DNA of 64,000 nt, taken from positions 59,373-123,372 of the forward strand of contig CAVUHJ010000002.1 in NCBI GenBank assembly GCA_963741325.1, read 5' to 3'. Both the position numbers and the translations under genes were made by a program. The notes below the pieces were generated by a model that did no database searches, was not told where the DNA came from, and saw only the letters and a list, made by a program, of their open reading frames with translations. Positions 1 to 64,000 of the stretch are shown here, piece by piece (the first letter of the stretch is position 1; each line of letters opens with the position of its first letter). This DNA comes from an uncultured Chloroflexia bacterium. GTDB lineage: Bacteria; Chloroflexota; Anaerolineae; Anaerolineales; Villigracilaceae.

Positions 1-2
1 GT

Positions 3-955
3 TTGATGGTCCTATGGGGCAATATCCATGCCGAATTCGTGGCCGGTTTTTTGGTTTTGCTCGCTTATATGGCCGGCTGGTTCTGGGACTATTTGTTCAA
101 TCGTGAAAACCTCGATCGACAGGTGATCAAGAAACTGGCCGGTACTTTTGCGGTTTCATTGGTCGCCAGCCTGGTCAACCCGTTCGGGTGGAATACCTGG
201 AAGACCATCCTCAGCTACATGGGGAACAAATATTTAATGTCCACCATATTTGGAGACCAGGCCGCCCGATTTTTCCAGCCCGTCCTTCCTGGTTGAGCTC
301 CTGTTGATCATCGCTTCCATCCTCATATTCTCCCTTAAAAAGGGAAGCATCCGCAGCGGGCAGGCCTTTTTGATCGCGGGCTTTACGGTGCTGGCAATGA
401 CCTCCGCGCGCAACATGCATCTTTACGGAGTAGTGGCTCCCTTTGTCCTGGTGGGACCCGCGGTGGAAATCGCAGATCTGGCCTTCCTGAAGAGAGCCGC
501 CTCGGCCATGCTGCAAATCGAGAAACAACTGAAAGGGTTTGTCTGGCCCGCAGCCACCGTGCTCATAACTTTTGCTTTACTGGTTTCCGGAAAATTGGGT
601 GGGGACTACTTTATCGATCCCAAACTTTTCCCCGTGGATGCGGTCCAGTGGCTGCAGGACAATCCCGCAGTCGGGCCGCATGTTCAATAACTTCATCTGG
701 GGTGGGTATATCGTATGGCGCTTGTGGCCGGAGCAAAAGGATTTTATAGACAGCCAGTCCGATCTCACCGGGGAGGCGACAAAACTGTACCTGACCGTCG
801 ATGAGCTGGATACGGGCTGGCAGGATGTTCTTCAGCAGTATGATGTCCAATGGGTTATCATGCCGGTCAACTCCGCGCTGGGCAATGAGCTTGCCAAAGA
901 TGGATGGAGGACTTTATATAAAGATTCAACCTCCATCATCCTGCGGCAGGAATAG
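3..955 (+). CDS. C-terminal part of a polytopic membrane protein (5' end outside window); frame broken near 250 and 665
   Basis: ORFs 3-296, 250-690 and 572-955 in successive frames read as one hydrophobic protein (..MSTI/ETRPPDFSSPSFLVELLLII.., ..QWLQDNP/QSGRMFNNFIWGGYIVW..). Confidence 0.5.
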
Positions 956-1018
956 GAAGGTTTTTTTCTGCGAAATCAGCAAAATCTGCGGATAATCTTT
1001 GGATTGCTGCCATAAGAC

Positions 1019-2193
1019 ATGATCAACTACGATGTCATCATCCTTGGCGGAGGTCCTGCGGGACTCTCCACCGCCCTGCATCTGGCTCAACTCGCCCCCA
1101 GCCTCATCCCGCGCATCGTGATCCTCGAAAAGGCCCATTATCCCCGACCCAAGTTGTGCGCAGGCGGGTTGCTCGCCGACGCAGAGGTGATCCTCCAGCG
1201 CCTGGGCCTGGACGTCAGCGAAGTTCCGCACGTGGATGCCGCCTGCAGCGCATTTGGATTTCGCCGGCAAAGGGTTGAACCTTTCGCTGCCCGGCAACCA
1301 TACCCTGCGTGTTATACGCCGCGATGAGTTTGACAATTGGCTGGCGAAAAAGGCGGCGGGCCGGGGAATTGAGATCAAGGAAGGGGTAACTGTCCTGGAC
1401 GTGCAGCCGCGTGAGGACTGCGTAATAGTTGAAACAGATATGGGGACCTTCACATCCCAGGCTGTTGTGGGCGCCGACGGATCGAACGGCGTGACACGCC
1501 GCCGCATCCTGCCGGACGAAGCCGTCCACACGGCCCGTGTGCTGGAGGTGTTAACTCAGCCTTACGCCACCTCCAAAAACTCGGAGGTGAGCGGTGGAGA
1601 GAGGGGCCGGGAGGACGCAGCCTACTTCGACTTCTTTTGCGTGCCGGATGGCATCGCGGGCTATACCTGGGACTTCCCCACCCAGCTTCATGGTCAGCCC
1701 GATGCGCTGTTGGGGGGTATATGATACGAACCTCCTGGCAGGTATGCAGCGTCCGGCGTTGAAACAGCCGTTGGTCGAAGAAATGGCGCGGCACGGCTTG
1801 GACCTCAACGCTGTCGAGCTGAAAGGCTATCCGATCCGTTGGTTCAGCCCCAAAAATCGCATGTCTGTGCCGCGCGTCATCCTGGCGGGTGATGCGGTCG
1901 GAGCAGACCCGGTCTTTGGCGAAGGCATCAGCATCGCGTTGGGCTATGGCGCACTTGCCGCTCGCGAGCTCAGCGAATCGTTCAGCCGTGGAGATTTTTC
2001 CTTTTCCCGATACAAGTCTCGAGTAATGACGAGCGCCCTCGGTCACGCACTCCTCACTCGTTGGGCGATTGCACAGATCCTGTATCGCCTGCGTTGGGCC
2101 TGGTTTCAAAGATTCTTCTGGCGTGGCCTTAAACCGTTTGTGGCCTTGGTTTCCTCGATCCTCGTGATCAACTGGGCCAAAAGAATGAACTAG
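1019..2193 (+). CDS. FAD-dependent oxidoreductase, geranylgeranyl-reductase family; frame broken near 1245 and 1700
   Basis: N-terminal dinucleotide fold MINYDVIILGGGPAGLS..KLCAGGL; three overlapping ORFs continue one protein (..DGSNGVTRR.., ..ILAGDAVGADPVFGEGIS..). Confidence 0.7.
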
Positions 2194-2232
2194 AATTGTA
2201 TTTACCTCAACAAGGTTACATACGAGAGACTT

Positions 2233-2288
2233 CCGATTTTTTGGATATGGGGCGGGGTAAACACCCCGCCCCATATCCAAAAAATCGG
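2233..2288. repeat. 25-bp perfect-stem hairpin (CCGATTTTTTGGATATGGGGCGGGG / loop TAAACA / reverse complement)
   Basis: Read directly; intergenic; core TTTGGATATGGGG resembles hairpins at 15481, 22760 and 55096. Confidence 0.85.
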
Positions 2289-2348
2289 GGATTCTTCTAA
2301 TTTGACATTTTCGAGGTAGTTACGAAATCGCAATTCGGGAGTGAACTG

Positions 2349-4040
2349 TTGAAGAGAACGTGGGTAATAGCTGCCGGGATCGTTTCAGGAATTATTGTCG
2401 CGGCGTTGGCGATCTTTGCCTACCAGCTCGGGTTCGATAAAAATCCGAACTGGGGTCCGGGGCGGACCTTCGTTCTGGCAATTGGTATCTTGATCGTCGT
2501 TGGCGCCAGCTTCTTTTCGCTGATCACATCCAGGTCAGGGCGCACCTATTTCCTGGCAGGGTTGGTGGTTCTCTTCGTCCTTGCGGTCTATGGTTGGTTT
2601 ATAAGTGTTGGCTACTGGACGACCTGGCCGAAAACTACCAACTACTACGACATGCTCGCAACTTCTTTCCAACATAACCAGCTTGCGCTTCAGATCAAGC
2701 CCGATCCCATCCTGTTGGCCATGCCCGATCCTTATGATATTTATGCACGCGAAGCGCAGACCAAACTCACCTACCTTTTCGATGGGTCGTTTTACAAAGG
2801 GAAGTTCTATTTATATTGGGGGCCTGTCCCTGCGCTTTTGCTGCTGCCTTTCAAATTCGTGGTCCGGGGTGAGATCGGCGATCAATTCCTCGTCTTTGCG
2901 TTCGCCTGCGGGTTATTTATCTTTCTGTCGCTGTTGCTGCTCGAGGTCTGGAGGCGATTCTTCGAGGGCCTGCCGGCCTGGACCCTCCTGGTTGGCATTC
3001 TGCTCGCCGGGCTGATCACACCAGCCACCTGGCTCCTGAACCAGCCTCAAATCTACGAAGCCTCCATCGTAGGCGGACAGTTCTTTTTGATCGGGGGAGT
3101 TTACTTTGCTTTCGCGGCTTTGGGATCGCAAGCACCTTCGGCCTGGCGATTGGTATTGACCGGGGTTTTTCTGGCCCTCGCAGTTGGGTGCCGAAACGTC
3201 CTGGCCCTGCCGGTGATATTCATAACATTGATGACCGCTCTCGGCGTCCTTCTATATTATGGTGTATCTGCCGCACGCACACGGACGGCGGTTAGCCTGG
3301 GCTGGCTCCTGTTGCCGTTGGCCGTCGGCGCCGGGCTGCTTGGATGGTACAACTGGGCTCGTTTTGGTTCAGTCCTGGAGTCCGGGCTCCGTTTTCAGCT
3401 CAGCGGCATAAATTACCGGCAGTACTACAACGACCTCTTCTCGATCCAGTATGTCCTCCTGAACCTGCGCTACTATTTATTTATCCCGGTTAAGTTCATC
3501 CACGCTTTCCCATTTATCAAACCGATCCCAACTTATTCGTGGCCCGCCCCGTCCATACCGGTTCCGATATTCTATTACGCAAAAGAGAGAGTCACAGGAT
3601 TGGTTTACAGCGACCCCTTCCTGGTATTCGCTTTGGTCGCCATCGCAATTTCCGGTCCATGGATAAACCGCAAACTGCATAATAAGGCAGCCCCCGAAGA
3701 TAATCCGGCCCGGAAGGGCCTGCCATGGCTCTCGATCAGCCTGCTCGGGATCGCGGCCATTTCTTTCGTTACACTTATGCTCTACTATTATTGTACGATG
3801 CGGTTTGTTGAGGATTTTATTCCGGCCCTTACCCTGCTTGCCGTGCTGGGTTTTTGGCAGGGTTACAGCCTCCTGCCACACAGATGGTATTGGCAATGGA
3901 TGTATGGCTTCATCTCGTTGGGTCTTGCCGCCTTTACTATTTCAGCGGGCCTGCTGCTCGGAATTTCAAGTTATACCGAGCGTTTCCGCTACTTGAACCC
4001 CGCTTTATTCAACTCCATGGTCAAGCTCTTTGCCCGTTGA
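2349..4040 (+). CDS. Polytopic integral membrane protein (563 aa, at least 12 TM); possibly a GT-C type glycosyltransferase
   Basis: Intact ORF, hydrophobic throughout, TTG start in the ORF track; the family assignment is a guess from topology only. Confidence 0.45.
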   Translation: MKRTWVIAAGIVSGIIVAALAIFAYQLGFDKNPNWGPGRTFVLAIGILIVVGASFFSLITSRSGRTYFLAGLVVLFVLAVYGWFISVGYWTTWPKTTNYYDMLATSFQHNQLALQIKPDPILLAMPDPYDIYAREAQTKLTYLFDGSFYKGKFYLYWGPVPALLLLPFKFVVRGEIGDQFLVFAFACGLFIFLSLLLLEVWRRFFEGLPAWTLLVGILLAGLITPATWLLNQPQIYEASIVGGQFFLIGGVYFAFAALGSQAPSAWRLVLTGVFLALAVGCRNVLALPVIFITLMTALGVLLYYGVSAARTRTAVSLGWLLLPLAVGAGLLGWYNWARFGSVLESGLRFQLSGINYRQYYNDLFSIQYVLLNLRYYLFIPVKFIHAFPFIKPIPTYSWPAPSIPVPIFYYAKERVTGLVYSDPFLVFALVAIAISGPWINRKLHNKAAPEDNPARKGLPWLSISLLGIAAISFVTLMLYYYCTMRFVEDFIPALTLLAVLGFWQGYSLLPHRWYWQWMYGFISLGLAAFTISAGLLLGISSYTERFRYLNPALFNSMVKLFAR

Positions 4041-4449
4041 TAGATCACCACTTACCATCCCCCACAGTTGAGCTTTTGCTACTCACAATCAGTGCTTCAC
4101 GAAAGGGTACCCGATTTTCGTGATCTACTGACAATAGGTTTTTTCTGTCCGGAAGGAGTAATGTTTGACACGAATGGCATCGCGTACTTGATCGAGCAGC
4201 TTTTTAGGTTTCGCCTCATCATGTTGACGGTTCGGGGAATGCCGCAAGGATGTTGTTTTCTTAACGCTGCAAATTCTACATGGCGTATGCTAAAATCGAC
4301 GAATTCGTTTATCTTATTTGAATTTATCACGGCCTATTTACTCATATCATTTTAGGCGTTCAGGCGGTGGCAGTCTATAGTCCCTTAGAACGTGAAATGA
4401 CGGCTGAGCACCTAGCTAGGCGGCCAGAACATACAGAGAGGAGACCACG

Positions 4450-4794
4450 ATGAGAAACGAGCAGGAGGCACCTGAGACGAAAGGTATTACGGTGAAGCTA
4501 CTAGCAGCGCTTGACCTTGGCCTTGAAATCGAGGGCATGGCAGGGCGCCAATTTCGAATGCGAATGGTGACTATCGAACCTGGAGGGGTCTTCGGCCCAA
4601 TTCACGACCATAAAGACAGGCCGGGCATGGTCTACATACTGCAAGGAACGATCACTGACCATCGAAATGGAGTGGCTAAGGAGTATGGGCCGGGAGTGGG
4701 CTGGCCCGAGGATAAGGACACCACGCACTGGCTTGAGAATAGAGGAACGACGCCGGCGGTGGAGATCTCAGTCGATATAGTCAGGCAAGAGTAA
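4450..4794 (+). CDS. Cupin-domain protein
   Basis: 114 aa with ..VTIEPGGVFGPIHDHKDRPGMVYILQGT.. typical of a cupin metal-binding barrel. Confidence 0.6.
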   Translation: MRNEQEAPETKGITVKLLAALDLGLEIEGMAGRQFRMRMVTIEPGGVFGPIHDHKDRPGMVYILQGTITDHRNGVAKEYGPGVGWPEDKDTTHWLENRGTTPAVEISVDIVRQE

Positions 4795-5038
4795 GCTCAG
4801 GCTCGATATTTACCCCGGTCGCCGCCTGATGCTGGGGATGGCTGGGCGATGCTGGTGGTGACACCGCTGCGCGTCGCCTGAGGCTCGCTCGCCCAATCTG
4901 CGGCACTTAGGGCAGGCAGTTTTCTACACCTTTTCATTTTTCTGGCTGGACGGTCCCCGCCCCAGCACAGGTACTCCGCCAAGAGCATGCGGGGCTTACG
5001 CAAACCGTCCGGCAGACGGAGCGAAAGGAGGCAAGGCC

Positions 5039-5554
5039 GTGATCCTTCCCAAAGTTCGCGACCCCAAATTCATCACAGTTCGCCGCGGCGGCACTCTGCA
5101 AGACTCCGACCACCGGCTTCTCGCCGAGTGGGCAGCCGACTGCGCGGAGCACGTGCTGCCTCTGTTCGAGGCGGCACAGCCTGCTGACGCGCGACCGCGC
5201 CAGGCAATCGAGCTGGCACGAGCCTGGGTACGGGGCGAGATCAAGATGTCTCAAGCCCGCACGGCAGCCGGCCATGCGCAAGCCGCTGCACGGGATCTGT
5301 CCGGCGCCGCGAGGCATGCGGCGTATGCTGCCGGGCAGGCCGCGGCGGTAGCTCATGTCGCCGCACACGAGCTGGGTGCTGCGGCCTACGCGATCAAGGC
5401 CGCGCGTGCAGCTGCATCCAAAGGTGAGGCGGAGAGTGCTGGCCGGCTCGAGTGCCAGTGGCAGCGCGAACAGCTGCCGGAGGCGATTCGCGAGCTTGTT
5501 CTGGACGACCAGCGGCTCAGAAACGATATCTGCTGGTCGGTGTTCGACTGCTGA
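5039..5554 (+). CDS. Alanine-rich helical conserved hypothetical protein (family sometimes annotated as putative immunity protein)
   Basis: GTG start 8 nt after AAAGGAGG; 171 aa; lies in a local GC-rich block (about 4800-5700). Confidence 0.4.
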   Translation: MILPKVRDPKFITVRRGGTLQDSDHRLLAEWAADCAEHVLPLFEAAQPADARPRQAIELARAWVRGEIKMSQARTAAGHAQAAARDLSGAARHAAYAAGQAAAVAHVAAHELGAAAYAIKAARAAASKGEAESAGRLECQWQREQLPEAIRELVLDDQRLRNDICWSVFDC

Positions 5555-5719
5555 CAGGCCGTCAGCGCACGCCGGCACTGCCCAACACAGCGTGCAACGG
5601 ACGGCTGGAGCTCGGCGCGTTTTTCAAGCAGTTTTCCTGGCACAAAGCTGATTCCGTCACAGCGGTTTGATCCCGTCCCGCCTACCAGCGGGTAACGTAC
5701 ACCGTTATTCATATAAGAT

Positions 5720-5746
5720 AAAACGCCCTTTAACCCAGGGCGTTTT
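5720..5746. terminator. Bidirectional intrinsic terminator between convergent genes
   Basis: AAAACGCCCT-ttaaccc-AGGGCGTTTT with T/A-rich flanks, between the 5039-5554 (+) gene and recO (-). Confidence 0.6.
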
Positions 5747-5884
5747 ATCATTGCCATATCGTGATCTCGATTTTAAAATAGAAGCTGACGTATTGATCCC
5801 GAAGCGTAGCGGAGGAAGGCTGGGGTGGCGTCCCCATGAGTAGATACTGGATTTTAGCGTAGGGCAATCTTTTAATTGGCCCTC

Positions 5885-6647
5885 TCAGGGCTTGACGCGC
5901 CTGATAAACCCGGGCGTATTCAATTCACGTTCCAGCAGATAGGTAAAATACCCCTGCATCAGGCTCTCGGCCTCCGTCTGTACCTCGGGGCTGGGGCGCG
6001 CCCGCGACGCCTCCGCATAACTTGAGCGTTGGAAGTGGCGCAGATATTTGAGCGCATCCACGGAAATGCGCGTCAGGTTGGGCAGTCCCCGTCCGCAGTT
6101 TGGACAGATGACTCCTCCCGCAGAGAACGAAAAGAACTGGTCCTCGGCCAGGATATCACGCCCGCAGTTGGCGCATTGGACAAGTTGGGGACGGAATCCC
6201 AGGTAGTCGAGCAGGCGCATCTCATAATAGCGGATGACCAGCCAGGGGTCCGACCTTGGAAGCCAGGCGCGCCAGCGTATCCGTCAACAGGCGGAATATG
6301 GGCGAGTTCTCCGTCCCATCGTCGTAGGTCAACCGGTCGAGCAATTCGATCACGTACGAGGCGTGGCCCATCAATAACAGGTCCTCGCCCAGCGGCAGAT
6401 AGGCTTCGATCGTATCGGCCTGCGTGACGAGCAGCAGGTCACGGCCTTTGGCAAGTTGCAGCTTGACGTGCGTGAAAGGTTCCAAATGTCCGGCTTTGCG
6501 CGAAGTGACCTTGCGCGCCCCTTTTACGAGCGCGCGTGTCTTGCCGAGTTGGCGTGTATACAGGCTCAGGATGCGGTCGGCTTCGCCATAATCGGTATGG
6601 CGCAAAACCACGGCCTCAACTCGAAAGGAATGCCCGCCTTCCCTCAT
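5885..6647 (-). CDS. recO: DNA repair protein RecO; frame broken near 6225
   Basis: N-terminal OB-fold part (..FRVEAVVLRHTDYGEADRIL..) and C-terminal zinc-finger part (..CANCGRD..CPNCG..) lie in adjacent frames. Confidence 0.8.
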
Positions 6648-7021
6648 TTTTGAACGTGCTTCGGAAGAAAAGCCTCGGGAAGCAATTCCCCCACAGTGAT
6701 CTCCTGCACCAGCCTGCCCTTCCCATCCGCGATCAGGACGATCGTATCCAGTCCGAACTCAGACAGCACCTGGCGGCAGGCGCCGCACGGCGAACCGCCG
6801 TTATCTGTAACGACCGCGATTACATCGAAATCGCGCTCGCCCTCTGAGACCGCTTTGAAGACCGCCACCCGTTCAGCGCAGATACCCGTTGGATAGGCCG
6901 CGTTTTCGATGTTTACGCCCGTGTAGACGCGGCCGCTCTTCGTCCGCAGCGCCGCCCCGACGGGGTAATTCGAATAAGGCGCGTAAGCCTGCCGCCGCGC
7001 CTCGTTCGCAAGCTCGATCAA
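6644..7021 (-). CDS. cdd: Cytidine deaminase
   Basis: 125 aa with ..CAERVAVFKAV.. and ..PCGACRQVL.. zinc-ligand motifs. Confidence 0.85.
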   Translation of the reverse strand: MIELANEARRQAYAPYSNYPVGAALRTKSGRVYTGVNIENAAYPTGICAERVAVFKAVSEGERDFDVIAVVTDNGGSPCGACRQVLSEFGLDTIVLIADGKGRLVQEITVGELLPEAFLPKHVQK

Positions 7022-7090
7022 TTGTTTGTAATCCTCTTTAGATTTGAACCATAAAAGGAGCCCTTCAACGCAAAGCGTTAAGTCTGCGGG

Positions 7091-8457
7091 TCAATTCTTT
7101 TTTGTTTTCCGTTCTAGTTTCTTAATGGCGCGCGCCGGCACGCCCACCACCAGGGTATCGGCGGCTACATCCTTCGTCACCACGGCTCCCGCACCGGTCT
7201 TCGCGCCGTCGCCGATCTTCAGCGGAGCCACAAGCATGGTGTCTGAGCCGATGAAAACATCCGAGCCGATCTCGGTTGGATTCTTCTTCTCGCCGTCGTA
7301 ATTGCAGGTGATCGTCCCGGCGCCGATATTCGTGTTCGCGCCGATGGTGGCATTCCCAATGATATGAAAAATGTCCCACCTTGACTCCCGGCGCCAGGTA
7401 CGAATCTTTAACCTCGCCAAAATTGCCCATGTGGACATGGTTCCCGAGATGCGCGCCTTTGCGCAGCCGGGCGAACGGGCCCATATCGATATCGTCTTCC
7501 AGCACCGCGCCCTCCATCACGGAGGCCAGCACCTTGCACCGGTTCCCGATTTTTGAATCACGGATGATCGTATTGGGTCCCAGGATATTCCCTTCCCCGA
7601 TCACGGTCTTGCCATGGATATAGGTGTTCGGCATGATGACGGTATCTTTGCCGATCGTTACGCCGGCCTCGATATAAGTGGAGGCCGGGTCTGTCATGCT
7701 GACGCCGTTCAACATGTGTGCACGGTTGATGCGCTGGCGCATGGCGGCTTCCGCCTCCGCCAGGTGCACGCGGGTATTGATGCCGATGGTCTCGATCAGG
7801 TCATCGTGTACGACGGCTTGAACGGCCAGATGGTCCTTTACTGCCAGCTCCACGACATCGGTCAGATAATACTCCCCTTTTTGCGGGTTTTTTTGAATGC
7901 GCGGCAGCGCCTCCCACAGCCACTCGGACCTGAAGCAGTACGCGCCTACATTGAGTTCGCGGATGTTAAGTTGCTCGGGCGTGGCGACGTATTCTTCAAC
8001 AATGGCTTCCACATTTCCCTGCGGCCCGCGCACGATCCGTCCAAAGCCGCGCGGATCATCTGACATGACGGTCAGCAGGCTGAAGGGTCCGGGGTTGTCC
8101 TGTTGGGTTTCGACAGAGTCGCTTATAGGTCTCGCCTTGCAGCAGGGGCATATCTGCATATAGGACGATCACATAATCCGATTTCCCTTTGAGCAGGTCC
8201 TTCGCCTGCAAGGCGGCATGCGCCGTTCCCAATTGCGGCTCCTGCACGACGCAGTCGGCGGTATCACCCACAAAAGATTTCACTTGTTCCGCGCCGTGTC
8301 CCACGATCACAACCGGCTTCTCGGTGGATACGGCCTTCACGGCTTCAAGCACATACCAGAGCATGGGTTTTCCACACAGGGGATGCAGCACCTTGGGCAG
8401 ATCCGACTTCATGCGCGTGCCCTGCCCGGCTGCAAGTAAGATGGCGGCAACTTTCAT
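7091..8457 (-). CDS. glmU: Bifunctional GlcNAc-1-P uridyltransferase / GlcN-1-P acetyltransferase; frame broken near 8110 and 7400
   Basis: [26 protein letters not shown].. N-terminus, left-handed beta-helix hexapeptide C-terminus; three ORFs in different frames join seamlessly. Confidence 0.85.
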
Positions 8458-8562
8458 GGTTGGCTCCTATAACAAAACAGGTCTGCCAGCACTTGATCTT
8501 TAGTGCTCGCGCAAGACCTGTTGAGAGAAAAATTCCCGCCTGCGCGGGTCTCCGGATCATAG

Positions 8563-8633
8563 CTGGGGCGCCTGGATTCGAACCAAGATCCACAAATTCA
8601 AAGTCTGGTGTGCTGCCCTTGCACCACGCCCCA
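8563..8633 (-). tRNA. tRNA-Gln (anticodon UUG), no encoded CCA
   Basis: Hand-folded cloverleaf: acceptor UGGGGCG/CGCCCCA with U1-A72 and G73, D stem GUGC/GCAC, loop CUUUGAA, T arm CUUGG-UUCGAAU-CCAGG; one C-U mismatch in the anticodon stem. Confidence 0.7.
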
Positions 8634-8766
8634 AAAAATGAGCGGGCAAATTGTATCACACTGAAATGACACAGTGCAAGCAGTGAGCCTTGCCATATTA
8701 AATCAGATGAAGAGATACCTGCCGCAGCCTATTACGACGCGAAGGATGCTCCTCGCACTGACCCCG

Positions 8767-9830
8767 TTATTTCTTTTGATCGGGCGTCAGGCCCAGCTTG
8801 CGTGCTTCTTCATAGAGATATGACTTCCGAATTGGTGGCTTTATTCGCATTCTGTTCTGCCGCCTGATTCCAGAATGCATCGATCTCTTCTTGTTTGATT
8901 TTCTTTTTGCCGGCCTCGTTGAGCAGGGCTTCCATTTCCGGTGCGGCCGGATGGTCTTCAGATCGCCGGTCTTTCCTTTTTTCTTGGGCGCGGGTGGAGG
9001 ACGGTATGGGCAGCTTAAGCTCCGCGGTTACCCCCATGGATCGCAGCGATTTGCCCACTTCATTTCTGACTTTGAGCATGGCCTCGACGATATCGAAGAT
9101 GTTTTCACGGCTGGCAATTCCGTTACCTGCCAGCAGCAGTGAATAAGAAGGGTCCACCGGTATCAGCAGCAGGTCATGATCGCCGCCCGGGAAAATAAAA
9201 TACTGGTTCAAGGCTTCCTGACGGTTGAACTTCGCAACCTTCAAGCCCGCGCTGAAGATGGCGGTCAGGGCGGAGACCAGGGAGACTTCCCGGCTGCTGT
9301 CATGCAGGTCTCCGGCGCGCGCCACGACCAGCCCCCGGTCACTGATAAGAAATACGGCGCTGGCCTTGGTATCCTGCCTGAAGTTGGCAAGCAGGTCCGA
9401 AACGCGGGAACGCTTCGCTTCCGTTTTTGCATCTGTTACGCTGGGGAATATGGTGCGGACGAGGCCGAGGCTGCGCTCGACCATGTCCAGGAAATCCGCC
9501 AGCGGGATGGGCTTATCGAAGATGGCAACCGCACCGGCATTGAGCATTTCATCGCGGGCTTTGCTGTCGGTCATGCCGGTGATCCAGATGACCTTGACGT
9601 CCGGATGCCTGATGCGCACCTTATGCATGAGCTCGACGCCCGTCATGCCGGGCAGCAGGTAATCGGCAACCAGCAGGTCGATGCGATGCCGGCTGACTTC
9701 CAAGCAGCGCCTCTTCGCCCGAAGGAGCCTCAATGATCTCGAGCCCCTCGTTCTTCAAAGTGTCGAGCGTTGAATGGAGCAGGCGAAGGATATCGCGCTG
9801 GTCATCAACAAGCAAGATCGTGGATGCCAT
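8767..9830 (-). CDS. Response-regulator receiver domain fused to a Roadblock/LC7 (MglB-like) domain; frame broken near 9710 and 8812
   Basis: [36 protein letters not shown] (REC), then ..[31 protein letters not shown].. ; a C-terminal ..[15 protein letters not shown] is recovered in another frame. Confidence 0.55.
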
Positions 9831-9856
9831 ATTTCTATTGGATACAGGGTCACAGT

Positions 9857-10858
9857 TCAGATTATACAGGAATTGTTCGGCAAAATGGCAGGCCGCAAAA
9901 TGACCCGGCTTTAACTCACGGAATTCGGGTTCCTGCTCCGAGCAAATTTGCTGTGCGATCGGGCAGCGCGGATGGAAACGGCAGCCGCTGGGAGGTTTCA
10001 AGGACTGGGTACGTCGCCTTTCAGGATCATGCGTTTGCGTTTCAATTTCGGGTCCGCGACCGGGATGGCCGACATGAGCGCCTGGGTGTATGGATGCAGG
10101 GGCGAGCGATACAACTCGTCACGGTCGGCCAGCTCCGCCATTTTTCCAAGATACATCACGGCCACCCGGTCGGAGATATGCTCCACGACACTCAGGTTAT
10201 GGGCGATGAACAGATAGGTCAGGCCAAATTCCTGCTGCAGGTCCTTCAGGATATTGAGCACCTGCGATTGGATCGACACATCCAGGGCTGAAACCGGCTC
10301 ATCGCATACGATGAATTTTGGCCGCAGAGCCAGAGCGCGGGCGATGCCGATGCGCTGGCGCTGACCGCCGGAAAACTCATGCGGGAAACGGCGCGCATGA
10401 TAAGTCTCAAGGCCCACCCTCTTGAGCGTTTCAAGCATGATGTCCACACGCTCTTTCGGTGCGCCGATATGATGGATATGCAGCCCTTCCATCACCGATT
10501 CGCCGATCGGCACACGTGGATCCAGGGAGGCGTACGGGTCCTGGAAGATGATCTGCATATCGCGGCGGATCGCCATCAACTCGTTGCTCTTGAGCTTGAA
10601 GATATCCTTGCCGTTGTAGATGGCGGAACCCGCCGTCGGCTCGATCAGGCGCAGCATGGTGCGGCCGACCGTGGTCTTGCCGCAGCCCGACTCACCCACC
10701 ATGCCCAGCGTCTCCCCTTTTTTAATCGTGAAACTTACATCGTCCACGGCCAGCACCTGGGCCACCACACGCTGCATGACGCCTGCCCGCACGGGAAAAT
10801 ATTTTTTTAAGTGCTCAACCTGTACCAGGTCTTCGTTTGAATTCATATTCTGAGCCAT
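9857..10858 (-). CDS. Oligopeptide/dipeptide ABC transporter ATP-binding protein (OppF/DppF type); frame broken near 10000, 3' end uncertain
   Basis: Walker [10 protein letters not shown], signature LSGGQRQR, C-terminal [12 protein letters not shown] motif continues in ORF 9621-10001. Confidence 0.8.
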
Positions 10859-10878
10859 CAGGGACTCCCGATCTAGGA

Positions 10879-11910
10879 TTAGCGTGCCTTGAGCGGCGCG
10901 CGGTGACCTTCGGCGTTCTGATACAGCCAGCAGCGGACAAGATGCTCGGGTTTGGCTTCGATCAGGTCGGGCTGGATCTCGGTGCAGATCTTCAAACCAT
11001 ATTTGACCCGCGCCGCACAGCGCGACGCAAAACGACAGCCGGCCGGCGGATCGATCAGGTTGGGGACCGAGCCGGGGATCACATCCAGCCGTTCTTTGAT
11101 CTTTCCCAGGATGGGGATCGAACCGATCAGGCCTTGTGTATATGGATGCAGCGGATGATCAAAAAGCTCGGTTGATTCAGCTTGCTCCACGATTTCCCCT
11201 GCATACATCACCGCCACACGCTCGGCAGTTTCGGCGATCACTCCCAGGTCGTGTGTAATCAGGATGACCGAGGTGCCCATCTTCTCGCGCATCTCCAGCA
11301 CCAGGTCGAGGATTTGCGCCTGGATGGTCACATCCAGGGCGGTCGTGGGTTCATCGGCGATCAACAATTCGGGGACGCAGGCCAGCGCCATGGCGATCAT
11401 CACACGCTGGGCCATGCCGCCCGAAAGTTCATGAGGGAAGGCCTGCGCCCGTCGTTCTGCATCGGGGATGCCCACCATCTTAAGCAGGTCCACGGCGCGT
11501 TTCTGGCCGGCTTCCTTGCCGAAATCCTGGTGGATGCTTAACACCTCGGCAATTTGATCTCCCACTCGGAAAACCGGGTTGAGCGCGGTCTGGGGCTGCT
11601 GGAAGATCATGGAGATGCGGTTGCCGCGCACTTTCATCATCTCGGTCTCGGACAATTTGAGCAGGTCCACGCCGTCCAGCAAAACTTCGCCTTCCAGCAC
11701 CTTGCCGGGCTTGGATACCAGCCGCATGATGGAAAGGGAAGCCACACTTTTACCGCACCCCGATTCACCCACCAACCCAAGGATCTCACCGGGATAGACG
11801 ACGAAATCCACGCCATCCACGGCATGGACCACCCCATCTTCAGTGAAGAAGTGTGTCTTGAGGTTTTTCACTTCCAGTAAGGGTTTCTTATCGGTCTTCG
11901 CCACAGCCAA
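10879..11910 (-). CDS. Oligopeptide/dipeptide ABC transporter ATP-binding protein (OppD/DppD type)
   Basis: Intact 343 aa; [18 protein letters not shown]-terminal [11 protein letters not shown]. Confidence 0.85.
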
Positions 11911-12062
11911 CTCCTCGGTTCTGGATTGGCCTGATTATACTGCCACTTGTCAGGATGCTAATCCTCTATTTTGGATTAATTTTGTATCTATTCCCGGAAA
12001 GACCGACTACGCCGAAACGACACGAATTGCAACGCTTATGCTTGCAGGTTCCCATCGAAAGG

Positions 12063-12145
12063 GAGAGCAAGGCGTATATAATAGGAACGGGGAGACCTAC
12101 GATCATATTTCTGTGGGGACAGCCCGCCTGCGCTGTGCGAACGCC
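12063..12145 (+). promoter_or_regulatory. Conserved promoter/leader module (copy 1 of 2)
   Basis: GAGAGCAAGGCGTATATAATA..GGGGAGAC-N18-GGGGACAG; about 70% identical to 18509-18588; sits upstream of the 12182 gene. Confidence 0.4.
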
Positions 12146-12181
12146 AAGCGGGACTTTTTGTACAAAGATCAGGATGTATTC

Positions 12182-12826
12182 ATGACAAACAATGATCAAG
12201 GCAATAAAGACATCAAGTCAAAAAGACCGGCATGGAGGTTTTATATCCTGTGGGTATTGGCCAACGGAATAGGACCGATCATCGGTGTGTTCGTATTCTT
12301 TTTCCTTGCGGCTTCTTTGGGATTGCTCGGCTCACGGTTACCCGGACAACAAACAAATTTAGACTCTGGCTGGAAAATGATCACTGAGTACTCCCTGGCA
12401 TCTCACTGCTTTTCGGCGGCAATCATCGGAGCCATGCAATGGCTTGTGCTCCGCAAGCACATCACGAATTCAAGGTTTTGGTTTGCCACAAGTGCGATAG
12501 CCATGGTTACTGGCATTGCCGCCAGCAGTGTGATGTCAATGTTCTTCCCATTGCATCAAATGTCAAGCCTGTTGATATCCTGGTTCCTCTTTGGCAGCGT
12601 AAGCGGTGTTTTGCAGTGGGTCATGCTGCGGAAGCAGCTGCATTACTCGGGCTTATGGATATTCGTAAATGTTATCGCAGGGGGGATCGCTGGTGTTTTC
12701 TTGCCGGATTTAGGAATTACCGGAGGAAGTATTGGCTGGGCCCTGACCGGGATATTTACCGCGGGAATACTGTTCTTATTATTCCAAAGGACGAAGAGGG
12801 GCTCCGTCTCTCAAAGCGCAGCCTAA
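12182..12826 (+). CDS. Hypothetical membrane protein (4-5 TM)
   Basis: ATG at 12182 preceded by AGGA; the upstream part of ORF 11843-12826 overlaps oppD antisense and looks non-coding. Confidence 0.45.
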   Translation: MTNNDQGNKDIKSKRPAWRFYILWVLANGIGPIIGVFVFFFLAASLGLLGSRLPGQQTNLDSGWKMITEYSLASHCFSAAIIGAMQWLVLRKHITNSRFWFATSAIAMVTGIAASSVMSMFFPLHQMSSLLISWFLFGSVSGVLQWVMLRKQLHYSGLWIFVNVIAGGIAGVFLPDLGITGGSIGWALTGIFTAGILFLLFQRTKRGSVSQSAA

Positions 12827-12942
12827 GGATTTTTCTCCGGCCAAGCCAAAGCCGGTTCTAAGGATAGAAAGGATTCTCAGCATGGAAACTTCCAGTGCAT
12901 CTGGTCAATCAACTGCTGCTCCCAAGAGGCCTGCGAGAGGTG

Positions 12943-13769
12943 ATGCGGCAGCATCCCTTGTTCTTCTTCTTTCTCATGGCGTACGCGTTCTCCTGGATCA
13001 TATTGATCCCCTTCATACTCCAGGAATGGGGCATGCTGCCCAAGGTTTTCACATTCGCCTTCGTGCTCAACCCGTTCGTGGGACCGGCCCTGGCTGCCAT
13101 TATCATGACAGGCATCACCGAAGGCAAAGCAGGCGTGCTGAGCTTGCTGCGCCGCTGCCTTACAGTGGCGCGCCGGCTGGCAGTGGTATCTGTTCATCCT
13201 GCTTGGCATTCCGGCGCTGTTCCTGCTGGGGATCAGTGTGCTGCCGGGAGCGCTGGCAAGTTTTCAAGGTCTTCCGCGTGCCTTCCTGATAGTTTATCTG
13301 GTGAACTTTGTGATCATCTTCTTTTTGGGCGGGCCGCTGGGCGAGGAGATCGGCTGGCGCGGCTTTGCGCTGCCCCGCATGCAACTACGCTATGGCCCGC
13401 TGTGGGGAACCCTGCTCTTGGGCGTCTTGTGGGTCTTCTGGCATCTGCCGCATTTCCTGACGTCGGCTCAACGAGGAGGACCGGGCACCAGCTTCGCCAC
13501 CTTCCTCACAAACTTCCCCATATTCTTTCTGATGGTTATCGCCATGGCCATCATCTTTACGTGGGTCTTCAATCACACCCGGGGGAGCCTGTTCATGGCC
13601 ATCCTGCTGCATGCCAGCATTAATACATTCAGTATCGTGGTCCCGCTCTTCGCTGCCCCCATTGTGACCAGCACCGACCTGCCTATCCTCATCGGTGTTG
13701 CAGCGGCCGCGCTTGCTGATCATCATCCTGACACGCGGTCGGCTGGGCTACCCGGCAAGCCACGAATAG
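12943..13769 (+). CDS. CPBP-family intramembrane glutamic endopeptidase (CAAX protease-like); frame broken near 13165 and 13710
   Basis: Motifs EEIGWRGF, FWHLPHF and HASIN; a natural-looking C-terminus ..LLIIILTRGRLGYPASHE* is recovered in another frame. Confidence 0.75.
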
Positions 13770-13877
13770 CCACTGAGGGCGGTTCGATGCCTACCGTCCC
13801 CTCGATCGATGTGATTTCACCGTGCACATCCTGGCGGGGACACCCGGGACTGCTGCGCGAAGTGCTGGGCCAGCGCT

Positions 13878-13917
13878 ATTTTTGGAGCTGTACAACGAAA
13901 GTGCACAGCTCCAAAAA
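13878..13917. terminator. Bidirectional terminator between convergent genes
   Basis: TTTT-TTGGAGCTGT-13 nt-ACAGCTCCAA-AAA. Confidence 0.6.
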
Positions 13918-13960
13918 CAGTTTCATCTGTTGACGGATAGGCTCCCGGTCGTTGGATCCC

Positions 13961-14353
13961 CTACTTTTCGTGTTCGTGTTTCTCGGCCGCGTCCGCCTCC
14001 GCCTTATTCTTGTGGAGCGTGCCGTCCGGATGGTTTGGGGGTGAATAGACGGTATACAGCCTTAGCTTCTTGGTCTTCGAGGTATTGATCACATTGTGGT
14101 AGGTGCCGGCCGGAATGATCACTGCGTCATTCTCACGGGCGAGGTGTTCTTCCGAATTGTTGAGAATGAACTTTGCCTTCCCCTCTTCTATGCGGAAGAA
14201 TTGATCGACCTTCTCATGCACCTCGTTACCGATCTCCTCTCCCGGCTTAAGGCACATGACCACCAACTGGCAGTATTTTCCCGTATATAGCACCTTCCGG
14301 AAATTTTTATTCTTCAACGTCTGTTTTTCGATCGGACCAAAAAAGCCTGTCAT
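13961..14353 (-). CDS. Cupin-domain protein
   Basis: Intact 130 aa; ..LKPGEEIGNEVHEKVDQFFRIEEG..IPAGTYHNV.. Confidence 0.65.
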   Translation of the reverse strand: MTGFFGPIEKQTLKNKNFRKVLYTGKYCQLVVMCLKPGEEIGNEVHEKVDQFFRIEEGKAKFILNNSEEHLARENDAVIIPAGTYHNVINTSKTKKLRLYTVYSPPNHPDGTLHKNKAEADAAEKHEHEK

Positions 14354-14729
14354 GGGCGCCTCCCGAGTGTATCAATTTGTATCTTTATCGATATAGGACC
14401 ATTATACGGCGCGCCCAATCTGTTTGCTATCCTCAAAAGCAATGAATCTTTCCGGAATGATCCGTTTTTTTGATGGCGCGTGATCTTCGCGAAGAACCTA
14501 CAGCGCCAACTTGCGCGGTTGTGCGATCACCAGGTGCTTTTACTGCTTCAAACAGGCCCGGATAGCCTCCACCTGAATAGATTTGGGAATGGGAAAGGGG
14601 GTCATCTGCCCCCCCTTAATTGGGGTCACCCGCCCCTGCATGCTCCGAGGGGAAAAGCATATACTGAAACTGTAAGAAGATAAATCAGACCTAATATTCT
14701 TAATATCAGACATCCAAAGGAGATTGAAA

Positions 14730-15323
14730 ATGGTTAACGTAGTAACAACCCGCAAGGGGGCCGTAGTCCAGGAGCCCTCCGTCGTAAGCATGTTTTTGAA
14801 CCATCCGCTCGCTGCATGGCTGTGGCTGCCCGTCCGCGTCTGGCTGGGCTGGCAGTGGCTGGTCGCCGGTTGGGAAAAGGTAACCAACCCGGCCTGGATG
14901 CAAAGTGGTGTTGCCCTGAAGGGCTTCCTGGCGGGCGCCGCCAGCGCGGTCAGTGCCAGCGGCAAGCCGGTGATCCACTACACCTGGTACAGCGACTTCC
15001 TTAAACTGCTCGTCTCCAGCGGATCGTATGTCTGGATGGGCAAGCTGGTCAGCGTCGGCGAAACCCTGGTCGGCATTGCGCTGATCCTGGGCGTGTTCAC
15101 CGGTTTTGCGGCCTTCTTCGGCGGCTTTATGAACTTCAATTATCTGATGGCCGGCGCGGTGAGTGTCAACCCCATGTTCCTGGTCCTGTCAGTCACCCTG
15201 CTCCTGGCCTGGAAGATCTCCGGCTACATCGGCCTGGATTACTTCCTGGTGCCTCGCGTCGGTGCGCTGTGGAGCGACCGGAGAGCCAACAAGGCCATGC
15301 GCGAAGGTATTGCCCAGGTCTAG
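14730..15323 (+). CDS. DoxX-family membrane protein
   Basis: AAAGGAG 7 nt before the ATG at 14730; 4 TM, DoxX/DoxD-like sequence. Confidence 0.65.
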   Translation: MVNVVTTRKGAVVQEPSVVSMFLNHPLAAWLWLPVRVWLGWQWLVAGWEKVTNPAWMQSGVALKGFLAGAASAVSASGKPVIHYTWYSDFLKLLVSSGSYVWMGKLVSVGETLVGIALILGVFTGFAAFFGGFMNFNYLMAGAVSVNPMFLVLSVTLLLAWKISGYIGLDYFLVPRVGALWSDRRANKAMREGIAQV

Positions 15324-15408
15324 GCTCGCTACACTCTCTCTCGATCACCAAAGGGACGCTGACAATCAGCGTCCCTTTTCGTATCTACTTAACATCAGTC
15401 AGCAAAAC

Positions 15409-15528
15409 GATTATGGTGTTTAGTCACAGAAACCCCTACCCCGGCTGATTCGCGATCCTCCAAAGAAGAAGAGGATATCTGAAATTTGGGATGTGAACGG
15501 GAAAGCGCCGTTCACATCCCAAATTTCA
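15409..15528. repeat. Dispersed about 110-120 bp intergenic repeat with a terminal 20-bp hairpin (copy A)
   Basis: GATTATGGTGTTTAGTCACAGAAACCCCTACCCC..GAAATTTGGGATGTGAACGG-gaaagcg-CCGTTCACATCCCAAATTTC; the inverted homologue is at 55096-55203. Confidence 0.8.
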
Positions 15529-15562
15529 GGGGATCATTATACAAGGAGAGGGCGAAAGTCTA

Positions 15563-16225
15563 TTATTCGTGTTTCATGCGCTCAGCCAGATTGTGTTTGA
15601 TGGCATAAGTCGCAAGTTCGATGCGGTTAGCCAACCCCAGCTTTTCCAGGATCGAGCTGACATAATTCCGGGCGGTCTTTTCGCTTAGGTTCAGGCTCGC
15701 CGCGATCTCTGCGTTGGTCTTGCCCTGACTGACCTCGTAGAGGACTTCAAGCTCCCGCTCGCTCAGGGCGCGGAATGCATCTTCATCGGCCTTGTGTTCG
15801 GTTTCGCGCACGCGGGCGAGCAGGCGGGTGGTTGTGGCGGCGTCCAGCACCGATCCGCCGCCTGCGGCCGCGCGGATCCCGCGCAGAACCTCCTCGTTCC
15901 CCACCTCTTTCAGGATATACCCTACGGCCCCCGCCCGGATCGCGCCGATGACCAGTTCTTCATCGGCAAAGGAGGTCAGCATGACCACTTTGGTATCCGG
16001 ATATCGGGCCGCGATCTGGCGGGCAGCTTCCAGCCCGCTGTCTCCTGGTAAGCGGATATCCATCAGCACCACCTGCGGGTGGGTGCCCTCCACCATTCGA
16101 AGCGCGGCGGCGGTCGAGTCGCCCTCCCCGACGACCTCCATATCAGCCTGATCGTCGATCAGGGTCTTCAAGCCCAGGCGCACCAGGGCATGATCGTCCA
16201 CCAGCCCAACCCGTATCTTTGTCAT
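15563..16225 (-). CDS. NarL/FixJ-family response regulator (REC + LuxR HTH)
   Basis: Intact 220 aa; ..VGLVDDHALVR..VVLMDIRLPG.. and ..LSERELEVLYEVSQGKTNAEIA.. Confidence 0.85.
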   Translation of the reverse strand: MTKIRVGLVDDHALVRLGLKTLIDDQADMEVVGEGDSTAAALRMVEGTHPQVVLMDIRLPGDSGLEAARQIAARYPDTKVVMLTSFADEELVIGAIRAGAVGYILKEVGNEEVLRGIRAAAGGGSVLDAATTTRLLARVRETEHKADEDAFRALSERELEVLYEVSQGKTNAEIAASLNLSEKTARNYVSSILEKLGLANRIELATYAIKHNLAERMKHE

Positions 16226-17628
16226 TTGCCCGCCTCCCAGGGGATGTCGAGGATAACCGAGGTGCCCTTTTCCATCGGACGGACTTGAAGCCTGCCGTGC
16301 AGCAGGGCGGCGCGGTCGCGCATGTTATGCAGCCCATGCCCTTCCACAACCTGCTGCGGGAGGCCCGCGCCATCATCCTGGATGGCAAGCATCAGGCGGC
16401 GGTCCACCTGACGAGCTTGGATGCGGATATGCCGGGCCCGGGCGTGGCGAACGCTGTTCGCCAGGGCCTCCTGGACGATGGCCAGGATATGCGCGCTCCG
16501 TTCGGGAGAATATTCCTGCGAGGAGGGCAGATCAAGATCGAGGTCGATCTTCACCAGCGAGCCGAAACGCGGATCGGCCGCCAGGTCTCTCAAGGCTTGT
16601 TCCAGAGGTACTGCGCCGGGTTTGGAAGTGTACAGCTCTCCCAGGTTCTGTCGCAGGTCAACGATCGCATCGTCCAGCACACCCACCGCGGTCGCCAGGC
16701 GGCCCTCCAGGGGAGATTCCGCCGCGGCCAAATTTTGAGCCGACCGGACCAGCAGGCCGGCCGTATATACTTTTTGGATCGCGCCATCATGCAGCTCACG
16801 ACCGATCCGTTCGCGTTCATTCGCCAGGATCTGCTGCTCTTCGATCGCCTCGATCTGGCGCGCCGTTTCCACATCGAAGATCTCCAGCGCCCGGATGGTG
16901 AATATCGCGATCACCAACCCGATCAGGGATCGGACGATGGGAGGCGTGATGATAAACACCCGGCTGAAGGTATCTGCGTTCAGCCAGTTCCCCGGAAAGA
17001 AGCTTACCGGAGGGACGAGCAGGCCGGTCGCCACGGCGTATACCGCCAGGCTGATGCCCGCCATCCGCAGGGATCGGACGATGTGCGGCACATTCATGGG
17101 CAGGATGCGTTGATAGATGTGCTTGCGCAAAGCATAAGCCGACAACAATCCGCCCGGAAGGCCAATGAAGTAGCGCGCCAGGGCATTCGTTGTGTTATGC
17201 CAAGCCTGAAAATCCTTGATACCGCTGCGCAGCGGGAAGAAAGTTACGAAAAACCAGGTTGCCAGCAAGCCCGCCGCGGTAATGTGCAGCCACTCCGGGT
17301 GCTCCAGCGGTTCGAGTAATGCAACCCCAAACTCAAAAAGGCACGCAAAGGAAATCCCCAACAGCAATAGATGAAGGTAATGCAAGGCCGTAATGAAATC
17401 AGGGCTGAGATACTCGGCCTGCAGTGGGATAAACAGATCTCCCCATTCCACAAACGCATGGACGAAACCAAAAGCAGCCAGCCAGGTGAGGCTGCGCGCC
17501 AGGTCGAGGTGCGAGGAATGGCGCGATTGCAGCGCGATCGCAAGGCCAAGCACAAAAAACGCCAGTCCATAAACGAACTGGACGATGATCGTGTTGACCG
17601 AGATCAGGTTTCGAATGAATTCGACCAC
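16222..17628 (-). CDS. Membrane sensor histidine kinase (HisKA_3 / NarX-DegS type)
   Basis: Intact 468 aa; multi-TM N-terminus, H-box ERERIGRELHDGAIQ, HATPase C-terminus; 4-nt overlap with the regulator gene. Confidence 0.8.
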   Translation of the reverse strand: MVEFIRNLISVNTIIVQFVYGLAFFVLGLAIALQSRHSSHLDLARSLTWLAAFGFVHAFVEWGDLFIPLQAEYLSPDFITALHYLHLLLLGISFACLFEFGVALLEPLEHPEWLHITAAGLLATWFFVTFFPLRSGIKDFQAWHNTTNALARYFIGLPGGLLSAYALRKHIYQRILPMNVPHIVRSLRMAGISLAVYAVATGLLVPPVSFFPGNWLNADTFSRVFIITPPIVRSLIGLVIAIFTIRALEIFDVETARQIEAIEEQQILANERERIGRELHDGAIQKVYTAGLLVRSAQNLAAAESPLEGRLATAVGVLDDAIVDLRQNLGELYTSKPGAVPLEQALRDLAADPRFGSLVKIDLDLDLPSSQEYSPERSAHILAIVQEALANSVRHARARHIRIQARQVDRRLMLAIQDDGAGLPQQVVEGHGLHNMRDRAALLHGRLQVRPMEKGTSVILDIPWEAGK

Positions 17629-17755
17629 AGACAGGGATTATAAGATAGAAATTATGGCATAGCGGACGACTGAAGTAAAAGGCTGTTGCCTGGTGGCGAT
17701 AGAAATGCTCAAGAAAAAGAATAAAATTCATCCCTATGGTGGCTTCGATAATTCA

Positions 17756-18352
17756 CTATTGGACGATCAGGGTAATCTTGAACAGCAGCGAAGGCGCCAT
17801 ACAGGGCGGGACTGAATTCCGGCAGAATGGATTCCCAACCGCGGTCAGTACGGCTTCTCCCAGACCGTCTGCTTCGTAGATCCCCTGGGCTCCGCGGATC
17901 ACCATCACATTTTTTACCCTGCTTAGCACGGCTTGATTATCAATATCTACCGTCCAGTCAAATATATCTGTACCAAGGTTGAGCAGGAAACTCTCGCCGG
18001 GATGAAGGTAGATAGTCTTACCATTATCTTCCCGAGTAATATCATTGGTTGAGGCGGCGCCTTGAGTTGACCCGTCCTCCGTAGCCGAAATGGTGGGCGG
18101 TAAGAGAATCGCCGGACAGTTGCATATCACGGGAGTACCACCGGCTATTCCTCCCTGAGCTGGCACCGGTGGAAAGACGCCGCTGGGACAGGGACATACA
18201 ACCGAGGAAGTGCCGGTCGCAGTCACTATAGAAACAGGCGTATCACTTATAACAGTAACGGCGGTGGGCGTCTGAGTACCTTGAGATATGACCTGTCCGG
18301 GCGCACAGGCAGTCAAGGTTAAGAGAAACAGTAAGATCAGTGGGGATTTCAT
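17756..18352 (-). CDS. Lipoprotein, function unknown
   Basis: MKSPLILLFLLTLTAC lipobox at internal ATG 18352; Thr/Pro-rich linker then a beta-rich domain. Confidence 0.5.
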   Translation of the reverse strand: MKSPLILLFLLTLTACAPGQVISQGTQTPTAVTVISDTPVSIVTATGTSSVVCPCPSGVFPPVPAQGGIAGGTPVICNCPAILLPPTISATEDGSTQGAASTNDITREDNGKTIYLHPGESFLLNLGTDIFDWTVDIDNQAVLSRVKNVMVIRGAQGIYEADGLGEAVLTAVGNPFCRNSVPPCMAPSLLFKITLIVQ

Positions 18353-18508
18353 CTCTTGGCTCCTTTCGAGGATATTTATAAAGACGTCTTCCTGCCGATT
18401 AGGTTCCAATTGGTGATGGCGTGTGTCTCCGACCAGCGTCCTTGTGCGACCGCCGGTCTCAACTGCCAAAGTCGGAGGCAGTTGGTCCGGCAATAACCCG
18501 TATTCTAA

Positions 18509-18588
18509 GAGAGCAAAGCGTATATAATAACCACAGGGAGACTTAAGGTCACATCTCGGCGGAGACAGAGCGGGAGGTCTGCAAAACC
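18509..18588 (+). promoter_or_regulatory. Conserved promoter/leader module (copy 2 of 2)
   Basis: GAGAGCAAAGCGTATATAATA..AGGGAGAC-N18-GGAGACAG directly upstream of the 18593 ATG. Confidence 0.4.
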
Positions 18589-18592
18589 AAAT

Positions 18593-19636
18593 ATGAAAGC
18601 CACAATACCCTCCTTGTGTAAAAAAATAATATTCCTTCTCATGACCGTCTTGCTCGCATCCTGTATTTCAATTGATTCGAGTCCGCAAGTTACCCCTCAA
18701 CCAGATTTTGTGACCGCAACGTTAGCGCCCACAAACGCGGGGTTTACACCGGCAACATCCCTCCCAGGCCCTGAAGCTACCTCTGAAACGCCTGTCGCCT
18801 CCGCACTTACAGCAGCGCCGTCTTCAGATTGCAAAGACGGCGCTGTGCTTTTGCGTGATGTGACCATCCAGGATGATACGCAGGTAAAAGCGGGCGAGAA
18901 ATTTATTAAGACATGGGAATTCCAAAACACAGGCACCTGCGCCTGGGTCAACTACACTGTGAAATTTTCAGAGGGCGATAAAATAAACGCGCCCCTCTCT
19001 GCTCCGATGCCTGCGGCTGTTCCGAATGAGAAAGTGCAAGTCTCCATGGAGTTGACCGCCCCGGCAGCCGATGGAAGGTACGCAGGTTATTTCACATTGC
19101 TCAATTCAAAGGGCGAAATCATTCCGATCGGCGCGGAAAAAACATTCTGGGTGAAATTCACTGTAGGCGCTTATGCAATTGTCCCTCCTGCCACGGGGGC
19201 CAAGCCGGCCCAACCAGGAAATGGAGGCGGCGCCAACTGCAACCACAGCCAGAATGCGGGTTATGTGAGCCAGATCCTATCCTTAATTAACGCGGCACGG
19301 GCAAACGCCGGTTTGCAAGCCTTGACCGTCGACGGAGAGATTGCGGCCTTTGCGCAATACCATGCCGAAGATATGGCTTTCAACAACTTTCTGAGCCATG
19401 ATGGTTCAGACGGGTCATTTAGCGACAGAATGATGCACTACGACACGACGCACTCCGGGGACGGAATATATGGCGAGATCCTTGCCATTGGCACACCGCA
19501 AAATGCAATGGACCAATGGCGGAGGGATGAGCATTGGAATTTTGTTCTCAGCAGCAATACCCTGGTCGGGGCCGGATATGCCTATAGTTCATGCAGTGAT
19601 TTTGGCGGATATTTTACGGTGGATTTTGGCGGGTAA
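18593..19636 (+). CDS. Lipoprotein with an NBR1-FW-like domain and a CAP/SCP (YkwD-like) domain
   Basis: LLASC lipobox; ..FIKTWEFQNTGTCAW..GRYAGYF.. ; C-terminal ..LINAARANAGLQAL..HAEDM..HDGSDGS.. Confidence 0.6.
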   Translation: MKATIPSLCKKIIFLLMTVLLASCISIDSSPQVTPQPDFVTATLAPTNAGFTPATSLPGPEATSETPVASALTAAPSSDCKDGAVLLRDVTIQDDTQVKAGEKFIKTWEFQNTGTCAWVNYTVKFSEGDKINAPLSAPMPAAVPNEKVQVSMELTAPAADGRYAGYFTLLNSKGEIIPIGAEKTFWVKFTVGAYAIVPPATGAKPAQPGNGGGANCNHSQNAGYVSQILSLINAARANAGLQALTVDGEIAAFAQYHAEDMAFNNFLSHDGSDGSFSDRMMHYDTTHSGDGIYGEILAIGTPQNAMDQWRRDEHWNFVLSSNTLVGAGYAYSSCSDFGGYFTVDFGG

Positions 19637-19663
19637 GGGGATACTCGCACAGTTTGATAAGAT

Positions 19664-20002
19664 GTGCAGATGATCGGATTATTGTACAAACTAAAAAGAA
19701 TCCCAGGGCGTTTAGTGCTCCCCTTTTGGCTTGTCGCTTCGATGCTCTTGCTAAACGCATGCGCACGCTTCGGCTCACCATCCGCAGATGATTGGATTTC
19801 TCTCGGAGCCCCACCCTCCGGAGCAGCGCGCGTTGCCGCTGTAGTCGGAAACACCATTTGGGTGGAATTGAAAGACGGCGCACTCTTCAATACAACTGTC
19901 GTGTCCAATTGTGAACCTGGAACCGCTCTGTTGGCCTTGGAGGCCCATGACAGAGGCGCCCGACGAGTCAAAGTCGGCGGTTCCGCCGCTCCGAAGTTCT
20001 GA
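19664..20002 (+). CDS. N-terminal part of a lipoprotein gene, probably continuing to the IS junction in another frame
   Basis: ..LLLNAC lipobox; an open frame (..DCSALDTHSPAVNPPGSIIE) runs to 20060, and a matching-style C-terminal frame resumes at 20945-21073. Confidence 0.35.
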   Translation: MQMIGLLYKLKRIPGRLVLPFWLVASMLLLNACARFGSPSADDWISLGAPPSGAARVAAVVGNTIWVELKDGALFNTTVVSNCEPGTALLALEAHDRGARRVKVGGSAAPKF

Positions 20003-20060
20003 TTGCAGCGCATTGGATACACACAGTCCGGCCGTCAATCCGCCCGGCAGCATCATTGAA

Positions 20061-20943
20061 TAGACCTCTTGCAAAAGTAGGCTAGCGTCAGGAAGTGAGT
20101 TCTCTGTTGTAGATCGCCGCGATCAGGTTGAAGCGTAGTGCAAAGCGTTTGCGGCGATTGCGATAGCGCTCACTCAAAATGCGGAAGATTTTCAGTCGAC
20201 GAATGATATTTTCGATCAGAATGCGCTTTTGTGACAACACTCGATTACTGGCTTTCTGTTCCTGACTCAACGGATGCAGTTTGCTTTTCTTGGCAGGTGT
20301 CCGGCTATTGGAATGTAGTTCGGCCAATCCTTGGTACCCGGCATCGGCCAATAGACAGGTCTGTTGGGAGAAGACGCAACGACTGTTCTTGAATAACTGA
20401 AAATCATGGGTGTTGCCGTTCCCAAAGTCCGTAGCCAGGATAACTTCTGTGTTCCAGTCTGCGATTAACTGTGCTTTCTGGGTATGACGCTTCTTTTTGC
20501 CGCTGTAATGCCTGCCTTGTCTTTTTTTGGACGCTCAATCGGCTGTTCGGTGACGTCGACCAACACAATTTCAATCACGGTGTCGCTCGGTGCAAGTGCT
20601 TTTTTGCCCGGTAGGTGAAATTGCTTGGACTGCATGAGCACCTCTTCCACTTTCTTGATTGTGCGACAGACGGTCGCTTCACTGACACCATAGGTCAACC
20701 CAATATGAAATTCAGTACGATATTCGCGCCAGTACATCAAGGTCATCAACAACTGATCGGCTCGACTTAATTTCGGCGGCCTCCCAAAGTCACGCAGCCC
20801 CGCTTCCACCACTTCCAGCATTTTCTCAAAGGTGCAGCGCTGGACCCCCGTGGACCTTTTGAAATCCTCTTCTTTCAGACCTTGTACGCTTTCGTATCGC
20901 ATGCGCCTATTATGGCACATCTATCACTTATGCAAGAGGTCTA
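20061..20943 (-). mobile_element. IS5-superfamily insertion sequence (883 bp)
   Basis: Terminal inverted repeats TAGACCTCTTGCAAAAGT / TAGACCTCTTGCATAAGT; TA at both junctions; encodes an HTH plus DDE transposase. Confidence 0.8.
20088..20920 (-). CDS. Transposase in two overlapping frames joined at a CCAAAAAAAG slippery run (about 20522)
   Basis: orfA ..ERPKK then the -1 frame ..KRQGRHYSGKKKRHTQKAQLIADW..LLADAGYQGL..ERYRNRRKRF; the second frame opens 2 codons before the A7G run. Confidence 0.75.
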
Positions 20944-21181
20944 ATGTGTTTACGTGACCACGCCTGCCGGCGAGACGTATTGGTACTCGTATTTCGCACT
21001 CATGTCCGATGGATCGGTAATGTTCCTCGAGGACAACCGCTTCGGCATACCATGGATATTCACCGGCCCTTAATCATCAGTTTGAACGCATCCAGCGTCT
21101 ACAACCCGCGATACTGGTCCAGATAATTAGCTTCCAATATATTGCAGTCGGAAAACGCGCTGAAAGCAGTGGTGGGGCCAG

Positions 21182-21440
21182 CCCCTCTGATTGTGATCTT
21201 GCTTCGCATCCTATTGGAGAGGGGAGTTCTGTTTCATCCCGTTTTAGTCAAATTGATCCGAGAATGGCTTTTGATGCAGAAGAGCCGCCTCGTTCGGTTT
21301 GGTTAGCTTGGCTGGCTTCGTTCGCCTCGCTACGGACGCGCCTCATGCCGAGCAAAACGCTCGGCATCTTCAACCTTGGCGAGTACGATATCGTCATCAT
21401 GCGGTCGATGGGTGGGAGGCACATACGTGTAGCGGATCGC
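21182..21440 (-). pseudogene. Remnant of the 3' end and downstream flank of a lysK-like gene (outermost copy)
   Basis: 21199-21300 aligns by eye at about 75% with 29836-29940 (GCTTCGC.TCC..TGGAGAGG.GAG..CTGTTTCATCCC..CCGAGAAT.GC..AGAGC.CGCCTCGTTC). Confidence 0.45.
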
Positions 21441-21653
21441 CCCGTTGGGGCAGCCATCTACGCATTTCTTGCAGCCCTTGCACGCCTCCGCATGATCGAC
21501 GCGCGCATGACGATGATTGAAAAAGATTATTTTCCCAAGAACGCCGTTTGGGCATGACTCCACACATTTCCAGCAGGCCTGACATTTGCTGCGGTTGAGT
21601 TCAATGTACTTCGTGGTTGTGTGACTCCGTGAGTGCGAGCGTGCGTGTCGCAT
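21330..21653 (-). CDS. Small 2x[4Fe-4S] ferredoxin-like protein; its C-terminal about 30 codons run into the lysK-like remnant
   Basis: CQACWKCVESCP and CKGCKKCVDGCP cluster motifs; start taken at MRHARSH. Confidence 0.55.
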   Translation of the reverse strand: MRHARSHSRSHTTTKYIELNRSKCQACWKCVESCPNGVLGKIIFFNHRHARVDHAEACKGCKKCVDGCPNGAIRYTYVPPTHRPHDDDIVLAKVEDAERFARHEARP

Positions 21654-21733
21654 GGCTTTGGCCGTTCCTTTCCTTCGTTGACCTGACAGTCTGCCATCGG
21701 CGCAATCGCACCTCTCGCAGAGGTCCGTAGAGG

Positions 21734-21988
21734 TCACACCTGACTCTTGATCAGGCGCGTTAATTGACTCCATATCCAGGGGAGATGCAGGTACAAATGT
21801 ACACCAAGGGTGAGGCACATTGCAACCCCCGCGATCCCGTGGATCCGATGATACATAAACTGGATATGGGTGGCATCCCGCGCAGCAGTGTGCTCCATGA
21901 TTGCGGAGAAAACAACCATCCCCAGGAGTGCAAAAAGGAGAAAGTCTATCATCAGATGTGTTCGGGGCTTCACACCCTTAATCATCAT
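21734..21988 (-). CDS. Small membrane protein (DUF4405-like, His-containing TM helices)
   Basis: MMIKGVKPRTHLMIDFLLFALLG..; ATGA overlap with the upstream TetR stop. Confidence 0.45.
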   Translation of the reverse strand: MMIKGVKPRTHLMIDFLLFALLGMVVFSAIMEHTAARDATHIQFMYHRIHGIAGVAMCLTLGVHLYLHLPWIWSQLTRLIKSQV

Positions 21989-22600
21989 CGGGCCTTCCTT
22001 TTTGATCGGGATTCGCCGGCTTCCATGAATCCGGCACAAAAGAGCTCTTTCATTGCATGGTACAACTCTGCATCTGATAATCCGAAGGACTTCAAGCGTG
22101 GGTTGTCAAAGAGGTTAATAGCCACTTCCAGGAATACGGCTTTAACTAGTGGTCGGTTCAGCCCGGGCCGCAGCCGTGCCTTGCGATCTGTGGCGGCAAA
22201 AAGATGCTCAAATAAGCCGCTCAGCGTGGCAACCCGCACCTCCTGGACCGAACTGTAAACATCGGGGTAGAGGCGCTTCAACTCATCCATTCGAGCAAAC
22301 GCGTCGTCTGCGTGGCAGGGCGCTTAAGCCCTCCCCAATTTGATTCAAGATCTTCTCCCCATCTTCATGCGGGTTATGTTTCAGGTCCGCCAGGCCTTTT
22401 TCAAACACCTGCTCTACACGGAGGAACGTTTCGCGAACCAACCCCTTTTTATCTTCGAAGTGGCGATAGACGGTGACGCGCGTCACGCCCGCACGGTAGG
22501 CAACTTCATTTAGACTGGTCTTGGCGATCCCTCTCTCCGAGAACAACGCCAGCGTAGAGAGCAGGATCTTTTCACTGGTCTGGTCTTCGGGTTTGTTCAT
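21985..22600 (-). CDS. TetR/AcrR-family transcriptional regulator; frame broken near 22300
   Basis: ..ILLSTLALFSERGIAKTSLNEVAYRAGVTRVTVYRHF.. HTH; the C-terminal ligand domain is in the next frame. Confidence 0.8.
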
Positions 22601-22606
22601 GTTACA

Positions 22607-22635
22607 ATAGTATCATATTTTGTATCATCTGTCAA
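22607..22635 (-). promoter_or_regulatory. Sigma-70-like promoter placed for a leaderless TetR mRNA
   Basis: TTGACA-17 nt-TACTAT, then 6 nt to the ATG; the spacer holds GATAC direct repeats (GATGATACAAAATATGATAC). Confidence 0.45.
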
Positions 22636-22759
22636 ATCTGGGGCGCACGAACCTACAAACCACGTATGTTGAAGGCTCTCCCCAACCTGCCTGTGGATAA
22701 AACAGAACAGGCGTGCTACAATTTACGATTAACTACTCACCCCCCGTTGCTCGATTCCC

Positions 22760-22809
22760 CGGAAAATGAATATGGGCAGGGGAGAACACCCGCCCATATT
22801 CATTTTCCG
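22760..22809. repeat. 18-bp perfect-stem hairpin
   Basis: CGGAAAATGAATATGGGC-14 nt-GCCCATATTCATTTTCCG, intergenic. Confidence 0.8.
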
Positions 22810-22931
22810 AAGGTGCAGGTGTACTCCTTGCGCGGGATCTCTTTTCCCATTCCGTGATAACGGAAGGGGAAAAGCTAAAGGTACGTGAGTAGATACATTT
22901 ACGAATTATTTTTTACCGTTAGGAGTCACCC

Positions 22932-23483
22932 ATGGACAAAACCACACGCACCCATCTCGATAACCTTTGGTCTCAAGATAGAGAACTGCAGAACAAAGCC
23001 TTTACCTATATTCTAAAAGTCACGGACAAGCCGGTGGACTGGGCTTACGAGGCCTGGGACGAGCTTCTGCAGAGGCTGAGCAGCAAAGACAACCACGACC
23101 GCGCCATTGCGGCTCAGGTTCTCTGTAACCTTGCCAAAAGCGACCCGAAGAATCGGATGTTAAAGGATTTCAAAGCCCTGCTCGTGGTAACAAAGGATGA
23201 GAGGTTCGTCACCGCGCGGCATTGTATGCAGGCGCTGTGGAAAGTCGGCGTGGCAGGGATACATCAGCGACAGACATATCTGGATGGACTGGAACATCGC
23301 TTCAACGAGTGCATCGCGGAGAAGAACTGCACGCTCATCCGCTACGACATTCTGCGGAGCTTTCGGAATGTGTTTGATGAGGTGAAGGACGAGAAAATAA
23401 GGGCGAAGGCGCTTGAATTGATTCAAACCGAGGACGATCTGAAGTATCGCAAGAAATATACAACGCTGTGGAAAATGCAATAG
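22932..23483 (+). CDS. Hypothetical helical-repeat (HEAT-like) protein
   Basis: Intact 183 aa; RBS AGGAG upstream; no motif I can name. Confidence 0.4.
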   Translation: MDKTTRTHLDNLWSQDRELQNKAFTYILKVTDKPVDWAYEAWDELLQRLSSKDNHDRAIAAQVLCNLAKSDPKNRMLKDFKALLVVTKDERFVTARHCMQALWKVGVAGIHQRQTYLDGLEHRFNECIAEKNCTLIRYDILRSFRNVFDEVKDEKIRAKALELIQTEDDLKYRKKYTTLWKMQ

Positions 23484-23500
23484 GGAATGAGAAACCCAAA

Positions 23501-24728
23501 TCATTGACCGGTACGAGCGAGTACTGCTGTTATAGGCCAAATTATTTTATACGAATCCGGAAAAACTCCACTCTCGGCTCCAGCCGATAACTGTCGAAGG
23601 CGTTCAGTTTGTTCTGGTGAACTTGGGACATCAGGAAATAGCGCATGGGTAGTTGTGCCGGCAATATATGCGTCACTGTTACCAGTAAATTCAGTATATG
23701 GTACAAAGGCAAGAAAAGCCGTAAACCCGTCTTGATCCTTTGAGCTACCAGAACTCATCATCGCCGGATCAAGGTTATTTTAATATCGACTGTGCAGGAT
23801 TCGATGTAGTAATTACTTGAGCCGTGTCAACTGCAGAAAGAAACTGGGCATATTTTGTCGAAGATTGCGTTTGACCTACCGATACTGGCATTTCTGAAGG
23901 TTGTTGGACGAATGTAAAAAAGACAGATATACCGTCATAATCGGTCAACTGATAAAAATATGGAACGGACCGAATCGGGAGTTTAGATAAGAGTATAGAT
24001 GTCTCCGTTGGCGTAAGCATATCGCCCTTGGGATATAGTGCGTTAACCGCACTAACAACCGGAATATCGGTCAGCGTCCAAAGTATCGTTGGATCCGCTC
24101 CTTGAAAAAGCGTATCTAAATAACTATCAGGTAATTCATACGGTCTCCAAGCCGTTGCGATATCAGTCTCCGTTGATTTTAAGTCCCATCGCCAGAGGAT
24201 TATCGGTCAGTTCTTCCTTCGGATCCACTTTATGTCGCCGGATGTTTTGTCTATATCCCATGCGGCAGCATGGAGCACTGGATCGGTCGATCCGTACGGA
24301 AGTACGGCCGAAACGTCTGACGAGGAGAATCTCCACTGTTCACCACTCTGCAATGTGATTTGGAATTCTCCGTTGGGAAGCAAAACCAGATTATCCGTCA
24401 GATGCTGCCCGCCCTGATCAATATAATAATTGCCCGTTGTTGCATCTTTGATAAGGCCCAACTGTATTTGTCTAAGATTAGTATTCAATTTATCAACAAT
24501 TGCCTGCATCTGCTGTCCGGATATCGGCTGTACTGCCGGCGTAGGCGTCGCCGAAGGGATTTCGGTTGGTGAGGGCGTGGGCGAGGCAGCAGCTGCAGTT
24601 TGGGTTAGCAGCTCGGAAGCTGCCTGAGCCACAGCCGTCGCTATGTTATCCACCTTCGGCGAAGCCGGCCCCGTGGCGCAGGCAGCAAGGAAGATTACGA
24701 AAGCGATCATACAATAAATAGATTTCAT
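23501..24728 (-). CDS. Lipoprotein of about 400 aa; frame broken at least 3 times; lower-GC 3' half
   Basis: MKSIYCMIAFVIFLAAC lipobox; ORFs 24207-24764, about 23775-24175 and 23501-23761 continue each other across frame shifts. Confidence 0.45.
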
Positions 24729-24889
24729 TTCGCCTCCCAATGGGTGGTCATCGGAATTATACAACCCCCGATTGGCGCGCCTCGTTCGGTCAGCGCCGCC
24801 TGGCCCGGAGCTTTGATAAATTCAACATGATTTCATTGTATACTATCGAAAGCAACTTGTTTTGATGGCCTTCCACTTGACAATGTGTT

Positions 24890-27409
24890 TTGACCTATTA
24901 TGCGATGATGTCAACAGCAAAATCGAAGCCTTCTCTCCACAATTTACCCGCACGCTTGAGCACTTTTGTGGGGCGGGACCACGAGATCGCCGAAGTCAAA
25001 AGGCAGCTCTCGACCCAACGCTTGCTGACGCTCACGGGCCCCGGTGGTGCTGGTAAGACTCGTCTGGCCTTACAGGTAGCCGCTGGATTGTTGGCAGAGT
25101 TCGAAGATGGCGTGTGGTTCGCCGAACTCGCGTCTCTTGCCGACCCCGTGTTCGTGCCGCAGGCCCTGGCCTCCATTGTGGGTGTTTCTGAACAGCCGGG
25201 GCGTGCCTTGATTGGCGCGCTCACGGATCATTTTTTACATCTCCATTCCCTGGTTCTGCTCGACAACTGCGAGCATCTCATCGGCGCATGTGCGCAGCTC
25301 GCAGACACGCTTTTGAAAGCGTGTCCCGATTTATGGATTCTAGCCACAAGTCGCGAAATATTAGATATCCCGGGCGAAGCGGTTTTTGTCGTCCCGCCTC
25401 TTTCGCTGCCAAAACCTCAGCCTCGGCGGAATCCTGCAAGCGGCCCAGACGCTGTGCCGGCCTATGACGGATCTGAAGCGGTTCGTCTCTTTGTGGAACG
25501 GGCGGCGATCGTTTCGCCCTCCTTTGAGCTCACCGCCGACAATGGCATATGGGTGGCGGAAATTTGCCATCGTTTGGATGGCATGCCGCTCGCCATCGAA
25601 TTGGCGGCCGCGCGTGTGCGGGCTCTATCGGTGCAGCAGATTGCCGGGTATCTCGATGACCGGTTCCACCTCCTCACTGGCGGGAGTCGCACTGCGCCGC
25701 CTAGGCACCAGACGTTGGCGGCCGCACTGGATTGGAGTTATGCGCTGCTCTCGGAAGTGGAACAAAAAGTTCTGCATCGCCTATCGGTTTTTGCGGGCGG
25801 CTGGATGTTGGAAGCTGCTGAAGCCGTTTGCGCGGGCGATGGGGTCGAGGCGGCTGAAGTGTTGGATGCGTTGTCGCATCTCATCGACAAATCCCTGGTC
25901 GTGGCCGACAGGCACGACGATGAGATCCGGTATCACCTTTTGGAAACCATTCGCCAGTATGGACGCGAGAAGCTCGTGCAGGCGGGTGAGGGCGATGGGA
26001 TACGAGATAAGCACCTGAGCTACTATCTCCAATGGGCCGAGAAAGCCAGGGAGTACCTTGGCCGGCCAGAGCAATTTGCCTGGATAAACCGTTTTGAGGC
26101 CGAGCACGATAATATACGAGCCGCGCTCGAATGGAGCCTGGTCAGAGGCGACGGAGCGCTTGAAGTAATGCGGCTGACCTCTGCCACCAGCGATTTCTGG
26201 CAGCTGCGCGGCTATCTCACCGAAGGGCGAATGTGGCTTTCGGCCGCGCTTGCACATAAAGGAGCGCAGCAAAGCACCCTTACTCGTGCTCAAGCTCTCT
26301 ACCATACCAGCATGCTTGCTTTCTATCAGAGCGATTACGCGGTGGTGCGGACGTTGGCTGAGCAGAGTCTGGCGATCTCGAGGGACCTGGGCGCTGCCGG
26401 TCGGTGGGGAGTCGCCAATGCTTTGGAGATGCTGGCGGAAGTTGCTACTGAAACAGGTGATTATTCCGCGGCCCCCGCGCTGTATGAGCAAGCCCTGGCC
26501 ATATTCAAAGAATTAGAGGATTGGGCTGGCGTCGCAGTTGTGCTTAAGATGCTGGGCTGGGGGGCGATGCGCACCGGCGATTATGAGCAGGCACAATCGC
26601 GATTCGAGCAAGCTCTGGTTGCCTGCCGCCAGTCCGGGGATTTGCACCAAATCATCTCGGCCCTGGCCGGTTTGGGAGAGTTGGCGATACGCCGCGGCCA
26701 GTATGACCGGGCCGGCGACTTGCTCAGAGAGAGTCTGGAGAGCAGCCGGCGTTCGGGTGAAAAATGGAGCATTGCCATTGCGCTCGGCTCACTGGGGTGG
26801 GCGGCCTTGCTTCAAGGCGATTTCAAGGAAATGAGGAGATTGCTGGGTGAAAGCCTGAATGTCCGCATGCAAACCAGCGATAGAGGCGGCATTGCCTGGT
26901 GTTTGGAAAAACTCGCGGAAGCGGATAACCTGCAATCTCGCTTTCGGCCCGCCGCGATTATTTTTGGAGCGGCCTCTGCCTTGCGCTCCTCGGTGGGGTC
27001 CGTTATGGATGCCGCGGATCGGCCGGCTTATGAGCGTACGATTTCCATAATTCGAACGAACCTCGGCGAAGAGACGTTCACGGCAGCCTGGGAGGAGGGC
27101 CGCGCGTTGACGGTGGAGGTAGCCGTTGATTATGCTTTATCCGAACCGGTACTGCCCGCTGCTCAATCAGCGCAGGCGGTGAAGGAAGAATTCGGCGGGC
27201 TGACCAGGCGTGAGCGCGAAGTGGCGGTGCTGATTGCCCAGGGCAATTCCAATCGCGAGATCGCCCGCGCCATGACCGTCGGCGTGAAGACCGTCGAAAC
27301 ATATGTGACGCGCATGCTCGGTAAACTCGGGTTTAACTCGCGCGTGCAGATAGCCACCTGGACGATTCAGAAGGGGCTCATTGAAAGGAGTCAAAATGAA
27401 CCAGGCTGA
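24890..27409 (+). CDS. Large LuxR-family regulator (P-loop STAND ATPase + TPR + C-terminal LuxR HTH)
   Basis: Intact 839 aa; FVGRDHEIAEV..LTGPGGAGKTRLA; TPR-like repeats; ..LTRREREVAVLIAQGNSNREIA.. Confidence 0.75.
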   Translation: MTYYAMMSTAKSKPSLHNLPARLSTFVGRDHEIAEVKRQLSTQRLLTLTGPGGAGKTRLALQVAAGLLAEFEDGVWFAELASLADPVFVPQALASIVGVSEQPGRALIGALTDHFLHLHSLVLLDNCEHLIGACAQLADTLLKACPDLWILATSREILDIPGEAVFVVPPLSLPKPQPRRNPASGPDAVPAYDGSEAVRLFVERAAIVSPSFELTADNGIWVAEICHRLDGMPLAIELAAARVRALSVQQIAGYLDDRFHLLTGGSRTAPPRHQTLAAALDWSYALLSEVEQKVLHRLSVFAGGWMLEAAEAVCAGDGVEAAEVLDALSHLIDKSLVVADRHDDEIRYHLLETIRQYGREKLVQAGEGDGIRDKHLSYYLQWAEKAREYLGRPEQFAWINRFEAEHDNIRAALEWSLVRGDGALEVMRLTSATSDFWQLRGYLTEGRMWLSAALAHKGAQQSTLTRAQALYHTSMLAFYQSDYAVVRTLAEQSLAISRDLGAAGRWGVANALEMLAEVATETGDYSAAPALYEQALAIFKELEDWAGVAVVLKMLGWGAMRTGDYEQAQSRFEQALVACRQSGDLHQIISALAGLGELAIRRGQYDRAGDLLRESLESSRRSGEKWSIAIALGSLGWAALLQGDFKEMRRLLGESLNVRMQTSDRGGIAWCLEKLAEADNLQSRFRPAAIIFGAASALRSSVGSVMDAADRPAYERTISIIRTNLGEETFTAAWEEGRALTVEVAVDYALSEPVLPAAQSAQAVKEEFGGLTRREREVAVLIAQGNSNREIARAMTVGVKTVETYVTRMLGKLGFNSRVQIATWTIQKGLIERSQNEPG

Positions 27410-27884
27410 ACGCAGCGCAAAGATCGAAGAGTACGGACGCGGATTCGATTTGTTTACCGCCGCACTGGCCGAGCTCCCGCGTGAGGCCTGGGAGTTCAGG
27501 CCCGCGCCTGGCGAGTGGAGCGTCCATGAAGTCATTGTACACATGGCAGATAGTGAGTCTATCGGCGCGTTGCGCGTCCGTACATTGATTGCCGAACCGG
27601 GCAGTACCCTGATGCCGTATGATGAGGCCAAATGGGCCGAGGCGCTCAACTACCTGAACCAGAACGCGGACGACGCCCTGCAAAGCTTCAGACTGACGCG
27701 GCAGACGACCTATCGCCTGCTTCAGAATTTGCCGGACCCGGTATTCACCCATTCGGTGATCCACCCCGTGTTCGATGAACCTTATACGTTCGATCAATGG
27801 CTCGGCATTTACACGGCTCATGTGCCCGAGCATGTGGGACAATTAAAGAATAACTATCGGGCATGGAAAGAACAAAAGAAGTAA
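27396..27884 (+). CDS. DinB-family (DinB_2) four-helix-bundle protein
   Basis: ..WSVHEVIVHMADSE.. and ..YTAHVPEHVGQL.. His triad pattern. Confidence 0.65.
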   Translation: MNQAERSAKIEEYGRGFDLFTAALAELPREAWEFRPAPGEWSVHEVIVHMADSESIGALRVRTLIAEPGSTLMPYDEAKWAEALNYLNQNADDALQSFRLTRQTTYRLLQNLPDPVFTHSVIHPVFDEPYTFDQWLGIYTAHVPEHVGQLKNNYRAWKEQKK

Positions 27885-27948
27885 TTCCTTCTCTTCCGCA
27901 TCCGGAAAAAACAACCAAAGCATCTCAAATAATCATTCCGAGGACAGC

Positions 27949-27978
27949 AAGCCGCGCGAAATAGGCGCGGCTTTTTTT
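27949..27978 (+). terminator. Intrinsic terminator
   Basis: AAGCCGCGC-gaaatag-GCGCGGCTT followed by TTTTTT. Confidence 0.7.
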
Positions 27979-28009
27979 GCGTGACATCGGAAACAGTGCC
28001 TCAGGAAAA

Positions 28010-28055
28010 TGTAGGGGGTATGCAACGTGCATTTGTAGTGTTTTCCCTGACGACA
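28010..28055 (+). promoter_or_regulatory. Shared upstream module, copy a
   Basis: TGTAGGGGGTATGCAACGTGCATTTGTAGTGTTTTCCCTGACGACA; the last 24 nt are identical at 28521-28544. Confidence 0.4.
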
Positions 28056-28129
28056 GGCGGCGGCTAAGGACGTAAGATGTGTCCAACATTCGGCCGGGCT
28101 TTCCGGCAAACAAAAAGGAGAAAAAACTC

Positions 28130-28342
28130 ATGTCCGCCATCCGTGCCACAATCATGTCCCTAGTATTGGTACTCGTTGTTACTGCAGCCGTCTACTTCGC
28201 CGCGGTTCCACTGCCTGCGATGGCTGCGAAGCCTGCTGCGAGCTGCCCAGTGCCAGGCGTCAGCGCTTTCTCGCTCAGCAATGAGGCTTTGTGGAATATC
28301 CTGAACGGGCGCTATCAGCGCCGCATCGACCTGCCCCGCTAA
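28130..28342 (+). CDS. Small secreted or membrane-anchored protein (70 aa)
   Basis: AAAAGGAG RBS; MSAIRATIMSLVLVLVVTAAVYFAAVPLPAMAA signal-like N-terminus. Confidence 0.4.
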   Translation: MSAIRATIMSLVLVLVVTAAVYFAAVPLPAMAAKPAASCPVPGVSAFSLSNEALWNILNGRYQRRIDLPR

Positions 28343-28422
28343 ACCAAGTTTGCAGGCCCCAAATCTGGACGTTCGTGCTTAAGAGATGCTTTCACGGTTT
28401 CTCCTCCAAAAAGCACACGTCA

Positions 28423-28458
28423 GCCCGCACCAGAGATGCTCTGGTGCGGGCCTTTTAT
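28423..28458 (+). terminator. Intrinsic terminator
   Basis: GCCCGCACCAG-agatgct-CTGGTGCGGGC then CTTTTAT. Confidence 0.6.
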
Positions 28459-28499
28459 ATCTTGTACAGCAGATGGAATGAAGAACCCCCATGGAATAT

Positions 28500-28544
28500 T
28501 GTAGGGGTGTGTGCGGGGCGATTGTAGTGTTTTCCCTGACGACA
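28500..28544 (+). promoter_or_regulatory. Shared upstream module, copy b
   Basis: TGTAGGGGTGTGTGCGGGGCGATTGTAGTGTTTTCCCTGACGACA, 115 nt upstream of the 28660 ATG. Confidence 0.4.
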
Positions 28545-28659
28545 TTTGGCCGCAGAACGCGTAAATTAGAGCTAAGTCCTTGCGGCGAAGGCAATTTCAA
28601 GCAAGCGTCACCATTGAGATGTAAGACACAGCATCTATCCCTGAAAGGAGAACTTTCAA

Positions 28660-28911
28660 ATGCCACTCTTTTTGGATATTCACCAGCATGTGCCCGGATT
28701 GACGGCTGAAGCCGTTGCCGGGGCTCATGAGAAAGACCTTCAAGCCCAGTCTAAACACGGCGTGAAATACTTGAAATACTGGTTCGATGAAAGCACCGGT
28801 AAAGTCTTTTGTCTGGCGGAGGCTCCGAGTAAAGAGGCGGCCGCAGCAGTCCATCGCGAGGCGCACGGTCTTCTCGCCGATGAGATTATCGAAGTGCAGG
28901 AAGGCGCCTAA
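28660..28911 (+). CDS. DUF4242-family small protein (SCO4226-like ferredoxin fold)
   Basis: MPLFLDIHQHVPGLTAEAVAGAHEKDL..YLKYWFDE..GKVFCL..ADEI pattern; RBS AAAGGAG. Confidence 0.55.
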   Translation: MPLFLDIHQHVPGLTAEAVAGAHEKDLQAQSKHGVKYLKYWFDESTGKVFCLAEAPSKEAAAAVHREAHGLLADEIIEVQEGA

Positions 28912-29204
28912 GATCTCGTGCCGAACTTGCCCCAGCCATCCGCCGCTGGCTGGGGCAAGCAACAAGCCGCATCACTTTTTGGGGGAGAAAAATACCAAAC
29001 CGTCCTTTATGACGTAGTTTTAACACACAGCGGAAGGGGAAAACCACCGCTTTTTCTTTTAGCGAAACGAACGCCAGGAGAAGCCTTGGCGAAAGCGTCC
29101 AAGAATAGACCTCGTCCCCGGTCGTCTTCGGCGCGCCTCGCGGCCCTCTGATTGTGACCCTGCTTGGCATCCAAAGTAAGCAGTAACTCCATAATAACGC
29201 CAAT

Positions 29205-29735
29205 CTATGACAACTCAGTTTCTATAAACTTCCTAATTCTCTCATCTGTAAGTTCAACAACAACATTTGGCACACGCTTTCTAAATAATCTTGTCAGTTC
29301 AACATAAAGCCACTCTGCATCCTCCCAAAGAGTTGGCTCATCTGCCCTATAAATGTCAATAACTTCTTTAAAAAAGCGCCAATAACTAAACAAGGTGGAT
29401 GAATAATAAACATAAACTAGTTGCTTATCCAAGATTCTTTTACGGAGAAGAAATCCTATAATTTCATAATGATCTAAGAAGAAGGTTGCATATGCGATAA
29501 ATTGGTTTTGGTCTTTCCTGTTTAATTGCCCCTCAATTTTCTTCTTGACGATTTTTGCAAACCTCAAGCGCCGATCCAGAAACTCATCGCTGCTGAATTC
29601 ACCTGAGTACTTCATCAGAGTATCAATACCTCGACCGATTGCTGCCCGTCTCGCCTCTATCCAAATCGCTATAATCGCGACAAATGCAGCAAGTACAGTC
29701 GCCCAAGCACCAATGGCGCCATAATCAATTTCCAT
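29205..29735 (-). CDS. Hypothetical N-terminally membrane-anchored protein in a low-GC (about 37%) patch
   Basis: Intact 176 aa; one TM (GAWATVLAAFVAIIAIWI) then a Lys/Phe/Tyr-rich helical domain. Confidence 0.45.
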   Translation of the reverse strand: MEIDYGAIGAWATVLAAFVAIIAIWIEARRAAIGRGIDTLMKYSGEFSSDEFLDRRLRFAKIVKKKIEGQLNRKDQNQFIAYATFFLDHYEIIGFLLRKRILDKQLVYVYYSSTLFSYWRFFKEVIDIYRADEPTLWEDAEWLYVELTRLFRKRVPNVVVELTDERIRKFIETELS

Positions 29736-29804
29736 TTTACACTCCCTATTTTATGATTTGACAATTTCATATTACACCCACCTTGCTCAAATCGTCCACC
29801 CCCT

Positions 29805-30150
29805 TCCCTCTGAGAGCGATTCTGGAAGAGATACCGCTTCGCGTCCAACTGGAGAGGCGAGCCTGTTTCATCCCATTTGAGGCGCTAATCGCAACCGAGA
29901 ATAGCGCTTAAGGCAGCAGAGCTCGCCTCGTTCTGTCAGCTTTGCTTGCTCCAACCACAAGCAACGAAATATGTTCATCGGGGCTATGGTCGAGGGCGGG
30001 ATCAACCCGGGCCGTAAACCACCGCGGGGCACTTACATACTGGTGCGACGATGTTCAAGTCGGCATTCCCGGATTTATAAACGAAGCCGGGCTTTCCACC
30101 CGCCGAGCGGGGCCAACCAGCAAATGCATAAACAGCAGCAGTATAACGGT
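29805..30150 (-). pseudogene. 5'-truncated copy of the lysK 3' end with its own stop and downstream flank (middle copy)
   Basis: Encodes ..[38 protein letters not shown].. versus authentic ..[38 protein letters not shown]..; about 80% nt identity by eye over about 150 nt. Confidence 0.65.
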
Positions 30151-30162
30151 GATAATAGTACC

Positions 30163-30191
30163 TTGACAGACATAGTACTTTGTTGTATATT
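30163..30191 (+). promoter_or_regulatory. Sigma-70-like promoter placed for a leaderless PadR mRNA
   Basis: TTGACA-17 nt-TATATT, then 6 nt to the ATG at 30198. Confidence 0.45.
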
Positions 30192-30197
30192 GTACCT

Positions 30198-30539
30198 ATG
30201 GATAAGTCAATGCCCCCCAACAAGATCTCTTCCGACCTGCTGCGTGGCCATACCGATACGATGATTTTACGGCTCTTATCTGAAGCGGATCGTTATGGCT
30301 ACGAAATCGTCAAGCTGATTGCCGAGTGCTCGGGCGGCGAGTATGAATTAAAGGAAGCCACCATGTACTCCTGCGTCCGGCGGCTTGAGGCGGACGGTGA
30401 TATCGAGTGGTACTGGGGCGATGAATCGCAGGGCGGACGGCGTAAGTATTTTCGGATTACCAAAAAAGGTAGGGCCACTTACGCCAGCAACAAAGGCAAT
30501 TGGGAGTATGCAAAGCGCGTGCTCGATAAATTATTGTAA
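30198..30539 (+). CDS. PadR-family transcriptional regulator
   Basis: ..[39 protein letters not shown].. winged helix. Confidence 0.8.
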
Positions 30540-30553
30540 GGAGATGTGATGGT

Positions 30554-31420
30554 ATGAACGAGAAATTAAACCAATATTTGAACGGCGTTTTTGCGCCTTA
30601 CGATGGAGTAAAAAGCGTCGCCGAACTAAAGGCTGACCTGCTCTCCGATTTACAGGAGCGGTTCAATGAACTCAAAGCCGAAGGCAAGGACGATGAAACC
30701 GCTTTTGAGATGACCATTGACAGCATTGGCGACATCGAACAAACGGTACAGGAGGTTGCTAACCTCTCCCGCTCGCTGGAGCGACAGTTGTTGATCAACT
30801 TCAGCGCGAGCGACTTGCCAAAGAGCGACTTCGCGGGCGTTACCGCACATAAAGGAAAATTTGAAGCCAGCGCGCTGCGCGGCTCCGACTTTTCGGGCGC
30901 GGACTTGACCGGCAGCTCGTTTAAGGCCAGCGATGTGCGCGAAGTCAATTTTGACGGTGCAAATCTGACAGACTGCAACTTTTACGCTCTTGACCTTACG
31001 GATGCGAGCTTCAACAAAACCATTCTTGTACGCACCGAATTCAGCACGTCAGATCTGACCCGGGCAAAATTCACCGATATAAAACTGATCGACGTAAAGC
31101 TGACCATGACCGACCTTAGAAAGACGATCTTTGAAAACTGCATCTTTAACGGCGTGGACTTTAAACAATGTGACCTGCGAGGGATGTACCTGGACGGACT
31201 GACCTTTATTGGCGTCAAGTTTGGCGATGCGGCGCTGAGCGAAATTACGTTTAAGGGTGCGACACTTAAAAATGTGTCCTTTACACCGCCGTTTTCTCTG
31301 ACCAAGAAATACTACAATGCCATCAAGACCATTAGGTTTGAGGGCGCGACGATGGATAAGCTGACCTACGCCTCGCTCAAAGGCCTGGGAGCCGATTTGT
31401 CAAAGGTTACCGTTATCTAA
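30554..31420 (+). CDS. Pentapeptide-repeat protein with a DUF1700-like N-terminal helical domain
   Basis: Intact 288 aa; long run of A(D/N)LxG-type pentapeptides (..FSGADLTGSSFKASDVREVNFDGANLTDCNF..). Confidence 0.7.
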   Translation: MNEKLNQYLNGVFAPYDGVKSVAELKADLLSDLQERFNELKAEGKDDETAFEMTIDSIGDIEQTVQEVANLSRSLERQLLINFSASDLPKSDFAGVTAHKGKFEASALRGSDFSGADLTGSSFKASDVREVNFDGANLTDCNFYALDLTDASFNKTILVRTEFSTSDLTRAKFTDIKLIDVKLTMTDLRKTIFENCIFNGVDFKQCDLRGMYLDGLTFIGVKFGDAALSEITFKGATLKNVSFTPPFSLTKKYYNAIKTIRFEGATMDKLTYASLKGLGADLSKVTVI

Positions 31421-31429
31421 GGATTAACA

Positions 31430-32195
31430 ATGATGCAAAACTTATCAATTCAAAGTAAAGGACTGCAAAAGTCCTACCAGCAGCTTCATGTTCTAAAGGG
31501 CGTGGATTTCGAGGTGGAAAAAGGCAGTATTTTCGCCCTGCTCGGCTCCAACGGCGCGGGCAAGACAACGATTATCAAAATCCTCTCCACGCTGCTGAAA
31601 CCGGACGGCGGGACCGCCTTCGTAAACGGATTCGAGGTTGTGTCAAAGGACGACGATGTGCGGCAGTCGATCAGCCTGACCGGGCAATTCGCCGCCGTAG
31701 ATGAGATTTTGACCGGTCGGGAAAATCTGGTCATGATTGCCAGGCTGCGGCACCTCCATGATCCGCGTCAGGTTGCCGACGATTTGCTGAAACGCTTCGG
31801 CCTGACCGATGCCGCCGACCGCAGGGTGTCCACTTATTCGGGCGGTATGCGCCGCAGGCTCGACATCGCCATGAGCCTTGTCGGGAAACCGCAGGTCATT
31901 TTCCTCGACGAGCCGACCAACGGGCTTGACCCCGAGGCGCGCATCGAGGTTTGGAAGACTGTCAAAGAGCTTGCTAATAACGGCACGACGGTATTCCTGA
32001 CCACGCAGTATTTGGACGAGGCCGAGCAGCTTGCCGATCAGAATTGCCATTCTGCATGAGGGCAGGATTATCGCCAACGGCACACTCGCGGAGCTGAAAA
32101 AACTGTTCCCGCCTGCAAAGGTGGAATATATTGAAAAACAGCCGACATTGGAGGAGATATTCCTCGCAATCATCGGCAAAAAGGAGGAAAAGTAA
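31430..32195 (+). CDS. ABC transporter ATP-binding protein (DrrA/ABC-2 type); frame broken near 32040
   Basis: GSNGAGKTT, YSGGMRRRL, IFLDEPTNGLD; the C-terminus ..RIAILHEGRIIANGTLAELKK.. is recovered in the next frame. Confidence 0.8.
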
Positions 32196-32963
32196 ATGGA
32201 AACGATAAAGAAACACTTTTTCAGCGATATGGGCGTGATGCTTGGACGTTCCATGCGCCATATTTTCCGCAGCATGGACACCATCATCACGGTCACCATC
32301 ACGCCGATCGCGATGATGCTGCTGTTCGTCTATGTGTTAGGCGGCGCAATCCAAACCGGTACGGATAACTATGTGAATTACCTGCTGCCCGGCATCCTGC
32401 TGATTGCGATTGCAAGCGGCATCGCCTATACGGCTTACCGTCTGTTTATGGATATGCAAAGCGGCATCTTCGAACGGTTCCACTCCATGCCGATTGCGCG
32501 TTCCACCGTGCTGTGGGGGCACGTGCTGACCTCGCTGGTATCCAACGCGATTTCGGTTGTCGTCATCATTCTCGTAGCGCTCATTATGGGCTTCCGCTCG
32601 TCGGCAGGGGTACTGTCATGGCTTGCCGTAGCCGGTATCCTCGCGCTGTTTACGCTGGCCCTGACATGGATCGCGGCGATTGCCGGACTGTCCGCAAAAT
32701 CGGTGGACGGTGCAGGCGCCTTTGCCTATCCGATTATCTTCCTGCCCTTTATCAGCTCGGCGTTCGTGCCGACCGCATCGATGCCGCCGGTCGTTCGCGC
32801 CTTTGCCGAAAACCAGCCGGTGACCTCGATCGTGGACGCCATCCGTGCGTTGTTGTCAAGCCAGCCGGTTGGTAATGATATATGGATTGCTCTTGCGTGG
32901 TGTGTCGGGATTATGCTCGTGGCTTATATCTTTGCGATGAGGGCGTATAAAAAGCGGGTGTAA
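32196..32963 (+). CDS. ABC-2 type transporter permease
   Basis: Intact 255 aa, 6 TM; its ATG abuts the ATPase stop (TAAATG). Confidence 0.75.
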   Translation: METIKKHFFSDMGVMLGRSMRHIFRSMDTIITVTITPIAMMLLFVYVLGGAIQTGTDNYVNYLLPGILLIAIASGIAYTAYRLFMDMQSGIFERFHSMPIARSTVLWGHVLTSLVSNAISVVVIILVALIMGFRSSAGVLSWLAVAGILALFTLALTWIAAIAGLSAKSVDGAGAFAYPIIFLPFISSAFVPTASMPPVVRAFAENQPVTSIVDAIRALLSSQPVGNDIWIALAWCVGIMLVAYIFAMRAYKKRV

Positions 32964-34137
32964 AGAAAGAACAATTTTTTCTATATTGAACATCAGTGAA
33001 GGCTGCTGCATCGGCTCTACAGGGATCACAGTAGAAACAGTGGAAACAGCAGCCGAAATGCAGTCAATTGCTCCAACATTTGAGATCGAATCATCTGGCC
33101 GAGCCAGCCTCAGCGCTTCCGCCAGCACCGCAACAGCTTTCTCGTATTCTTCCAGTGAAATATGTTCATCGGGCGTATGGTCGAGAGCGGAATCGCCGGG
33201 GCCGTAAACCACCGCGGGGCACTTCCATACCGGCGCGACCAGGTTCAAGTCGGCGGTGCCGGACTTATACACGAAGCTGGGCGTCCCACCTTCTGAGCGA
33301 ATGGCGCTGAGCAGGGCGCGCACCAGCGGCGTATTCTTCTCACAGGCCCAGGCAGGGACGGCATAGCCGCGCCGTTCTACTACTCGCACCGGCCGCGATC
33401 TCGCTCAACTTGGTATACCAATCCTCCGGCGATACATCCAGAGGCAAACGGGTGCCGATGTGCAGCTTTGCCCATTGCTCGAAGCCGTCCGCACCGGACT
33501 CGAGGCCTCGCAGCGTGGGCAGGATCTTATCAAAGGCCCGGGGTTTATTCCCATTGAATGAATCCGCGTAGGCTTTGACCGCCAGCCACAATTCAACTGC
33601 GTCCTCGCAAGCCGTCTGCTCGCCGCTGGAGGAATGGGCCTGCGCGCGCTTGACCGACAACCTGCGCCCAGGCGCTGCCTTTATACCCAAGCGAGATCCT
33701 GTCCCAGCGGTTGGGTTCACCCACGATGGCAAGGTCCGGCTTGTAGCGTGAAACCACATAACGCGCCCCATCCGAATCACGTTCTTCTTCCACCGCACCG
33801 ATCACGACCATCTGCCACCCGCCACCAAGCCGACTTGCGCGACCGCATCTACAAAACACGCCAGCGGGCCTTTGGCATCCACGGAGCCGCGACCATACAG
33901 GTTCCCCTCTTCCACGCGGACAGGGATCTCTCCCGGCACCGTGTCTATGTGCCCGAGCAATACGATCTGCCTGGGGCCCGTTCCCATCAGGCCCACTGCG
34001 TTACCGGCTTCATCCACAAATGCATCCGAGTAATGCAGCGCCTTCATGCGCTCCACCAGCCAGTCAGCCGCATCGCGCTCGCTCCCCGAAGGACTGAAGT
34101 GCTCCACGAGGCCGGTCAGCGTGGCGGCATCATTCAT
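32856..34137 (-). CDS. lysK: [LysW]-lysine hydrolase / acetyl-ornithine deacetylase family (M20); frame broken at least 3 times; the last about 45 codons look like read-through
   Basis: [67 protein letters not shown]; operon position after lysJ (8-nt overlap). Confidence 0.75.
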
Positions 34138-35318
34138 CTTTGAGGTCCGTGCTGAGCACATCGCGCAGCGTGTCCACGAGATGGTCGAGCTGTTCATAGG
34201 TAATGACCAGCGGCGGCAGGAGGCGGATCACCGTCAGACCGGCGTTCAAGGCCAGGATATGCCGCGCCTGCAGTTCTTTGATATACGGTTGAACCTTTTG
34301 TTTCAGCTCGATGCCGACCATCAATCCCAAGCCCGCGCACTTCGCGGATCAGCGGCGAGTTGATCTCGGATAATTTGTCCATGAGGTAGGCGCCTTTTTC
34401 GGCGGCCTGGCCGGGCAGGTCCTCTTCTTCGATGACTTCCAGGGCAGCCACCGCCGCGGCGCAGGAAAGCGGGTTGCCGCCGAAGGTGGACCCATGCACA
34501 CCCGGGACGAGGTTCTTGATCTTCGGGCCGATCAAGACCGCACCGATGGGCACCCCGCCCGCCAGCGACTTGGCGCAGCACAGCATGTCCGGCGTAACGC
34601 CGGTATGCTGCACCGCAAACAATTTCCCGGTGCGGCCAAACCCGCTCTGGACTTCATCCACGATCAGCAGCGCCTCATGCGCATCACAGATGCGGCGGGC
34701 CGCCTCGATATACGCTTTATCCGCCGGGTACACTCCGCCTTCGCCCTGCACCACTTCGACGATAAACGCGGCGGTCTCATCGGTAACGGCCTTCTCCAGC
34801 GCGGCGATATTGTTATACGGCACGTGGCTGAAGCCGGGGACAAGCGGCTCGAAGCCTTCACGATATTTTTTGTTATAGGTGGCCGAAAGCGAACCCAGCG
34901 TGCGACCGTGGAAGGCGCGCATGGTCGCAACGATACCGGCGCGCCCGGTGGAGATGCGCGCAAATTTGATGGCAGCTTCGATCAACTCGGTGCCGGAGTT
35001 GCAGAAGAAGACCCGGTCCAGCCCCGGCACGAGCGTCCCCATTTTTTGGACTAGCGCCGCGCGTTTATCATTGTAAAAACTCTCGAACAGGGTGACCAGC
35101 CTAGTGGCCTGTTCCGCCAGCGCGGCAGCTACCTTGGGATGCGCATGTCCCAGGTTCGCCACGCCGTGCCCGGAATTACAATCCAGGTATTCGACCCCGT
35201 CAATATCCCACAGCAAGGCTCCCTGCCCGCGCACGAAGATGATGGGCTGCTTGGTATACAGCCCCGAGGCGAAGTGCGACTCGGCCTCGATGATTTCAGT
35301 TGCCGTTAAAGTTTTCAT
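34130..35318 (-). CDS. lysJ: [LysW]-aminoadipate semialdehyde / acetylornithine aminotransferase; frame broken near 34325
   Basis: Class III PLP transaminase motifs (..[27 protein letters not shown]..). Confidence 0.8.
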
Positions 35319-36136
35319 TGGATCACTGTTCCTTTACCTGATAATGCGTTCACGATTGGGTTTTGAATGCGACCATCCGCGATGATCACCCGCTTCACTC
35401 CGCCCTTGAGAGCTTCTTCTGCGCCGAGCACCTTTTTCTTCATCCGGCCCTGCGCCGCTTCGAGCGCGGCCGGAAGCTGGCTTTGCGAAAGCTGAGGGAT
35501 CACCGTGCTCTCGTCGGGGAAATTTTTCATCAGCCCCGGCACGGCAGTGAGCAAGACCAGCGTCTCGGCCTGCAGGGCCGAAGCGATACTGGCGGCAGCC
35601 CGGTCGGCATCGATATTCAAGGCCTCGCCCTTCTGGCTGACCGCCATCGGCGCGATGACCGGCAGATAGCCGTTCTCCAGCAATATCTTGAGCAGTGCGG
35701 TGTCCACTTTCTCAACCTTGCCGGTGTAATCATCGCGTATTATTTTGCGTTTGCCGTTCTCGACGCTCTGGATGGAGTCCTTGCGCGCCGCCTGCATCAA
35801 ACGGCCGTCGAGGCCGCTCAGGCCAAAGGCGTTTACGCCCAGCATTTGCAGTTGTTCCACCAATAAGGTATTGACCTTGCCTTTAACCGCCATGGCGAAG
35901 ATCTCCAGGGTCTTGCGGTCGGTGTAGCGCGAGGTATAACCGGACGGTGACGTGATGAAGCGCGGCGGCGTGCCCAATGCTTCGCCCAGGGCGCTGGCTT
36001 CGGCCGAGCCGCCGTGCACGAACACCAGCCTGTTGCCCTGTTTGAGAAGCTCCGCGGCGTCGGCGCAGACAGCGGAGAAATCAACACCTTCCGTCCCGCC
36101 GAGTTTCACTACTGTAATGGTAGTTTGAATTGACAT
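35315..36136 (-). CDS. lysZ: [LysW]-aminoadipate kinase / acetylglutamate kinase family
   Basis: Intact 273 aa; ..VVKLGG..LVFVHGGS.. amino-acid kinase fold; ATGA overlap with lysJ. Confidence 0.8.
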   Translation of the reverse strand: MSIQTTITVVKLGGTEGVDFSAVCADAAELLKQGNRLVFVHGGSAEASALGEALGTPPRFITSPSGYTSRYTDRKTLEIFAMAVKGKVNTLLVEQLQMLGVNAFGLSGLDGRLMQAARKDSIQSVENGKRKIIRDDYTGKVEKVDTALLKILLENGYLPVIAPMAVSQKGEALNIDADRAAASIASALQAETLVLLTAVPGLMKNFPDESTVIPQLSQSQLPAALEAAQGRMKKKVLGAEEALKGGVKRVIIADGRIQNPIVNALSGKGTVIQ

Positions 36137-36281
36137 AGGTTATTCCGGATTAATACCTCGAGTTTATTGAAAAAAGATTTAACGCCGAGTCGCGAAGGCG
36201 CAAAGATTCTTTTATTTTCTAACTTGGCAACTTAGCGTCTTCACGTTAAGGCTAGATTCTTATGAACGTTCCAAGGTTCCT

Positions 36282-36384
36282 GTCATTGCGAACGTAGTGA
36301 AGCAATCTCAAATTTCCATGCAAATTTACAATAAGATTCTGGTTTGAGATTGCTTCGTCGCTAGGAAACGCTCCTCGCAATGAC
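36282..36384. repeat. GTCATTGCGA..CTCGCAATGAC palindromic repeat (copy R1) between lysY and lysZ
   Basis: Termini GTCATTGCGAAC / CCTCGCAATGAC; inner pair GAAGCAATCTCAAA / TTTGAGATTGCTTC. Confidence 0.8.
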
Positions 36385-36393
36385 GCATCACAT

Positions 36394-37428
36394 TTATATC
36401 GGGTGCAGACCCGCAAAGCCCAGGCCGGTCGTTTCGTCCAGGCCGAGCATCAGATTCATGCACTGCACCGCGGAGCCGGCCGCGCCTTTCATCAGGTTAT
36501 CGATGGCGCACAGCGCGACCACATGGCCGGTGGCCTCGTCCAGCTCGAAACCCAGGTCCGCATAGTTGCTCCCGGATAACACTTTAGGCTCCGGCACGCG
36601 GTAGATGCCGCGCTGTTCCTTGACCACGCGGACGAACGGGTTTTCATCTGCCACGGCCCGGTAGGCTTTCCACAGGTCCTTGTTCGTCACGCCGGGCTTT
36701 ACCCTGGCATGCGCGCTCGCCAAAACGCCGCGAACCAGGTCCACGGCGGTCATAGTGAGAGTGACATCCTTCAGGCCCAATTCCTGGATGACTTCCGCTG
36801 TATGACGATGACCGAAGGCCGAGAAGGTGCGGATCACGTTGGCGCGCTCTGCATGGTGCGAACCGGCATTGCCTTCCGCTCCCGATTCCGAGGAGCCGAC
36901 TTTCACTTCGATGATGACCGGCGCAGATGGGTCGATAAGCCCGGCCTTAACCAGCGGCAGCAGCGCCAGATTGCTGGCGGTCGCGTTGCAGCCTACACCG
37001 CTCACGTAACAGGCACTTGATAGATCGGCGCGGTGCAGTTCCGGCAGGCCGTACACGAATTTGCTCAACCATTCCGGTGCGGCATGCGGGGCGCCGTACC
37101 ACTGCTCGTAATCGGCCGGGCTTCGTAGGCGGAAATCGGCGGACAGGTCAACGATCTTGCCGGCCAGCGAGGCATAATTTGCAATCTGCTTCTGCGCCTG
37201 CCCATGCGGCAGGGCCAGGAACAACACATCCACCGGCTCGATCTGCCCGGGGTCGCTGAACTTGAGCTTGGTCTGCTTGCGCAGGTTCGGATGCACCTGG
37301 TAGACGTATTCGCCCAGGTGCGATTGCGAAGTGGCCTGCCTGACTTCGACCTGCGGGTGGCTGAGCAGCAGGCGGAGCAATTCGCCGCCGCCGTAGCCGG
37401 ACCCGCCTACTATGGAAACACTGACCAT
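36394..37428 (-). CDS. lysY: [LysW]-aminoadipate-6-phosphate / N-acetyl-gamma-glutamyl-phosphate reductase
   Basis: AAGGAG RBS; MVSVSIVGGSGYGGGELLRLL..; active-site region ..YVSGVGCNATA.. Confidence 0.8.
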   Translation of the reverse strand: MVSVSIVGGSGYGGGELLRLLLSHPQVEVRQATSQSHLGEYVYQVHPNLRKQTKLKFSDPGQIEPVDVLFLALPHGQAQKQIANYASLAGKIVDLSADFRLRSPADYEQWYGAPHAAPEWLSKFVYGLPELHRADLSSACYVSGVGCNATASNLALLPLVKAGLIDPSAPVIIEVKVGSSESGAEGNAGSHHAERANVIRTFSAFGHRHTAEVIQELGLKDVTLTMTAVDLVRGVLASAHARVKPGVTNKDLWKAYRAVADENPFVRVVKEQRGIYRVPEPKVLSGSNYADLGFELDEATGHVVALCAIDNLMKGAAGSAVQCMNLMLGLDETTGLGFAGLHPI

Positions 37429-37484
37429 GCTGAACTCCTTGGTCTTGCTGAGTTTAGGTAAACCGTAGCGGCGAGAGGATGCCG

Positions 37485-38560
37485 CTACGGGCAGTGATAC
37501 GGTCGCGATACCGATTCGCATGAGCTTTTCCCTTCCGTTATCACGGAGAGGACGAAAAGGAATTCCGGTATTCTTTCAGAAGCAACAGGTAATAACGTTA
37601 GATTGATCAAAGGATGTACGATTTTTGAGAATGAAAGAAATCCTTTTATTCTCCGAAATGGAGTGTTCTTTAATGAAGGACAGATATTCATTGTGCGCTG
37701 GTACTCCGCGACTTCGAGCACGTAGCTCACGATCTCGTCGGCGATATCCACGCCGCTGATGGGCTGGGCGGTATGGAACTCCATGGTGTGGTTGAGCTCG
37801 TTCACCACCAATCCCTTCTCAGGATGTTCCACCAGGTCGATAGCCAGCACGCCGCCGCCCACCGCTGCCGCAGCCTTGAGGCACAGGGCTTCGATCTCCG
37901 GCGTGAGCGGGCACAGCTCGCCTTCGCCGCCCCGGGCGGTGTTGGTGATCCAGTGCTCCGACTTGCGATAGATGGCGGTCAGCACGCGGTCGCCGACCAC
38001 GATGGCGCGGATGTCACGTCCGGGCTTGGCGATGTATTCCTGGATGTAAAACACCGAGTGCTGCACCGAGCCCGAGCATGGACTTATGCTCCAGGATGGC
38101 CTCTGCGGCATCGCGATCATTGACCTTCGCTAACAGCCTGCCCCAGGACCCGACCACCGGCTTGAGCACCACCGGGTAGCCAAAGGTTTCGATGGCCGCC
38201 AGTGCCGCCTCGGGCGTGAACGCAACCACGTTGTGAGGCTGAGGCACACCCGCCGCGGGCCAGCATGGCGGAAGTGGTGAGCTTGTCGCCGCAGATCTCG
38301 GCCACCGCCGCGGTATTCACGGTGGGCACGTCGAAGGCGTTCAGGACGCGCAGGGCGTTCAGCCCGCTGGTGAAACTGATGCTGCGCTCCAGCACGGCAT
38401 CGAACGCCCGCCACGGCTGCGGGTTATCCAGGTCGAAAGAGATCGTCCGGTCGTCGAGACGCTCGTAATCGATGCCGCGCTTTTCCAGCGCGGCAAAGAT
38501 CCATTTTTCTTCCACGCGCACGCGCGAATAGAGCACGCCGATATGCAGGCGGTTCCGCAT
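37485..38560 (-). CDS. lysX: RimK/LysX-family ATP-grasp ligase next to lysW; frame broken at least 2 times, true stop probably near 37690
   Basis: ..[60 protein letters not shown].. Confidence 0.75.
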
Positions 38561-38564
38561 GCGG

Positions 38565-38738
38565 TTACTCGCCCCAGTCCTCTTGCTCCATGGGAGCCGG
38601 TTGGACGGCAGCGGGCTGCAGGGAGACGACCTCCAGGTCCACTCCGCAATCGGGGCAGACGATGATCTCGCCCACTTCGGTGTTCTCTGCCAGGTTGATC
38701 TCGGCCGCGCATTCGATACAGGAAACGTTGTTGTTCAT
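38565..38738 (-). CDS. lysW: Amino-group carrier protein LysW (57 aa; absent from the ORF track because it is under 60 aa)
   Basis: Hand translation MNNNVSCIECAAEINLAENTEVGEIIVCPDCGVDLEVVSLQPAAVQPAPMEQEDWGE*; CxxC..CxxC zinc ribbon and C-terminal EDWGE; AAGGAGAAAAGA RBS. Confidence 0.85.
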   Translation of the reverse strand: MNNNVSCIECAAEINLAENTEVGEIIVCPDCGVDLEVVSLQPAAVQPAPMEQEDWGE

Positions 38739-38786
38739 TCTTTTCTCCTTGGTTTGATTATTTTTGAAACACTATCGTATTCATTT

Positions 38787-38918
38787 GTCATTGCGAGCCG
38801 GTTGAGTAGGCGGCGTTCTTCCGCCGTAAAGTGTGCAATCTCGCTTTATTCAGGATATCTCTTGTCTAAACAGTGGATTGCCACGCCGCCAAGAGCAAGA
38901 ACGGCGGCTCGCAATGAC
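38787..38918. repeat. GTCATTGCGAG..CTCGCAATGAC palindromic repeat (copy R2) between argH and lysW
   Basis: One arm GTCATTGCGAGCCGCCGTTCTTGCTCTTGGCGGCGTGGCAATCC is nearly identical to the first arm of R3. Confidence 0.8.
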
Positions 38919-38926
38919 CCGCAAAT

Positions 38927-40301
38927 TCATTTCTTCATTAATTCTTTTGCATTTTGGATCTGCTTTCTTACGGACTCTCGGAGCCGTGCCTCCGATGACG
39001 TTCCTGCGTTCAACGGACTTCATCGGGTCAAGGACTGCGTATACATCTGCTTCGAACGCGGGACAGATGGCCTGATACCGTTCGATGGGTAACAACTCGA
39101 GTCCCAAGCCTTCGTCCGAGGCGGCACGGACGACTTTGCCCACCAATGTATGCGCTTCGCGAAACGGGACTCCCTTGCCCACCAGGTAATCTGCCAGGTC
39201 GGTTGCCATCATGAACGAATCGATGGCGGAGCGCATACGTTCCGGGCCAAGCGTTAAGGTTTGCAGCGCGCCCGCCAGCACCGGCAGGGTGCTCCCTACT
39301 ATGTCGTAAGCCGCGAAGACCAGCGCCTTATCCTCCTGCAAGTCCTTGTCATACGTGGAGGGCAGTGCTTTCAGCACGGATAGCATCCCCACCAACTGGC
39401 CGATGAGCACACCGGCTTTGCCGCGCGTCAGCTCGAACACATCGGGATTCTTTTTCTGGGGCATCAGGCTCGACCCGGTTGAAAAGGAGTCGGAGAGCTC
39501 GAAGAAGCCGAACTCCGTGCTGGTAAACAGGATGACCTGCTCGGCCAGCTTGCTCAAATGCACGCCGATCAGCGCGGCGCAGAACAGGAACTCTGCGGCA
39601 AAGTCGCGGTCTGAAACGGCATCCAGGCTGTTGGGAGAAGGCATACTAAAATGAAGCGCCTCCGCCAACGCAGTGCGGTCAACGGGGATGGGCGTACCGG
39701 CCAGCGCACCCGACCCCAGGGGCAGCACGGAAACTCGCTTGGCTAATTCGGCAAGCCGCTCGCGGTCACGTTCGAGCGGCCAGAAGTGTGAGAGCCACCA
39801 GTGAGCCAGCAGGATGGGTTGTGCGCGTTGCAGGTGTGTATAGCCCGGCATGAGAGTCTCGCCCGCCGCTTCGGCGCAGCCGATCAGCACCGATTGCAGA
39901 TCCGCCAACTCGGTTTGGATGCCGGGCAGGGACTGCAGCATCCAAAGCCGGAAGTCAGTGGCAACCTGGTCGTTGCGGCTGCGCCCGGTATGTAATTTAC
40001 CGGCTGCCGGGCCGATCAATTCCGTGAGGCGCCGCTCGACCGCGCTATGGATGTCTTCGTCATCGGGGGCAAAAGGAAACGTCCCGTTCGAAAGCTCGTC
40101 CAAAATAGAGTGCAGGCCGCTGTTGATCTGAGCGTGCTCGTCGTCGAGCAGCACGCCCGCCTTTTGCAGGGCCTGCGCCCAGGCCAGGCTGCCTTCCACA
40201 TCCTGCACAGCCAGGCGCCAGTCCACCGGCAGCGACGAGTTCAACTGCCGGGCCGAGGGGTCCAGCTTTTCGTCGAAGCGCCCGCCCCACATCTTGCTCA
40301 T
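38927..40301 (-). CDS. argH: Argininosuccinate lyase; frame broken near 38965
   Basis: MSKMWGGRFDEKLD.., ..GSSLMPQKKNPD.. signature; natural end ..QIQNAKELMKK* is recovered one frame over, stopping 8 nt before repeat R2. Confidence 0.85.
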
Positions 40302-40311
40302 GCCTTCTCCT

Positions 40312-41586
40312 TCAGTCACGTTTGAACCGTGAGTAATCGGGTTTGGGCATGTCCATGCCGGAGACGGGCAGCCCGTTGAGAGCGCGTACCTTCATCGATA
40401 AACCGAATAAACGAATAAATCCTTCCGCGTGACTCTGGTCGTAGACATCCTCCTGGCCAAAGGTTGCAAAATCTTCGCGATATAAACTGAACGGCGACTT
40501 GCGCCCGGCGGCGATGATATTGCCTTTGTAGAGCTTGAGCCGCACGGTGCCGGTAACGGGACCCTGGGTTGAATCCACAAACGCATCGATGGCCTCGCGC
40601 AGCGGCGTGAACCACAAGCCGTTATAGGTCAGCTCGGCATATTTGACCGCCACCATCTCCTTGAAATGCATGGTCTCGCGGTCGAGGATCAACGACTTCA
40701 AGTTCGCGATGGGCATGGAACAAGATCGTTCCGCCGGGTGTCTCGTAAACACCATGAGACTTCATCCCCACCAGGCGGTTCTCCACCAGGTCGACGCGGC
40801 CGATGCCGTGCGTGCCGCCGATGGCGTTGAGCCTTTCGACGATCTTGGCGGGCGACAACTTTTCATCGTTCACCGCCACGGGGCGTGCCGCTCTCGAATT
40901 CGATCGTGACGTACTGCGGCTTCATCCGGGGCATTCTCAGGGGAAGTGCTGATCTGATACATGGATTCTTCCGGCTCGTTCCACGGGTCTTCCAACAGCC
41001 CGCCTTCATGCGAAATATGCCACAGGTTCGAATCGCGGCTGTAGATGGACTTGATGGTGGCGGTGACCGGTACGTTATGCTTGGCGGCAAAGGCGATGGC
41101 GTCTTCGCGCGAGCGTATCTCCCATTCGCGCCAGGGAGCGATGATCTTCAAGCGCGGGTCGAGCGCCATGACGGTCAGCTCGAAGCGCACCTGGTCGTTG
41201 CCTTTGCCGGTCGCGCCGTGAGCGACGGCATCCGCGCCCACCTGATGAGCCACGTCCACCAGGTGCTTGGCGATCAGCGGCCGCGCCACCGAAGTGCCCA
41301 GCAGGTATTTGTGTTCATAGATGCCCCCGGCTTTGAGCATGCGGAACAGGTAATCTGCCGCGAACTCCTCCTTGAGGTCCTTGATCACGCACTGGCTGGC
41401 CCCGCTCTTCATGGCTTTCTGCTCGAGGCCGCGCAGGTCTTCGTCGCCCTGGCCCACGTCGGCGCAAAAGCAGACGACCTCACAGGCATAATTCTCCTTG
41501 AGCCAGGGCACGATCACAGACGTATCCAATCCTCCGGAATAGGCCAGGACGATCTTCTTCACTTGCGGTTTTGGTTTGGTTTTCAT
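40312..41586 (-). CDS. argG: Argininosuccinate synthase; frame broken about 3 times (near 40920, 40870 and 40720)
   Basis: ..[13 protein letters not shown].., ..[14 protein letters not shown].., ..[14 protein letters not shown].. across four ORFs. Confidence 0.85.
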
Positions 41587-41599
41587 AACAGCTCCTTGA

Positions 41600-41637
41600 A
41601 GCAAAATAAAACAGCCCTCCGAGAAGGAGGGCTGTTT
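41600..41637 (-). terminator. Intrinsic terminator 15-20 nt upstream of the argG RBS (attenuator candidate; also the end of the upstream unit)
   Basis: AAACAGCCCTCC-ttctc-GGAGGGCTGTTT followed by TATTTTGCTT on the minus strand. Confidence 0.7.
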
Positions 41638-41675
41638 GGGTTCACCGGCAGGTGCGCTTTTGTATTGCCTGCCTA

Positions 41676-41765
41676 TTCCATCATCCGAACCAAAAAAGAT
41701 CCAACCTTCTCACGGAGAAGTGGATGCGGACGACGGGTACGCGGGCTCACAAAAAGCCTTAACAT
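41676..41765 (-). CDS. Candidate 29-codon leader peptide, Arg-rich
   Basis: [30 protein letters not shown]; 6 Arg including tandem CGT CGT; the ATG lies 10 nt after the -10 box. Confidence 0.35.
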
Positions 41766-41775
41766 ATTGGGCGGT

Positions 41776-41803
41776 ATTCTACCACCCACCGCAAATATGT
41801 CAA
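41776..41803 (-). promoter_or_regulatory. Sigma-70-like promoter of the arg leader
   Basis: TTGACA-16 nt-TAGAAT then ACCGCCCAATATG. Confidence 0.5.
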
Positions 41804-42000
41804 TGCTGTTTTGGAAAATCTTTTTTGAAATTCTAAACTGATTGGCTGCTCTTTTGGCAGCCGAATCCCGATCCGCATTTAGAGTTGGGCTGTTTATGTT
41901 TGCATAGATGATCCTGTCAGCCTCAGAGAGTCTCTTAAGTCTTTGCTGCCTTCTATTTTGAACGCGGATTTCACAGACAAATAAGGATTTTTTTTCAAGA

Positions 42001-42045
42001 TTTTCCGCGTAAATCCGTTAAATCCGTGTTATCCGTGTACAAATC
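42001..42045. repeat. CCGCGTAAATCCG-type short repeat cluster
   Basis: TTTTCCGCGTAAATCCGTTAAATCCGTGTTATCCGTGT; related strings at 45731-45770 and 55310-55355. Confidence 0.6.
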
Positions 42046-42051
42046 GCCTCA

Positions 42052-42900
42052 TCAGGCCATTACCTTTGCCTGGGCCAATACATAATCCACCATCTTCTCC
42101 GGGATGTTGACTCCGGTGGTGGTGATGCTGTTGCGGAACTCCATGGTGTGATTGATCTCATTGATGGTCAGGCCGTTCTCGGTCTCGAACAAGTCGAGCG
42201 CCAGCAGTCCGCCTCCCATGGCCTGTGCGCCGCGCTGGCACAGGTCGGCGATCTCGTCCGTGACCGGGCAGTTGGTGGCAACCCCGCCGCGGGCCGTGTT
42301 GGTGATCCAGCTTTCCGAGGAACGGTAGATGGCGCAGATGGTCTCATCGCCGATCACGAAGGCGCGGATATCGCGCCCGGGCTTGTTGATATATTCCTGG
42401 ATGTAAAAGACCTGGTGGTTGACGCCCAGCGCGGCTTTATGTTCGATGAAAGCCTGGGCTGCCGAGCGGTCGTCCACTTTGGCCAGCAGCCGCCCCCACG
42501 ACCCGATCACCGGTTTGAGCACGCAGGGGTAGCCCACCTGGTCCATGGCGGCCATGGCGGAATCCTCGTCGAAGGCCATCAGCACGCGCGGCGTCGGGAT
42601 GTTGTTCCTGACCAGGATCTGGCTGGTGACGTATTTGTCGCCGCAGCGTTCGGCGATCACGGACGGGTTGATCACGGGCACGCCCTGCGCTTCGAAGATC
42701 CGGGAGATATACAGGCCTCGCGAATAGGAGATGGACCGTTCGAAAAGCACATCAACCTCCCAGGAGGGTTTTGAGATATCGAAGTACGTCTCGCCGTCCA
42801 GGATCCGGACGATCTCCACCTTGGGGCGGCGCGCTAATTCTTCCAGCAGGAGTTTCTCCTCGGGGCGCAGGCGGGTCATAAGAAAACCAATACGGGTCAT
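42052..42900 (-). CDS. Second RimK/LysX-family ATP-grasp ligase (LysX or ArgX paralogue)
   Basis: Intact 282 aa; roughly 50% identical by eye to the lysW-adjacent copy (..[50 protein letters not shown]..). Confidence 0.75.
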   Translation of the reverse strand: MTRIGFLMTRLRPEEKLLLEELARRPKVEIVRILDGETYFDISKPSWEVDVLFERSISYSRGLYISRIFEAQGVPVINPSVIAERCGDKYVTSQILVRNNIPTPRVLMAFDEDSAMAAMDQVGYPCVLKPVIGSWGRLLAKVDDRSAAQAFIEHKAALGVNHQVFYIQEYINKPGRDIRAFVIGDETICAIYRSSESWITNTARGGVATNCPVTDEIADLCQRGAQAMGGGLLALDLFETENGLTINEINHTMEFRNSITTTGVNIPEKMVDYVLAQAKVMA

Positions 42901-42903
42901 GCG

Positions 42904-44418
<1,515 letters not shown>

Positions 44419-44419
44419 G

Positions 44420-45677
44420 TCAGGCCTCCTCGAAAGTAGGGTCGTGGGTCGGTGATCTTGCCGGTCAGCGCTGTGGCAGCCGCGGTGGCCGGGCTGGCCA
44501 GGTAGATCTCCGATAGCGGGCTGCCCATGCGTCCGATGAAGTTGCGGTTCATGGTGGTGAGGGCCCGCTCGCCGGCCGCCAGGATCCCGCCGTGACGGCC
44601 GATGCACGCGCCGCAGCCTGAGCCGGTGACCGTGCAGCCCGCATCCATCAGGATCTCGATCAGCCCGTTCTGCAGGGCCTTCTTGTAGATGCGCGCGCTG
44701 GCCGGGGTGACGATGACGCGTGTATACGGGTGGACTTTTTTCCCTTTGAGCATGTTCGCCACGATCTCCAGGTCTTCATAACGGGCATTGGTGCAGGTGC
44801 CGATATAGACCTCCTGCACCTCCAGCCCGGTCACCTCGTCCAGCGGCTTGACGTTGTCCACATCCGGGTGGCAGGAGACCTGCGGCGCAAGCTCGGAAAC
44901 ATCGAGTTCCAGCACACGCTCGTAATGCGGGTTCACCGGCAGGATCATTTCGAACGGACCTTGAGCCGGTGTCTCCTTTTCAAGGTAGTCGAGCGTGACC
45001 TGGTCGGCGGCGATCAATCCGCATTTCGCGCCGATCTCGGTGGACATGTTCGGAAAAATAATGCGCTCATGCACCGGCAGGTTATCGATGTAGTCCCCGC
45101 CGAATTCCACGGAACGATAGGTGGCGCCGTCCATGCCCAGCAGGCCGGCGATATGGATCATCACATCCTTGGCATAAACTCCCGGCTGGGTCTTGCCATG
45201 CAGTTCCACCCGCAGGGTCTCCGGCACCTTGAACCAGCATTTCCCGGTCACCCAGGCCACGCCGATCTCGGTGGAGCCCAGTCCGGTGCCAAAGGCGCCC
45301 ATGGCTCCGTAGGTATTGGAATGCGAGTCGGCGCCGATGACGATGGACCCGGGCGTGACAAAGCCTTCCTCGATCATCACCTGGTGGCATACACCCTGCT
45401 TGAACAGGTAGGGCAGTTCCTGTTCTTTTACGAATTCCATGATCTTCTTATGGTTCTCGGCTGCCAGTATATTCGGCGCCGGATAGGCATGATCGAAATG
45501 GATCACGATGCGCTCCTTATCCAGGATCGGCTTGCCGATCTCCTTAAAGGCCTTGATGGCAAGCGGGGTGGTATTGTCGTGGCTCATGATGTAATCCACG
45601 TCCACCAGCACGATCTCACCGGCATGCACGTCATGCCCGGCTTTGCGGGAAAGGATCTCTTCAATCAAAGTACCCAT
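44420..45677 (-). CDS. hacA: Homoaconitase large subunit (LeuC-like); frame broken near 44445
   Basis: AGAAGGAGAG RBS; ..IGADSHSNTYGA.., ..GTCTNARYEDL.., ..GCGACIG.. Fe-S ligand motifs. Confidence 0.8.
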
Positions 45678-45730
45678 AATCTCTCCTTCTTTCGATTTGG
45701 TCTGTCCAACTGGCAAATCTATAAACTGGA

Positions 45731-45770
45731 CACGGATCAACGCGGATAAACGCGGATTTTTCGGGAAGGC
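45731..45770. repeat. ATCCGCGT-type short repeat cluster (inverted orientation)
   Basis: Reverse complement reads AAAAATCCGCGTTTATCCGCGTTGATCCGTGTCC. Confidence 0.55.
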
Positions 45771-45939
45771 CAAAGCGAGAAAAATCCATTCCGCCTTTGC
45801 GGATGGCCTTGATGCATAGAAACCGCCAAGCACGCAGAAAAAAATTGGCCTTCATCTTTGTTTATCTCTGTTCATCTCCGGTGAATTTCCACTACCGGAG
45901 GAACACTCTCCCATAAGCCATGCGGAAGCCTCATTTCGA

Positions 45940-47325
45940 TCACTCAGCCTTCCCGTTGTATTTTTTCAGCACCATGCGTGTCTCGGTGCGTTTCACCCCG
46001 ACCACCGTGCGGATCTCTTCGATCAGGTTGTTCAAGCGCCATCACGTTCTCCACGTTCACAAAAGCGTTGATGTCATAATCGCCCGTGAGCTCGTAGACG
46101 TAGTTCACATTCTTGAACCCGCGCAGCCGGCGCACCACCGACGTGGTGTATACATGGGATTCCACTTCCAGCATCACCATGGCGCTGATATCATGCGGGA
46201 TCACATCGATCTCCCGCCCGGTCACGCGTTCGGCGATCTCGATGATGTCCGTGTCGAACAACTGCTTGCGCTCATCGCCCAGGTTTTTGATGCGCGTGAC
46301 GATCACTTCCAGTTCCGCCGGGCTGACCTCGATGCCGTATTCATCCAGCCGGGCAGCCACGGCGCTCTTGCCGGTATATTTATCGATCACGATCTTGCGC
46401 TCCCGGCCCAGGATGGCCGGGTCGAACGGCTCATAGGTACGCGGGTCCTTGAGCACCCCGTTGCTGTGGACGCCGCTTTTGTGCGTAAAGGCGTTCTGTC
46501 CGGTGATGGGTTTATTGGGAGCCATGAAGAACCCGGAGACCTTTTCGAGATAGCCCGAAATATCCATCAAAGGCTGGATGTTGTACTTCTGATCGCCCTC
46601 CAGGTTATGAAAGGCAACGATGGTTTCCGCCAGGTCGGGGATGCCCGTCCGCTCGCCGAGGCCGTTCACCGTGGTATGGATGCAGTCCGCGCCGCCGCGG
46701 ATGCCCGCCATGGCATTCGCCAGCGCCAGGCCGTAATCGTTGTGGCAGTGCAGGTCTATCTTGCAATCCGACAAGCGCTCACGCAGGGCGCACACCCGCT
46801 CGAACATGCTGTGCGGCTGCATGATCCCCAGCGTGTCTGCGAAGCTGATGCGGTCCGCCCCGGCCTCGATGGCTGCGTTGCAGACCTTCACCAGGAATTC
46901 GAAATCGGTGCGGGTGGCATCCTCCGGCGTATAACGCACCTTCAGGCCCAGGCTGCGGGCATAGGCGATGTGGTCGCAGATGATCTCGATCGCCTGTTCC
47001 TGCGTTTTATGCAGCTTGGCATCCAGGTGGATTTTCGAGGTGGCATAAAAGATGGCGACCCTGTCCGCCCCGCAGTCTTTGGCCTTATCGATGCCGGACG
47101 CGTGCGGCGATGGAATGTGCCACGATCTCCGCTTTGAGCCCCAGCCCGGCGATGCGTTGGATGGCCTTGGCCACGCTCGGCGAAACGGACGGGTCGCCCG
47201 CTTCGATCATGTCCACGCCCACACTGGTCGAGCATCCGCGCAATCTCGACCTTTTCATCGATGGTAAAGTTGACATAAGGCGTTTGTTCGCCTTCGCGCA
47301 GGGTGGTATCCAGGATTTCGACCAT
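45940..47325 (-). CDS. hcs: Homocitrate synthase with a C-terminal RAM (Lrp/AsnC ligand-binding-like) domain; frame broken about 4 times
   Basis: [16 protein letters not shown].., ..[12 protein letters not shown].., tail ..[80 protein letters not shown]. Confidence 0.8.
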
Positions 47326-47342
47326 GATACAGGCTCCTTTTC

Positions 47343-47383
47343 TTAAACAAAAAAACGCGCTCTCCGATATCGGAGAGCGCGTT
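47343..47383 (-). terminator. Intrinsic terminator 29 nt upstream of the hcs ATG (attenuator candidate)
   Basis: AACGCGCTCTCCGATATCGGAGAGCGCGTT followed by TTTTTTGTTT on the minus strand. Confidence 0.75.
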
Positions 47384-47427
47384 GGTAATAGAAAATAGAC
47401 GTGAAGCGTTAGCTTATGTCTTTCTGA

Positions 47428-47529
47428 TTAACCAGCGCAGGCCCACAGATTCCGACTATCGAAGATTCCGGACGTGGGCAGGCGCTTAGCGTTGGCCTCA
47501 AAAACAAATGCAGGATTCATCTTGCTCAT
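47428..47529 (-). CDS. Candidate 33-codon leader peptide
   Basis: MSKMNPAFVFEANAKRLPTSGIFDSRNLWACAG*; the ATG lies 10 nt after the -10 box. Confidence 0.3.
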   Translation of the reverse strand: MSKMNPAFVFEANAKRLPTSGIFDSRNLWACAG

Positions 47530-47539
47530 ATTGGGCAGG

Positions 47540-47568
47540 TTTATACTCTTATATGTGTGAATTGTCAA
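47540..47568 (-). promoter_or_regulatory. Sigma-70-like promoter of the lys leader
   Basis: TTGACA-17 nt-TATAAA then CCTGCCCAATATG. Confidence 0.55.
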
Positions 47569-47730
47569 CAAATAGCTACCTTAAATCTTTTTCTTTGGTG
47601 CCACTCTCGTAAAAAATGTAAGCTCCTGTCCACTTGACCAGGAGCAAAACTCCTCAACGGGCGGGGAAGTTCTGTATTAACTCACCTTAAGCAAAATGTA
47701 TTGCAGGTCCCAGTAATCCAGGAGAAGCGT

Positions 47731-48219
47731 CTATGGGTGGTCATAGACGTAGAAAATGTAATCTTGAGACGTTGTTTTGACTCCCAAATCGTTTAGTAAC
47801 CTGAGAAGTTGTGCGCGATGATCCGTACCATGATTGGCTACATGGAGAAGCACCTGCCACAGTATAAGATCTTTGTCTTCTCCCTCTGCGAACGGTTTTT
47901 CGAATAACATATCGTCCCGCAGTTTTGCCAGATAATCGCGCATATTTTGCTCAACGTTATCCCAGCGTGCACGAATGGTTTTCCGATCGTCAAAGTCAGC
48001 GGGGTTAGGCGATTTTGGGATTTCGACGCCTCGCAATCCGCTAAACCATGTATCATCAACGCTCATGAGATGAACAATTTGGTTTCGGACAGACCCATGA
48101 GAGTAGCCTGCATTTTGCGTGAACTGTTCCTGGGATAGTGAAGTGATATAGGTATCCCATATGTTGCGATTTTCAGTGAAGTGATAGTCGTAGAAATGGC
48201 GAAAGGCATTTGCATTCAT
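47731..48219 (-). CDS. DinB-family protein
   Basis: ..SVRNQIVHLMSVDDTW.. and ..HVANHGTDHRAQL.. His pattern; lower-GC gene. Confidence 0.65.
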   Translation of the reverse strand: MNANAFRHFYDYHFTENRNIWDTYITSLSQEQFTQNAGYSHGSVRNQIVHLMSVDDTWFSGLRGVEIPKSPNPADFDDRKTIRARWDNVEQNMRDYLAKLRDDMLFEKPFAEGEDKDLILWQVLLHVANHGTDHRAQLLRLLNDLGVKTTSQDYIFYVYDHP

Positions 48220-48488
48220 ATCGTTACTTACTCCTCTCCAGGCGGCGAAAAACATTCTAGCACAAGTGTTCGAATTAAGTCAAGTATCTATTCACAGCCT
48301 TTTGTAGAAGTATGCGAAGCAGTATCACCACCAGTAAATACGAAGTCAAAATATATGCTATTCAGGGGGTCTGCGGCATTTTTACCCCACAAAAGTCTTT
48401 ACACGATCTTCATAATCGCTTTATGCCTGCTTCAAGGGAGGAACCTATACTGATGTCATAAAACAGCAAACCCGATAGGAGATCATCC

Positions 48489-49354
48489 ATGAACAAGACT
48501 TTGAGCACGATCCTGATCGTCATCGCCATCCTCGCTTTAGCGGGCGGCATCTTTTTCTTCGGAACCATGTACGCCCGCGCCTCCGTCTTTGGCCCGGGCA
48601 TGATGGCATTTGCACCTGGCACCAGCACAGGTGTGCCAGTATATGGTACGAACAATAACAATTCTTATGGTCCAGGGACGGCTGGCGGTTATGGCATAGG
48701 GCCTGGCATGATGGGTACAGGCCGCGGCGGTTACGGCATGGGACCCGGGCATGATGAATGGCTACGGCTTGAATAACGGGACGGCTTCCAACGCCACTCC
48801 CCTTACGGTTGACCAGGCTAAGCAGGCTGCGGGGAAATATATCCAATCCCTCAACATTCAAGGATTCGAAATCGGAGAGGTCATGATCTTCGATAATAAT
48901 GCCTATGTGGTCGTGAAGGAAAGCGACACGGGTTTGGGCGCGTTCGAACTATTGGTAGACCCGGTCTCGCAGATCGCCTACCCGGAATATGGCCCCAACA
49001 TGATGTGGAACCTCAAGTATGGCGGCCTCAACCACAGTGGAATGATGTTTGGCATAGGTGCGGCTGGGCGGCATGGCATGATGGAACGGTTCGAATTACC
49101 AATCTACGACCCCGGCGGATGTCTCGCCGGATATGACCGTAACAAAAGACCAGGCCATCAAGAACGCCCAGGCTTATCTCGACCAATATCAGCCCGGAAC
49201 CATCGCCGCTAATGACCCCATGCAGTTCTACGGATATTACACCCTCGACTTCTCGAAAGTTGGCAAGGTCACCGGAATGTTAAGTGTCAATGGTTTTAGT
49301 GGACAGGTCTTCCTCCACACCTGGCATGGAACTTTTATCGAAGAATCCAAGTAA
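48489..49354 (+). CDS. Membrane-anchored Gly/Met-rich protein with two PepSY-like domains; frame broken near 48745 and 49125
   Basis: N-terminal TM, GPGMMG repeats, ..LTVDQAKQAAGKYIQSL.. and ..MTVTKDQAIKNAQAYLDQY.. modules. Confidence 0.55.
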
Positions 49355-49522
49355 CCGGTTCGCACTTGCGCTGATGATCAGACTGGTCGCGCGCGTCAGT
49401 TTCATCTGGACTGAAGTTCGCACGAAGTATACCTGCACCTTCGGTGTCCGGGGAACCGAAGGGACAGTAGTATACCTACAGTCACTATCGGACATTAACC
49501 TTAAGGCAATCGAGCAGCTCTC

Positions 49523-50206
49523 ATGGCAAAAATCCTTGTGATAGACGACGAACCCTCCATTGTAAATCTCGTAACCGCCTACCTCAAACCGGAAGGCTAC
49601 GAGGTGCACACTGCCATTGACGGGCAATCGGGTCTCAAAGCCGCGCGCGCTTTCAAGCCCGACCTGGTTATCCTGGATATCATGCTGCCCGGCATGGACG
49701 GGTTGGAGCTGCTCTCACGCTTGCGCCGCGAATCAGAAGTGTACGTGATCCTGCTCACGGCCAAAACCGAGGAGACCGATAAGATCGTGGGCCTCTCGGT
49801 GGGAGCGGACGATTACGTGACCAAACCCTTCAGCCCCCGCGAGCTGACGGCGCGCGTCAAAGCGGCGCTCCGGCGCATCCAAACCCCCGCCGCTTCAGGC
49901 TCCGGGATGAGCGTATTGTCTTTCCGCCATCTGCGGATGGATACCGGCGCGCGCAAGGTCAGCGTGGATGAGAAGCCGGTTGATCTGACCGCCGTCGAGT
50001 TCGATCTGCTGAAGGCGCTCGCGGAAAACCGTGGGCGAGTGGTAACACGCGAACAACTGCTGGAAAAAGTCTGGGGTGGGGAGTATTTCGGCGAGATGCG
50101 CGTGGTGGACGTGCACCTGGGCCACGTGCGCCAGAAGCTTGGACGTGATGATCTGATCGTCACCGTACGCGGCGTTGGCTATCGCTTCGAAGATGAACCC
50201 CTTTAG
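49523..50206 (+). CDS. OmpR/PhoB-family response regulator
   Basis: Intact 227 aa; MAKILVIDDEPSIVNL..LVILDIMLPGMDG..; winged-helix C-terminus ..VRGVGYRF. Confidence 0.85.
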   Translation: MAKILVIDDEPSIVNLVTAYLKPEGYEVHTAIDGQSGLKAARAFKPDLVILDIMLPGMDGLELLSRLRRESEVYVILLTAKTEETDKIVGLSVGADDYVTKPFSPRELTARVKAALRRIQTPAASGSGMSVLSFRHLRMDTGARKVSVDEKPVDLTAVEFDLLKALAENRGRVVTREQLLEKVWGGEYFGEMRVVDVHLGHVRQKLGRDDLIVTVRGVGYRFEDEPL

Positions 50207-50221
50207 CTATTCCGAGGAATT

Positions 50222-51401
50222 ATGACCGATTACTTCCGTCGTCACTTGGGCGCAAAGCTCTTACTCTCCTACCTGGTCGTCATCGTGGTGGGTGCTGTGG
50301 TGTTGGTCGCTGCCAGCCAGTTCATCCTGCCCGCCTCCTTCAATCGCCATATGGGCGGGATGCTGGGGAGCCCGAACGGTGGGATGATGGGCTTGGGAAG
50401 GCAGGGGTCTGGCGGGCAAGGGTTGGGCAGCGGGCAGGGCTTTGGCAGCCCCACCACAATGGCCCAGCTCTACAACGATTATCGCGCCGGCTTCAACGAG
50501 GCTCTCACCTATGGTGCACTGGCGGCTTTGGTTGTGGCCGTGGCTCTCGGATTGTTTTTCAGCCGTAGTGTGATCGCGCCCGTGGCTGCCATGTCACTTG
50601 CCACACAGCGCATTGCCGACGGGCGCTATGATGAACGCCTGCAGGTGCACGGTGAGGATGAGCTTGCCCAGCTGGCCCTGCGCTTTAATCAAATGGCCGA
50701 AAAGCTCGACCAGGTCGAAGCGATGCGCCGCCGCCTCATCGCAGACGTCAGCCACGAGCTGCGCACCCCGTTGACCGCCATCAAAGGCTCGATGGAAGGA
50801 TTGATGGACGGCGTGCTGCCCGCCGCCGATGAAACCTATCAACAGATCCACAGCGAGGCGGACCGGCTCAATCGCCTGGTGGACGACCTGCAGGAACTCA
50901 GCCGTGTGGAAGCTCGCGCTTATGAGTTGGACCTCCGCCCCGTGGAGGTTGCATCTCTCGCGCGGAGCGTAGCCAAACGCCTCACGCCTCAAGCTCAAAC
51001 AAAGCGCATCTCTCTTGACCTTGAACTGCCTCCCGACCTGCCGCGTATCCTCGCCGACGAAGACCGCCTCATGCAGGTGCTGACCAACCTGACCGGCAAT
51101 GCGCTGCAGTACACCCCCGAAGGCGGCCGCGTCGACCATTTCTGCGAAACGGATCAATGGCGAAGTTGAAATTGCAGTCCGCGATACGGGCATCGGCATT
51201 CCCTCCGAGCACCTGGCGCACATCTTCGACCGCTTCTACCGCGTGGACAAATCCCGCTCACGTCAAGCCGGCGGCGGGAGCGGCATCGGCCTGACGATTG
51301 CCCGCGCGCTGGTCGAAGCGCAGGGCGGGCGCATCCGGGCCGAGTCGGCGGGCGAAGGGCAGGGAAGCACGTTCACGTTTACGCTGCCCATCGCAAAATA
51401 A
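50222..51401 (+). CDS. Sensor histidine kinase (HAMP + HisKA + HATPase); frame broken near 51150
   Basis: H-box ..[15 protein letters not shown]..; N/G boxes ..[18 protein letters not shown].. Confidence 0.8.
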
Positions 51402-51515
51402 AGCAGTGTTTGTTAAATCACAAAACTGAGGGTTGTAAATCAAATCGGGATTTGCTAAAATGAGCCCGCCAAGGTAGGTGCTCTTCGTAAAATATTTATT
51501 TTTTGATCCCTTAAG

Positions 51516-51545
51516 GCCGTCTGTGTCATAACAGATGGCTTTTTG
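51516..51545 (+). terminator. Intrinsic terminator
   Basis: GCCGTCTGT-gtcata-ACAGATGGC (one G-U pair) then TTTTT. Confidence 0.55.
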
Positions 51546-51622
51546 GAAAATCGGGTCAATTGGTTGTTGTTAACCGCTATCTTATCAATTTCTTTCGGGA
51601 AAACCATATCAGGAGAGAGAAC

Positions 51623-54600
51623 CGTGAAGCGAAGAACCGCTCTTGCCCCATTCGTTAAACTCTTTCTTGTCATACTCTTAGCCTCCCTCGGGCTTCAAGC
51701 CGCCGCAGGGGCCGGGATGGCCGCGTCTGTTCAGCCGCAGCCCTCGCTGTCCGTGCCGCTCCAATGCTCGAACAGCATCACGGGCCAATACTGCGACATC
51801 CGCGTGGTGCTGCTGATCGATGATACCGGCAGCATGCGCTTTAACGACCCATCTTCTATGCGGGACCAGGGCGCCAAGAACCTGGTGGATATCCTCGTCG
51901 CAGGAGTATTACCAGGTCGCGCGTGGACGCGAAGACCGTTGACCCAACCGTGGTGCTGCCCGATATCAAAGTGGCGGTGCTCCATTTCAGTCACTGCATC
52001 TCCACGGATCCCCTGGACCACTGCAGCTCGGACGTGAAATACAACTCCGGCTGGCTGCCTATAACACAAAAAGACCAGCTTTACACGGCCATCGATTGGC
52101 TGAAGACCCAGCCGAATTATTATCGCGTAAGCCAATACACGCATTTCATCGAGCCCTTCCAGGCGGCGAGCGACCTGTTCAACGACCCGGCTGCCGGCTC
52201 GAGCAACAGCTGCGTCCATCGCATGATGCTCCTGTTAACCGATGGGACACCGGAGGACATCCACGGTCCGCTGGCCGAGCCTGCCCTGGGGAATGAAATG
52301 CAGCAGGTGAAAACCAGCCTGCAGGGCTTCCTGTCGCAGTCGGAAAACAGCCTGTACGTAACCGCCTTCAAGATCGTCCCCAAATACTGGCAGGCCACGC
52401 AGCCCTATTGGCAGGACATTGCCGGAGACCCGGGCACGTGTCGCTGGAAAGCTCACTGGACGGGGTGACCAGCCGCATGGAAAAGATCGTGACCTCCATC
52501 ATCGGCGCGGTGAGCAATACCATCCCTCCCGACTCGAGCGACCCGCGGCTGTATAAGGTGCGAGGTGCTGCACCATGTCAACTCGCTGCGCCTCACCTAC
52601 TATAAGCTCGACCCGACCGCCAGCCTCACGCTGACCGACCCCCAGGGGAAGGCGGTTGTCCCGGATAACACTACCGTCACGCAGAGCGGCAAGGGGACCG
52701 CCATCGAAGTCTGGACGCTGATCGATCCGCTGGCCGGCATCTACCAGGTTAAAACCTCTTCAATTGACGGGACCATCACCACCATCCCGCGCTACGCCGT
52801 GAGCGCGCAGCTTGAAGCGCCCACCGAGGCGAACCCGCTGCCCGAGTTTACGCAGGGCACAGATCCAGCTCAGCCTGCTGGACAGCCAGGGTGCGCCGGT
52901 GCTGCCGACCGACGACCCCGGCGATACATTGAATTTGGAAGCCAGGCTTACCAACGCGGGTCAAAGCCTGCCGCTGCCGCTCACCGTGAGCGGCGATCAG
53001 TACCAGGCGAGCTGGATGCCGCTGTCTACCGATGCGGTCCAGCTGCATGTAAGCCTTGAACTGAAAGACGCAAATAACAACTCACTCTGGAAATGCAGCG
53101 GTGACACAGGCAACCTGCCGGTTGACCAGGTATCGGTATTGGCCGAACCTCCGAGTGAATGCACGCCTGTCAATACAACGCTGAGCGTGCCTCTGCAAGT
53201 GGTCAATGTGCGGACAGGCCAAAGCACAGGGATCGGCTTGCCGATTCAATGGCAGGTGGCATCAGTTACTCAGCCCGGCGGAAAAGCAGTCCCTTCCTCG
53301 GTGGATGTGGTGGACGCCGCGACGGGTGTATACCAGCTGACCCTCAAGCCGGTCATACCGGAGAATATCCAATCGCATGTGACTGCCAGTGTCCTCCTAA
53401 ACGGCCAACCCTTGGCGGCGTGGTCGTACGATCAGAACATCCCGATCAGCGTCTGCACTCCGCAGCCGACGCCGCCGCCCGTGCCCGAACAGCTGCAGCG
53501 GGCAATGGGATTATCTGTTCTGGGCGCTGTTGATCCTGCTGCTGCTCCTGCTGTTGACCGGGCTGGTCCTCCGTAAAGAGGAACGCAAAGAGCAGAAGAG
53601 AAATTTACATTCATCGTTCTGGATGCTCCTGATCCTGATCCTGCTGCTGATCGGGCTGTGGCGGTTCTTGTGCTTCGATGTCTCGCTCTGGCCGCTCTTG
53701 ATCCTGCTCCTCATCCTGCTGTTGTTCGTGCTGCTGGTGCGAGTCCTCTCCGGGGATGACGATGACAGGTCACGCCGCTTGGAGCTGGATCCTCGTGATC
53801 CTGTTGGTCCTCCTGATGCTGCTCTGGCTGATATTCTTCAGCGGCTTTTGGATTTACCTTGCCATGCTGCTGCTCGTCCTGCTGATCATGCTGCTGGTGA
53901 TCTGGCTGCTCGCGCGCGCACAGGAATGAAGATGAACCCGTGCCCTTCTGGCTGTTGCTGAGACTGTTGGTCCTGCTCGTGTCGTCTGGGTTGGTCTTCT
54001 TTGGCGGTTTCCCCGGCTGGCTGGCAGTGGTCCTGGCGCTGATCTGGCTGGTGGTCCTGCTTTGGTTGTGGCTCATGTACGAGGAGAGGGATTGGAGAAC
54101 ATCCACCAACTCATGGCTTTTGATCTTCGTCTTCCTCGTGCTGGTGGTCATCTGGTTGGTCTATTTCAGCACCTATTGGCTGTACCTGACCGGGCTGCTG
54201 GTCTTCCTGCTGTTGATCGGGCTGGCTGCATGGACTCTCTATCGCTACAGCAATCCCCTGTGGGGCGTGATCGGCATCGTCGATCGGAGGAACCGCCTGC
54301 TGTGGAGCGCCTCGCTGGCTGACCCTGAAAGATCGGTGGCAGGTCGTACTATGATTGGAAGTTCAAAGAACGGATCGGCGGCGTAAAGCGTCTCCGCATC
54401 CACTCCTGGGACAGGCGCAGGCATTGGCTGGTATTGAGAGTCACATTGATCGAGGGCAAGCGCACCTTCAAGCGCAGCCTCGAGCACTGGCAGGACTGCG
54501 AGCTGGAAGACGGCTTCCGCATCATCTGGCTGGAGAAGGCTCCCCGAACCGAAACGGCCTCCGCAGCGCAAGCCTCGCAAACCGGCTCCGGGGACGGGCG

Positions 54601-55022
54601 GTAAAAAGCGTGCCCAAAGCTACGACATCGCAGAGGTCGAAGGCATCGGCCCTGCCTATGCCGCGCGGCTGAGGAAATTAGGCATCCATACGACCGACGA
54701 ACTGCTGAAGGTGGCCGATTCCCGCAAAGGCCGGCAGGTGCTTTCCGAAAAGAGCGGCTTCTCCGTCGAGCGGATCCTGGAATGGGTGAACCGCGCCGAC
54801 CTGATGCGCGTGCCTGGCGTCGGTTCGGAATACAGCGACCTGCTCGAAGCGGGCGGCGTGGATACGGTGAAAGAGCTTCGCCGTCGCAACGCTGAAAACC
54901 TCTATAACACGCTCCGCAGGGTCAACCAGAGGAAGAAGCTGGTTCGTCGCCTGCCCGACCTGGAAGAGGTACAGGCCTGGATCGCCTCCGCCAGGAAGAT
55001 GAAAACGCTCGTAACGTATTGA
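51623..55022 (+). CDS. About 1130-aa composite protein: signal/anchor, vWA domain, beta-sandwich repeats, nine Leu-rich TM helices, small cytoplasmic domain, DUF4332-like C-terminus; frame broken about 9 times (could be 2 genes)
   Basis: GTG after AGGAGAG; ..VVLLIDDTGSM.. and ..LLLTDGTPED.. (vWA MIDAS); TM array 53500-54240; ..YDIAEVEGIGPAYAARLRKLGIHTTDELL..VPGVGSEYSDLLEAGGVDTVKEL.. Confidence 0.55.
53515..54235 (+). repeat. CTG-rich quasi-repetitive coding block (tandem Leu-rich TM modules)
   Basis: Recurrent GATCCTGCTGCTGCTCCTGCTG-like strings; nine helices of type (F/S/Y)W.LLILLL.. Confidence 0.6.
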
Positions 55023-55037
55023 AATAAGACACTTACT

Positions 55038-55224
55038 AAAGATGTTTTGGGAGTTCTACGCCTTTTCAAAAACGAGCAAAGCGGGTCCTGATCTCAATTT
55101 TGGGATGTGGACGGTGCTTTCCCGTTCACATCCCAAAATTAGGAATCCTCTCCTCCCCTAAAGGGGAGGTGGGGTGGGGTCTCTGTGACTAAATACCAAA
55201 ATCCTTATCTCGAGCTAATGTTAA
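55038..55224. repeat. About 185-bp non-coding insertion flanked by TAA; core 55096-55203 is the inverted homologue of 15409-15528
   Basis: Absent from the otherwise homologous site at 58622-58631; contains hairpin AATTTTGGGATGTGGACGG..CCGTTCACATCCCAAAATT. Confidence 0.6.
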
Positions 55225-55229
55225 ATAGA

Positions 55230-55267
55230 AACAGGCTTCGGTGTGAAGAACAACCACCGAAGCCTGT
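55230..55267 (+). terminator. Hairpin terminator of the DUF4332-type gene
   Basis: AACAGGCTTCGGTG-11 nt-CACCGAAGCCTGTT then CTTATTT. Confidence 0.55.
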
Positions 55268-55309
55268 TCTTATTTCAGAAAAAAAATACTATTTCTTCGT
55301 TCTTTCTTC

Positions 55310-55355
55310 AAAAAAAATCCGCGTAAATCCGTCTCGTCCCTGTTTTTCCGCGTTC
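55310..55355. repeat. ATCCGCGTAAATCCG-type short repeat
   Basis: AAAAAAATCCGCGTAAATCCGTCTCGTCCCTGTTTTTCCGCGTTC. Confidence 0.55.
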
Positions 55356-55385
55356 TATTCTCCGCCGTTCACTGCCACCCTCACA

Positions 55386-55890
55386 TCATAATACCGGGTG
55401 TTCAACCGCTGTTTGTTCGCCGCTCTGCTCCGACTTTTTCTTTACCACATTCGTCAGGGCGCTCAGGCCGCGTGCAAGCGCGCTCAAATCATCATCGCTC
55501 AGGTTAACCAGCCAGCGCTGCCACTGTTTCTCGCGCTCGCTTGCGACGTCCTTCACCGATCTCTGCGCCCTGCTCGCTGAGAGTCACCACCGTCTGGCGT
55601 CGATCGGTCTCATGCTCCGTGCGGACCACGAGGCCGCGCGCCACCAGTTGCTGCACCAGGATACTGGCCGTGGGGTTCCCAACGCCCAGCATGCGCGCCA
55701 GCTGGCTGACGGTCATGGCCTTGTTCGCCGCCAGGATGATCACAGCCCTGGCCTGCGCAAACGTCAGTTCGAGCATCAGCCAGTGCGAGACCGCATTGAA
55801 CTGCATGATCACGAACAAATCCATATAGGCCTGCACGATCGCGCCGACGAGTTGGGGCCGGCTTTGCGCCGTATTTTTCACGGGTTTCAT
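55386..55890 (-). CDS. MarR-family transcriptional regulator; frame broken near 55570
   Basis: ..LTFAQARAVIILAANKAMTVSQLARMLGVGNPTASILVQQLVARGLVVR..; natural C-terminus recovered in the next frame; ATGA overlap with the upstream gene. Confidence 0.75.
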
Positions 55891-58458
55891 TTCGGCTCCT
55901 CCGCTTTCAGGACCAGGCCGCGCGAGCCATCCACCCTGATCCATTGTCCATCTTGCAGCTGCCGCGTGCCGTTTACCGTGCCCATCACCGCCGGTACGCC
56001 GTATTCACGGGCCACGATCGCGGCATGCGAAGCAGAGCCTCCGGTATCCACGACCACCGCCGCCGCATGCTGGAAAAGCGGCGTCCAGGCCGGGTTGGTG
56101 ACCGGGGCCACCAGCACATCCCCTTGCCGCAATTTTCCGAACTCGGAAGCATCCAGTATGATCCGCACCGGGCCGCTTGCCATGCCCGGGCTGCCCGATG
56201 AACCGCTTAAAAGCACATCCTGCTCCCTGCCCTTCCGCGGAGCGAGGGCCAGCAAGCGCGGGTCCACCATCGGCGTATCCCCCAGCGATTTGCGCTTGGC
56301 TTTGCGGCGTGAAACAAGCTCTCTGATCCGGTCAATGGTATGGGAAGGCAGCGGCCACGTGTCGCCTACCGATTTAAGCTCTTCCAGCCGCAAATGAAAT
56401 ACATCCGCTGCCGTCTCGAGCGCGCCGGCCTTTTCCAGGCGCTGACCGAGTTCGAGGGCCATGTGCCGGATGGGCGGCTGGGATAACGTCAAATAGAAAT
56501 GGGTGTCCTCGCGGATTTGAAAAAGTGCACGCGCATTGCCCAGCGACTTCAGGAACAGGTTGCGGAGGGCCTTCGTGCCCAGCATCGAATGTGCCAGTAA
56601 CTCGTCCCGTGCCCGCTGCCAGGCTCCGTTATTTTGCTCCTGCTTTGGCCCCACGCTCACCAGCACTTTCAAAATCCCGAGCACGATCTCGGGTTGATCC
56701 TTCCAGGCCGGTTCTGAAATCGTGAGCACCGTCTCGCGGTGGCCGTATCGATCCAGGAAATTATCGAGGTCCTTCAGAAAAGCCTGCCCTGCCGGTGAGC
56801 CCTTTAGGACCGATCCTAATTCGCGCACCTCATTCCGGGCAAATGCCTCTCTCAGCCCCGCGTCAAACCGGGCCTGCCTGGCCAACGCCTCCAGCGCCAG
56901 GTTGGTTTCCGTCGTCTTGGTCTGTACGCCCGAGACCAACTCGCTAAAGGCTAGCCCCGCGGCCCGCCAGCTTAAGCAGCATCCATAACAGTCCCAATCC
57001 CAGGAGCGCCTGGGGCAGATACAGCTCGCGGACCTTCATGCCGCGCGGGATCAGGCCCAGCGCCTCATGCAGCGCCTCGATATTCTGCGCCCAGGTCAGC
57101 GATCCCGGGTTCAGCCCATCGAGTTCGTTCACCCCGGTTATATACTCACGCAATAACGGGTCGGCTTCCCAGCGTGACGGGTCATAATGGCGCGTCCGCC
57201 ACAGGGCAAGCAGGGGATTGATGATCACCAGCGGCGACGGATAGAATTTGGGTGGTTGGAAGCGCACCACCACGCCCTCCTCCTCAAACAAGGCCTCGTC
57301 CGGGTTCGGCGCATCCTTGCCGATCATGGCGGTCAGCAGATTGCCGATACTGCGTTCCACTGCGCCTGTAAAAGTCGTCACGTCCAGCGGATAGGGACGC
57401 ACCGGCCACATCTCCGCCAGCATGGGGACGATCAGCCGCATCGCTCCGGTGACTTTCAGAGGCCTCGGCAAAGCAGTGATCGGCCGCGCCTGCAGGATAA
57501 AGAACTTCCCGGTTGTACGGGTTTCCTTGATCCATGCCCATTCGATATCCTGGTATTTGCGGTAAAACGTCTCGATCTTGACCCCCAACTGCGCAAGCTT
57601 TTTGATCTCTGATTTGGGTAGGGCCGCCTCGCCCACCGCTGAATGATCCGACGTGACTTGCTCGGTACCGCCCCCGGCTTTGGCGCGCACGATCACCTCC
57701 CGCCTGCCGGAAGTCTGTTCCTTGATGCGCTTTGTGCGCTTCTCGACCACGTAATGATCCGGCGTGACCGCGCCGCTCACCACGGCTTCGCCCAGCCCCG
57801 GGTTCGCGTCGATCACCACCACGTTCAGCAGGCCGCTGACCGGGTCCGCGGTGAACATCACACCGGCTGCATCGGCCGGGACCATGCGCTGCACCACCAC
57901 CGCCAGTTTAACGGACGCCTGGTCTACATTTTGGTGAGCACGGTAGAGGATTGCGCGCTCCGACCACAGCGACGCCCAACAACCGCGCACCGCTTCGAGC
58001 AGCGCGGGTTCGCCGATAACATTCAGGAAGGTTTCCTGTTGTCCGGCGAAGGCGGCTTCAGGCAGGTCTTCCGCGGTCGCACTCGAACGGACCGCGACCC
58101 CGTCACCGCCCAGCCGCTGATAAGCCTTCATGACCTCATCGGTTATCTCTGGCGGAAGCGGGACATGCTCGAATAGGTCGCGGATGTCCTGGCTGATCTT
58201 TGCCAGCGCTTCGGGCTGGTCGGGTTGGAGGGCAGCGACGAAAGCCTCCAGGCGGGAACGCAGGTCCTTGTCCTGCAAAAGCAGGTCATAAGCGGCTGTG
58301 GTAATGACAAAGCCGGCCGGTATGTCGAACCCTCCGCGTGATAACTCGCCCAGGTTCGCGCCTTTTCCACCTGCCAGCAGCAGATCGTTGTGCCCAAAAC
58401 GGGAAAGCGGCGCGACGAGAGGGCGGCGAAGGCGATCGGATAGATTTGCAAGAGACAT
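55887..58458 (-). CDS. PEP-utilising enzyme with rifampin-phosphotransferase-like architecture (PPDK_N ATP-grasp + central domain + swivel His domain); frame broken near 56940
   Basis: ..LLAGGKGANLGEL.., ..VRSSATAEDLPEAAFAGQQETFLNV.., C-terminal ..VVDTGGSASHAAIVAREYGVPAV..; about 855 aa total. Confidence 0.7.
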
Positions 58459-58569
58459 GCTTCACTCCGAAGATTTAATATGAGATGGAACGACTTGCTT
58501 ATATTGATTTATATTACCAAAATGGTTTGATTTTGTCAAACTATTTTATTATGAGAATATAAATTGATA

Positions 58570-58685
58570 GCCTCGGCAAGGAAAATGAAAACGGTCGTAA
58601 AGTATTGAAATAAGATACTTGCTTATAACGAATAGGCTTCGGCGTGAGGTTCAACCACCGAAGTCTGTTATCTTAGAAAAAACAA
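58570..58685 (+). repeat. Relic copy of the last about 18 codons, stop and terminator hairpin of the DUF4332-type gene
   Basis: GCCTCGGCAAGGAAAATGAAAACGGTCGTAAAGTATTGAAATAAGATACTTGC versus 54985-55037 (about 87% by eye), then hairpin AATAGGCTTCGGCG..CACCGAAGTCTGTT. Confidence 0.7.
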
Positions 58686-58882
58686 TTATCATGAAGATGA
58701 GTAGATGTGGTCGGGATTATAGGAATGGTGTAAAGATGGGGTTAAATAAGGGGAGGGCTAGGGGCGGGCTCCAGCGTGCATTTCATATCACACCCGATTA
58801 TTGTGATGAACATACGCCAGCTCTTATTGCTAATTATCGGCCCCTGCGCACTATGTTAGCCCGTTCATGTCAACTCGAGTTG

Positions 58883-59578
58883 CTATTTTTCGATAAAGAT
58901 TCGGTCAAACAATGGGCTGGAGATATCTGCTCCAGAATAACCATCATATATTTCATAATATAACTGAGATGAACTAATTACACCAGGAATTGTTCCAGAA
59001 AGTTTTATAACATCTCCTTCTATATCTACTTCGATTATTCCATCAGAAATTTTCTTCTCTGACGCGCCGTTTAATTCACTAACGCTAACTTGCATTCCTT
59101 GTTCGATCGGCATGGCTTTTGAAGTACCACTAGACTTAAAATGCGCTGCCCATAAACAATAATCTGCCCCGGCTAACCATCCTAGCGATGCTCCTGTATT
59201 CTTGTCATTATCAGTGTCAATGCAAATTTTCCACATATACTCAATACTACCTGTGACCACGCCGCTTTCTTTATCAAAAGTTAATTCTGTAGGCACATCT
59301 TTCAAATAGAAAATAGCAGTTACTGAATCGTTTTTCACATCTATTCTAACGTCCATAGGGTCAAATACTGGATTGCTCATGTCACCGTAAGGAGCGGGAA
59401 AAGTAGATAATGGAGCAGGTGTTCCAGTAGGAATTAAAGTTGCTGTAGAAAGAGGGGTATTTGTAGGCGCAATTGTAGAAGTGGGCAGTGTAGTTCGCGC
59501 AAGAGTGGCCGTTGCTGGAACACCACATGCAGAGAGAATCAGGACCAATGCTGCAATAGTCAGTATGTATTTATTCAT
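58883..59578 (-). CDS. Lipoprotein, function unknown, low GC (about 38%)
   Basis: MNKYILTIAALVLILSAC lipobox; Thr/Pro linker; beta-rich domain. Confidence 0.5.
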   Translation of the reverse strand: MNKYILTIAALVLILSACGVPATATLARTTLPTSTIAPTNTPLSTATLIPTGTPAPLSTFPAPYGDMSNPVFDPMDVRIDVKNDSVTAIFYLKDVPTELTFDKESGVVTGSIEYMWKICIDTDNDKNTGASLGWLAGADYCLWAAHFKSSGTSKAMPIEQGMQVSVSELNGASEKKISDGIIEVDIEGDVIKLSGTIPGVISSSQLYYEIYDGYSGADISSPLFDRIFIEK

Positions 59579-59848
59579 TCTTTTAATCTCCTTGAGGGCT
59601 AGCTGCTTTAGCAACCGTCTACTGCGCGGTTTGGTAGACCACTTTTGAACTTAATCTTACATCATAATGGTAGCTTATAGCTGTATCTCGAAAGACGCCT
59701 GGCATAAGCCTGGATTTGATCCCCGCTCTCAATCCCAGTTCAAGGAAGTCTGTTGCGAGCCGGCTCGGTCACGTGAGAGTGATCGAACCACGCAGCACCA
59801 GGGCCTTGTGATGATCCGACCTGTTCCTGGCACGGTATAATGTTTTTT

Positions 59849-60108
59849 GAGTCGAAAACAAACACACATCCCAAGGGTCATCCGGGAGGCAGAGTGGAGA
59901 GTTCTTTTCCAACCTCGGGCCCGGTTTAATTTCCGGGGCAGCCGATGATGACCCTTCCGGGATCTCAACCTACTCTGTGGCCGGGGCAACTTTCGGCTAT
60001 CTGCCTCTATGGATGGCGCTCTTTTCTTATCCATTGACAGCTGCATTGCAATTGATGTGCGCGGTTTTGGGCATGGGTAACCGGGCGGGGCCTGGCGGGC
60101 GTGATACG
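59849..60108 (+). pseudogene. 3'-truncated copy of the 5' end of the Nramp gene (about 85 codons)
   Basis: Encodes ..GPGLISGAADDDPSGISTYSVAGATFGYLPLWMALFSYPLTAALQLMCA..; about 88% nt identity by eye to 61187-61448. Confidence 0.7.
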
Positions 60109-60275
60109 ACTTCTTGCTGACGATCCTACAGAGCCGCCGCGCGAGAGTCTGTAAAGCGACCCGTTTACAACTTTAGAGAATCTGTTATGCTTGAGACGCG
60201 CCTAACTACCTCGCTGCGCAATTGCCGCGAGCATAGGGCACTGGTTCCATTATGCATGAGTATTGAGGTGGTGGG

Positions 60276-60918
60276 ATGAGATTGCCAAAGCATGTCGGCG
60301 TGATTCCAGATGGAAATCGAAGATGGGCGCAAGCCAGACGTCTGGCCAAAGGCAAAGGATACGCGAACGGGTTGGACTGGCTTTGACCTTCCTTAAGCTG
60401 GCCCAAACAGCCGGGATCAAGGAGCTGACGGTCTACGGGTTTACCATGGAGAACAACAGGAGACCACCGGTACAGAGAAAAGCGTTTACAGACGCCTGCA
60501 TTCGTGCAGTGGATCTTCTTTCCAGAGAGGATGCGGAGCTGTTGGTAGTTGGGAATACGGATTCACGCTTCTTCCCGAAAGAATTGCTTCCTTACACTTC
60601 CGAGCGAAGGACCTTCGGCGATGGAGGCATAAAGGTTAATTTTCTGGTGAACTATGGATGGGAATGGGACTTGGACAAGTTGAAAACGGCCGATCCCACG
60701 CGCACAAATATCATGGATCACGTGCAATCTTCTAGATTTCCAGGATAGATCTCATTATTCGCTGGGGAGGCAGGAGCAGGTTGAGCGGTTTTCTGCCCGT
60801 GCAGTCTATTTACGCCGACATTTATGTTGTGGATGAATTTTGGCCGGATTTCGAACCGGAGCATTTTTTCCGGGCTCTGAAGTGGTACACAAAACAGGAT
60901 ATTACGCTTGGCGGCTAG
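60276..60918 (+). CDS. cis-prenyltransferase (undecaprenyl-diphosphate synthase family), short paralogue; frame broken near 60385 and 60745
   Basis: [18 protein letters not shown].. and ..[35 protein letters not shown].. Confidence 0.7.
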
Positions 60919-61168
60919 GGCTATCGTTGAGGCACAGGGCCCTACAGAGCTATATATATTCATGTGTATTATACGAATGTCAAAAGAACCGATTTTCGCC
61001 CGATTGAGAGCTTACGAAGGCATGAGGACATACCGCGAACGTGCTCGGCTGTGTATGTTGGTATTTCGTTCTACGGAAGCTAAGGAACATGATCGTGGAT
61101 TTTGACAGGTGAGGTCAAACGGTATCATTAAAGCGTAAACGCGGCTGGCTGTAAATTTCAAATGACAT

Positions 61169-62476
61169 ATGGATAAATCAAACACCGAGTTGAAAACAAA
61201 CACGACATCCCAAGCGGCATCCGGGAGGAAGGGTTGGAGAGTTCTTTTCCAACCTCGGGCCCGGTTTAATTACCGGCGCCGCCGATGATGACCCTTCCGG
61301 GATCTCCACCTACTCCGTCGCCGGGGCAGCCTTCGGCTATCTGCCGCTGTGGATGGCGCTCTTTTCTTTTCCATTAACGGCTGCACTGCAATTGATGTGC
61401 GCACGTCTCGGCCTGGTGACCGGGCGAGGCCTGGCGGGCGTCATACGCCGTTATTATCCGCGCTGGGTGCTGTGGGGAGCTTGCTCGCTGTTGATCGTGG
61501 CGAATGTGTTCAACATCGGCGCCGACCTGGGCGGGATGGCGGCAGCCACAGCCCTGGTCACGGGGGTCAAGTCATTTTACTGGACGCCCATTTTTACGGC
61601 GGTGATCATTCTGGTGCTGATTTTCTCCTCCTACCGGCTCATCGCAAAGATCTTCAAATGGCTGACGCTCGTGCTCTTTTCTTATATTCTGACGGCTTTT
61701 CTGGCTCAACCCGATTGGGGCGCGGTCCTGCATGCCACCTTTATTCCGCAGGTTTTATGGTCCAGCGCGTTCCTTGCGGCTTTTGTCGGGATCCTCGGCA
61801 CGACCATCAGCCCCTATCTTTTCTTCTGGCAGGCCTCCCAGGAAGTCGATGAAGAGAGAGCACAGGGCAAGACGACGGTCGCCAGACGCAAAGGCGCAAC
61901 GGATGAGGAATTGCGTATTGCCCGGACCGACGTTCTGGTCGGGATGTTCTTTTCCAACCTGGTGATGTACTTCATCATCCTGACGACTGCCGCCACATTA
62001 CATGCTCACGGCAGTACCGATATCCAGACCGCACAACAAGCGGCGCTGGCTTTGCGTCCACTGGCCGGCCCGTGGGCTTATCTTCTCTTCACGATCGGCA
62101 TCATCGGTACGGGCATGCTGGCCGTTCCGGTCCTGGCAGGCTCCGCCGCCTACGCCATCACCGAAGCGGAGAAATGGCGTGGAAGCCTGGAATCCCGGCC
62201 CAATGTAGGCGAAGCGATTTTATGCCGTCGTGGCGGTTTCGATGCTCCTGGGGCTGGCTCTTGGATTTTGTCGGGTTCAACGCGGTCAGGATGCTTTTTT
62301 ATTCGGCGGTTCTCAACGGTGTTCTGGCCCCGCCCCTGATCGTCCTGGTCACGCTGCTGACGAGCAACCCCAAAGTCATGGGCAAGCGTGTCAGTCCGCC
62401 TCTCCTGCGTTATTTGGGTTGGGCCACGGCAGCCATCATGGCCATCGCAGCCATTGGAATGTTCTTAACGCTGTAA
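61169..62476 (+). CDS. mntH: Nramp-family divalent metal transporter; frame broken near 61204 and 62220
   Basis: ..GPGLITGAADDDPSGISTYSVAGAAFGY.. DPGN-type motif region; 11-12 TM. Confidence 0.7.
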
Positions 62477-62613
62477 GGAATCCGAGGGCCTCGCCGTCCC
62501 AATCTACAATCATCAATCTACAGGGTACTGCGTAATTATCTAAACCAACGCCCTGATTTTTGCCCTACAAATGATCAAAACCAGTTTAGACATTTATGCA
62601 AGAAGCAGTAAAA

Positions 62614-63306
62614 TCAAAAATCCTTCCGCCCGTTCTTTCTCAGCCACTTGTTGTACTCCTTGTAATCCGGCAGTATCTTTTCCACCTTCTTCCAAAATCG
62701 TTTCGAGTGATTATGGACGGCAGTGTGTACCAGTTCATGGATGATCACAGAGTCAACCACATCGATCGGGGTCAGGATCAAGCGCCATGAGAAGCTAAGG
62801 TTACCGGTCGGGCTGCACGAGCCCCAGCGTGTCCGGGCCGAGCTGATGCGGATCTTCCCATATTGAAAATCGTATCTTGCGGCGAACAGGGCTGCGTGCT
62901 CGCCTATGATCTGCCGGGCCTGCTTCCGATACCAATCCTGAAATGCCTGTCCGGCATTCCCCTGCGCCCCCTCTGCAAGTTTGAAATTACCATCCAGCCA
63001 CAAAGGCTTCTTCTGGCCTTTTACTATTTCGAGCGCATAGGGCTGACCCAGGTAAAGGAAGGTCTCACCCGGGATGTATTGTTTGGCCGGGGAGGTAACC
63101 ACGACACGCGCCTGCGCCTGCTTTTTCTCGATCCACAATGCGTGGCTGTCCACAAACTCACGGATCGTTTTCTCGGGAGTCCGGAGAGGCGTGCGGACGA
63201 TCAACGAACCGTCGTTCTCGACGATCAACGTCAGAGTCCTGCGTTTACTGCGAATGAGCTGGTTGATCTCAACCGGCATTTTTATATCTTCGTTTCTGCT
63301 GTACAT
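62614..63306 (-). CDS. YgjP-like (DUF45/M48-type) metal-dependent hydrolase
   Basis: Intact 230 aa; ..RTRWGSCSPTGNLSFSWRLILTPIDVVDSVIIHELVHTAVHNHSKRFW.. HExxH. Confidence 0.7.
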   Translation of the reverse strand: MYSRNEDIKMPVEINQLIRSKRRTLTLIVENDGSLIVRTPLRTPEKTIREFVDSHALWIEKKQAQARVVVTSPAKQYIPGETFLYLGQPYALEIVKGQKKPLWLDGNFKLAEGAQGNAGQAFQDWYRKQARQIIGEHAALFAARYDFQYGKIRISSARTRWGSCSPTGNLSFSWRLILTPIDVVDSVIIHELVHTAVHNHSKRFWKKVEKILPDYKEYNKWLRKNGRKDF

Positions 63307-63314
63307 TAACTGGT

Positions 63315-63416
63315 GTCATTGCGAGCCGCCGTTCTTGTTTTTGGCGGCGTGGCAATCTCAGAATGCATTCAAGTACGAGATTGCTTCGTCGGGAAGAGCA
63401 CCCTTCTCGCAATGAC
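63315..63416. repeat. GTCATTGCGAG..CTCGCAATGAC palindromic repeat (copy R3)
   Basis: GTCATTGCGAGCCGCCGTTCTTGTTTTTGGCGGCGTGGCAATC..GAGATTGCTTCGTCGGG..CTCGCAATGAC. Confidence 0.8.
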
Positions 63417-63432
63417 AACCAATGGATGCAAG

Positions 63433-64000
63433 TTATTTCCTATCCTTGTGCGCAACATCGATGGCAGCTTTCAAATGCTCCCAGGGAGTTTCGCTGGGCA
63501 CCGTGCAGTCCGCCGCCAGCATGAAGCGCTCGGGCGCCTCTGCCAGGACATCTGTTGCGGCCTTGCGGACCGCATCCAGGCTGCCGGTGGCGATCGTGCC
63601 TTTGCGTTCCAGCCCGCCCATGAAGGGCCGCCCGAACATCTGCGAGGCTTCTTTGGGGCTCATGGTCCGTTCGCCCAGCTTCAGGCTGCAGTTGACCATC
63701 TGGCCGGGATAATCCAGGAAGGGCGTCAGGTCGTCGTACCCGCCGTTGTAGTCGCAGACGTGCAGGATGTTGAACGGATCGTTCTTGATCTCGGCCCACA
63801 CCGTCAGGTCGGTGGGCTTGATGTACTTCTGGAAGATGTCGGTGCCCTTGAAACGGAAGGCTTCGCCGCCCTGGGTGGACACATAGAACCCGTCCACACC
63901 GGCGCTGCTTGCAGGCGCGCACCAGGGTCACGACGTTTTCGGTCAGGATCTCCAGTCCCTTTTTCACGGCCTCGGGATTTTCCTTCAGATGCGCGGCCAG
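63433..64000 (-). CDS. Uroporphyrinogen-decarboxylase-family protein (MtaA/CmuA-like), 5' end outside window; frame broken near 63900
   Basis: ..GVDGFYVSTQGG..HVCDYNGGYDDL..MLAADCTVPSETPWEHLKAAIDV.. Confidence 0.55.

Follow-up and report, generated by a model that had tools for sequence, protein, structure and literature searches.

A predicted vWA surface protein with a tandem-hairpin membrane anchor and a C-terminal DUF4332 module in an uncultured Anaerolineae bacterium

Background

In the usual descriptions, a bacterial vWA protein is either an adhesin, secreted or anchored by sortase, or a cytoplasmic protein that partners AAA+ ATPases, and the MIDAS of a vWA domain has the motif D-x-S-x-S followed by T and D. 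Among the described systems, the Gram-positive pilus-tip adhesins SpaC (6m3y), PitA (7w6b) and RrgA (2ww8) combine a metal-site vWA domain with Ig-like domains at the cell surface; sortase attaches them through LPXTG, and they lack both a transmembrane (TM) array and cytoplasmic domains. The integrin beta chains, with their I-like domain, and CMG2 (ANTXR2) are eukaryotic and are built of a MIDAS vWA ectodomain, a stalk, one membrane span and a cytoplasmic tail that contacts partners inside the cell. Helix-hairpin-helix (HhH) domains of the COG3743 type are found at the C-terminus of membrane-complex subunits such as the D. shibae RC-LH1 protein-O (8yy9_O) and of the complex I 41-kDa subunit (9wqv_a); these subunits, like the stand-alone DUF4332 proteins, are small and lack an ectodomain. 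Protein-O is the closest solved relative by sequence of the module discussed below, and its authors call the function of such C-terminal domains obscure.

Here we analyse a gene in the window, by which we mean the whole stretch of 64,000 nucleotides under study. Positions 51624 to 55022 of the + strand constitute one gene for a polytopic membrane protein of about 1130 residues from an uncultured Anaerolineae bacterium. Like the pilus-tip adhesins it has a vWA domain and Ig-like domains, but in its family the anchor is made of 1 to 13 TM helices, with cytoplasmic domains behind them; only one of 32 proteins contains an LPx[TSA]G string, which is internal and lies in the Pro-rich stalk, the C-terminus being a cytoplasmic domain. 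The layout is shared with integrin beta and CMG2, and exactly so, as type I proteins, in the single-TM members P0028, P0031, P0032 and L028, whereas the window gene has nine helices instead of one, unrelated cytoplasmic parts and no detectable sequence relation to them. No description of such a protein was found in the literature on DUF4332, COG3743, bacterial MIDAS vWA-HhH-transmembrane proteins or Anaerolineae vWA adhesins.

A single gene read across frame breaks

As assembled, 51543-55022 on the + strand is divided into 11 overlapping ORF pieces whose frames alternate; an earlier note on this DNA had joined about ten such fragments into one continuous protein of ~1130 residues. The intact orthologue L016:8001-11399, at a syntenic locus, bears this out, being a single ORF of 1132 residues with 81% DNA identity to the window gene, and tblastn with the intact L016 and P0010 proteins gives a collinear cover of residues 1-1132 across the window frames. 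The alignment to L016 places the whole gene at 51624..55022 (+ strand; about 1130 codons and a TGA stop), with its GTG start aligned to the ATG or GTG starts of P0010 and P0011. The global alignment has 14 gaps, namely 10 single-base indels and 4 in-frame 3-base indels; with L016 as reference, the former are 8 insertions and 2 deletions, located near 51896, 51922, 52434, 52560, 52859, 53487, 53779, 53917, 54335 and 54535-54544. The parts follow in the order of signal peptide, vWA domain, three Ig-like domains, Pro-rich stalk, 9 TM helices, beta domain, basic linker and DUF4332. The same order is seen in intact relatives of 1112-1169 residues, each a single ORF, and 12 of the 25 database homologues are single proteins of 935-1169 residues with PF14229 at the C-terminus. 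The domain order and the nine helices proposed in the note are hence present in the intact relatives, and since these show no stops between the parts, the division into two or three separate genes, which the note had named as the outcome contrary to its proposal, is not what they display.

As for known families, Pfam matches only DUF4332 among the 11 raw window fragments; for the family members it gives only DUF4332/HhH models and weak VWA_2 matches, and NCBIfam gives nothing significant. The whole protein is covered by no curated Pfam or NCBIfam family, in keeping with the earlier view that no known family has this architecture. A search of the ESM Atlas with the whole protein returns generic vWA clusters only, at 0.84-0.85, which serve as leads only.

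The junction of DUF4332 with the upstream protein is real: the last frame change of the gene is at a C run near 54541-54544, and the frame-0 reading of the window, '..PEPKRPPQRKPRKPAPG..', matches the linker '..LEKAPEPKRPPQ..' of the intact P0010 and L016. One might instead propose two or more genes, the first covering the ectodomain and TM block up to the TAA at 54602-54604 and the next a small, independent DUF4332 gene. Indeed this TAA closes frame 2 as assembled and both genome copies agree in that stretch, while short forms (G008, 884 residues) stop just past the beta domain without DUF4332, and stand-alone DUF4332 ORFs of 134-190 residues are widespread. However, such a separate gene would be without a start codon, because frame 0 contains no ATG, GTG or TTG between 54450 and 54711 and DUF4332 starts near 54621; moreover, the frame-0 reading upstream of it is the one that matches the linker of intact fused proteins, and the fusion lies within one ORF in L016 and 11 other proteins, so that we give the separation into genes hardly any credence. 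The breaks that interrupt the single gene are most likely sequencing or assembly errors, because the neighbouring genes (kinase, MarR and PPDK-like) are frameshifted too. A second copy of the gene in the same genome, on contig C4, carries about 23 frameshifts in the gene and about 10 in the regulator and kinase, and this high load indicates an error-prone assembly. With frames corrected, the window gene has 0 in-frame stops in 1120 codons and a dN/dS of 0.25 (0.18-0.38 across five segments), and the codon-level comparison shows it to have evolved under purifying selection. The competing account is a true pseudogene in the source organism, in which the frameshifts would be real and the protein no longer made, while relatives keep the gene intact. 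It draws on a frameshift density about five times that of the flanks (10 in 3.4 kb vs 3 in 5.07 kb, binomial P = 0.008; the flanks have 1 in 1877 bp of regulator plus kinase and 2 in 3191 bp of MarR plus PPDK-like gene), on three window-gene frameshifts that recur in the C4 copy at identical alignment columns, and on several indels in CG-rich, non-homopolymer contexts. A recent real inactivation is possible because frameshifts are common to the C4 copy and are not confined to homopolymers, and the patchy presence of the family in the genus is as expected for a dispensable gene. Against it stand the lack of nonsense codons and the low dN/dS, the frameshifts in conserved neighbours, one of which, in the kinase, is likewise common to C4, the frameshift load of C4 itself, and a marker-gene completeness of 77.8% despite just 9 contigs. 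We therefore regard a pseudogene as unlikely, though with an appreciable chance, and retain the reading of a single gene with assembly errors.

Three further candidates were rejected in this part of the analysis. Sequencing error in homopolymers only does not agree with the CG-rich indel contexts. The frame-2 tail 'ETASAAQASQTGS', taken as a match to the C-terminus of G008, and a GTG at 54610 in frame 1, taken as a separate DUF4332 start if a base were missing, were both set aside on the frame-0 linker, which continues in P0010 and L016.

The ectodomain

The protein begins with a signal peptide or N-terminal anchor of about 34 residues (51624..51725, + strand), seen as hydrophobic residues 4-28 in L016 and P0010 and expected from the earlier note; the AF2 confidence is low just after this segment. 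The full ectodomain including the vWA domain has about 590 residues in the AF2 model, with a pLDDT of 90.2 and a pTM of 0.79. Its vWA domain (51726..52512, + strand) is assigned from the AF2 fold, Foldseek and invariant columns, and the model shows a Rossmann-like alpha/beta fold, with strands and helices alternating at residues 25-260 at a pLDDT of about 90. The best Foldseek matches of the ectodomain are the pilus adhesins SpaC (E 8e-16), PitA and RrgA, ranging from E 8e-16 to 3e-9 at a sequence identity of 7-12%. Further matches are the vWA protein 4fx5 (E 4e-10) and the integrin beta I-like domains and CMG2 (E 2e-9 to 7e-8), and CMG2 7n1o aligns to the model with a TM-target of 0.50 and an rmsd of 5.8 over 241 columns. 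The fold and these matches support the vWA domain that had been recognised from the string LIDDTGSM.

In P0010 numbering, D66-x-T68-x-S70, T172 and D206 are invariant in 24 sequences, and the MIDAS, judged from these residues, seems complete (DxTxS...T...D). In these, Thr takes the place of the first MIDAS Ser, while distant members have Ser; 31 of the 32 proteins have D-x-[ST]-x-S, and the remaining one is N-terminally truncated. Pfam VWA_2 matches 11 of the 24 members with a best E of 4.1e-4, below the Pfam cut-off (24.0 bits for L028 vs a cut-off of 27), no window fragment matched any Pfam vWA model, and no vWA chain turned up in the PDB with a sequence profile built on the whole family. 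Membership in vWA (clan of PF00092/PF13519) is thus predicted from the modelled fold together with the MIDAS, and the shortfall in Pfam gathering score reflects a detection threshold rather than a structural feature.

Three Ig-like beta-sandwich domains follow (52513..53462, + strand; AF2 and Foldseek), with strands at model residues 265-365, 378-475 and 486-575 at a pLDDT of 84-95, and their Foldseek matches include filamin, titin and pilin Ig-like domains. The Ig-like repeats of the earlier note are hence found, but they cover about 315 residues in the AF2 model and not ~550. Similarly, its Pro-rich stalk is present (53463..53505, + strand; family alignment columns 670-700 and composition), with a conserved Cys, but is only about 14 residues long. 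The family alignment has six invariant or nearly invariant Cys in the ectodomain, and the net charge is -27 for the ectodomain and +25 for the cytoplasmic part.

The transmembrane block

Counted by our own hydropathy script, which is not a trained predictor, the TM block (53506..54242, + strand) consists of TM1 and four tandem Leu/Trp-rich helical hairpins, giving 9 TM helices. Nine hydrophobic segments are counted in L016 and 12 other long forms, with outer loops of 3 residues, in agreement with the nine closely spaced helices noted before. Over the family, all 31 proteins with a TM block have 1, 3, 5, 7, 9 or 13 helices, always an odd number, and the pattern appears to be one helix plus n tandem Leu/Trp-rich hairpins. 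The hairpins are about 40% identical, and H2-H4 score 117 vs 17 ± 10 for shuffles. Leu makes up 39% of the block and Trp 8.6%, and polar residues are nearly absent from the helices; the inner loops are charged, and the outer loops have 1-3 residues.

The cytoplasmic domains

Behind the last helix lies a basic beta domain of about 100 residues (54243..54542, + strand), with seven AF2 strands at model residues 7-96. The basic cytoplasmic domain recognised earlier is thereby retained, at about 100 residues from AF2 and composition instead of ~75. It has no Pfam match at E <= 10 and no NCBIfam match; Foldseek with the cytoplasmic model finds no PDB match at E <= 0.001, and the ESM Atlas gives no usable match for the domain. 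At E <= 0.001, a profile of the beta domain detects 12 proteins in a set of 1.84 billion representatives, and the best 9 of these 12 are family members or fragments, and the domain seems to be specific to the vWA/hairpin family. Of 32 proteins, 25 have this domain behind the last TM helix, among them four with a single TM. FHA-like cytoplasmic domains adjoining membrane spans, as in EssC (5fwh) and MxiG (4a4y/2xxs), may be compared with this part, and the phosphothreonine-binding signature of FHA domains consists of G-R, S-x-x-H and N-G. In the alignment of five beta-domain sequences, Ser S52 is invariant and G-R is found in four, with no conserved His three residues past the Ser and no N-G, and Pfam FHA does not match the domain at E <= 10.

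A disordered basic Pro/Lys/Arg linker (54543..54620, + strand; AF2 pLDDT below 50 at model residues 103-122), with a net charge of +9 over 31 residues in L016, leads to DUF4332, an (HhH)2-type helical domain (54621..55019, + strand). The PF14229 match of the latter has E 4.1e-42 and 143.7 bits vs a cut-off of 23.2, covering profile positions 1-121 of 122 (136.2 bits for P0010), and the domain contains two helix-hairpin-helix motifs, so the C-terminal HhH-like DUF4332 module of the earlier note is confirmed at full length. Nucleic-acid binding by the module may be suggested at the level of the fold only. The NusA AR domains are among its best structural matches; by sequence, the best PDB match has E 6e-6, and the closest solved relatives are membrane-complex subunits. 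DUF4332 is absent from the 3-TM short forms, and it also forms the C-terminal end of other proteins, both membrane and soluble. As judged from these sequences, DUF4332 would be an accessory module, and the ectodomain with the beta domain the core pairing.

Proposed function and its alternatives

On the whole, we consider it somewhat better than an even chance that the locus is one functional gene with assembly errors, encoding an adhesin or receptor that depends on metal, is anchored in the membrane and is tied to partners in the cytoplasm. By analogy with the pilus-tip adhesins and the integrin I-domains, the acidic, Cys-bearing ectodomain would bind a ligand outside the cell via its metal-ion site, and the Ig-like domains and the stalk would keep the vWA domain away from the membrane. 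TM1 and the n tandem Leu/Trp hairpins would act as a lipid anchor that can be expanded while the C-terminus always stays in the cytoplasm. On that side the basic beta domain specific to the family, as the universal core partner of the ectodomain, may tie the protein to a cytoplasmic partner, and the long forms may gain a further tie from their flexibly linked DUF4332 (HhH)2 module; DNA (the nucleoid) or a protein could be the partner. The roles inferred for the domains thus point to an adhesin or receptor and not to a transporter.

A rival reading makes the TM block the working part, as a transporter or channel that the vWA ectodomain gates. It has in its favour that nine helices are a common transporter size and that a few members have weak Pfam matches to TctB, Acyl_transf_3 and DUF2339. 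These matches, however, are sub-threshold, occur in 1-3 of the 24 members and fit composition bias, and a transporter family would have a fixed helix number and conserved polar residues, whereas here the number varies from 1 to 13, the core of ectodomain and beta domain persists even with a single helix, and the Leu-rich helices have their charges in the loops and outer loops of 1-3 residues, which makes a transporter very unlikely. The cytoplasmic end raises another question, namely whether the protein is a membrane-nucleoid tether or DNA-handling device, in which the basic linker and (HhH)2 would bind DNA at the inner face under the regulation of an outside ligand. Yet the short and single-TM forms have no HhH module at all, HhH modules are able to bind protein rather than DNA, the equally good NusA AR matches being protein-binding, the protein-O authors call the function of such domains obscure, and no DNA-related neighbours are conserved; we hold this role to be doubtful. 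In a broader form, the adhesin or receptor might be a bacterial integrin-like coupler, with MIDAS binding of a ligand outside or on a neighbouring cell linked mechanically or by signalling, via the tunable hairpin anchor, to the juxtamembrane beta domain and a DNA- or protein-binding (HhH)2, which we put forward only tentatively and with similarly small expectation. If true, the cell surface of a filamentous Anaerolineae bacterium would be tied directly to the nucleoid or to a cytoplasmic scaffold, and the fact that two different HhH modules were recruited there repeatedly and independently, at one and the same position, would single out the link as the selected function.

Compared with the usual bacterial vWA proteins, the vWA/hairpin family is receptor-like in layout, with 1 to 13 TM helices. 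Three of its features are those for which no description was found: an anchor of tandem Leu/Trp hairpins, variable in number with the topology always preserved; an orphan cytoplasmic beta domain, for which the best 9 profile matches among the 1.84 billion representatives all belong to the family; and HhH-type modules captured more than once, so that DUF4332 gains a defined membrane-proximal context. The locus also illustrates how an intact gene under selection can be concealed in a long-read bin with many frameshifts. For the present the impact is modest because the family is rare, its host is uncultured and its function is predicted only.

Neighbourhood and distribution

Upstream of the gene are an OmpR-type response regulator (49523-50206, + strand) and a HAMP-HisKA-HATPase kinase (50222-51401, + strand; frameshift near 51134), both assigned by Pfam and both neighbours outside the unit described here. 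Of the PepSY / OmpR / histidine-kinase unit that had been placed directly upstream, the regulator and kinase are confirmed, while PepSY is not, because Pfam gives no family at E <= 0.001 for the two ORF pieces that precede the response regulator. In L016, 3.8 kb is inserted between the two-component system and the gene, and G008 and L022 have other neighbours beside it; the adjacent two-component system is not a conserved partner. Conserved neighbours were sought at L016, L015 (identical to L023), L022 and L028, which have none in common.

The scan of the genome-contig collection gives 7 loci, 4 of them true relatives, and that of the metagenome-contig collection gives 9 loci, mostly on short contigs; the vWA/hairpin/beta-domain family is a rare surface protein of Anaerolineae. 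DUF4332 itself is matched in 136 of the 301 genomes of the taxonomic family, in most of them as a stand-alone gene of about 135-190 residues.

Integrity and boundaries of the vWA gene

As assembled, the composite vWA gene is split on the + strand (51543-55022) into 11 ORF pieces, which overlap and alternate in frame, and Pfam recognises the last raw fragment alone, as DUF4332 (E 8.6e-33). The decisive evidence on its true form comes from the relatives. The genome G008, of the same genus, has an intact ORF of 884 aa, whose residues 37-875 align to the window pieces in frames 3, 2, 3, 1, 2, 3 and 2. A search with this 884-aa protein returned 25 homologues. Of these, 12 are each one protein, 935-1169 aa long, in which precomputed annotation places PF14229/HhH domains at the C-terminal end. 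By a scan of species-representative genomes, we also found at L016 (genome G223) one unbroken, syntenic ORF of 1132 aa (8001-11399), with the same flanks as in the window, where the response regulator and kinase precede the gene and the MarR and PPDK-like genes follow it. The window gene shares 81% DNA identity with this ORF, and global alignment of the two sets the gene boundaries at 51624-55022. Of the 14 gaps in the comparison, 10 are single-base indels (8 insertions and 2 deletions), while the other 4 are 3-base indels that keep the frame. Therefore, the fragment count and length given in the earlier note, about ten fragments across single-nucleotide breaks and ~1130 aa, are correct.

The same note took the DUF4332 module as part of this one protein. 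Frame 2 as assembled closes at TAA (54602-54604), and the last frame change is at a C run near 54541-54544. No start codon occurs in the DUF4332 frame within 54450-54711, and the frame-0 reading 5' of the module, '..PEPKRPPQRKPRKPAPGTGGKKRAQSYDIAEVEGIGP..', lines up collinearly with the linker of the intact database homologue P0010 and of L016, '..IIWLEKAPEPKRPPQ..'. Against PF14229, the module itself (54621-55019) reaches 143.7 bits and covers positions 1-121 of the 122 in the profile. Since the linker is collinear with that of single-ORF relatives, the fusion to the upstream protein is real.

Assembly errors or gene inactivation

The window gene is most probably functional, with frameshifts that come from assembly error. 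Read by the codons of the orthologue, it has 0 stops in 1120 codons, and its dN/dS of 0.25 (0.18-0.38 over five segments) compares with 0.05 for the regulator, 0.14 for the kinase and 0.20 for the PPDK-like gene, all of which speaks against a gene truly inactivated in this organism by real frameshifts. So do the neighbours, which are frameshifted too: relative to L016, single-base insertions interrupt the histidine kinase (50222-51401) at window 51134, put the MarR gene out of frame at 55538 and cut the PPDK-like gene (55887-58458) at 56952 into 350 + 504 aa. In addition, the source genome is in 9 contigs, yet has a marker completeness of just 77.8%.

A second copy of the region stands at the start of contig C4 of the same genome, 87-94% identical and collinear with the end of contig C2 over ~16 kb with interruptions (window 49508-64000, C2:108880-125082, against C4:1085-24021). 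Rather than a paralogous duplication, this copy is most likely a strain variant assembled together with the first, and being far more frameshifted (~23 in the big gene, ~10 in regulator plus kinase) it also argues against inactivation. What favours inactivation is that the big gene has 10 frameshifts in 3.4 kb versus 3 in 5.07 kb of the flanks, a density about five times higher (binomial P = 0.008), that three of its frameshift sites are common to the C4 copy, and that several of the ten indel sites (51896-54544) are outside homopolymers, in CG-rich contexts such as TCGCGCG. On the other side, the kinase insertion at 51134 is also in the C4 copy. Weighing both sides, we regard inactivation as rather unlikely and assembly error as the preferred reading. 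As for the high indel density in the big gene, motif-specific systematic base-calling error is one idea.

Domain organisation of the protein

The following numbering is that of L016 unless P0010 is stated. After a signal peptide (residues 1-34), the ectodomain (34-620) is modelled from an alignment of 25 sequences with mean pLDDT 90.2 and pTM 0.79, as an alpha/beta domain with three beta-sandwich domains after it. Its best PDB matches by Foldseek include the pilus-tip adhesins SpaC, PitA and RrgA, the vWA protein 4fx5, integrin beta I-like domains and CMG2. By sequence the vWA domain is weak (VWA_2 in 11 of 24 members, best E 4.1e-4); the vWA domain with MIDAS that had been proposed is nevertheless borne out by the model, by these matches and by the invariant MIDAS residues D66-x-T68-x-S70, T172 and D206 (P0010 numbering). 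Several ectodomain Cys residues are also invariant.

A Pro-rich stalk of ~14 residues leads to the TM block, where the nine helices proposed before are found as nine hydrophobic segments, TM1 and then four hairpins, whose inner loops are charged and whose outer loops measure 3 aa. The hairpins are ~40% identical to each other (H2-H4 score 117 versus 17 +/- 10 for shuffles). Leu makes up 39% of the block and Trp 8.6%. In the model of the cytoplasmic region (pLDDT 83), a beta domain of seven strands is joined by a disordered basic linker to the DUF4332 domain, which has eight helices. The net charge is -27 for the ectodomain and +25 for the cytoplasmic part, consistent with a C-terminus inside the cell.

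Each part of the protein belongs to a known kind. No curated family spanning the whole protein was found, and in NCBI one fragment bears the name 'vWA domain-containing protein'. A description of the family was not found in our literature search, outside which lie subscription journals and ~1.7 million unindexed articles; in the searched literature, 'DUF4332' occurs in a figure legend.

A modular family

We surveyed 32 proteins, with TM helices counted by our own hydropathy script. The window type has 13 proteins, 12 with 9 TM helices, beta domain and DUF4332, and one with 5 TM helices and the same domains, while one protein with 9 TM helices has the beta domain only, without the HhH module. 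Of the eight short forms, seven combine 3 TM helices with the beta domain and one is a partial protein, and in four single-TM forms (P0028, P0031, P0032 and locus L028) the beta domain comes directly after the helix. The distant subfamily P0020-P0025 (six proteins) has the ectodomain of the window protein and 3, 5, 7 or 13 TM helices, without the beta domain and with a different HhH-type module, which resembles the C-terminus of Dinoroseobacter shibae protein-O and is duplicated in P0021. One truncated protein has no TM block. The TM count is odd in 31 of 31 proteins having the block, showing that the C-terminus is always on one side. From the single-TM forms and the distribution of modules, the conserved core consists of the ectodomain and the beta domain with a single TM helix between them, to which hairpins and HhH modules are added.

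Gene neighbourhood

Relatives with the same architecture, which the earlier note advised looking for, do exist, L016 among them; the conserved neighbours sought with them were not found, as the genes beside the vWA gene differ among L016, G008 (identical to L023), L022 and L028. Between kinase and vWA gene, L016 has a 3.8-kb insertion (3926-7748) absent from the window, encoding a cytochrome c, a DUF2085 protein, an unknown protein and a Fer4_5-type 4Fe-4S (ferredoxin-like) protein. Therefore, the two-component system is no conserved partner of the vWA gene. The PepSY gene reported upstream of the response regulator was not recovered, with no Pfam family at E <= 0.001 for the two overlapping ORF pieces there (window 48751-49354).

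Possible function

It is established that this is one selected gene, that its domains stand in a definite order with the MIDAS complete, that the TM number is odd and that charge is distributed asymmetrically. On this basis the protein would expose at the surface a metal-dependent binding module carried on an Ig-like stalk, and would be held by the Leu/Trp hairpin anchor, whose size differs between lineages. Inside the cell the binding module would be coupled to the family-specific beta domain and, in the long forms, also to an (HhH)2 module on a flexible tether, which may bind DNA or a protein. Since the number of helices is variable and polar residues are lacking, the protein is unlikely to be a transporter; it may serve in signalling or in mere anchoring.

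DUF4332 in other proteins

The nearest solved relatives of DUF4332 by sequence are protein-O of the D. shibae RC-LH1 (8yy9_O, E 6e-6), a protein treated in PMC12079452, and a complex I subunit. Across the same taxonomic family, 136 of 301 genomes gave a match. Among the matches listed, which are all but two, the ectodomain is reached only in the source genome G000, G223, G008, G183 (partial) and G166 (distant); that of G135 covers part of the TM block only, with three stop codons inside, and the remaining ones are stand-alone DUF4332 ORFs of ~135-190 aa or C-termini of other proteins. Five larger DUF4332-bearing ORFs were inspected, one of them probably over-extended. Those ending in DUF4332 include a multi-TM protein (L041:978-3806), a signal-peptide plus single-TM protein (L042:1210-3465), a protein with a sub-threshold DUF4062 hit (L043:905-2581) and a DUF1269 protein (L045:955-2031). 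From the stand-alone ORFs and varied C-terminal fusions, we infer that DUF4332 is a promiscuous C-terminal module, captured by the family of the window protein. As a C-terminal module it also looks mobile within the taxonomic family.

Follow-up and report, generated by a model that had tools for sequence, protein, structure and literature searches.

Within the window, i.e. the whole 64-kb stretch of DNA that was analysed, a large DUF4332-domain gene on the plus strand (51624-55022) is followed by two minus-strand genes, which encode a MarR-family regulator (55386-55890) and an RPH-superfamily dikinase (55887-58458). The product of the DUF4332 gene has an intact orthologue of 1132 aa in a related genome, L001; in the window the gene is broken into several ORFs by at least five frame changes. 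Using the L001 protein, tblastn covered positions 51624-55019 in frames 3/2/3/1/2/3, and the C-terminal 134 aa matched Pfam DUF4332 (4e-42). After correction of a 1-nt frameshift near 55537-55550, the regulator has 167 aa, carries winged-helix MarR domains (Pfam MarR_2 PF12802, 1.3e-13; MarR PF01047, 7.7e-11) and shares 78-79% identity with its intact MarR counterparts, also of 167 aa, in L001 and in a second related genome, L008. The dikinase gene was described in an earlier note on this DNA as encoding ~855 aa. This length stands after repair (856 aa, with one base removed from the C4/G4 run at 56955-56958), but as sequenced the gene is not a single ORF: a 1-nt frameshift in that run divides it into 504 aa + 350 aa. 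As frameshifts occur in both operon genes and also in neighbouring genes, they are most probably due to sequencing error; if they are real, this organism may have a non-functional operon. In GC content, the operon (~0.59-0.645) is in line with the DUF4332 gene beside it. The ATG of the MarR gene overlaps the TGA of the enzyme gene as ATGA, and in the reading that we favour the regulator would be translationally coupled to the dikinase gene.

Upstream of the dikinase gene, a minus-strand promoter (58511-58539) is composed of TTGACA, a 17-nt spacer and TG-TAATAT, with 10 of 12 consensus positions and an extended -10 element, and its sequence is conserved in L001, L008 and another enzyme-MarR locus, L015. 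It is predicted, as part of the favoured reading, to be a strong promoter of the sigma-70 type. A 29-nt palindrome, AAAATAGTTTGA-caaaa-TCAAACCATTTT (58519-58547, minus strand), lies over the -35 hexamer and the spacer; it was found once in the window, where 0 occurrences are expected, and its 21-nt core is present without mismatch 5' of the enzyme gene in L001, L008, L014/L021 and L015. Such a position at its own promoter is the one known for palindromic operators of the MarR family, and the palindrome is conserved at five other enzyme-MarR loci, which suggests that the regulator represses its own transcription through this putative operator. Autoregulated MarR repressors share with the present locus the MarR winged helix, the 29-nt inverted repeat across -35 and co-transcription with the presumed target gene; here, the operator is predicted from sequence and no ligand is assigned.

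The domain order of the enzyme, namely an ATP-grasp domain (residues ~1-333), a central helical domain and a C-terminal His swivel domain (DTGGSASH), is that of RPH enzymes. Pfam placed PPDK_N at residues 28-331 and PEP-utilizers at 777-847, i.e. with the swivel at the C-terminus, and the Rph_4th domain is present in homologues of the enzyme. An AlphaFold2 model of the 85%-identical homologue P0001 (mean pLDDT 80.8) showed a secondary structure that fits the three-domain order, and its best structural match was the Listeria rifampin phosphotransferase RPH-Lm (5HV1), aligned over the full length with an E-value of 1.5e-40, whereas PPDK structures were matched at 1e-9 or worse. RPH-Lm was the only solved structure to align full length. 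The architecture claimed in the earlier note, that of the RPH antibiotic kinases, was therefore borne out, and the main catalytic residues are conserved. The swivel loop DTGGSASHAAIVAREYG aligns with GGLMTHGAVIAREYG of RPH-Lm, which places a His at the position of His825, and all of 36 homologues have this catalytic His. Likewise invariant are R649-E650 (P0001 numbering), which correspond in the alignment to R666-E667 in block 9 of RPH-Lm; in the Listeria enzyme, His825 is the phospho-carrier and Arg666-Glu667 position the phosphate (PMC4844700). The motif surrounding the pair, REDTH, is invariant in the family and aligns with R666-E667...K670; its last residue, an invariant His, occupies the position of Lys670, and the RPH-Lm counterpart of the motif reads REYPK.

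The further step to an RPH antibiotic kinase could not be sustained. The enzyme scored 414.8 bits with the NCBIfam model RIF_Ptrans_rph (NF041857), for which the cut-off is 999, and 292.9 bits against 1700 with the RPH equivalog NF000283; the NCBIfam RPH model was matched only at positions 3-313 and 548-861. Profile positions ~340-520, corresponding to the arm and apex subdomains with the rifampin pocket, were unalignable to RPH-Lm, and the rifampin-binding subdomains, including the Gln336/337 block, were not recognisable there. Identity to RPH-Lm was ~25% (21-26% in Foldseek alignments with P0001 as a proxy), as compared with >42% in the validated RPH clade A (PMC4844700). One distant RPH homologue conferred no rifampin resistance (PMC4844700). 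These points weigh against a rifamycin-resistance cassette, i.e. a genuine RPH that was inserted together with its regulator as one mobile unit, with the direct repeats described below as the signature of insertion, a reading that we regard as unlikely. In its favour are the RPH architecture with RPH-Lm as the best structural match, the conserved His and Arg-Glu residues, and the label 'rifampicin phosphotransferase' that JGI gives to many homologues; the low scores and identity, the unalignable pocket, the replacement of Lys670 by His and the distant homologue that gave no resistance argue against it. We read the enzyme as an RPH-superfamily dikinase to which no substrate is assigned, and not as a demonstrable RPH.

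Among other relatives, PpsA and pyruvate phosphate dikinase have homologous ATP-grasp and swivel domains, and 8A8E was the best sequence match for both. Many database entries use the name PEP synthase, but a housekeeping function of this kind was ruled out: the C-terminal PEP/pyruvate-binding TIM-barrel is missing (no Pfam match to PEP-utilizers_C in the enzyme), the swivel is C-terminal rather than central, and the PpsA scores were below cut-off (NF005057, 454.5 against 598; TIGR01418, 436.3 against 739.75). The prodigiosin-condensing enzymes PigC, RedH and HapC share the fused three-domain architecture, but their NCBIfam scores (359 and 356 bits) fall far short of the respective cut-offs (1300 and 1350) and the locus has no pigment biosynthesis context. 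HpeHI, CreHI and phenylphosphate synthase PpsAB are two-component phenolic dikinases of the same superfamily, with a swivel-His chemistry that gives AMP + Pi (PMC12167813). HpeI (PDB 9GOJ) matches the ATP-grasp domain of the enzyme with 31% identity, and phenolic substrates are the kind of ligand often sensed by MarR regulators. These systems consist of two polypeptides encoded in catabolic gene clusters, whereas the present enzyme is fused and stands alone with its regulator, with no carboxylase or other downstream catabolic genes near the operon in the window. RPH enzymes (RPH-Lm, PDB 5FBS/5HV1; NF041857), likewise among the closest known, have in common with it the domain order, the catalytic His in a GGxxSH loop and the block-9 Arg-Glu pair. 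Regulation by an adjacent MarR protein sets the present locus apart from them; actinobacterial RPH enzymes are linked with the rifamycin-associated element.

The operon is enclosed by direct repeats of the end of the DUF4332 gene and its terminator, as had been noticed earlier, and the MarR and PEP-utilising enzyme genes, both on the minus strand, are indeed the only genes between the two copies. The duplicated unit comprises the last 14-15 codons, the stop codon, a spacer and the terminator hairpin, and recurs at 58564-58685. Two ungapped blocks could be aligned, of 58 nt (54980-55037 and 58566-58623; 86% identity) and of 39 nt (55230-55268 and 58631-58669; 85%); identity over the whole unit, with gaps counted, was 76%, and the longest exact run was ~14-17 nt as judged by eye. 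Degenerate patterns derived from both copies matched only these two sites in the 64-kb window and none in 100 shuffles.

Copy A belongs to the gene itself. Its first block (54976-55037, plus strand) runs from the final codons (..WIASARKMKTLVTY) across the stop at 55020-55022 into the spacer, and its second (55223-55285, both strands) forms a strong hairpin between the convergent DUF4332 and MarR genes, with folding energies of -27.4 kcal/mol on the plus strand and -29.5 kcal/mol on the minus strand (z ~ -7.8). U-rich tails lie 3' of the hairpin on both strands, and it is a probable bidirectional terminator. Copy B consists of a plus-strand coding relic (58564-58608; LIASARKMKTVVKY*), followed by a spacer and, as seen from alignment and folding on both strands, a weakened hairpin (58609-58685, hairpin at 58634-58669) of -17 kcal/mol on the plus strand (z -2.4) and -14.5 kcal/mol on the minus strand (z -1.35). 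There is no gene body upstream, in agreement with the earlier note: a TGA read from the sequence at 58552-58554 closes the frame, so that at most 14 codons are open, slightly fewer than the ~18 codons first proposed as duplicated, and copy B does not form the end of any real gene. As implied by the earlier note, copy A in addition carries an insertion of 190 nt (55038-55227, plus strand) that separates its stop codon from its terminator; this is a dispersed intergenic element with a hairpin of 19-nt arms at 55096-55140. The minus strand of the window has a second copy of the element, 78% identical, at 15370-15570. Copy B of the window lacks the insertion, as do both repeat copies in L001 and L008.

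We compared the locus with L001, a MAG labelled uncultured Chloroflexia, and L008, which are two independent Chloroflexota assemblies from other samples; the enzyme of the related assemblies is 85% identical at the amino acid and 87% at the nucleotide level. Both have the same order as the window: DUF4332 gene, terminator, MarR, enzyme, promoter and relic. An assembly artefact, in which two strain haplotypes were joined in series, might be suspected from the many frameshifts of the window, which are typical of an uncorrected long-read consensus, and from its several short direct repeats of 84-90% identity, but is effectively refuted by the presence of the same bracket in both assemblies, each with lineage-specific changes, and its likelihood is negligible. 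The relics of L001 and L008 start at one junction, CCCCC(A/T)GTAACGC, right after the promoter, and this shared 5' breakpoint points to one ancestral event. Subsequent erosion differs: the L001 relic has a 39-nt deletion, that of L008 is split by a 1.7-kb AbiEii insertion, and the relic of the window is the shortest. Across the three genomes, the unit identities were 0.80-0.83 among copies A and 0.68-0.75 among copies B, the latter close to the four-fold-site identity of 0.72. Between copies A and B, identity was 0.74-0.76 within genomes and 0.71-0.79 between genomes; these values being similar, gene conversion is not indicated. The relics have diverged at an approximately neutral rate and have been eroded independently in each lineage.

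Another possible explanation is that the relic is functional, either as a terminator that shields the operon promoter against transcription entering from the variable region, or as a mini-ORF (MKTVVKY) or short RNA that is read divergently from the promoter region. The hairpin of the L008 relic is strong (-33.6 kcal/mol) and has a compensatory T>G / A>C pair, which may mean that some function has been kept, at least in L008; furthermore, the last 44 coding nt are 88-91% identical between relics, as counted by eye, and an AGGA lies just 5' of the relic ATG. Against this, the whole-unit identity of the relics is at the neutral level, the hairpin of copy B is degraded in two of the three genomes (the window, and L001 with -13 to -17 kcal/mol), the L008 relic is separated from the promoter by 1.7 kb, and neither a plus-strand promoter at the relic nor an Rfam match was found. 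We hold a functional relic to be improbable.

The earlier note also implied a recent, cassette-like insertion, and this did not hold. Synteny in relatives, which it had named as evidence to the contrary, was partly found, since the bracket is present in L001 and L008; the two share the breakpoint, divergence is neutral, GC matches that of the flanks, and the enclosed DNA contains neither a recombinase nor a transposase gene. DUF4332-gene orthologues with 59-71% amino acid identity (L010-L013) have other downstream neighbours and lack the operon, while seven other contigs carry enzyme-MarR pairs (63-66% and 60-74% identity) with no DUF4332 gene nearby. Both observations, and the two further repeat-bracketed segments of the window, would suit the mobile cassette introduced above, but the bracket is fixed in three genomes with a neutrally decaying relic, and no flanking repeats surround the pair in L014 and L015, the two loci checked. 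Presence/absence polymorphism was not seen, as both close relatives have the insert and the relic and only orthologues of at most 71% identity lack it. The layout resembles attL/attR sites or single-crossover gene ends, with 3'-end direct repeats around an insert, one completing the gene and one truncated; it differs from integrative elements in that there is no integrase gene and no identical core (76-86%), the insert is only 3.5 kb, and the arrangement is fixed and decaying in three genomes.

Two types of event were considered for the origin of the scar. Copies A and B differ by about as much as the genomes have come to differ since their split, so that the two arms were almost the same when the event took place, and this agrees with either. 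A resident operon may have undergone tandem duplication of 3.6 kb, reaching from around codon -40 of the DUF4332 gene as far as the DNA immediately 5' of the promoter, with later deletion or replacement of the second operon copy that left the gene-end fragment and the terminator; we put this forward tentatively, at somewhat below even odds. It is consistent with the native GC and the lack of mobility genes, and with the DNA just beyond the relic hairpin, which differs in all three genomes and must have been replaced repeatedly. It needs two steps, however, with a deletion that must begin near the relic terminator, and no genome with two operon copies was seen among the loci examined. Alternatively, a circular DNA with the operon and the last ~200 nt of the DUF4332 gene may have been integrated by one homologous crossover of the Campbell type, restoring an intact gene and leaving a truncated copy beyond the insert, a route that we rate only slightly lower. 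The intact gene, the insert, the 3' fragment and the sharp 5' junction by the promoter are exactly what a single crossover gives, the operon does not adjoin outgroup DUF4332 genes, and there are other gene-end brackets in the window. On the other hand, the donor must already have paired the operon with the same gene, which moves the question back a step, and neither a circular form nor an empty site was seen; none of the loci examined showed a tandem duplicate, or an unoccupied site followed by the same DNA.

The likeness to the lysK bracket, to which the earlier note had drawn attention, is valid in descriptive terms: a piece of lysK from close to its 3' end (33157-33299) has a second copy at 29966-30109, and the copies enclose a set of PadR, pentapeptide-repeat and ABC-2 genes. 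The repeated lysK block lacks a stop codon and terminator, so that one simple model, Campbell-type integration included, fails to cover all brackets.

Taken as a whole, the locus is probably an autoregulated MarR-dikinase operon beside a separate, old duplication scar. A MarR dimer bound to the palindrome across the -35 hexamer would keep the operon off, and a small-molecule ligand would free the regulator and turn it on. The enzyme would then transfer the beta-phosphate of ATP to the swivel-domain His, with production of AMP + Pi, and the swivel would bring this phosphate over to the helical domain at the centre; with the aid of the conserved Arg-Glu pair, the phosphate would there pass to the hydroxyl of a small molecule, e.g. 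an antibiotic, xenobiotic or phenolic compound, most likely not a rifamycin. Separately, one ancestral event, by either of the two routes above, would have copied the end of the DUF4332 gene, with roughly 40 terminal codons, the stop, the spacer and the terminator, and placed the duplicate beyond the operon, shortly before the genome of the window split from the two related Chloroflexota genomes; since then the relic has drifted neutrally, eroded separately in each lineage. Old, neutrally decaying and common to the two related Chloroflexota genomes, the scar is thus no marker of a recently mobile resistance cassette, and the locus adds another case, of modest interest, to a known kind of system.

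The region was read directly and the window was scanned for repeats. Two collinear blocks in direct orientation were found, block 1 at 54980–55037 versus 58566–58623 (86% identity over 58 nt) and block 2 at 55230–55268 versus 58631–58669 (85% over 39 nt); with gaps counted, copy A (approx. 54976–55285) and copy B (58564–58685) are 76% identical over the whole unit. Degenerate patterns derived from both copies matched these two sites alone in the 64-kb window, and nothing in 100 shuffles. Copy A is the genuine 3' end of a gene with a DUF4332 domain (Pfam, 4e-42). Copy B, the relic, has no gene body, its frame being closed 11 codons upstream of its ATG. The copies enclose a MarR gene (55386–55890) and a PEP-utilising enzyme (55887–58458) alone, both on the minus strand. 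Alignment and repeat scan thus bear out the earlier note's description of a duplicated gene end, present as direct repeats around a two-gene minus-strand operon. According to the pairwise alignment, copy A carries a 190-nt insertion (55038–55227) between stop codon and hairpin, and the short spacer of copy B is the ancestral form. The insert is a copy of a dispersed, intergenic element of approximately 190 nt with a 19-nt-arm hairpin (AATTTTGGGATGTGGACGG...), found also at 15370–15570 on the minus strand (78% identical).

Homologues of the repaired enzyme (856 aa) number in the thousands, are about 855 aa long and share 62–68% identity with it; those with a named source belong to Anaerolineales or Chloroflexi metagenome bins. 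One homologue, P0001, shares 85% identity and is encoded on L001, a metagenome-assembled genome labelled as uncultured Chloroflexia. Here, the enzyme is followed by MarR and a convergent DUF4332 gene (1132 aa), and a copy of the DUF4332 gene end lies directly upstream of the enzyme's promoter. L008, another related Chloroflexota assembly, is the third genome with this arrangement; the same layout in independent assemblies rules out the repeat being an assembly artefact. A scan of the genome collection with the 1132-aa DUF4332 protein returned the L001 contig alone and no further species. Backbone synteny between the window and L001 has UroD/YgjP at one end and a pair of histidine kinase and response regulator genes at the other, and the segment that varies between the two starts exactly at the relic hairpin. 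Just beyond the relic, positions 58700–59700 have a GC content of 40% (approx. 60% in the flanks) and code for a protein of 243 aa that has a lipoprotein-type signal (..LILSAC) and matches no Pfam family; the DNA at this position varies in all three genomes.

The enzyme had been described as a single gene of ~855 aa, which holds after repair; in this sequence a frameshift of 1 nt within a C4/G4 run (56955–58) splits it into ORFs of 504 and 350 aa. An exact-sequence look-up of the 504-aa ORF gave no record. The MarR gene likewise has one 1-nt shift; its placement at GAGATCGG was ruled out, as the intact L001 and L008 proteins put it nearer GCGAGCGCGAG, at about 55537–55550. When intact proteins of a relative were compared with the window by tblastn, the DUF4332 gene showed at least five frame changes, and the histidine kinase, UroD, MarR and enzyme genes one each; the frameshifts are not peculiar to the operon. 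In L008 the same genes are broken in other places, and in L001 none of them is. The window frameshifts are most economically read as errors in the consensus of a long-read metagenome assembly; another possible explanation is that they may be real pseudogenes. Elsewhere in the window, overlapping same-strand ORFs suggest more frame changes, which look like long-read consensus error and not gene decay.

The relics differ between the genomes, that of the window being the shortest. In the L001 relic, about 28 nt more of the coding sequence is present and 39 nt have been deleted internally; the L008 relic keeps the segment lost in L001 and is split by a 1.7-kb insertion (14660–16340 in L008) with an AbiEii toxin gene and small ORFs. 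Since the L001 and L008 relics share a start junction, CCCCC(A/T)GTAACGC, beside the promoter, they point to a single event in a common ancestor; that event duplicated about 40 codons, the stop codon, the spacer and the hairpin. Over the common unit, identities between genomes are 0.80–0.83 for the functional copies (A–A) and 0.68–0.75 for the relics (B–B), and copy A compared with copy B gives 0.74–0.76 within a genome and 0.71–0.79 between genomes. The enzyme genes of the window and L001 agree at 72% of four-fold degenerate sites; taken with the B–B range, this means that the relics evolve at about the neutral rate. The A–B distance roughly equals the divergence accumulated after the lineages separated, and the arms were therefore nearly identical at an event shortly before the split. 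Gene conversion between the copies, considered on account of their similar last 44 coding nucleotides, was rejected: over the full unit, A–B identity within a genome equals that between genomes. The mostly synonymous A/B differences had also brought a divergent donor into consideration, which was dropped on the same A–B divergence; their pattern follows from purifying selection on copy A. In the window the relic hairpin is weaker than that of copy A (−17 versus −27.4 kcal/mol); it is weakened in L001 too and strong in L008, where one pair is compensatory. This bracket is the scar of an old recombination and nothing out of the ordinary.

A recent mobile insertion is not supported. No recombinase is enclosed, the GC content of the operon (0.59–0.645) is that of the neighbouring gene, and it is the 40%-GC stretch past the relic, not the operon, that deviates in composition. 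As the duplication predates the split of the three lineages, it is no sign of recent mobility, and, taken alone, the presence of duplicated gene ends on either side of an accessory-looking operon is not evidence of it. In four contigs with distant orthologues of the DUF4332 gene (L010–L013, 59–71% amino acid identity), the downstream genes are unrelated and include an ECF sigma/anti-sigma pair, copper and cytochrome genes, and others; a further contig, L009, stops too early to show what follows its DUF4332 gene. Seven other metagenome contigs carry an enzyme–MarR pair (enzyme 63–66%, MarR 60–74% identical) that has no DUF4332 gene in its vicinity, the MarR start coinciding with the end of the enzyme match. 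No flanking repeats were found at the pair in L014 and L015, the two of the seven that were checked. The pair is therefore a conserved unit that sits in varied places, and location next to the DUF4332 gene is clade-specific. The layout is compatible with two origins. Either a circular DNA with the gene end on it entered by a Campbell-type single crossover, or a 3.6-kb tandem duplication arose and its distal operon copy was later lost.

Several other repeats were observed in the window. The lysK gene (M20 peptidase), itself frameshifted, has a fragment close to its 3' end (33157–33299) that recurs 3.2 kb downstream, at 29966–30109 (blocks of 84–89%), and between the two lie genes for a PadR regulator, a pentapeptide-repeat protein and an ABC-2 transporter. 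The likening of the DUF4332 bracket to that at lysK is apt for the layout, which is similar; the stop codon lies outside the lysK repeat. An Nramp transporter gene has its 5' end and the DNA upstream of it in two copies (59850–60110 versus 61190–61450, ~90% over ~260 nt) around a truncated undecaprenyl-diphosphate-synthase-like ORF. A search of 54–64 kb against Rfam (E ≤ 0.1) gave no match, so neither this repeat nor the relic is a known RNA. Shorter elements are a small hairpin GAATATGGGCAGGGG...CCCGCCCATATTC at 22731–22813, with relatives after the DUF4332 gene of L009 (6965–7170), and direct repeats at 12063–12122 versus 18509–18568 (78% identical) and at 41989–42030 versus 55303–55344 (71%, common CCGCGTAAATCCGT), the last copy lying just past the terminator of copy A.

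In the enzyme, Pfam recognises PPDK_N (28–331) and a swivel domain at the C-terminus (777–847) and no PEP/pyruvate-binding domain; with this domain content, it is not a PEP synthase. Every NCBIfam model scored below its cut-off: PRK06241.1-3 (507 bits, cut-off 945), PpsA (NF005057; 454.5, cut-off 598), RIF_Ptrans_rph (NF041857; 415, cut-off 999) and PigC (359, cut-off 1300). The family profile aligns with the rifampin phosphotransferase (RPH) of Listeria, RPH-Lm, over the ATP-grasp domain and approximately the last 330 residues, and profile positions 340–520 found no alignment with it. The catalytic His aligns with His825 of RPH-Lm, and an invariant REDTH (649–653 in P0001) with R666-E667..K670, where RPH-Lm has REYPK, so that His replaces Lys670 in the enzyme family; many further invariant central-domain residues in the family alignment could define the REDTH clade. 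An AlphaFold2 model of P0001 (mean pLDDT 80.8) has RPH-Lm as its best and sole full-length structural match (E 1.5e-40, 25% identity). The validated RPH clade shares >42% identity with RPH-Lm; distant clades retain the phosphotransfer residues, probably with other substrates, and one distant-clade enzyme conferred no rifampin resistance (Stogios et al., PMC4844700). The RPH superfamily also includes the two-component phenolic kinases HpeHI, CreHI and PpsAB (PMC12167813). The earlier assignment to RPH-type enzymes therefore stands for the fold, the His and the Arg-Glu pair, but not for membership, given the profile score, the identity and the unaligned segment. Judging by sequence and model, we read the enzyme as a probable fused small-molecule dikinase that would work like RPH, yet outside the RPH family proper, with a substrate that is probably not a rifamycin. 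A literature search for MarR–RPH pairing or RPH in Chloroflexi gave nothing specific.

The MarR ATG overlaps the enzyme TGA, and the operon promoter, TTGACA-17-TG-TAATAT (58539–58511, minus strand), is overlapped by a palindrome, AAAATAGTTTGA-caaaa-TCAAACCATTTT, whose 21-nt core occurs once in the window (0 expected by chance). The core is found exactly upstream of the enzyme gene in L001, L008, L015 and L014/L021 (in L014 with an additional small gene in between) and in degenerate form in L016. Enzyme loci without MarR (L002, L004, L005) have another palindrome, CATGACAATTGTCATG, and a further one, L017, has ATGACATTTGTCAT. The small proteins downstream of the enzyme in L002, L004 and L005 were considered as MarR and proved to be membrane proteins; in L002 and L005 a DinB-like protein and a HisKA_3/LuxR two-component pair are also found there, pointing to a second mode of regulation within this enzyme family. 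That the first palindrome is found together with MarR gives comparative support for MarR autorepression via this putative operator. The operon is that of a probably MarR-controlled RPH-superfamily dikinase and joins a kind already known; for the locus as a whole, the observation is confirmed and the interpretation partly supported.

A wider reading, which we consider rather unlikely, has two separate parts. The enzyme may stand for a large uncharacterised Chloroflexota clade of the RPH superfamily, with thousands of members and an invariant REDTH for REYPK, and would, when controlled by MarR, make up a self-contained 'sense and phosphorylate' module inactivating a class of antibiotics or xenobiotics for which no phosphotransferase is yet known. 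The gene-end brackets at lysK, DUF4332 and Nramp in one 64-kb window would be footprints of recombinase-free insertion of small accessory operons, in which a DNA circle bearing part of a host gene's end would be integrated through homologous recombination. Automated annotation labels these 855-aa proteins, in their thousands, as 'PEP synthase' or 'rifampicin phosphotransferase'; neither label is justified here, and any resistome survey counting them as rph would therefore put rifamycin resistance too high in Chloroflexota-rich soils and sediments. Through the conserved putative MarR operator, the true substrate could be approached by simple experiment, since a ligand able to release MarR is likely to be that substrate or a compound close to it. 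The significance of the locus lies mainly in the size of this uncharacterised, mis-annotated clade and in the recurrence of gene-end brackets.

Follow-up and report, generated by a model that had tools for sequence, protein, structure and literature searches.

How does the 5′ end of a transporter gene come to stand twice in a chromosome, on both sides of a short gene for a prenyltransferase? This question is raised by a locus of an uncultured member of the Anaerolineae, contained in a window of 64,000 nucleotides, which is the whole stretch of DNA that was analysed. A sequence-only reading had described a direct repeat of about 260 nt and about 88% identity, and BLASTN bears it out: the segments 59849–60108 and 61187–61447 are 88.2% identical over 262 columns (E = 4e-92), with 28 mismatches and 3 single-base gaps, and no third copy is found in the 64-kb window. 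Both copies begin 3 nt upstream of the TTG that is the start codon in the homologues (427-aa proteins). They extend over about 86 codons (about 85 in the earlier reading), spanning the conserved GEFFSNLGPGLITGAADDDPSG...GLAGVIR region and positions 1–49 of the Pfam Nramp profile, and they differ mostly at third codon positions (15 of 23 differences). The observation that only the second copy continues also stands, as it runs on into a full-length Nramp gene, the translation of which, with three frameshifts bridged, matches PF01566 at 309.9 bits over profile positions 1–353 of 357. In the 1078 nt between the copies follow, in order, the tail of a GT2-like gene, a 214-codon cis-prenyltransferase gene preceded by a leader of its own, and the DNA that natively lies upstream of the Nramp gene. 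The earlier reading had correctly placed the prenyltransferase and a spacer in this interval, and had overlooked the frameshifts in both genes, the GT2 tail at 60109–60154, and the origin of the spacer as native Nramp upstream DNA. The features of the locus are as follows:

58883–59578, minus strand: lipoprotein-like gene, an open reading frame of 231 aa with the lipobox LSAC, in the variable left flank
59779–59848, plus strand: segment U1, a 70-nt upstream segment common to the relative L087 (88.6%)
59849–60108, plus strand: copy 1, the orphan Nramp-family 5′ fragment
60109–60154, plus strand: end of a GT2-like glycosyltransferase gene (~15 codons plus the stop TAA, 60152–60154), a remnant identified by homology to the relative L085
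60157–60275, plus strand: leader in front of the prenyltransferase gene, also conserved in L085 and L001/L002
60276–60918, plus strand: predicted MM_0014-type cis-prenyltransferase gene, 214 codons (PF01255, similarity to MM_0014)
60919–61186, plus strand: spacer, the native Nramp upstream region, 44% G+C, conserved with L085, L088, L092 and L087
61187–61447, plus strand: copy 2, at the 5′ end of the complete Nramp-family gene; identity with the orthologue in L087 95.8% over 212 nt
61190–62476, plus strand: predicted Nramp-family (NRMT-like) transporter gene, 427 codons from TTG (PF01566)
62614–63306, minus strand: gene for a YgjP-like metallopeptidase, in the right flank, which is conserved and in synteny with L087

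The prenyltransferase gene carries two single-base deletions, at ~60377 and ~60734. When these are bridged, the 214-aa translation matches PF01255 at 138.7 bits (cut-off 27) over profile positions 1–216 of 219 and, frameshifts aside, is 92% identical to an intact homologue of the same length (P0001). The score of P0001 against the UppS equivalog TIGR00055 is marginal (113.3 bits vs a cut-off of 109.55), and against all NF0114xx and NF007596 equivalogs it falls far under the cut-offs (e.g., 97 vs 418). Residues 2–214 of P0001 match MM_0014 (PDB 7CAQ) with E = 3.3e-85, the next being E. coli UPPS with 9e-29. MM_0014 of Methanosarcina mazei is a versatile cis-prenyltransferase, which catalyzes C- and O-prenylation with IPP, DMAPP or alcohol acceptors (PMC8131916). 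The two proteins are similar in length (214 aa in P0001, 224 aa in MM_0014) and have the motifs DGNRRWA and IRWGGR.RLSG.LPVQ in common. Unlike MM_0014, the gene of the window is predicted, from sequence likeness, in a bacterial host (Chloroflexota), and it is solitary, in a context that is different in each relative. No conserved partner gene is found, and the downstream ORFs of 260–300 aa in L001, L003, L004 and L086 are mutually unrelated. The gene is assigned, on its predicted protein, to the MM_0014 type; the earlier name of a UPPS-family paralogue holds for the family (PF01255) and probably not in the strict sense of a UppS paralogue. The leader of the gene carries a promoter-like site at 60164–60191 (TTTACA, 16 nt, TG-TATGCT) and GAGGTGGTGGG, a predicted ribosome-binding site.

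The transporter gene contains three single-base insertions (61204, ~62205, ~62260) and has a further upstream ATG at 61169. Its protein passes the model NF037982 (79 bits, cut-off 50) and remains below the MntH model NF001923 (151 bits vs a cut-off of 430). The best solved relative is EleNRMT, with E = 6.5e-54 vs ~1e-27 for MntH proteins. EleNRMT (PDB 7QIA), from Eggerthella lenta, is an Nramp-related transporter of Mg2+ and Mn2+, and the binding-site signature of such NRMTs is Asp/Gly/Thr/Ala, while that of MntH includes Asn and Met (PMC8806188). In the alignment to 7QIA, helix 1 of the window protein (DPSG) has Gly in place of the Asn, and helix 6 (TTISPY) has Ser in place of the Met. The Asp/Gly/Thr pattern and the missing canonical Met are thus as in EleNRMT; unlike in the NRMTs, Ser takes the place of Ala, and the overall identity to EleNRMT is moderate. 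The predicted transporter is therefore classed as NRMT-like and not as a canonical MntH, and the name mntH given to it before is too narrow. The spacer in front of the gene is conserved throughout in L085, from 61077 in L088, from 61106 in L092 and from 61139 in L087. It carries a TTGACA (61102–61107) within the palindrome TTGAC-N7-GTCAA, which may serve as a promoter or operator.

The two relatives that explain the arrangement of the locus are L085 and L087. In L087, the synteny with the window extends on both sides (87.5% for window positions 55530–58564, 83% for YgjP, 86% for URO-D), and between the same flanks stand U1 and a Nramp gene in uninterrupted order, free of a prenyltransferase gene. 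Such an uninterrupted relative had been named before as a check on the repeat, and the arrangement of the window is derived because L087 has the uninterrupted order. Like the window, L087 is full of single-base indels. The left flank is variable: window positions 58678–59778 have no homology to L087, and the lipoprotein-like gene sits in a 42% G+C stretch (58565–59778) that is absent from it. The lipoprotein-like protein has no Pfam or NCBIfam match, and the contexts of its homologues (L172, L173) are unrelated to the locus and hold no independent copy of the window arrangement. Look-ups of the exact YgjP and lipoprotein-like protein sequences of the window likewise led to no sister assembly. 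The second relative, the short-read contig L085, carries the GT2-like gene, an intact 214-aa prenyltransferase gene, the spacer and the Nramp start as one contiguous block (87.8% over 1311 nt against window positions 60107–61411). This does not support the picture of a free prenyltransferase cassette placed into a Nramp 5′ end, since prenyltransferase, spacer and Nramp belong together in L085 with the GT2-like gene before them. The unusual part of the locus is hence the orphan Nramp fragment, and not the prenyltransferase “cargo”.

The homology to L085 starts at 60107, which is the exact end of copy 1. The junction of copy 1 and the GT2 tail, referred to as J2, lies at 60108/60109 and has a microhomology of only about 2 nt (CG). 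In L085, positions 1–342 code for the C-terminal part of a membrane protein (...EFRRTPKY...), which shares 33% identity with the end of a 498-aa GT2 ORF in L083. After 60108 the window continues with the GT2 tail and the prenyltransferase gene, and tblastn detects no further Nramp pieces, so that the first copy does not belong to an intact second Nramp gene. A second uppS, Nramp or GT2 gene is likewise not found in the 64-kb window by tblastn, in which the E. coli UppS query served only as a probe.

The displaced 5′ end, the cargo and the restored gene superficially resemble the trace of a site-specific integrating element that supplies a replacement gene end. An example of such behavior is SXT/R391, which integrates in the 5′ end of prfC, displaces it, and provides a substitute 5′ end with a promoter adjoining the gene body. 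In the window, however, no integrase, transposase or other recombinase gene lies in or beside the 1.08-kb insert, which has no ORFs other than the prenyltransferase gene and the GT2 tail. The identity of the repeats is 88% along their whole length, and their ends show no identical core that could represent an attachment site. The cargo begins within the tail of another gene, and the substitute 5′ end is, as the relatives demonstrate, the native upstream block of the gene itself. Searches of plasmid and phage collections give no match, and an Rfam scan of 58.4–64 kb yields no riboswitch that explains the repeat or the leader, with one sub-threshold match (DUF805b, 17.7 bits vs a cut-off of 35.6). 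An integrating element of this kind, already disfavoured, is highly improbable.

Copy 1 itself bears the signs of decay. Its start codon has changed from TTG to TCG (59852–59854), and relative to copy 2 it lacks 1 nt near 59893 and has 1 extra nt near 60074. Its private substitutions number 13, compared with 3 in copy 2 and 2 in L087; 5 of the 13 fall at codon positions 1–2, and 5 are non-synonymous, including the changes T>S, F>Y and R>V at residues that are otherwise invariant. No clear G/C-to-A/T bias is seen among them. The pairwise identities (89.2% between the copies, 89.6% between copy 1 and L087, 95.8% between copy 2 and L087) place copy 1 as the outlier. Upstream, U1 ends in GGTATAATGTTTTTT, with TATAAT at 59835–59840, which a consensus promoter scan does not flag. 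In L087, U1 is followed by a leader of ~100 nt and then by the Nramp start, whereas in the window copy 1 follows directly, with GAG before the former start codon. Judged from these lesions, copy 1 appears to be a dead, decaying fragment and not a functional gene start.

The locus may well be, with about even confidence, the ordinary scar of a recombination between two chromosome variants, and not a new kind of element. The window is read as a hybrid of two chromosome types because L085 and L087 exhibit both parental arrangements. These types occur among close relatives at ~88–90% nucleotide identity. Type A, as seen in L087, consists of the Rph-like gene, a variable island, U1, the ~100-nt leader, Nramp and YgjP, and type B, as seen in L085, of the GT2-like gene, the MM_0014-type prenyltransferase gene, the spacer and Nramp; the left part of the window is of type A and the right part of type B. 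Homology would have served to join one DNA end, located inside Nramp, downstream of it, or in the distant Rph region on the left side. At the other end, an illegitimate joint would have connected codon ~86 of Nramp with the final ~15 codons of the GT2-like gene. Such a process would be homology-facilitated illegitimate recombination, or a one-sided event equivalent to it, and it would have stranded the promoter-proximal 260-nt Nramp fragment. This fragment, i.e., copy 1, would then have lost ~95 nt of the leader and its start codon, and would now be decaying.

Homology-facilitated illegitimate recombination has reportedly been demonstrated in experiments with Acinetobacter and Streptococcus pneumoniae, in work of de Vries and Wackernagel and of Prudhomme et al., both from 2002. 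The locus resembles these cases in its conserved-gene anchor, in the import of foreign neighbours, and in the lack of a recombinase gene. The microhomology at J2 agrees with the 0–3 nt expected for the illegitimate joint, the other junction would lie in extended homology, and both parental arrangements exist. Unlike in the experimental cases, the footprint is deduced from comparative genomics of an uncultured Anaerolineae lineage, and the joint lies inside the homologue of the anchor gene, so that a 260-nt gene end is duplicated and no recipient DNA is deleted. Several observations speak against the one-sided event: the ~95-nt leader deletion before copy 1 requires a second event, no recombination breakpoint is visible along the Nramp gene (sliding identity vs seven relatives), no independent assembly with the exact window arrangement was found, and indels are denser locally. 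The site patterns of copy 1, copy 2 and L087 are mosaic, with roughly 4, 3 and 1–2 sites per grouping in an alignment read by eye, and donor and recipient are therefore not assignable.

The junction could alternatively derive from a deletion between neighbouring paralogues. In this model, an ancestral array would have contained Nramp(A), possibly other genes, the GT2-like gene, the prenyltransferase gene and Nramp(B), and the DNA from codon ~86 to the last 15 GT2 codons would have been lost. A single event would then produce J2, the third-position bias of the copy differences fits two once-functional genes, and by the distances copy 1 branches outside the pair of copy 2 and L087. Against this, neither a tandem Nramp pair nor a Nramp gene upstream of a GT2-like gene occurs in any of ~170 related loci, the syntenic L087 has a single Nramp gene between the same flanks, and the leader deletion is still required. 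Such a deletion is rather unlikely. The joint of codon 86 to the GT2 tail is also exactly what is predicted if type-B DNA reaching from the GT2 tail as far as codon 86 of Nramp formed a circle and integrated in Campbell fashion through the Nramp 5′ homology, or if a tandem duplication was followed by loss. A duplication of the Nramp 3′ end in L087 is 98% identical, as expected for a recent duplication. The copies of the window, however, are 12% diverged with copy 1 as the outlier, U1 and not the spacer lies upstream of copy 1, which demands extra events, and there is no evidence of a circular form; this origin is very doubtful.

The frameshifts have to be weighed separately. The five single-base frameshifts of the prenyltransferase and Nramp genes fall within 1.95 kb, mostly outside homopolymer runs. 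Compared with 2 indels in 3.85 kb of directly adjoining sequence, this density is about 5-fold higher (binomial p about 0.05). The excess could also mean real decay or a poorly supported consensus. If both genes were real pseudogenes, the whole locus would be decaying. When bridged, however, both proteins are full length, free of stops and larger lesions, and share 91–94% identity with intact homologues, and the 3 private substitutions of copy 2 are all at third codon positions. Furthermore, genes elsewhere in the window are broken in the same way: of the core biosynthetic genes lysK and lysJ, the first is split over four ORFs, which match successive stretches of its profile, and the second is disrupted at its 3′ end; drrA, the Rph-like gene and URO-D are affected as well. 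The comparison of frameshift density rests on lysK and lysJ, as Pfam searches of the ORF clusters at 11.8–13.9 and 51.5–54.4 kb returned almost no matches. Because lysK and lysJ are broken likewise, a noisy assembly with errors in its consensus is the most likely source of the five frameshifts, and decay of the two genes is unlikely. The prenyltransferase gene keeps its leader and the transporter gene its upstream region; therefore, both are expected to be expressed and still functional.

A noisy assembly also raises the question of whether the duplication itself is false, an outcome that the earlier reading had named as a refutation. Two co-occurring strains, one with U1 and Nramp, the other with the GT2-like gene, the prenyltransferase gene and Nramp, could have been joined end to end as a haplotypic duplication in an error-prone long-read metagenome. 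Single-base indels run throughout the window and L087, their density peaks in exactly this stretch, and both parental arrangements are public as separate sequences. Two further structures of a gene fragment, a cargo and a gene are found, at the lysK 3′ region of the window within 29.9–33.3 kb and at the Nramp 3′ end of L087 within 10.8–14.0 kb. Their recurrence counts in favour of the recombination scar; all three structures derive from such indel-rich contigs. On the other hand, an assembler would meet no misleading shared sequence at 60108/60109, and the copies are 88% identical rather than near-identical. The private substitutions, indels and leader deletion of copy 1 are absent from the sampled functional alleles, which fits better with a decaying fragment. 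An artefact of this kind is quite unlikely. Taken as real, the three structures could be the signature of an undescribed, recurrent gene-capture process in these Anaerolineae, which inserts neighbour blocks beside conserved genes and duplicates a gene end of 150–420 nt, with no recognisable recombinase; such a process is distinctly improbable.

For the genome of this organism, the analysis implies that the many frameshifts of the window are to be read as assembly errors and not as pseudogenes. The region upstream of the NRMT-like gene is a hot spot, with a different neighbour in every relative examined, and the short MM_0014-type prenyltransferase gene and its leader move together from one context to another. 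Should the three parallel structures prove real in reads, nature would have left in them rare footprints of one-sided, illegitimate recombination that imports genes into an uncultured soil or peat lineage.

The direct repeat reported in the sequence-only reading is borne out by BLASTN. Nucleotides 59849-60108 (copy 1) and 61187-61447 (copy 2) are 88.2% identical over 262 columns, with 28 mismatches and three single-base gaps (E = 4e-92), and no third copy occurs within the window. Both copies start 3 nt upstream of the position of TTG, the start codon in homologues, and each spans some 86 codons of an Nramp-family protein. This confirms the observation; the interpretation attached to it, a UppS-like gene as cargo between duplicated Nramp 5′ ends, is partly supported. 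The repeats do bracket a prenyltransferase gene, and this gene forms with Nramp a block that is also found in the related contig L085. The structure is most likely the scar of a recombination, in which a dead Nramp 5′ fragment was left stranded upstream of that pre-existing block. The following features lie between and beyond the copies:

60109-60154, remnant of a GT2-like gene (last ~15 codons and stop)
60157-60275, leader of the prenyltransferase gene (~120 nt), with a promoter-like site at 60164-60191
60276-60918, cis-prenyltransferase gene (214 residues by three-frame translation)
61190-62476, Nramp-family gene (427 residues by three-frame translation)

The frame of the prenyltransferase gene is broken by two single-base deletions (~60377 and ~60734) and that of the Nramp-family gene by three single-base insertions (61204, ~62205 and ~62260), mapped against intact homologues. 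Once bridged, the prenyltransferase covers the Pfam Prenyltransf profile end to end (positions 1-216 of 219) and is 92% identical to an intact public protein of equal length. This homologue (P0001) barely reaches the TIGR00055 cut-off (113 bits against 109.6) and falls below that of every specific UppS equivalog model tried. Among solved structures, MM_0014 of Methanosarcina mazei is much the closest (7CAQ, E = 3e-85; E. coli UPPS, 9e-29); it is a versatile enzyme with C- and O-prenylation, whose physiological role is unknown (PMC8131916). The cis-prenyltransferase family assignment of the earlier label holds, and the protein, judged by these comparisons, is not a typical UppS.

The bridged transporter likewise covers the Pfam Nramp profile from end to end (positions 1-353 of 357) and is 91-94% identical to intact public proteins of equal length. 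The protein falls short of the MntH model (151 bits against a cut-off of 430). The nearest structure is EleNRMT (7QIA, E = 6.5e-54; MntH structures, ~1e-27), a Mg2+/Mn2+ transporter without proton coupling (PMC8806188). The binding-site positions read Asp/Gly/Thr/Ser, compared with Asp/Gly/Thr/Ala in NRMTs and Asp/Asn/Ala/Met in classical Nramps. The gene is thus predicted to be NRMT-like and no canonical MntH, so that Mg2+, and not just Mn2+ or Fe2+, may be its substrate. The spacer at 60919-61186 belongs to the transporter gene, being its native upstream region; conservation of the spacer begins at 61077, 61106 and 61139 in the relatives L088, L092 and L087, respectively, and it is also present in L085. 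A palindrome, TTGAC-N7-GTCAA (61102-61118), overlaps a TTGACA hexamer in this conserved region, occurs also in L085 and L088, and is a possible operator or promoter.

Two contigs are decisive for the layout. The first, L085, is a 1.6-kb short-read contig aligned to 60107-61411 (87.8% over 1311 nt). It opens with the 3′ end of a gene for a membrane protein, followed by an unbroken prenyltransferase gene of 214 codons, the spacer and the beginning of Nramp. Its upstream protein carries EFRRTPKY near the end followed by two hydrophobic segments, and shares 33% identity with the tail of a GT2 glycosyltransferase ORF (498 aa) in another related locus (L083). As the homology to L085 starts exactly where copy 1 ends, 60109-60154 is read as the remnant of the GT2-like gene. 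Of the ~170 related loci compared, only L085 and the window have the prenyltransferase gene next to Nramp; in each other relative, the gene and its ~120-nt leader have different surroundings.

The second contig, L087 (231 kb), shares synteny with the window to either side of the locus (MarR and Rph-like gene, 87.5% identity; YgjP-like, 83%; URO-D, 86%) and is without the prenyltransferase gene. It provides the uninterrupted arrangement sought among relatives: U1, a 70-nt segment (window 59779-59848) ending GGTATAATGTTTTTT, then a ~100-nt leader and an unbroken Nramp gene. Between the Rph-like gene and U1 lies a variable island, which in the window (58565-59778) holds a lipoprotein gene at 42% G+C and in L087 (3034-9753) comprises 6.7 kb, including an AbiEii-family gene. 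Between the YgjP-like and URO-D genes, L087 carries a tandem array in which a 21-nt unit, ATAGCGAAGCGTATCCCGTGG, occurs at least eight times (14792-15022). No such array occurs at the matching place in the window, which instead appears to have an inverted pair, GTCATTGCGAG...CTCGCAATGAC, at approximately 63317-63407.

The window is therefore L087-like until about Nramp codon 86 and L085-like from the GT2 tail on, the two parts meeting at 60108/60109 with about 2 nt in common. The layout is best accounted for by a one-sided recombination between two chromosome types, in which homology would have served at one end and illegitimate joining at the other. A later deletion of ~95 nt, flanked by GA, would then have taken away the leader of copy 1, which now adjoins U1 three bases ahead of its former start codon. 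No recombinase or transposase was found in or beside the insert, nor any plasmid or phage similarity. The informative sites are mosaic in our own reading of the alignment and point to no single donor type, and no identity breakpoint is seen along the Nramp gene.

The state of copy 1 bears on the alternatives. No second Nramp gene, intact or otherwise, follows on from it; its former start codon is TCG instead of TTG, its leader is gone, and it holds two single-base indels. In the 212-nt stretch encoding GEFF to GVIR, identity is 95.8% between copy 2 and L087; for copy 1 it is 89.2% with copy 2, 89.6% with L087 and 87.5% with L085. Private substitutions number 13 in copy 1, three in copy 2 and two in L087. 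Of those 13, five affect the first or second codon position and five are non-synonymous; T>S, F>Y and R>V hit residues invariant in five other compared sequences. Third codon positions account for 15 of the 23 differences between the copies, which suggests that copy 1 derives from a once-functional allele, since then partly freed from selection. An assembly chimera is a less likely possibility, given a joint that lacks shared sequence and a fragment that looks decayed, unlike a live allele. A deletion between former tandem paralogues would also leave such a layout, but no relative has two copies. An intermediate in the form of a circle or a tandem duplication requires extra events and leaves the divergence of copy 1 unexplained.

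Frameshifts are not peculiar to this locus. The Rph-like gene has a break at 56944-56952 and URO-D one at ~63906, L087 shows similar damage, and further genes of the window are broken:

33090-34197, minus strand, lysK ([LysW]-lysine hydrolase), in four ORF pieces (profile positions 5-107, 109-164, 131-253 and 259-343)
34194-35318, lysJ, frame lost near the 3′ end
31430-32059, drrA, halting at profile position 193 of 302

Since core biosynthetic genes are broken and their proteins are still highly conserved, an error-prone assembly is the simplest reading. The prenyltransferase and Nramp genes have a higher indel density (five in 1.95 kb) than their immediate flanks (two in 3.85 kb; p about 0.05), and this locus may have undergone genuine decay or have a consensus with weak support. 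The window is best handled as an error-prone consensus, in which ORF breaks should not count as pseudogenes.

Similar structures occur elsewhere. An orphan lysK fragment of 145 nt (29965-30110, profile positions 263-314) matches 33155-33300 within the full-length lysK gene at ~85% identity. The intervening ~3 kb (cargo 30180-32963) encode PadR, a pentapeptide-repeat protein and a DrrA/DrrB-type ABC exporter. In L087, a duplication covers the final ~340 nt of Nramp and 80 nt downstream (10869-11288 and 13526-13945, 98% identity) and encloses 2.2 kb with a 277-aa ORF and an MmyB-like HTH_31/MLTR_LBD regulator. In both Nramp cases the orphan fragment borders on the conserved native flank, which is what a one-sided recombination would predict. 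The window also holds a 60-nt direct repeat (12063-12122 and 18509-18568, 78% identity) containing TATATAAT, and a 61-nt imperfect palindrome (2198-2323, arms 4 nt apart). Events of this kind are already known, and this one is of limited interest unless such structures recur through a specific process.
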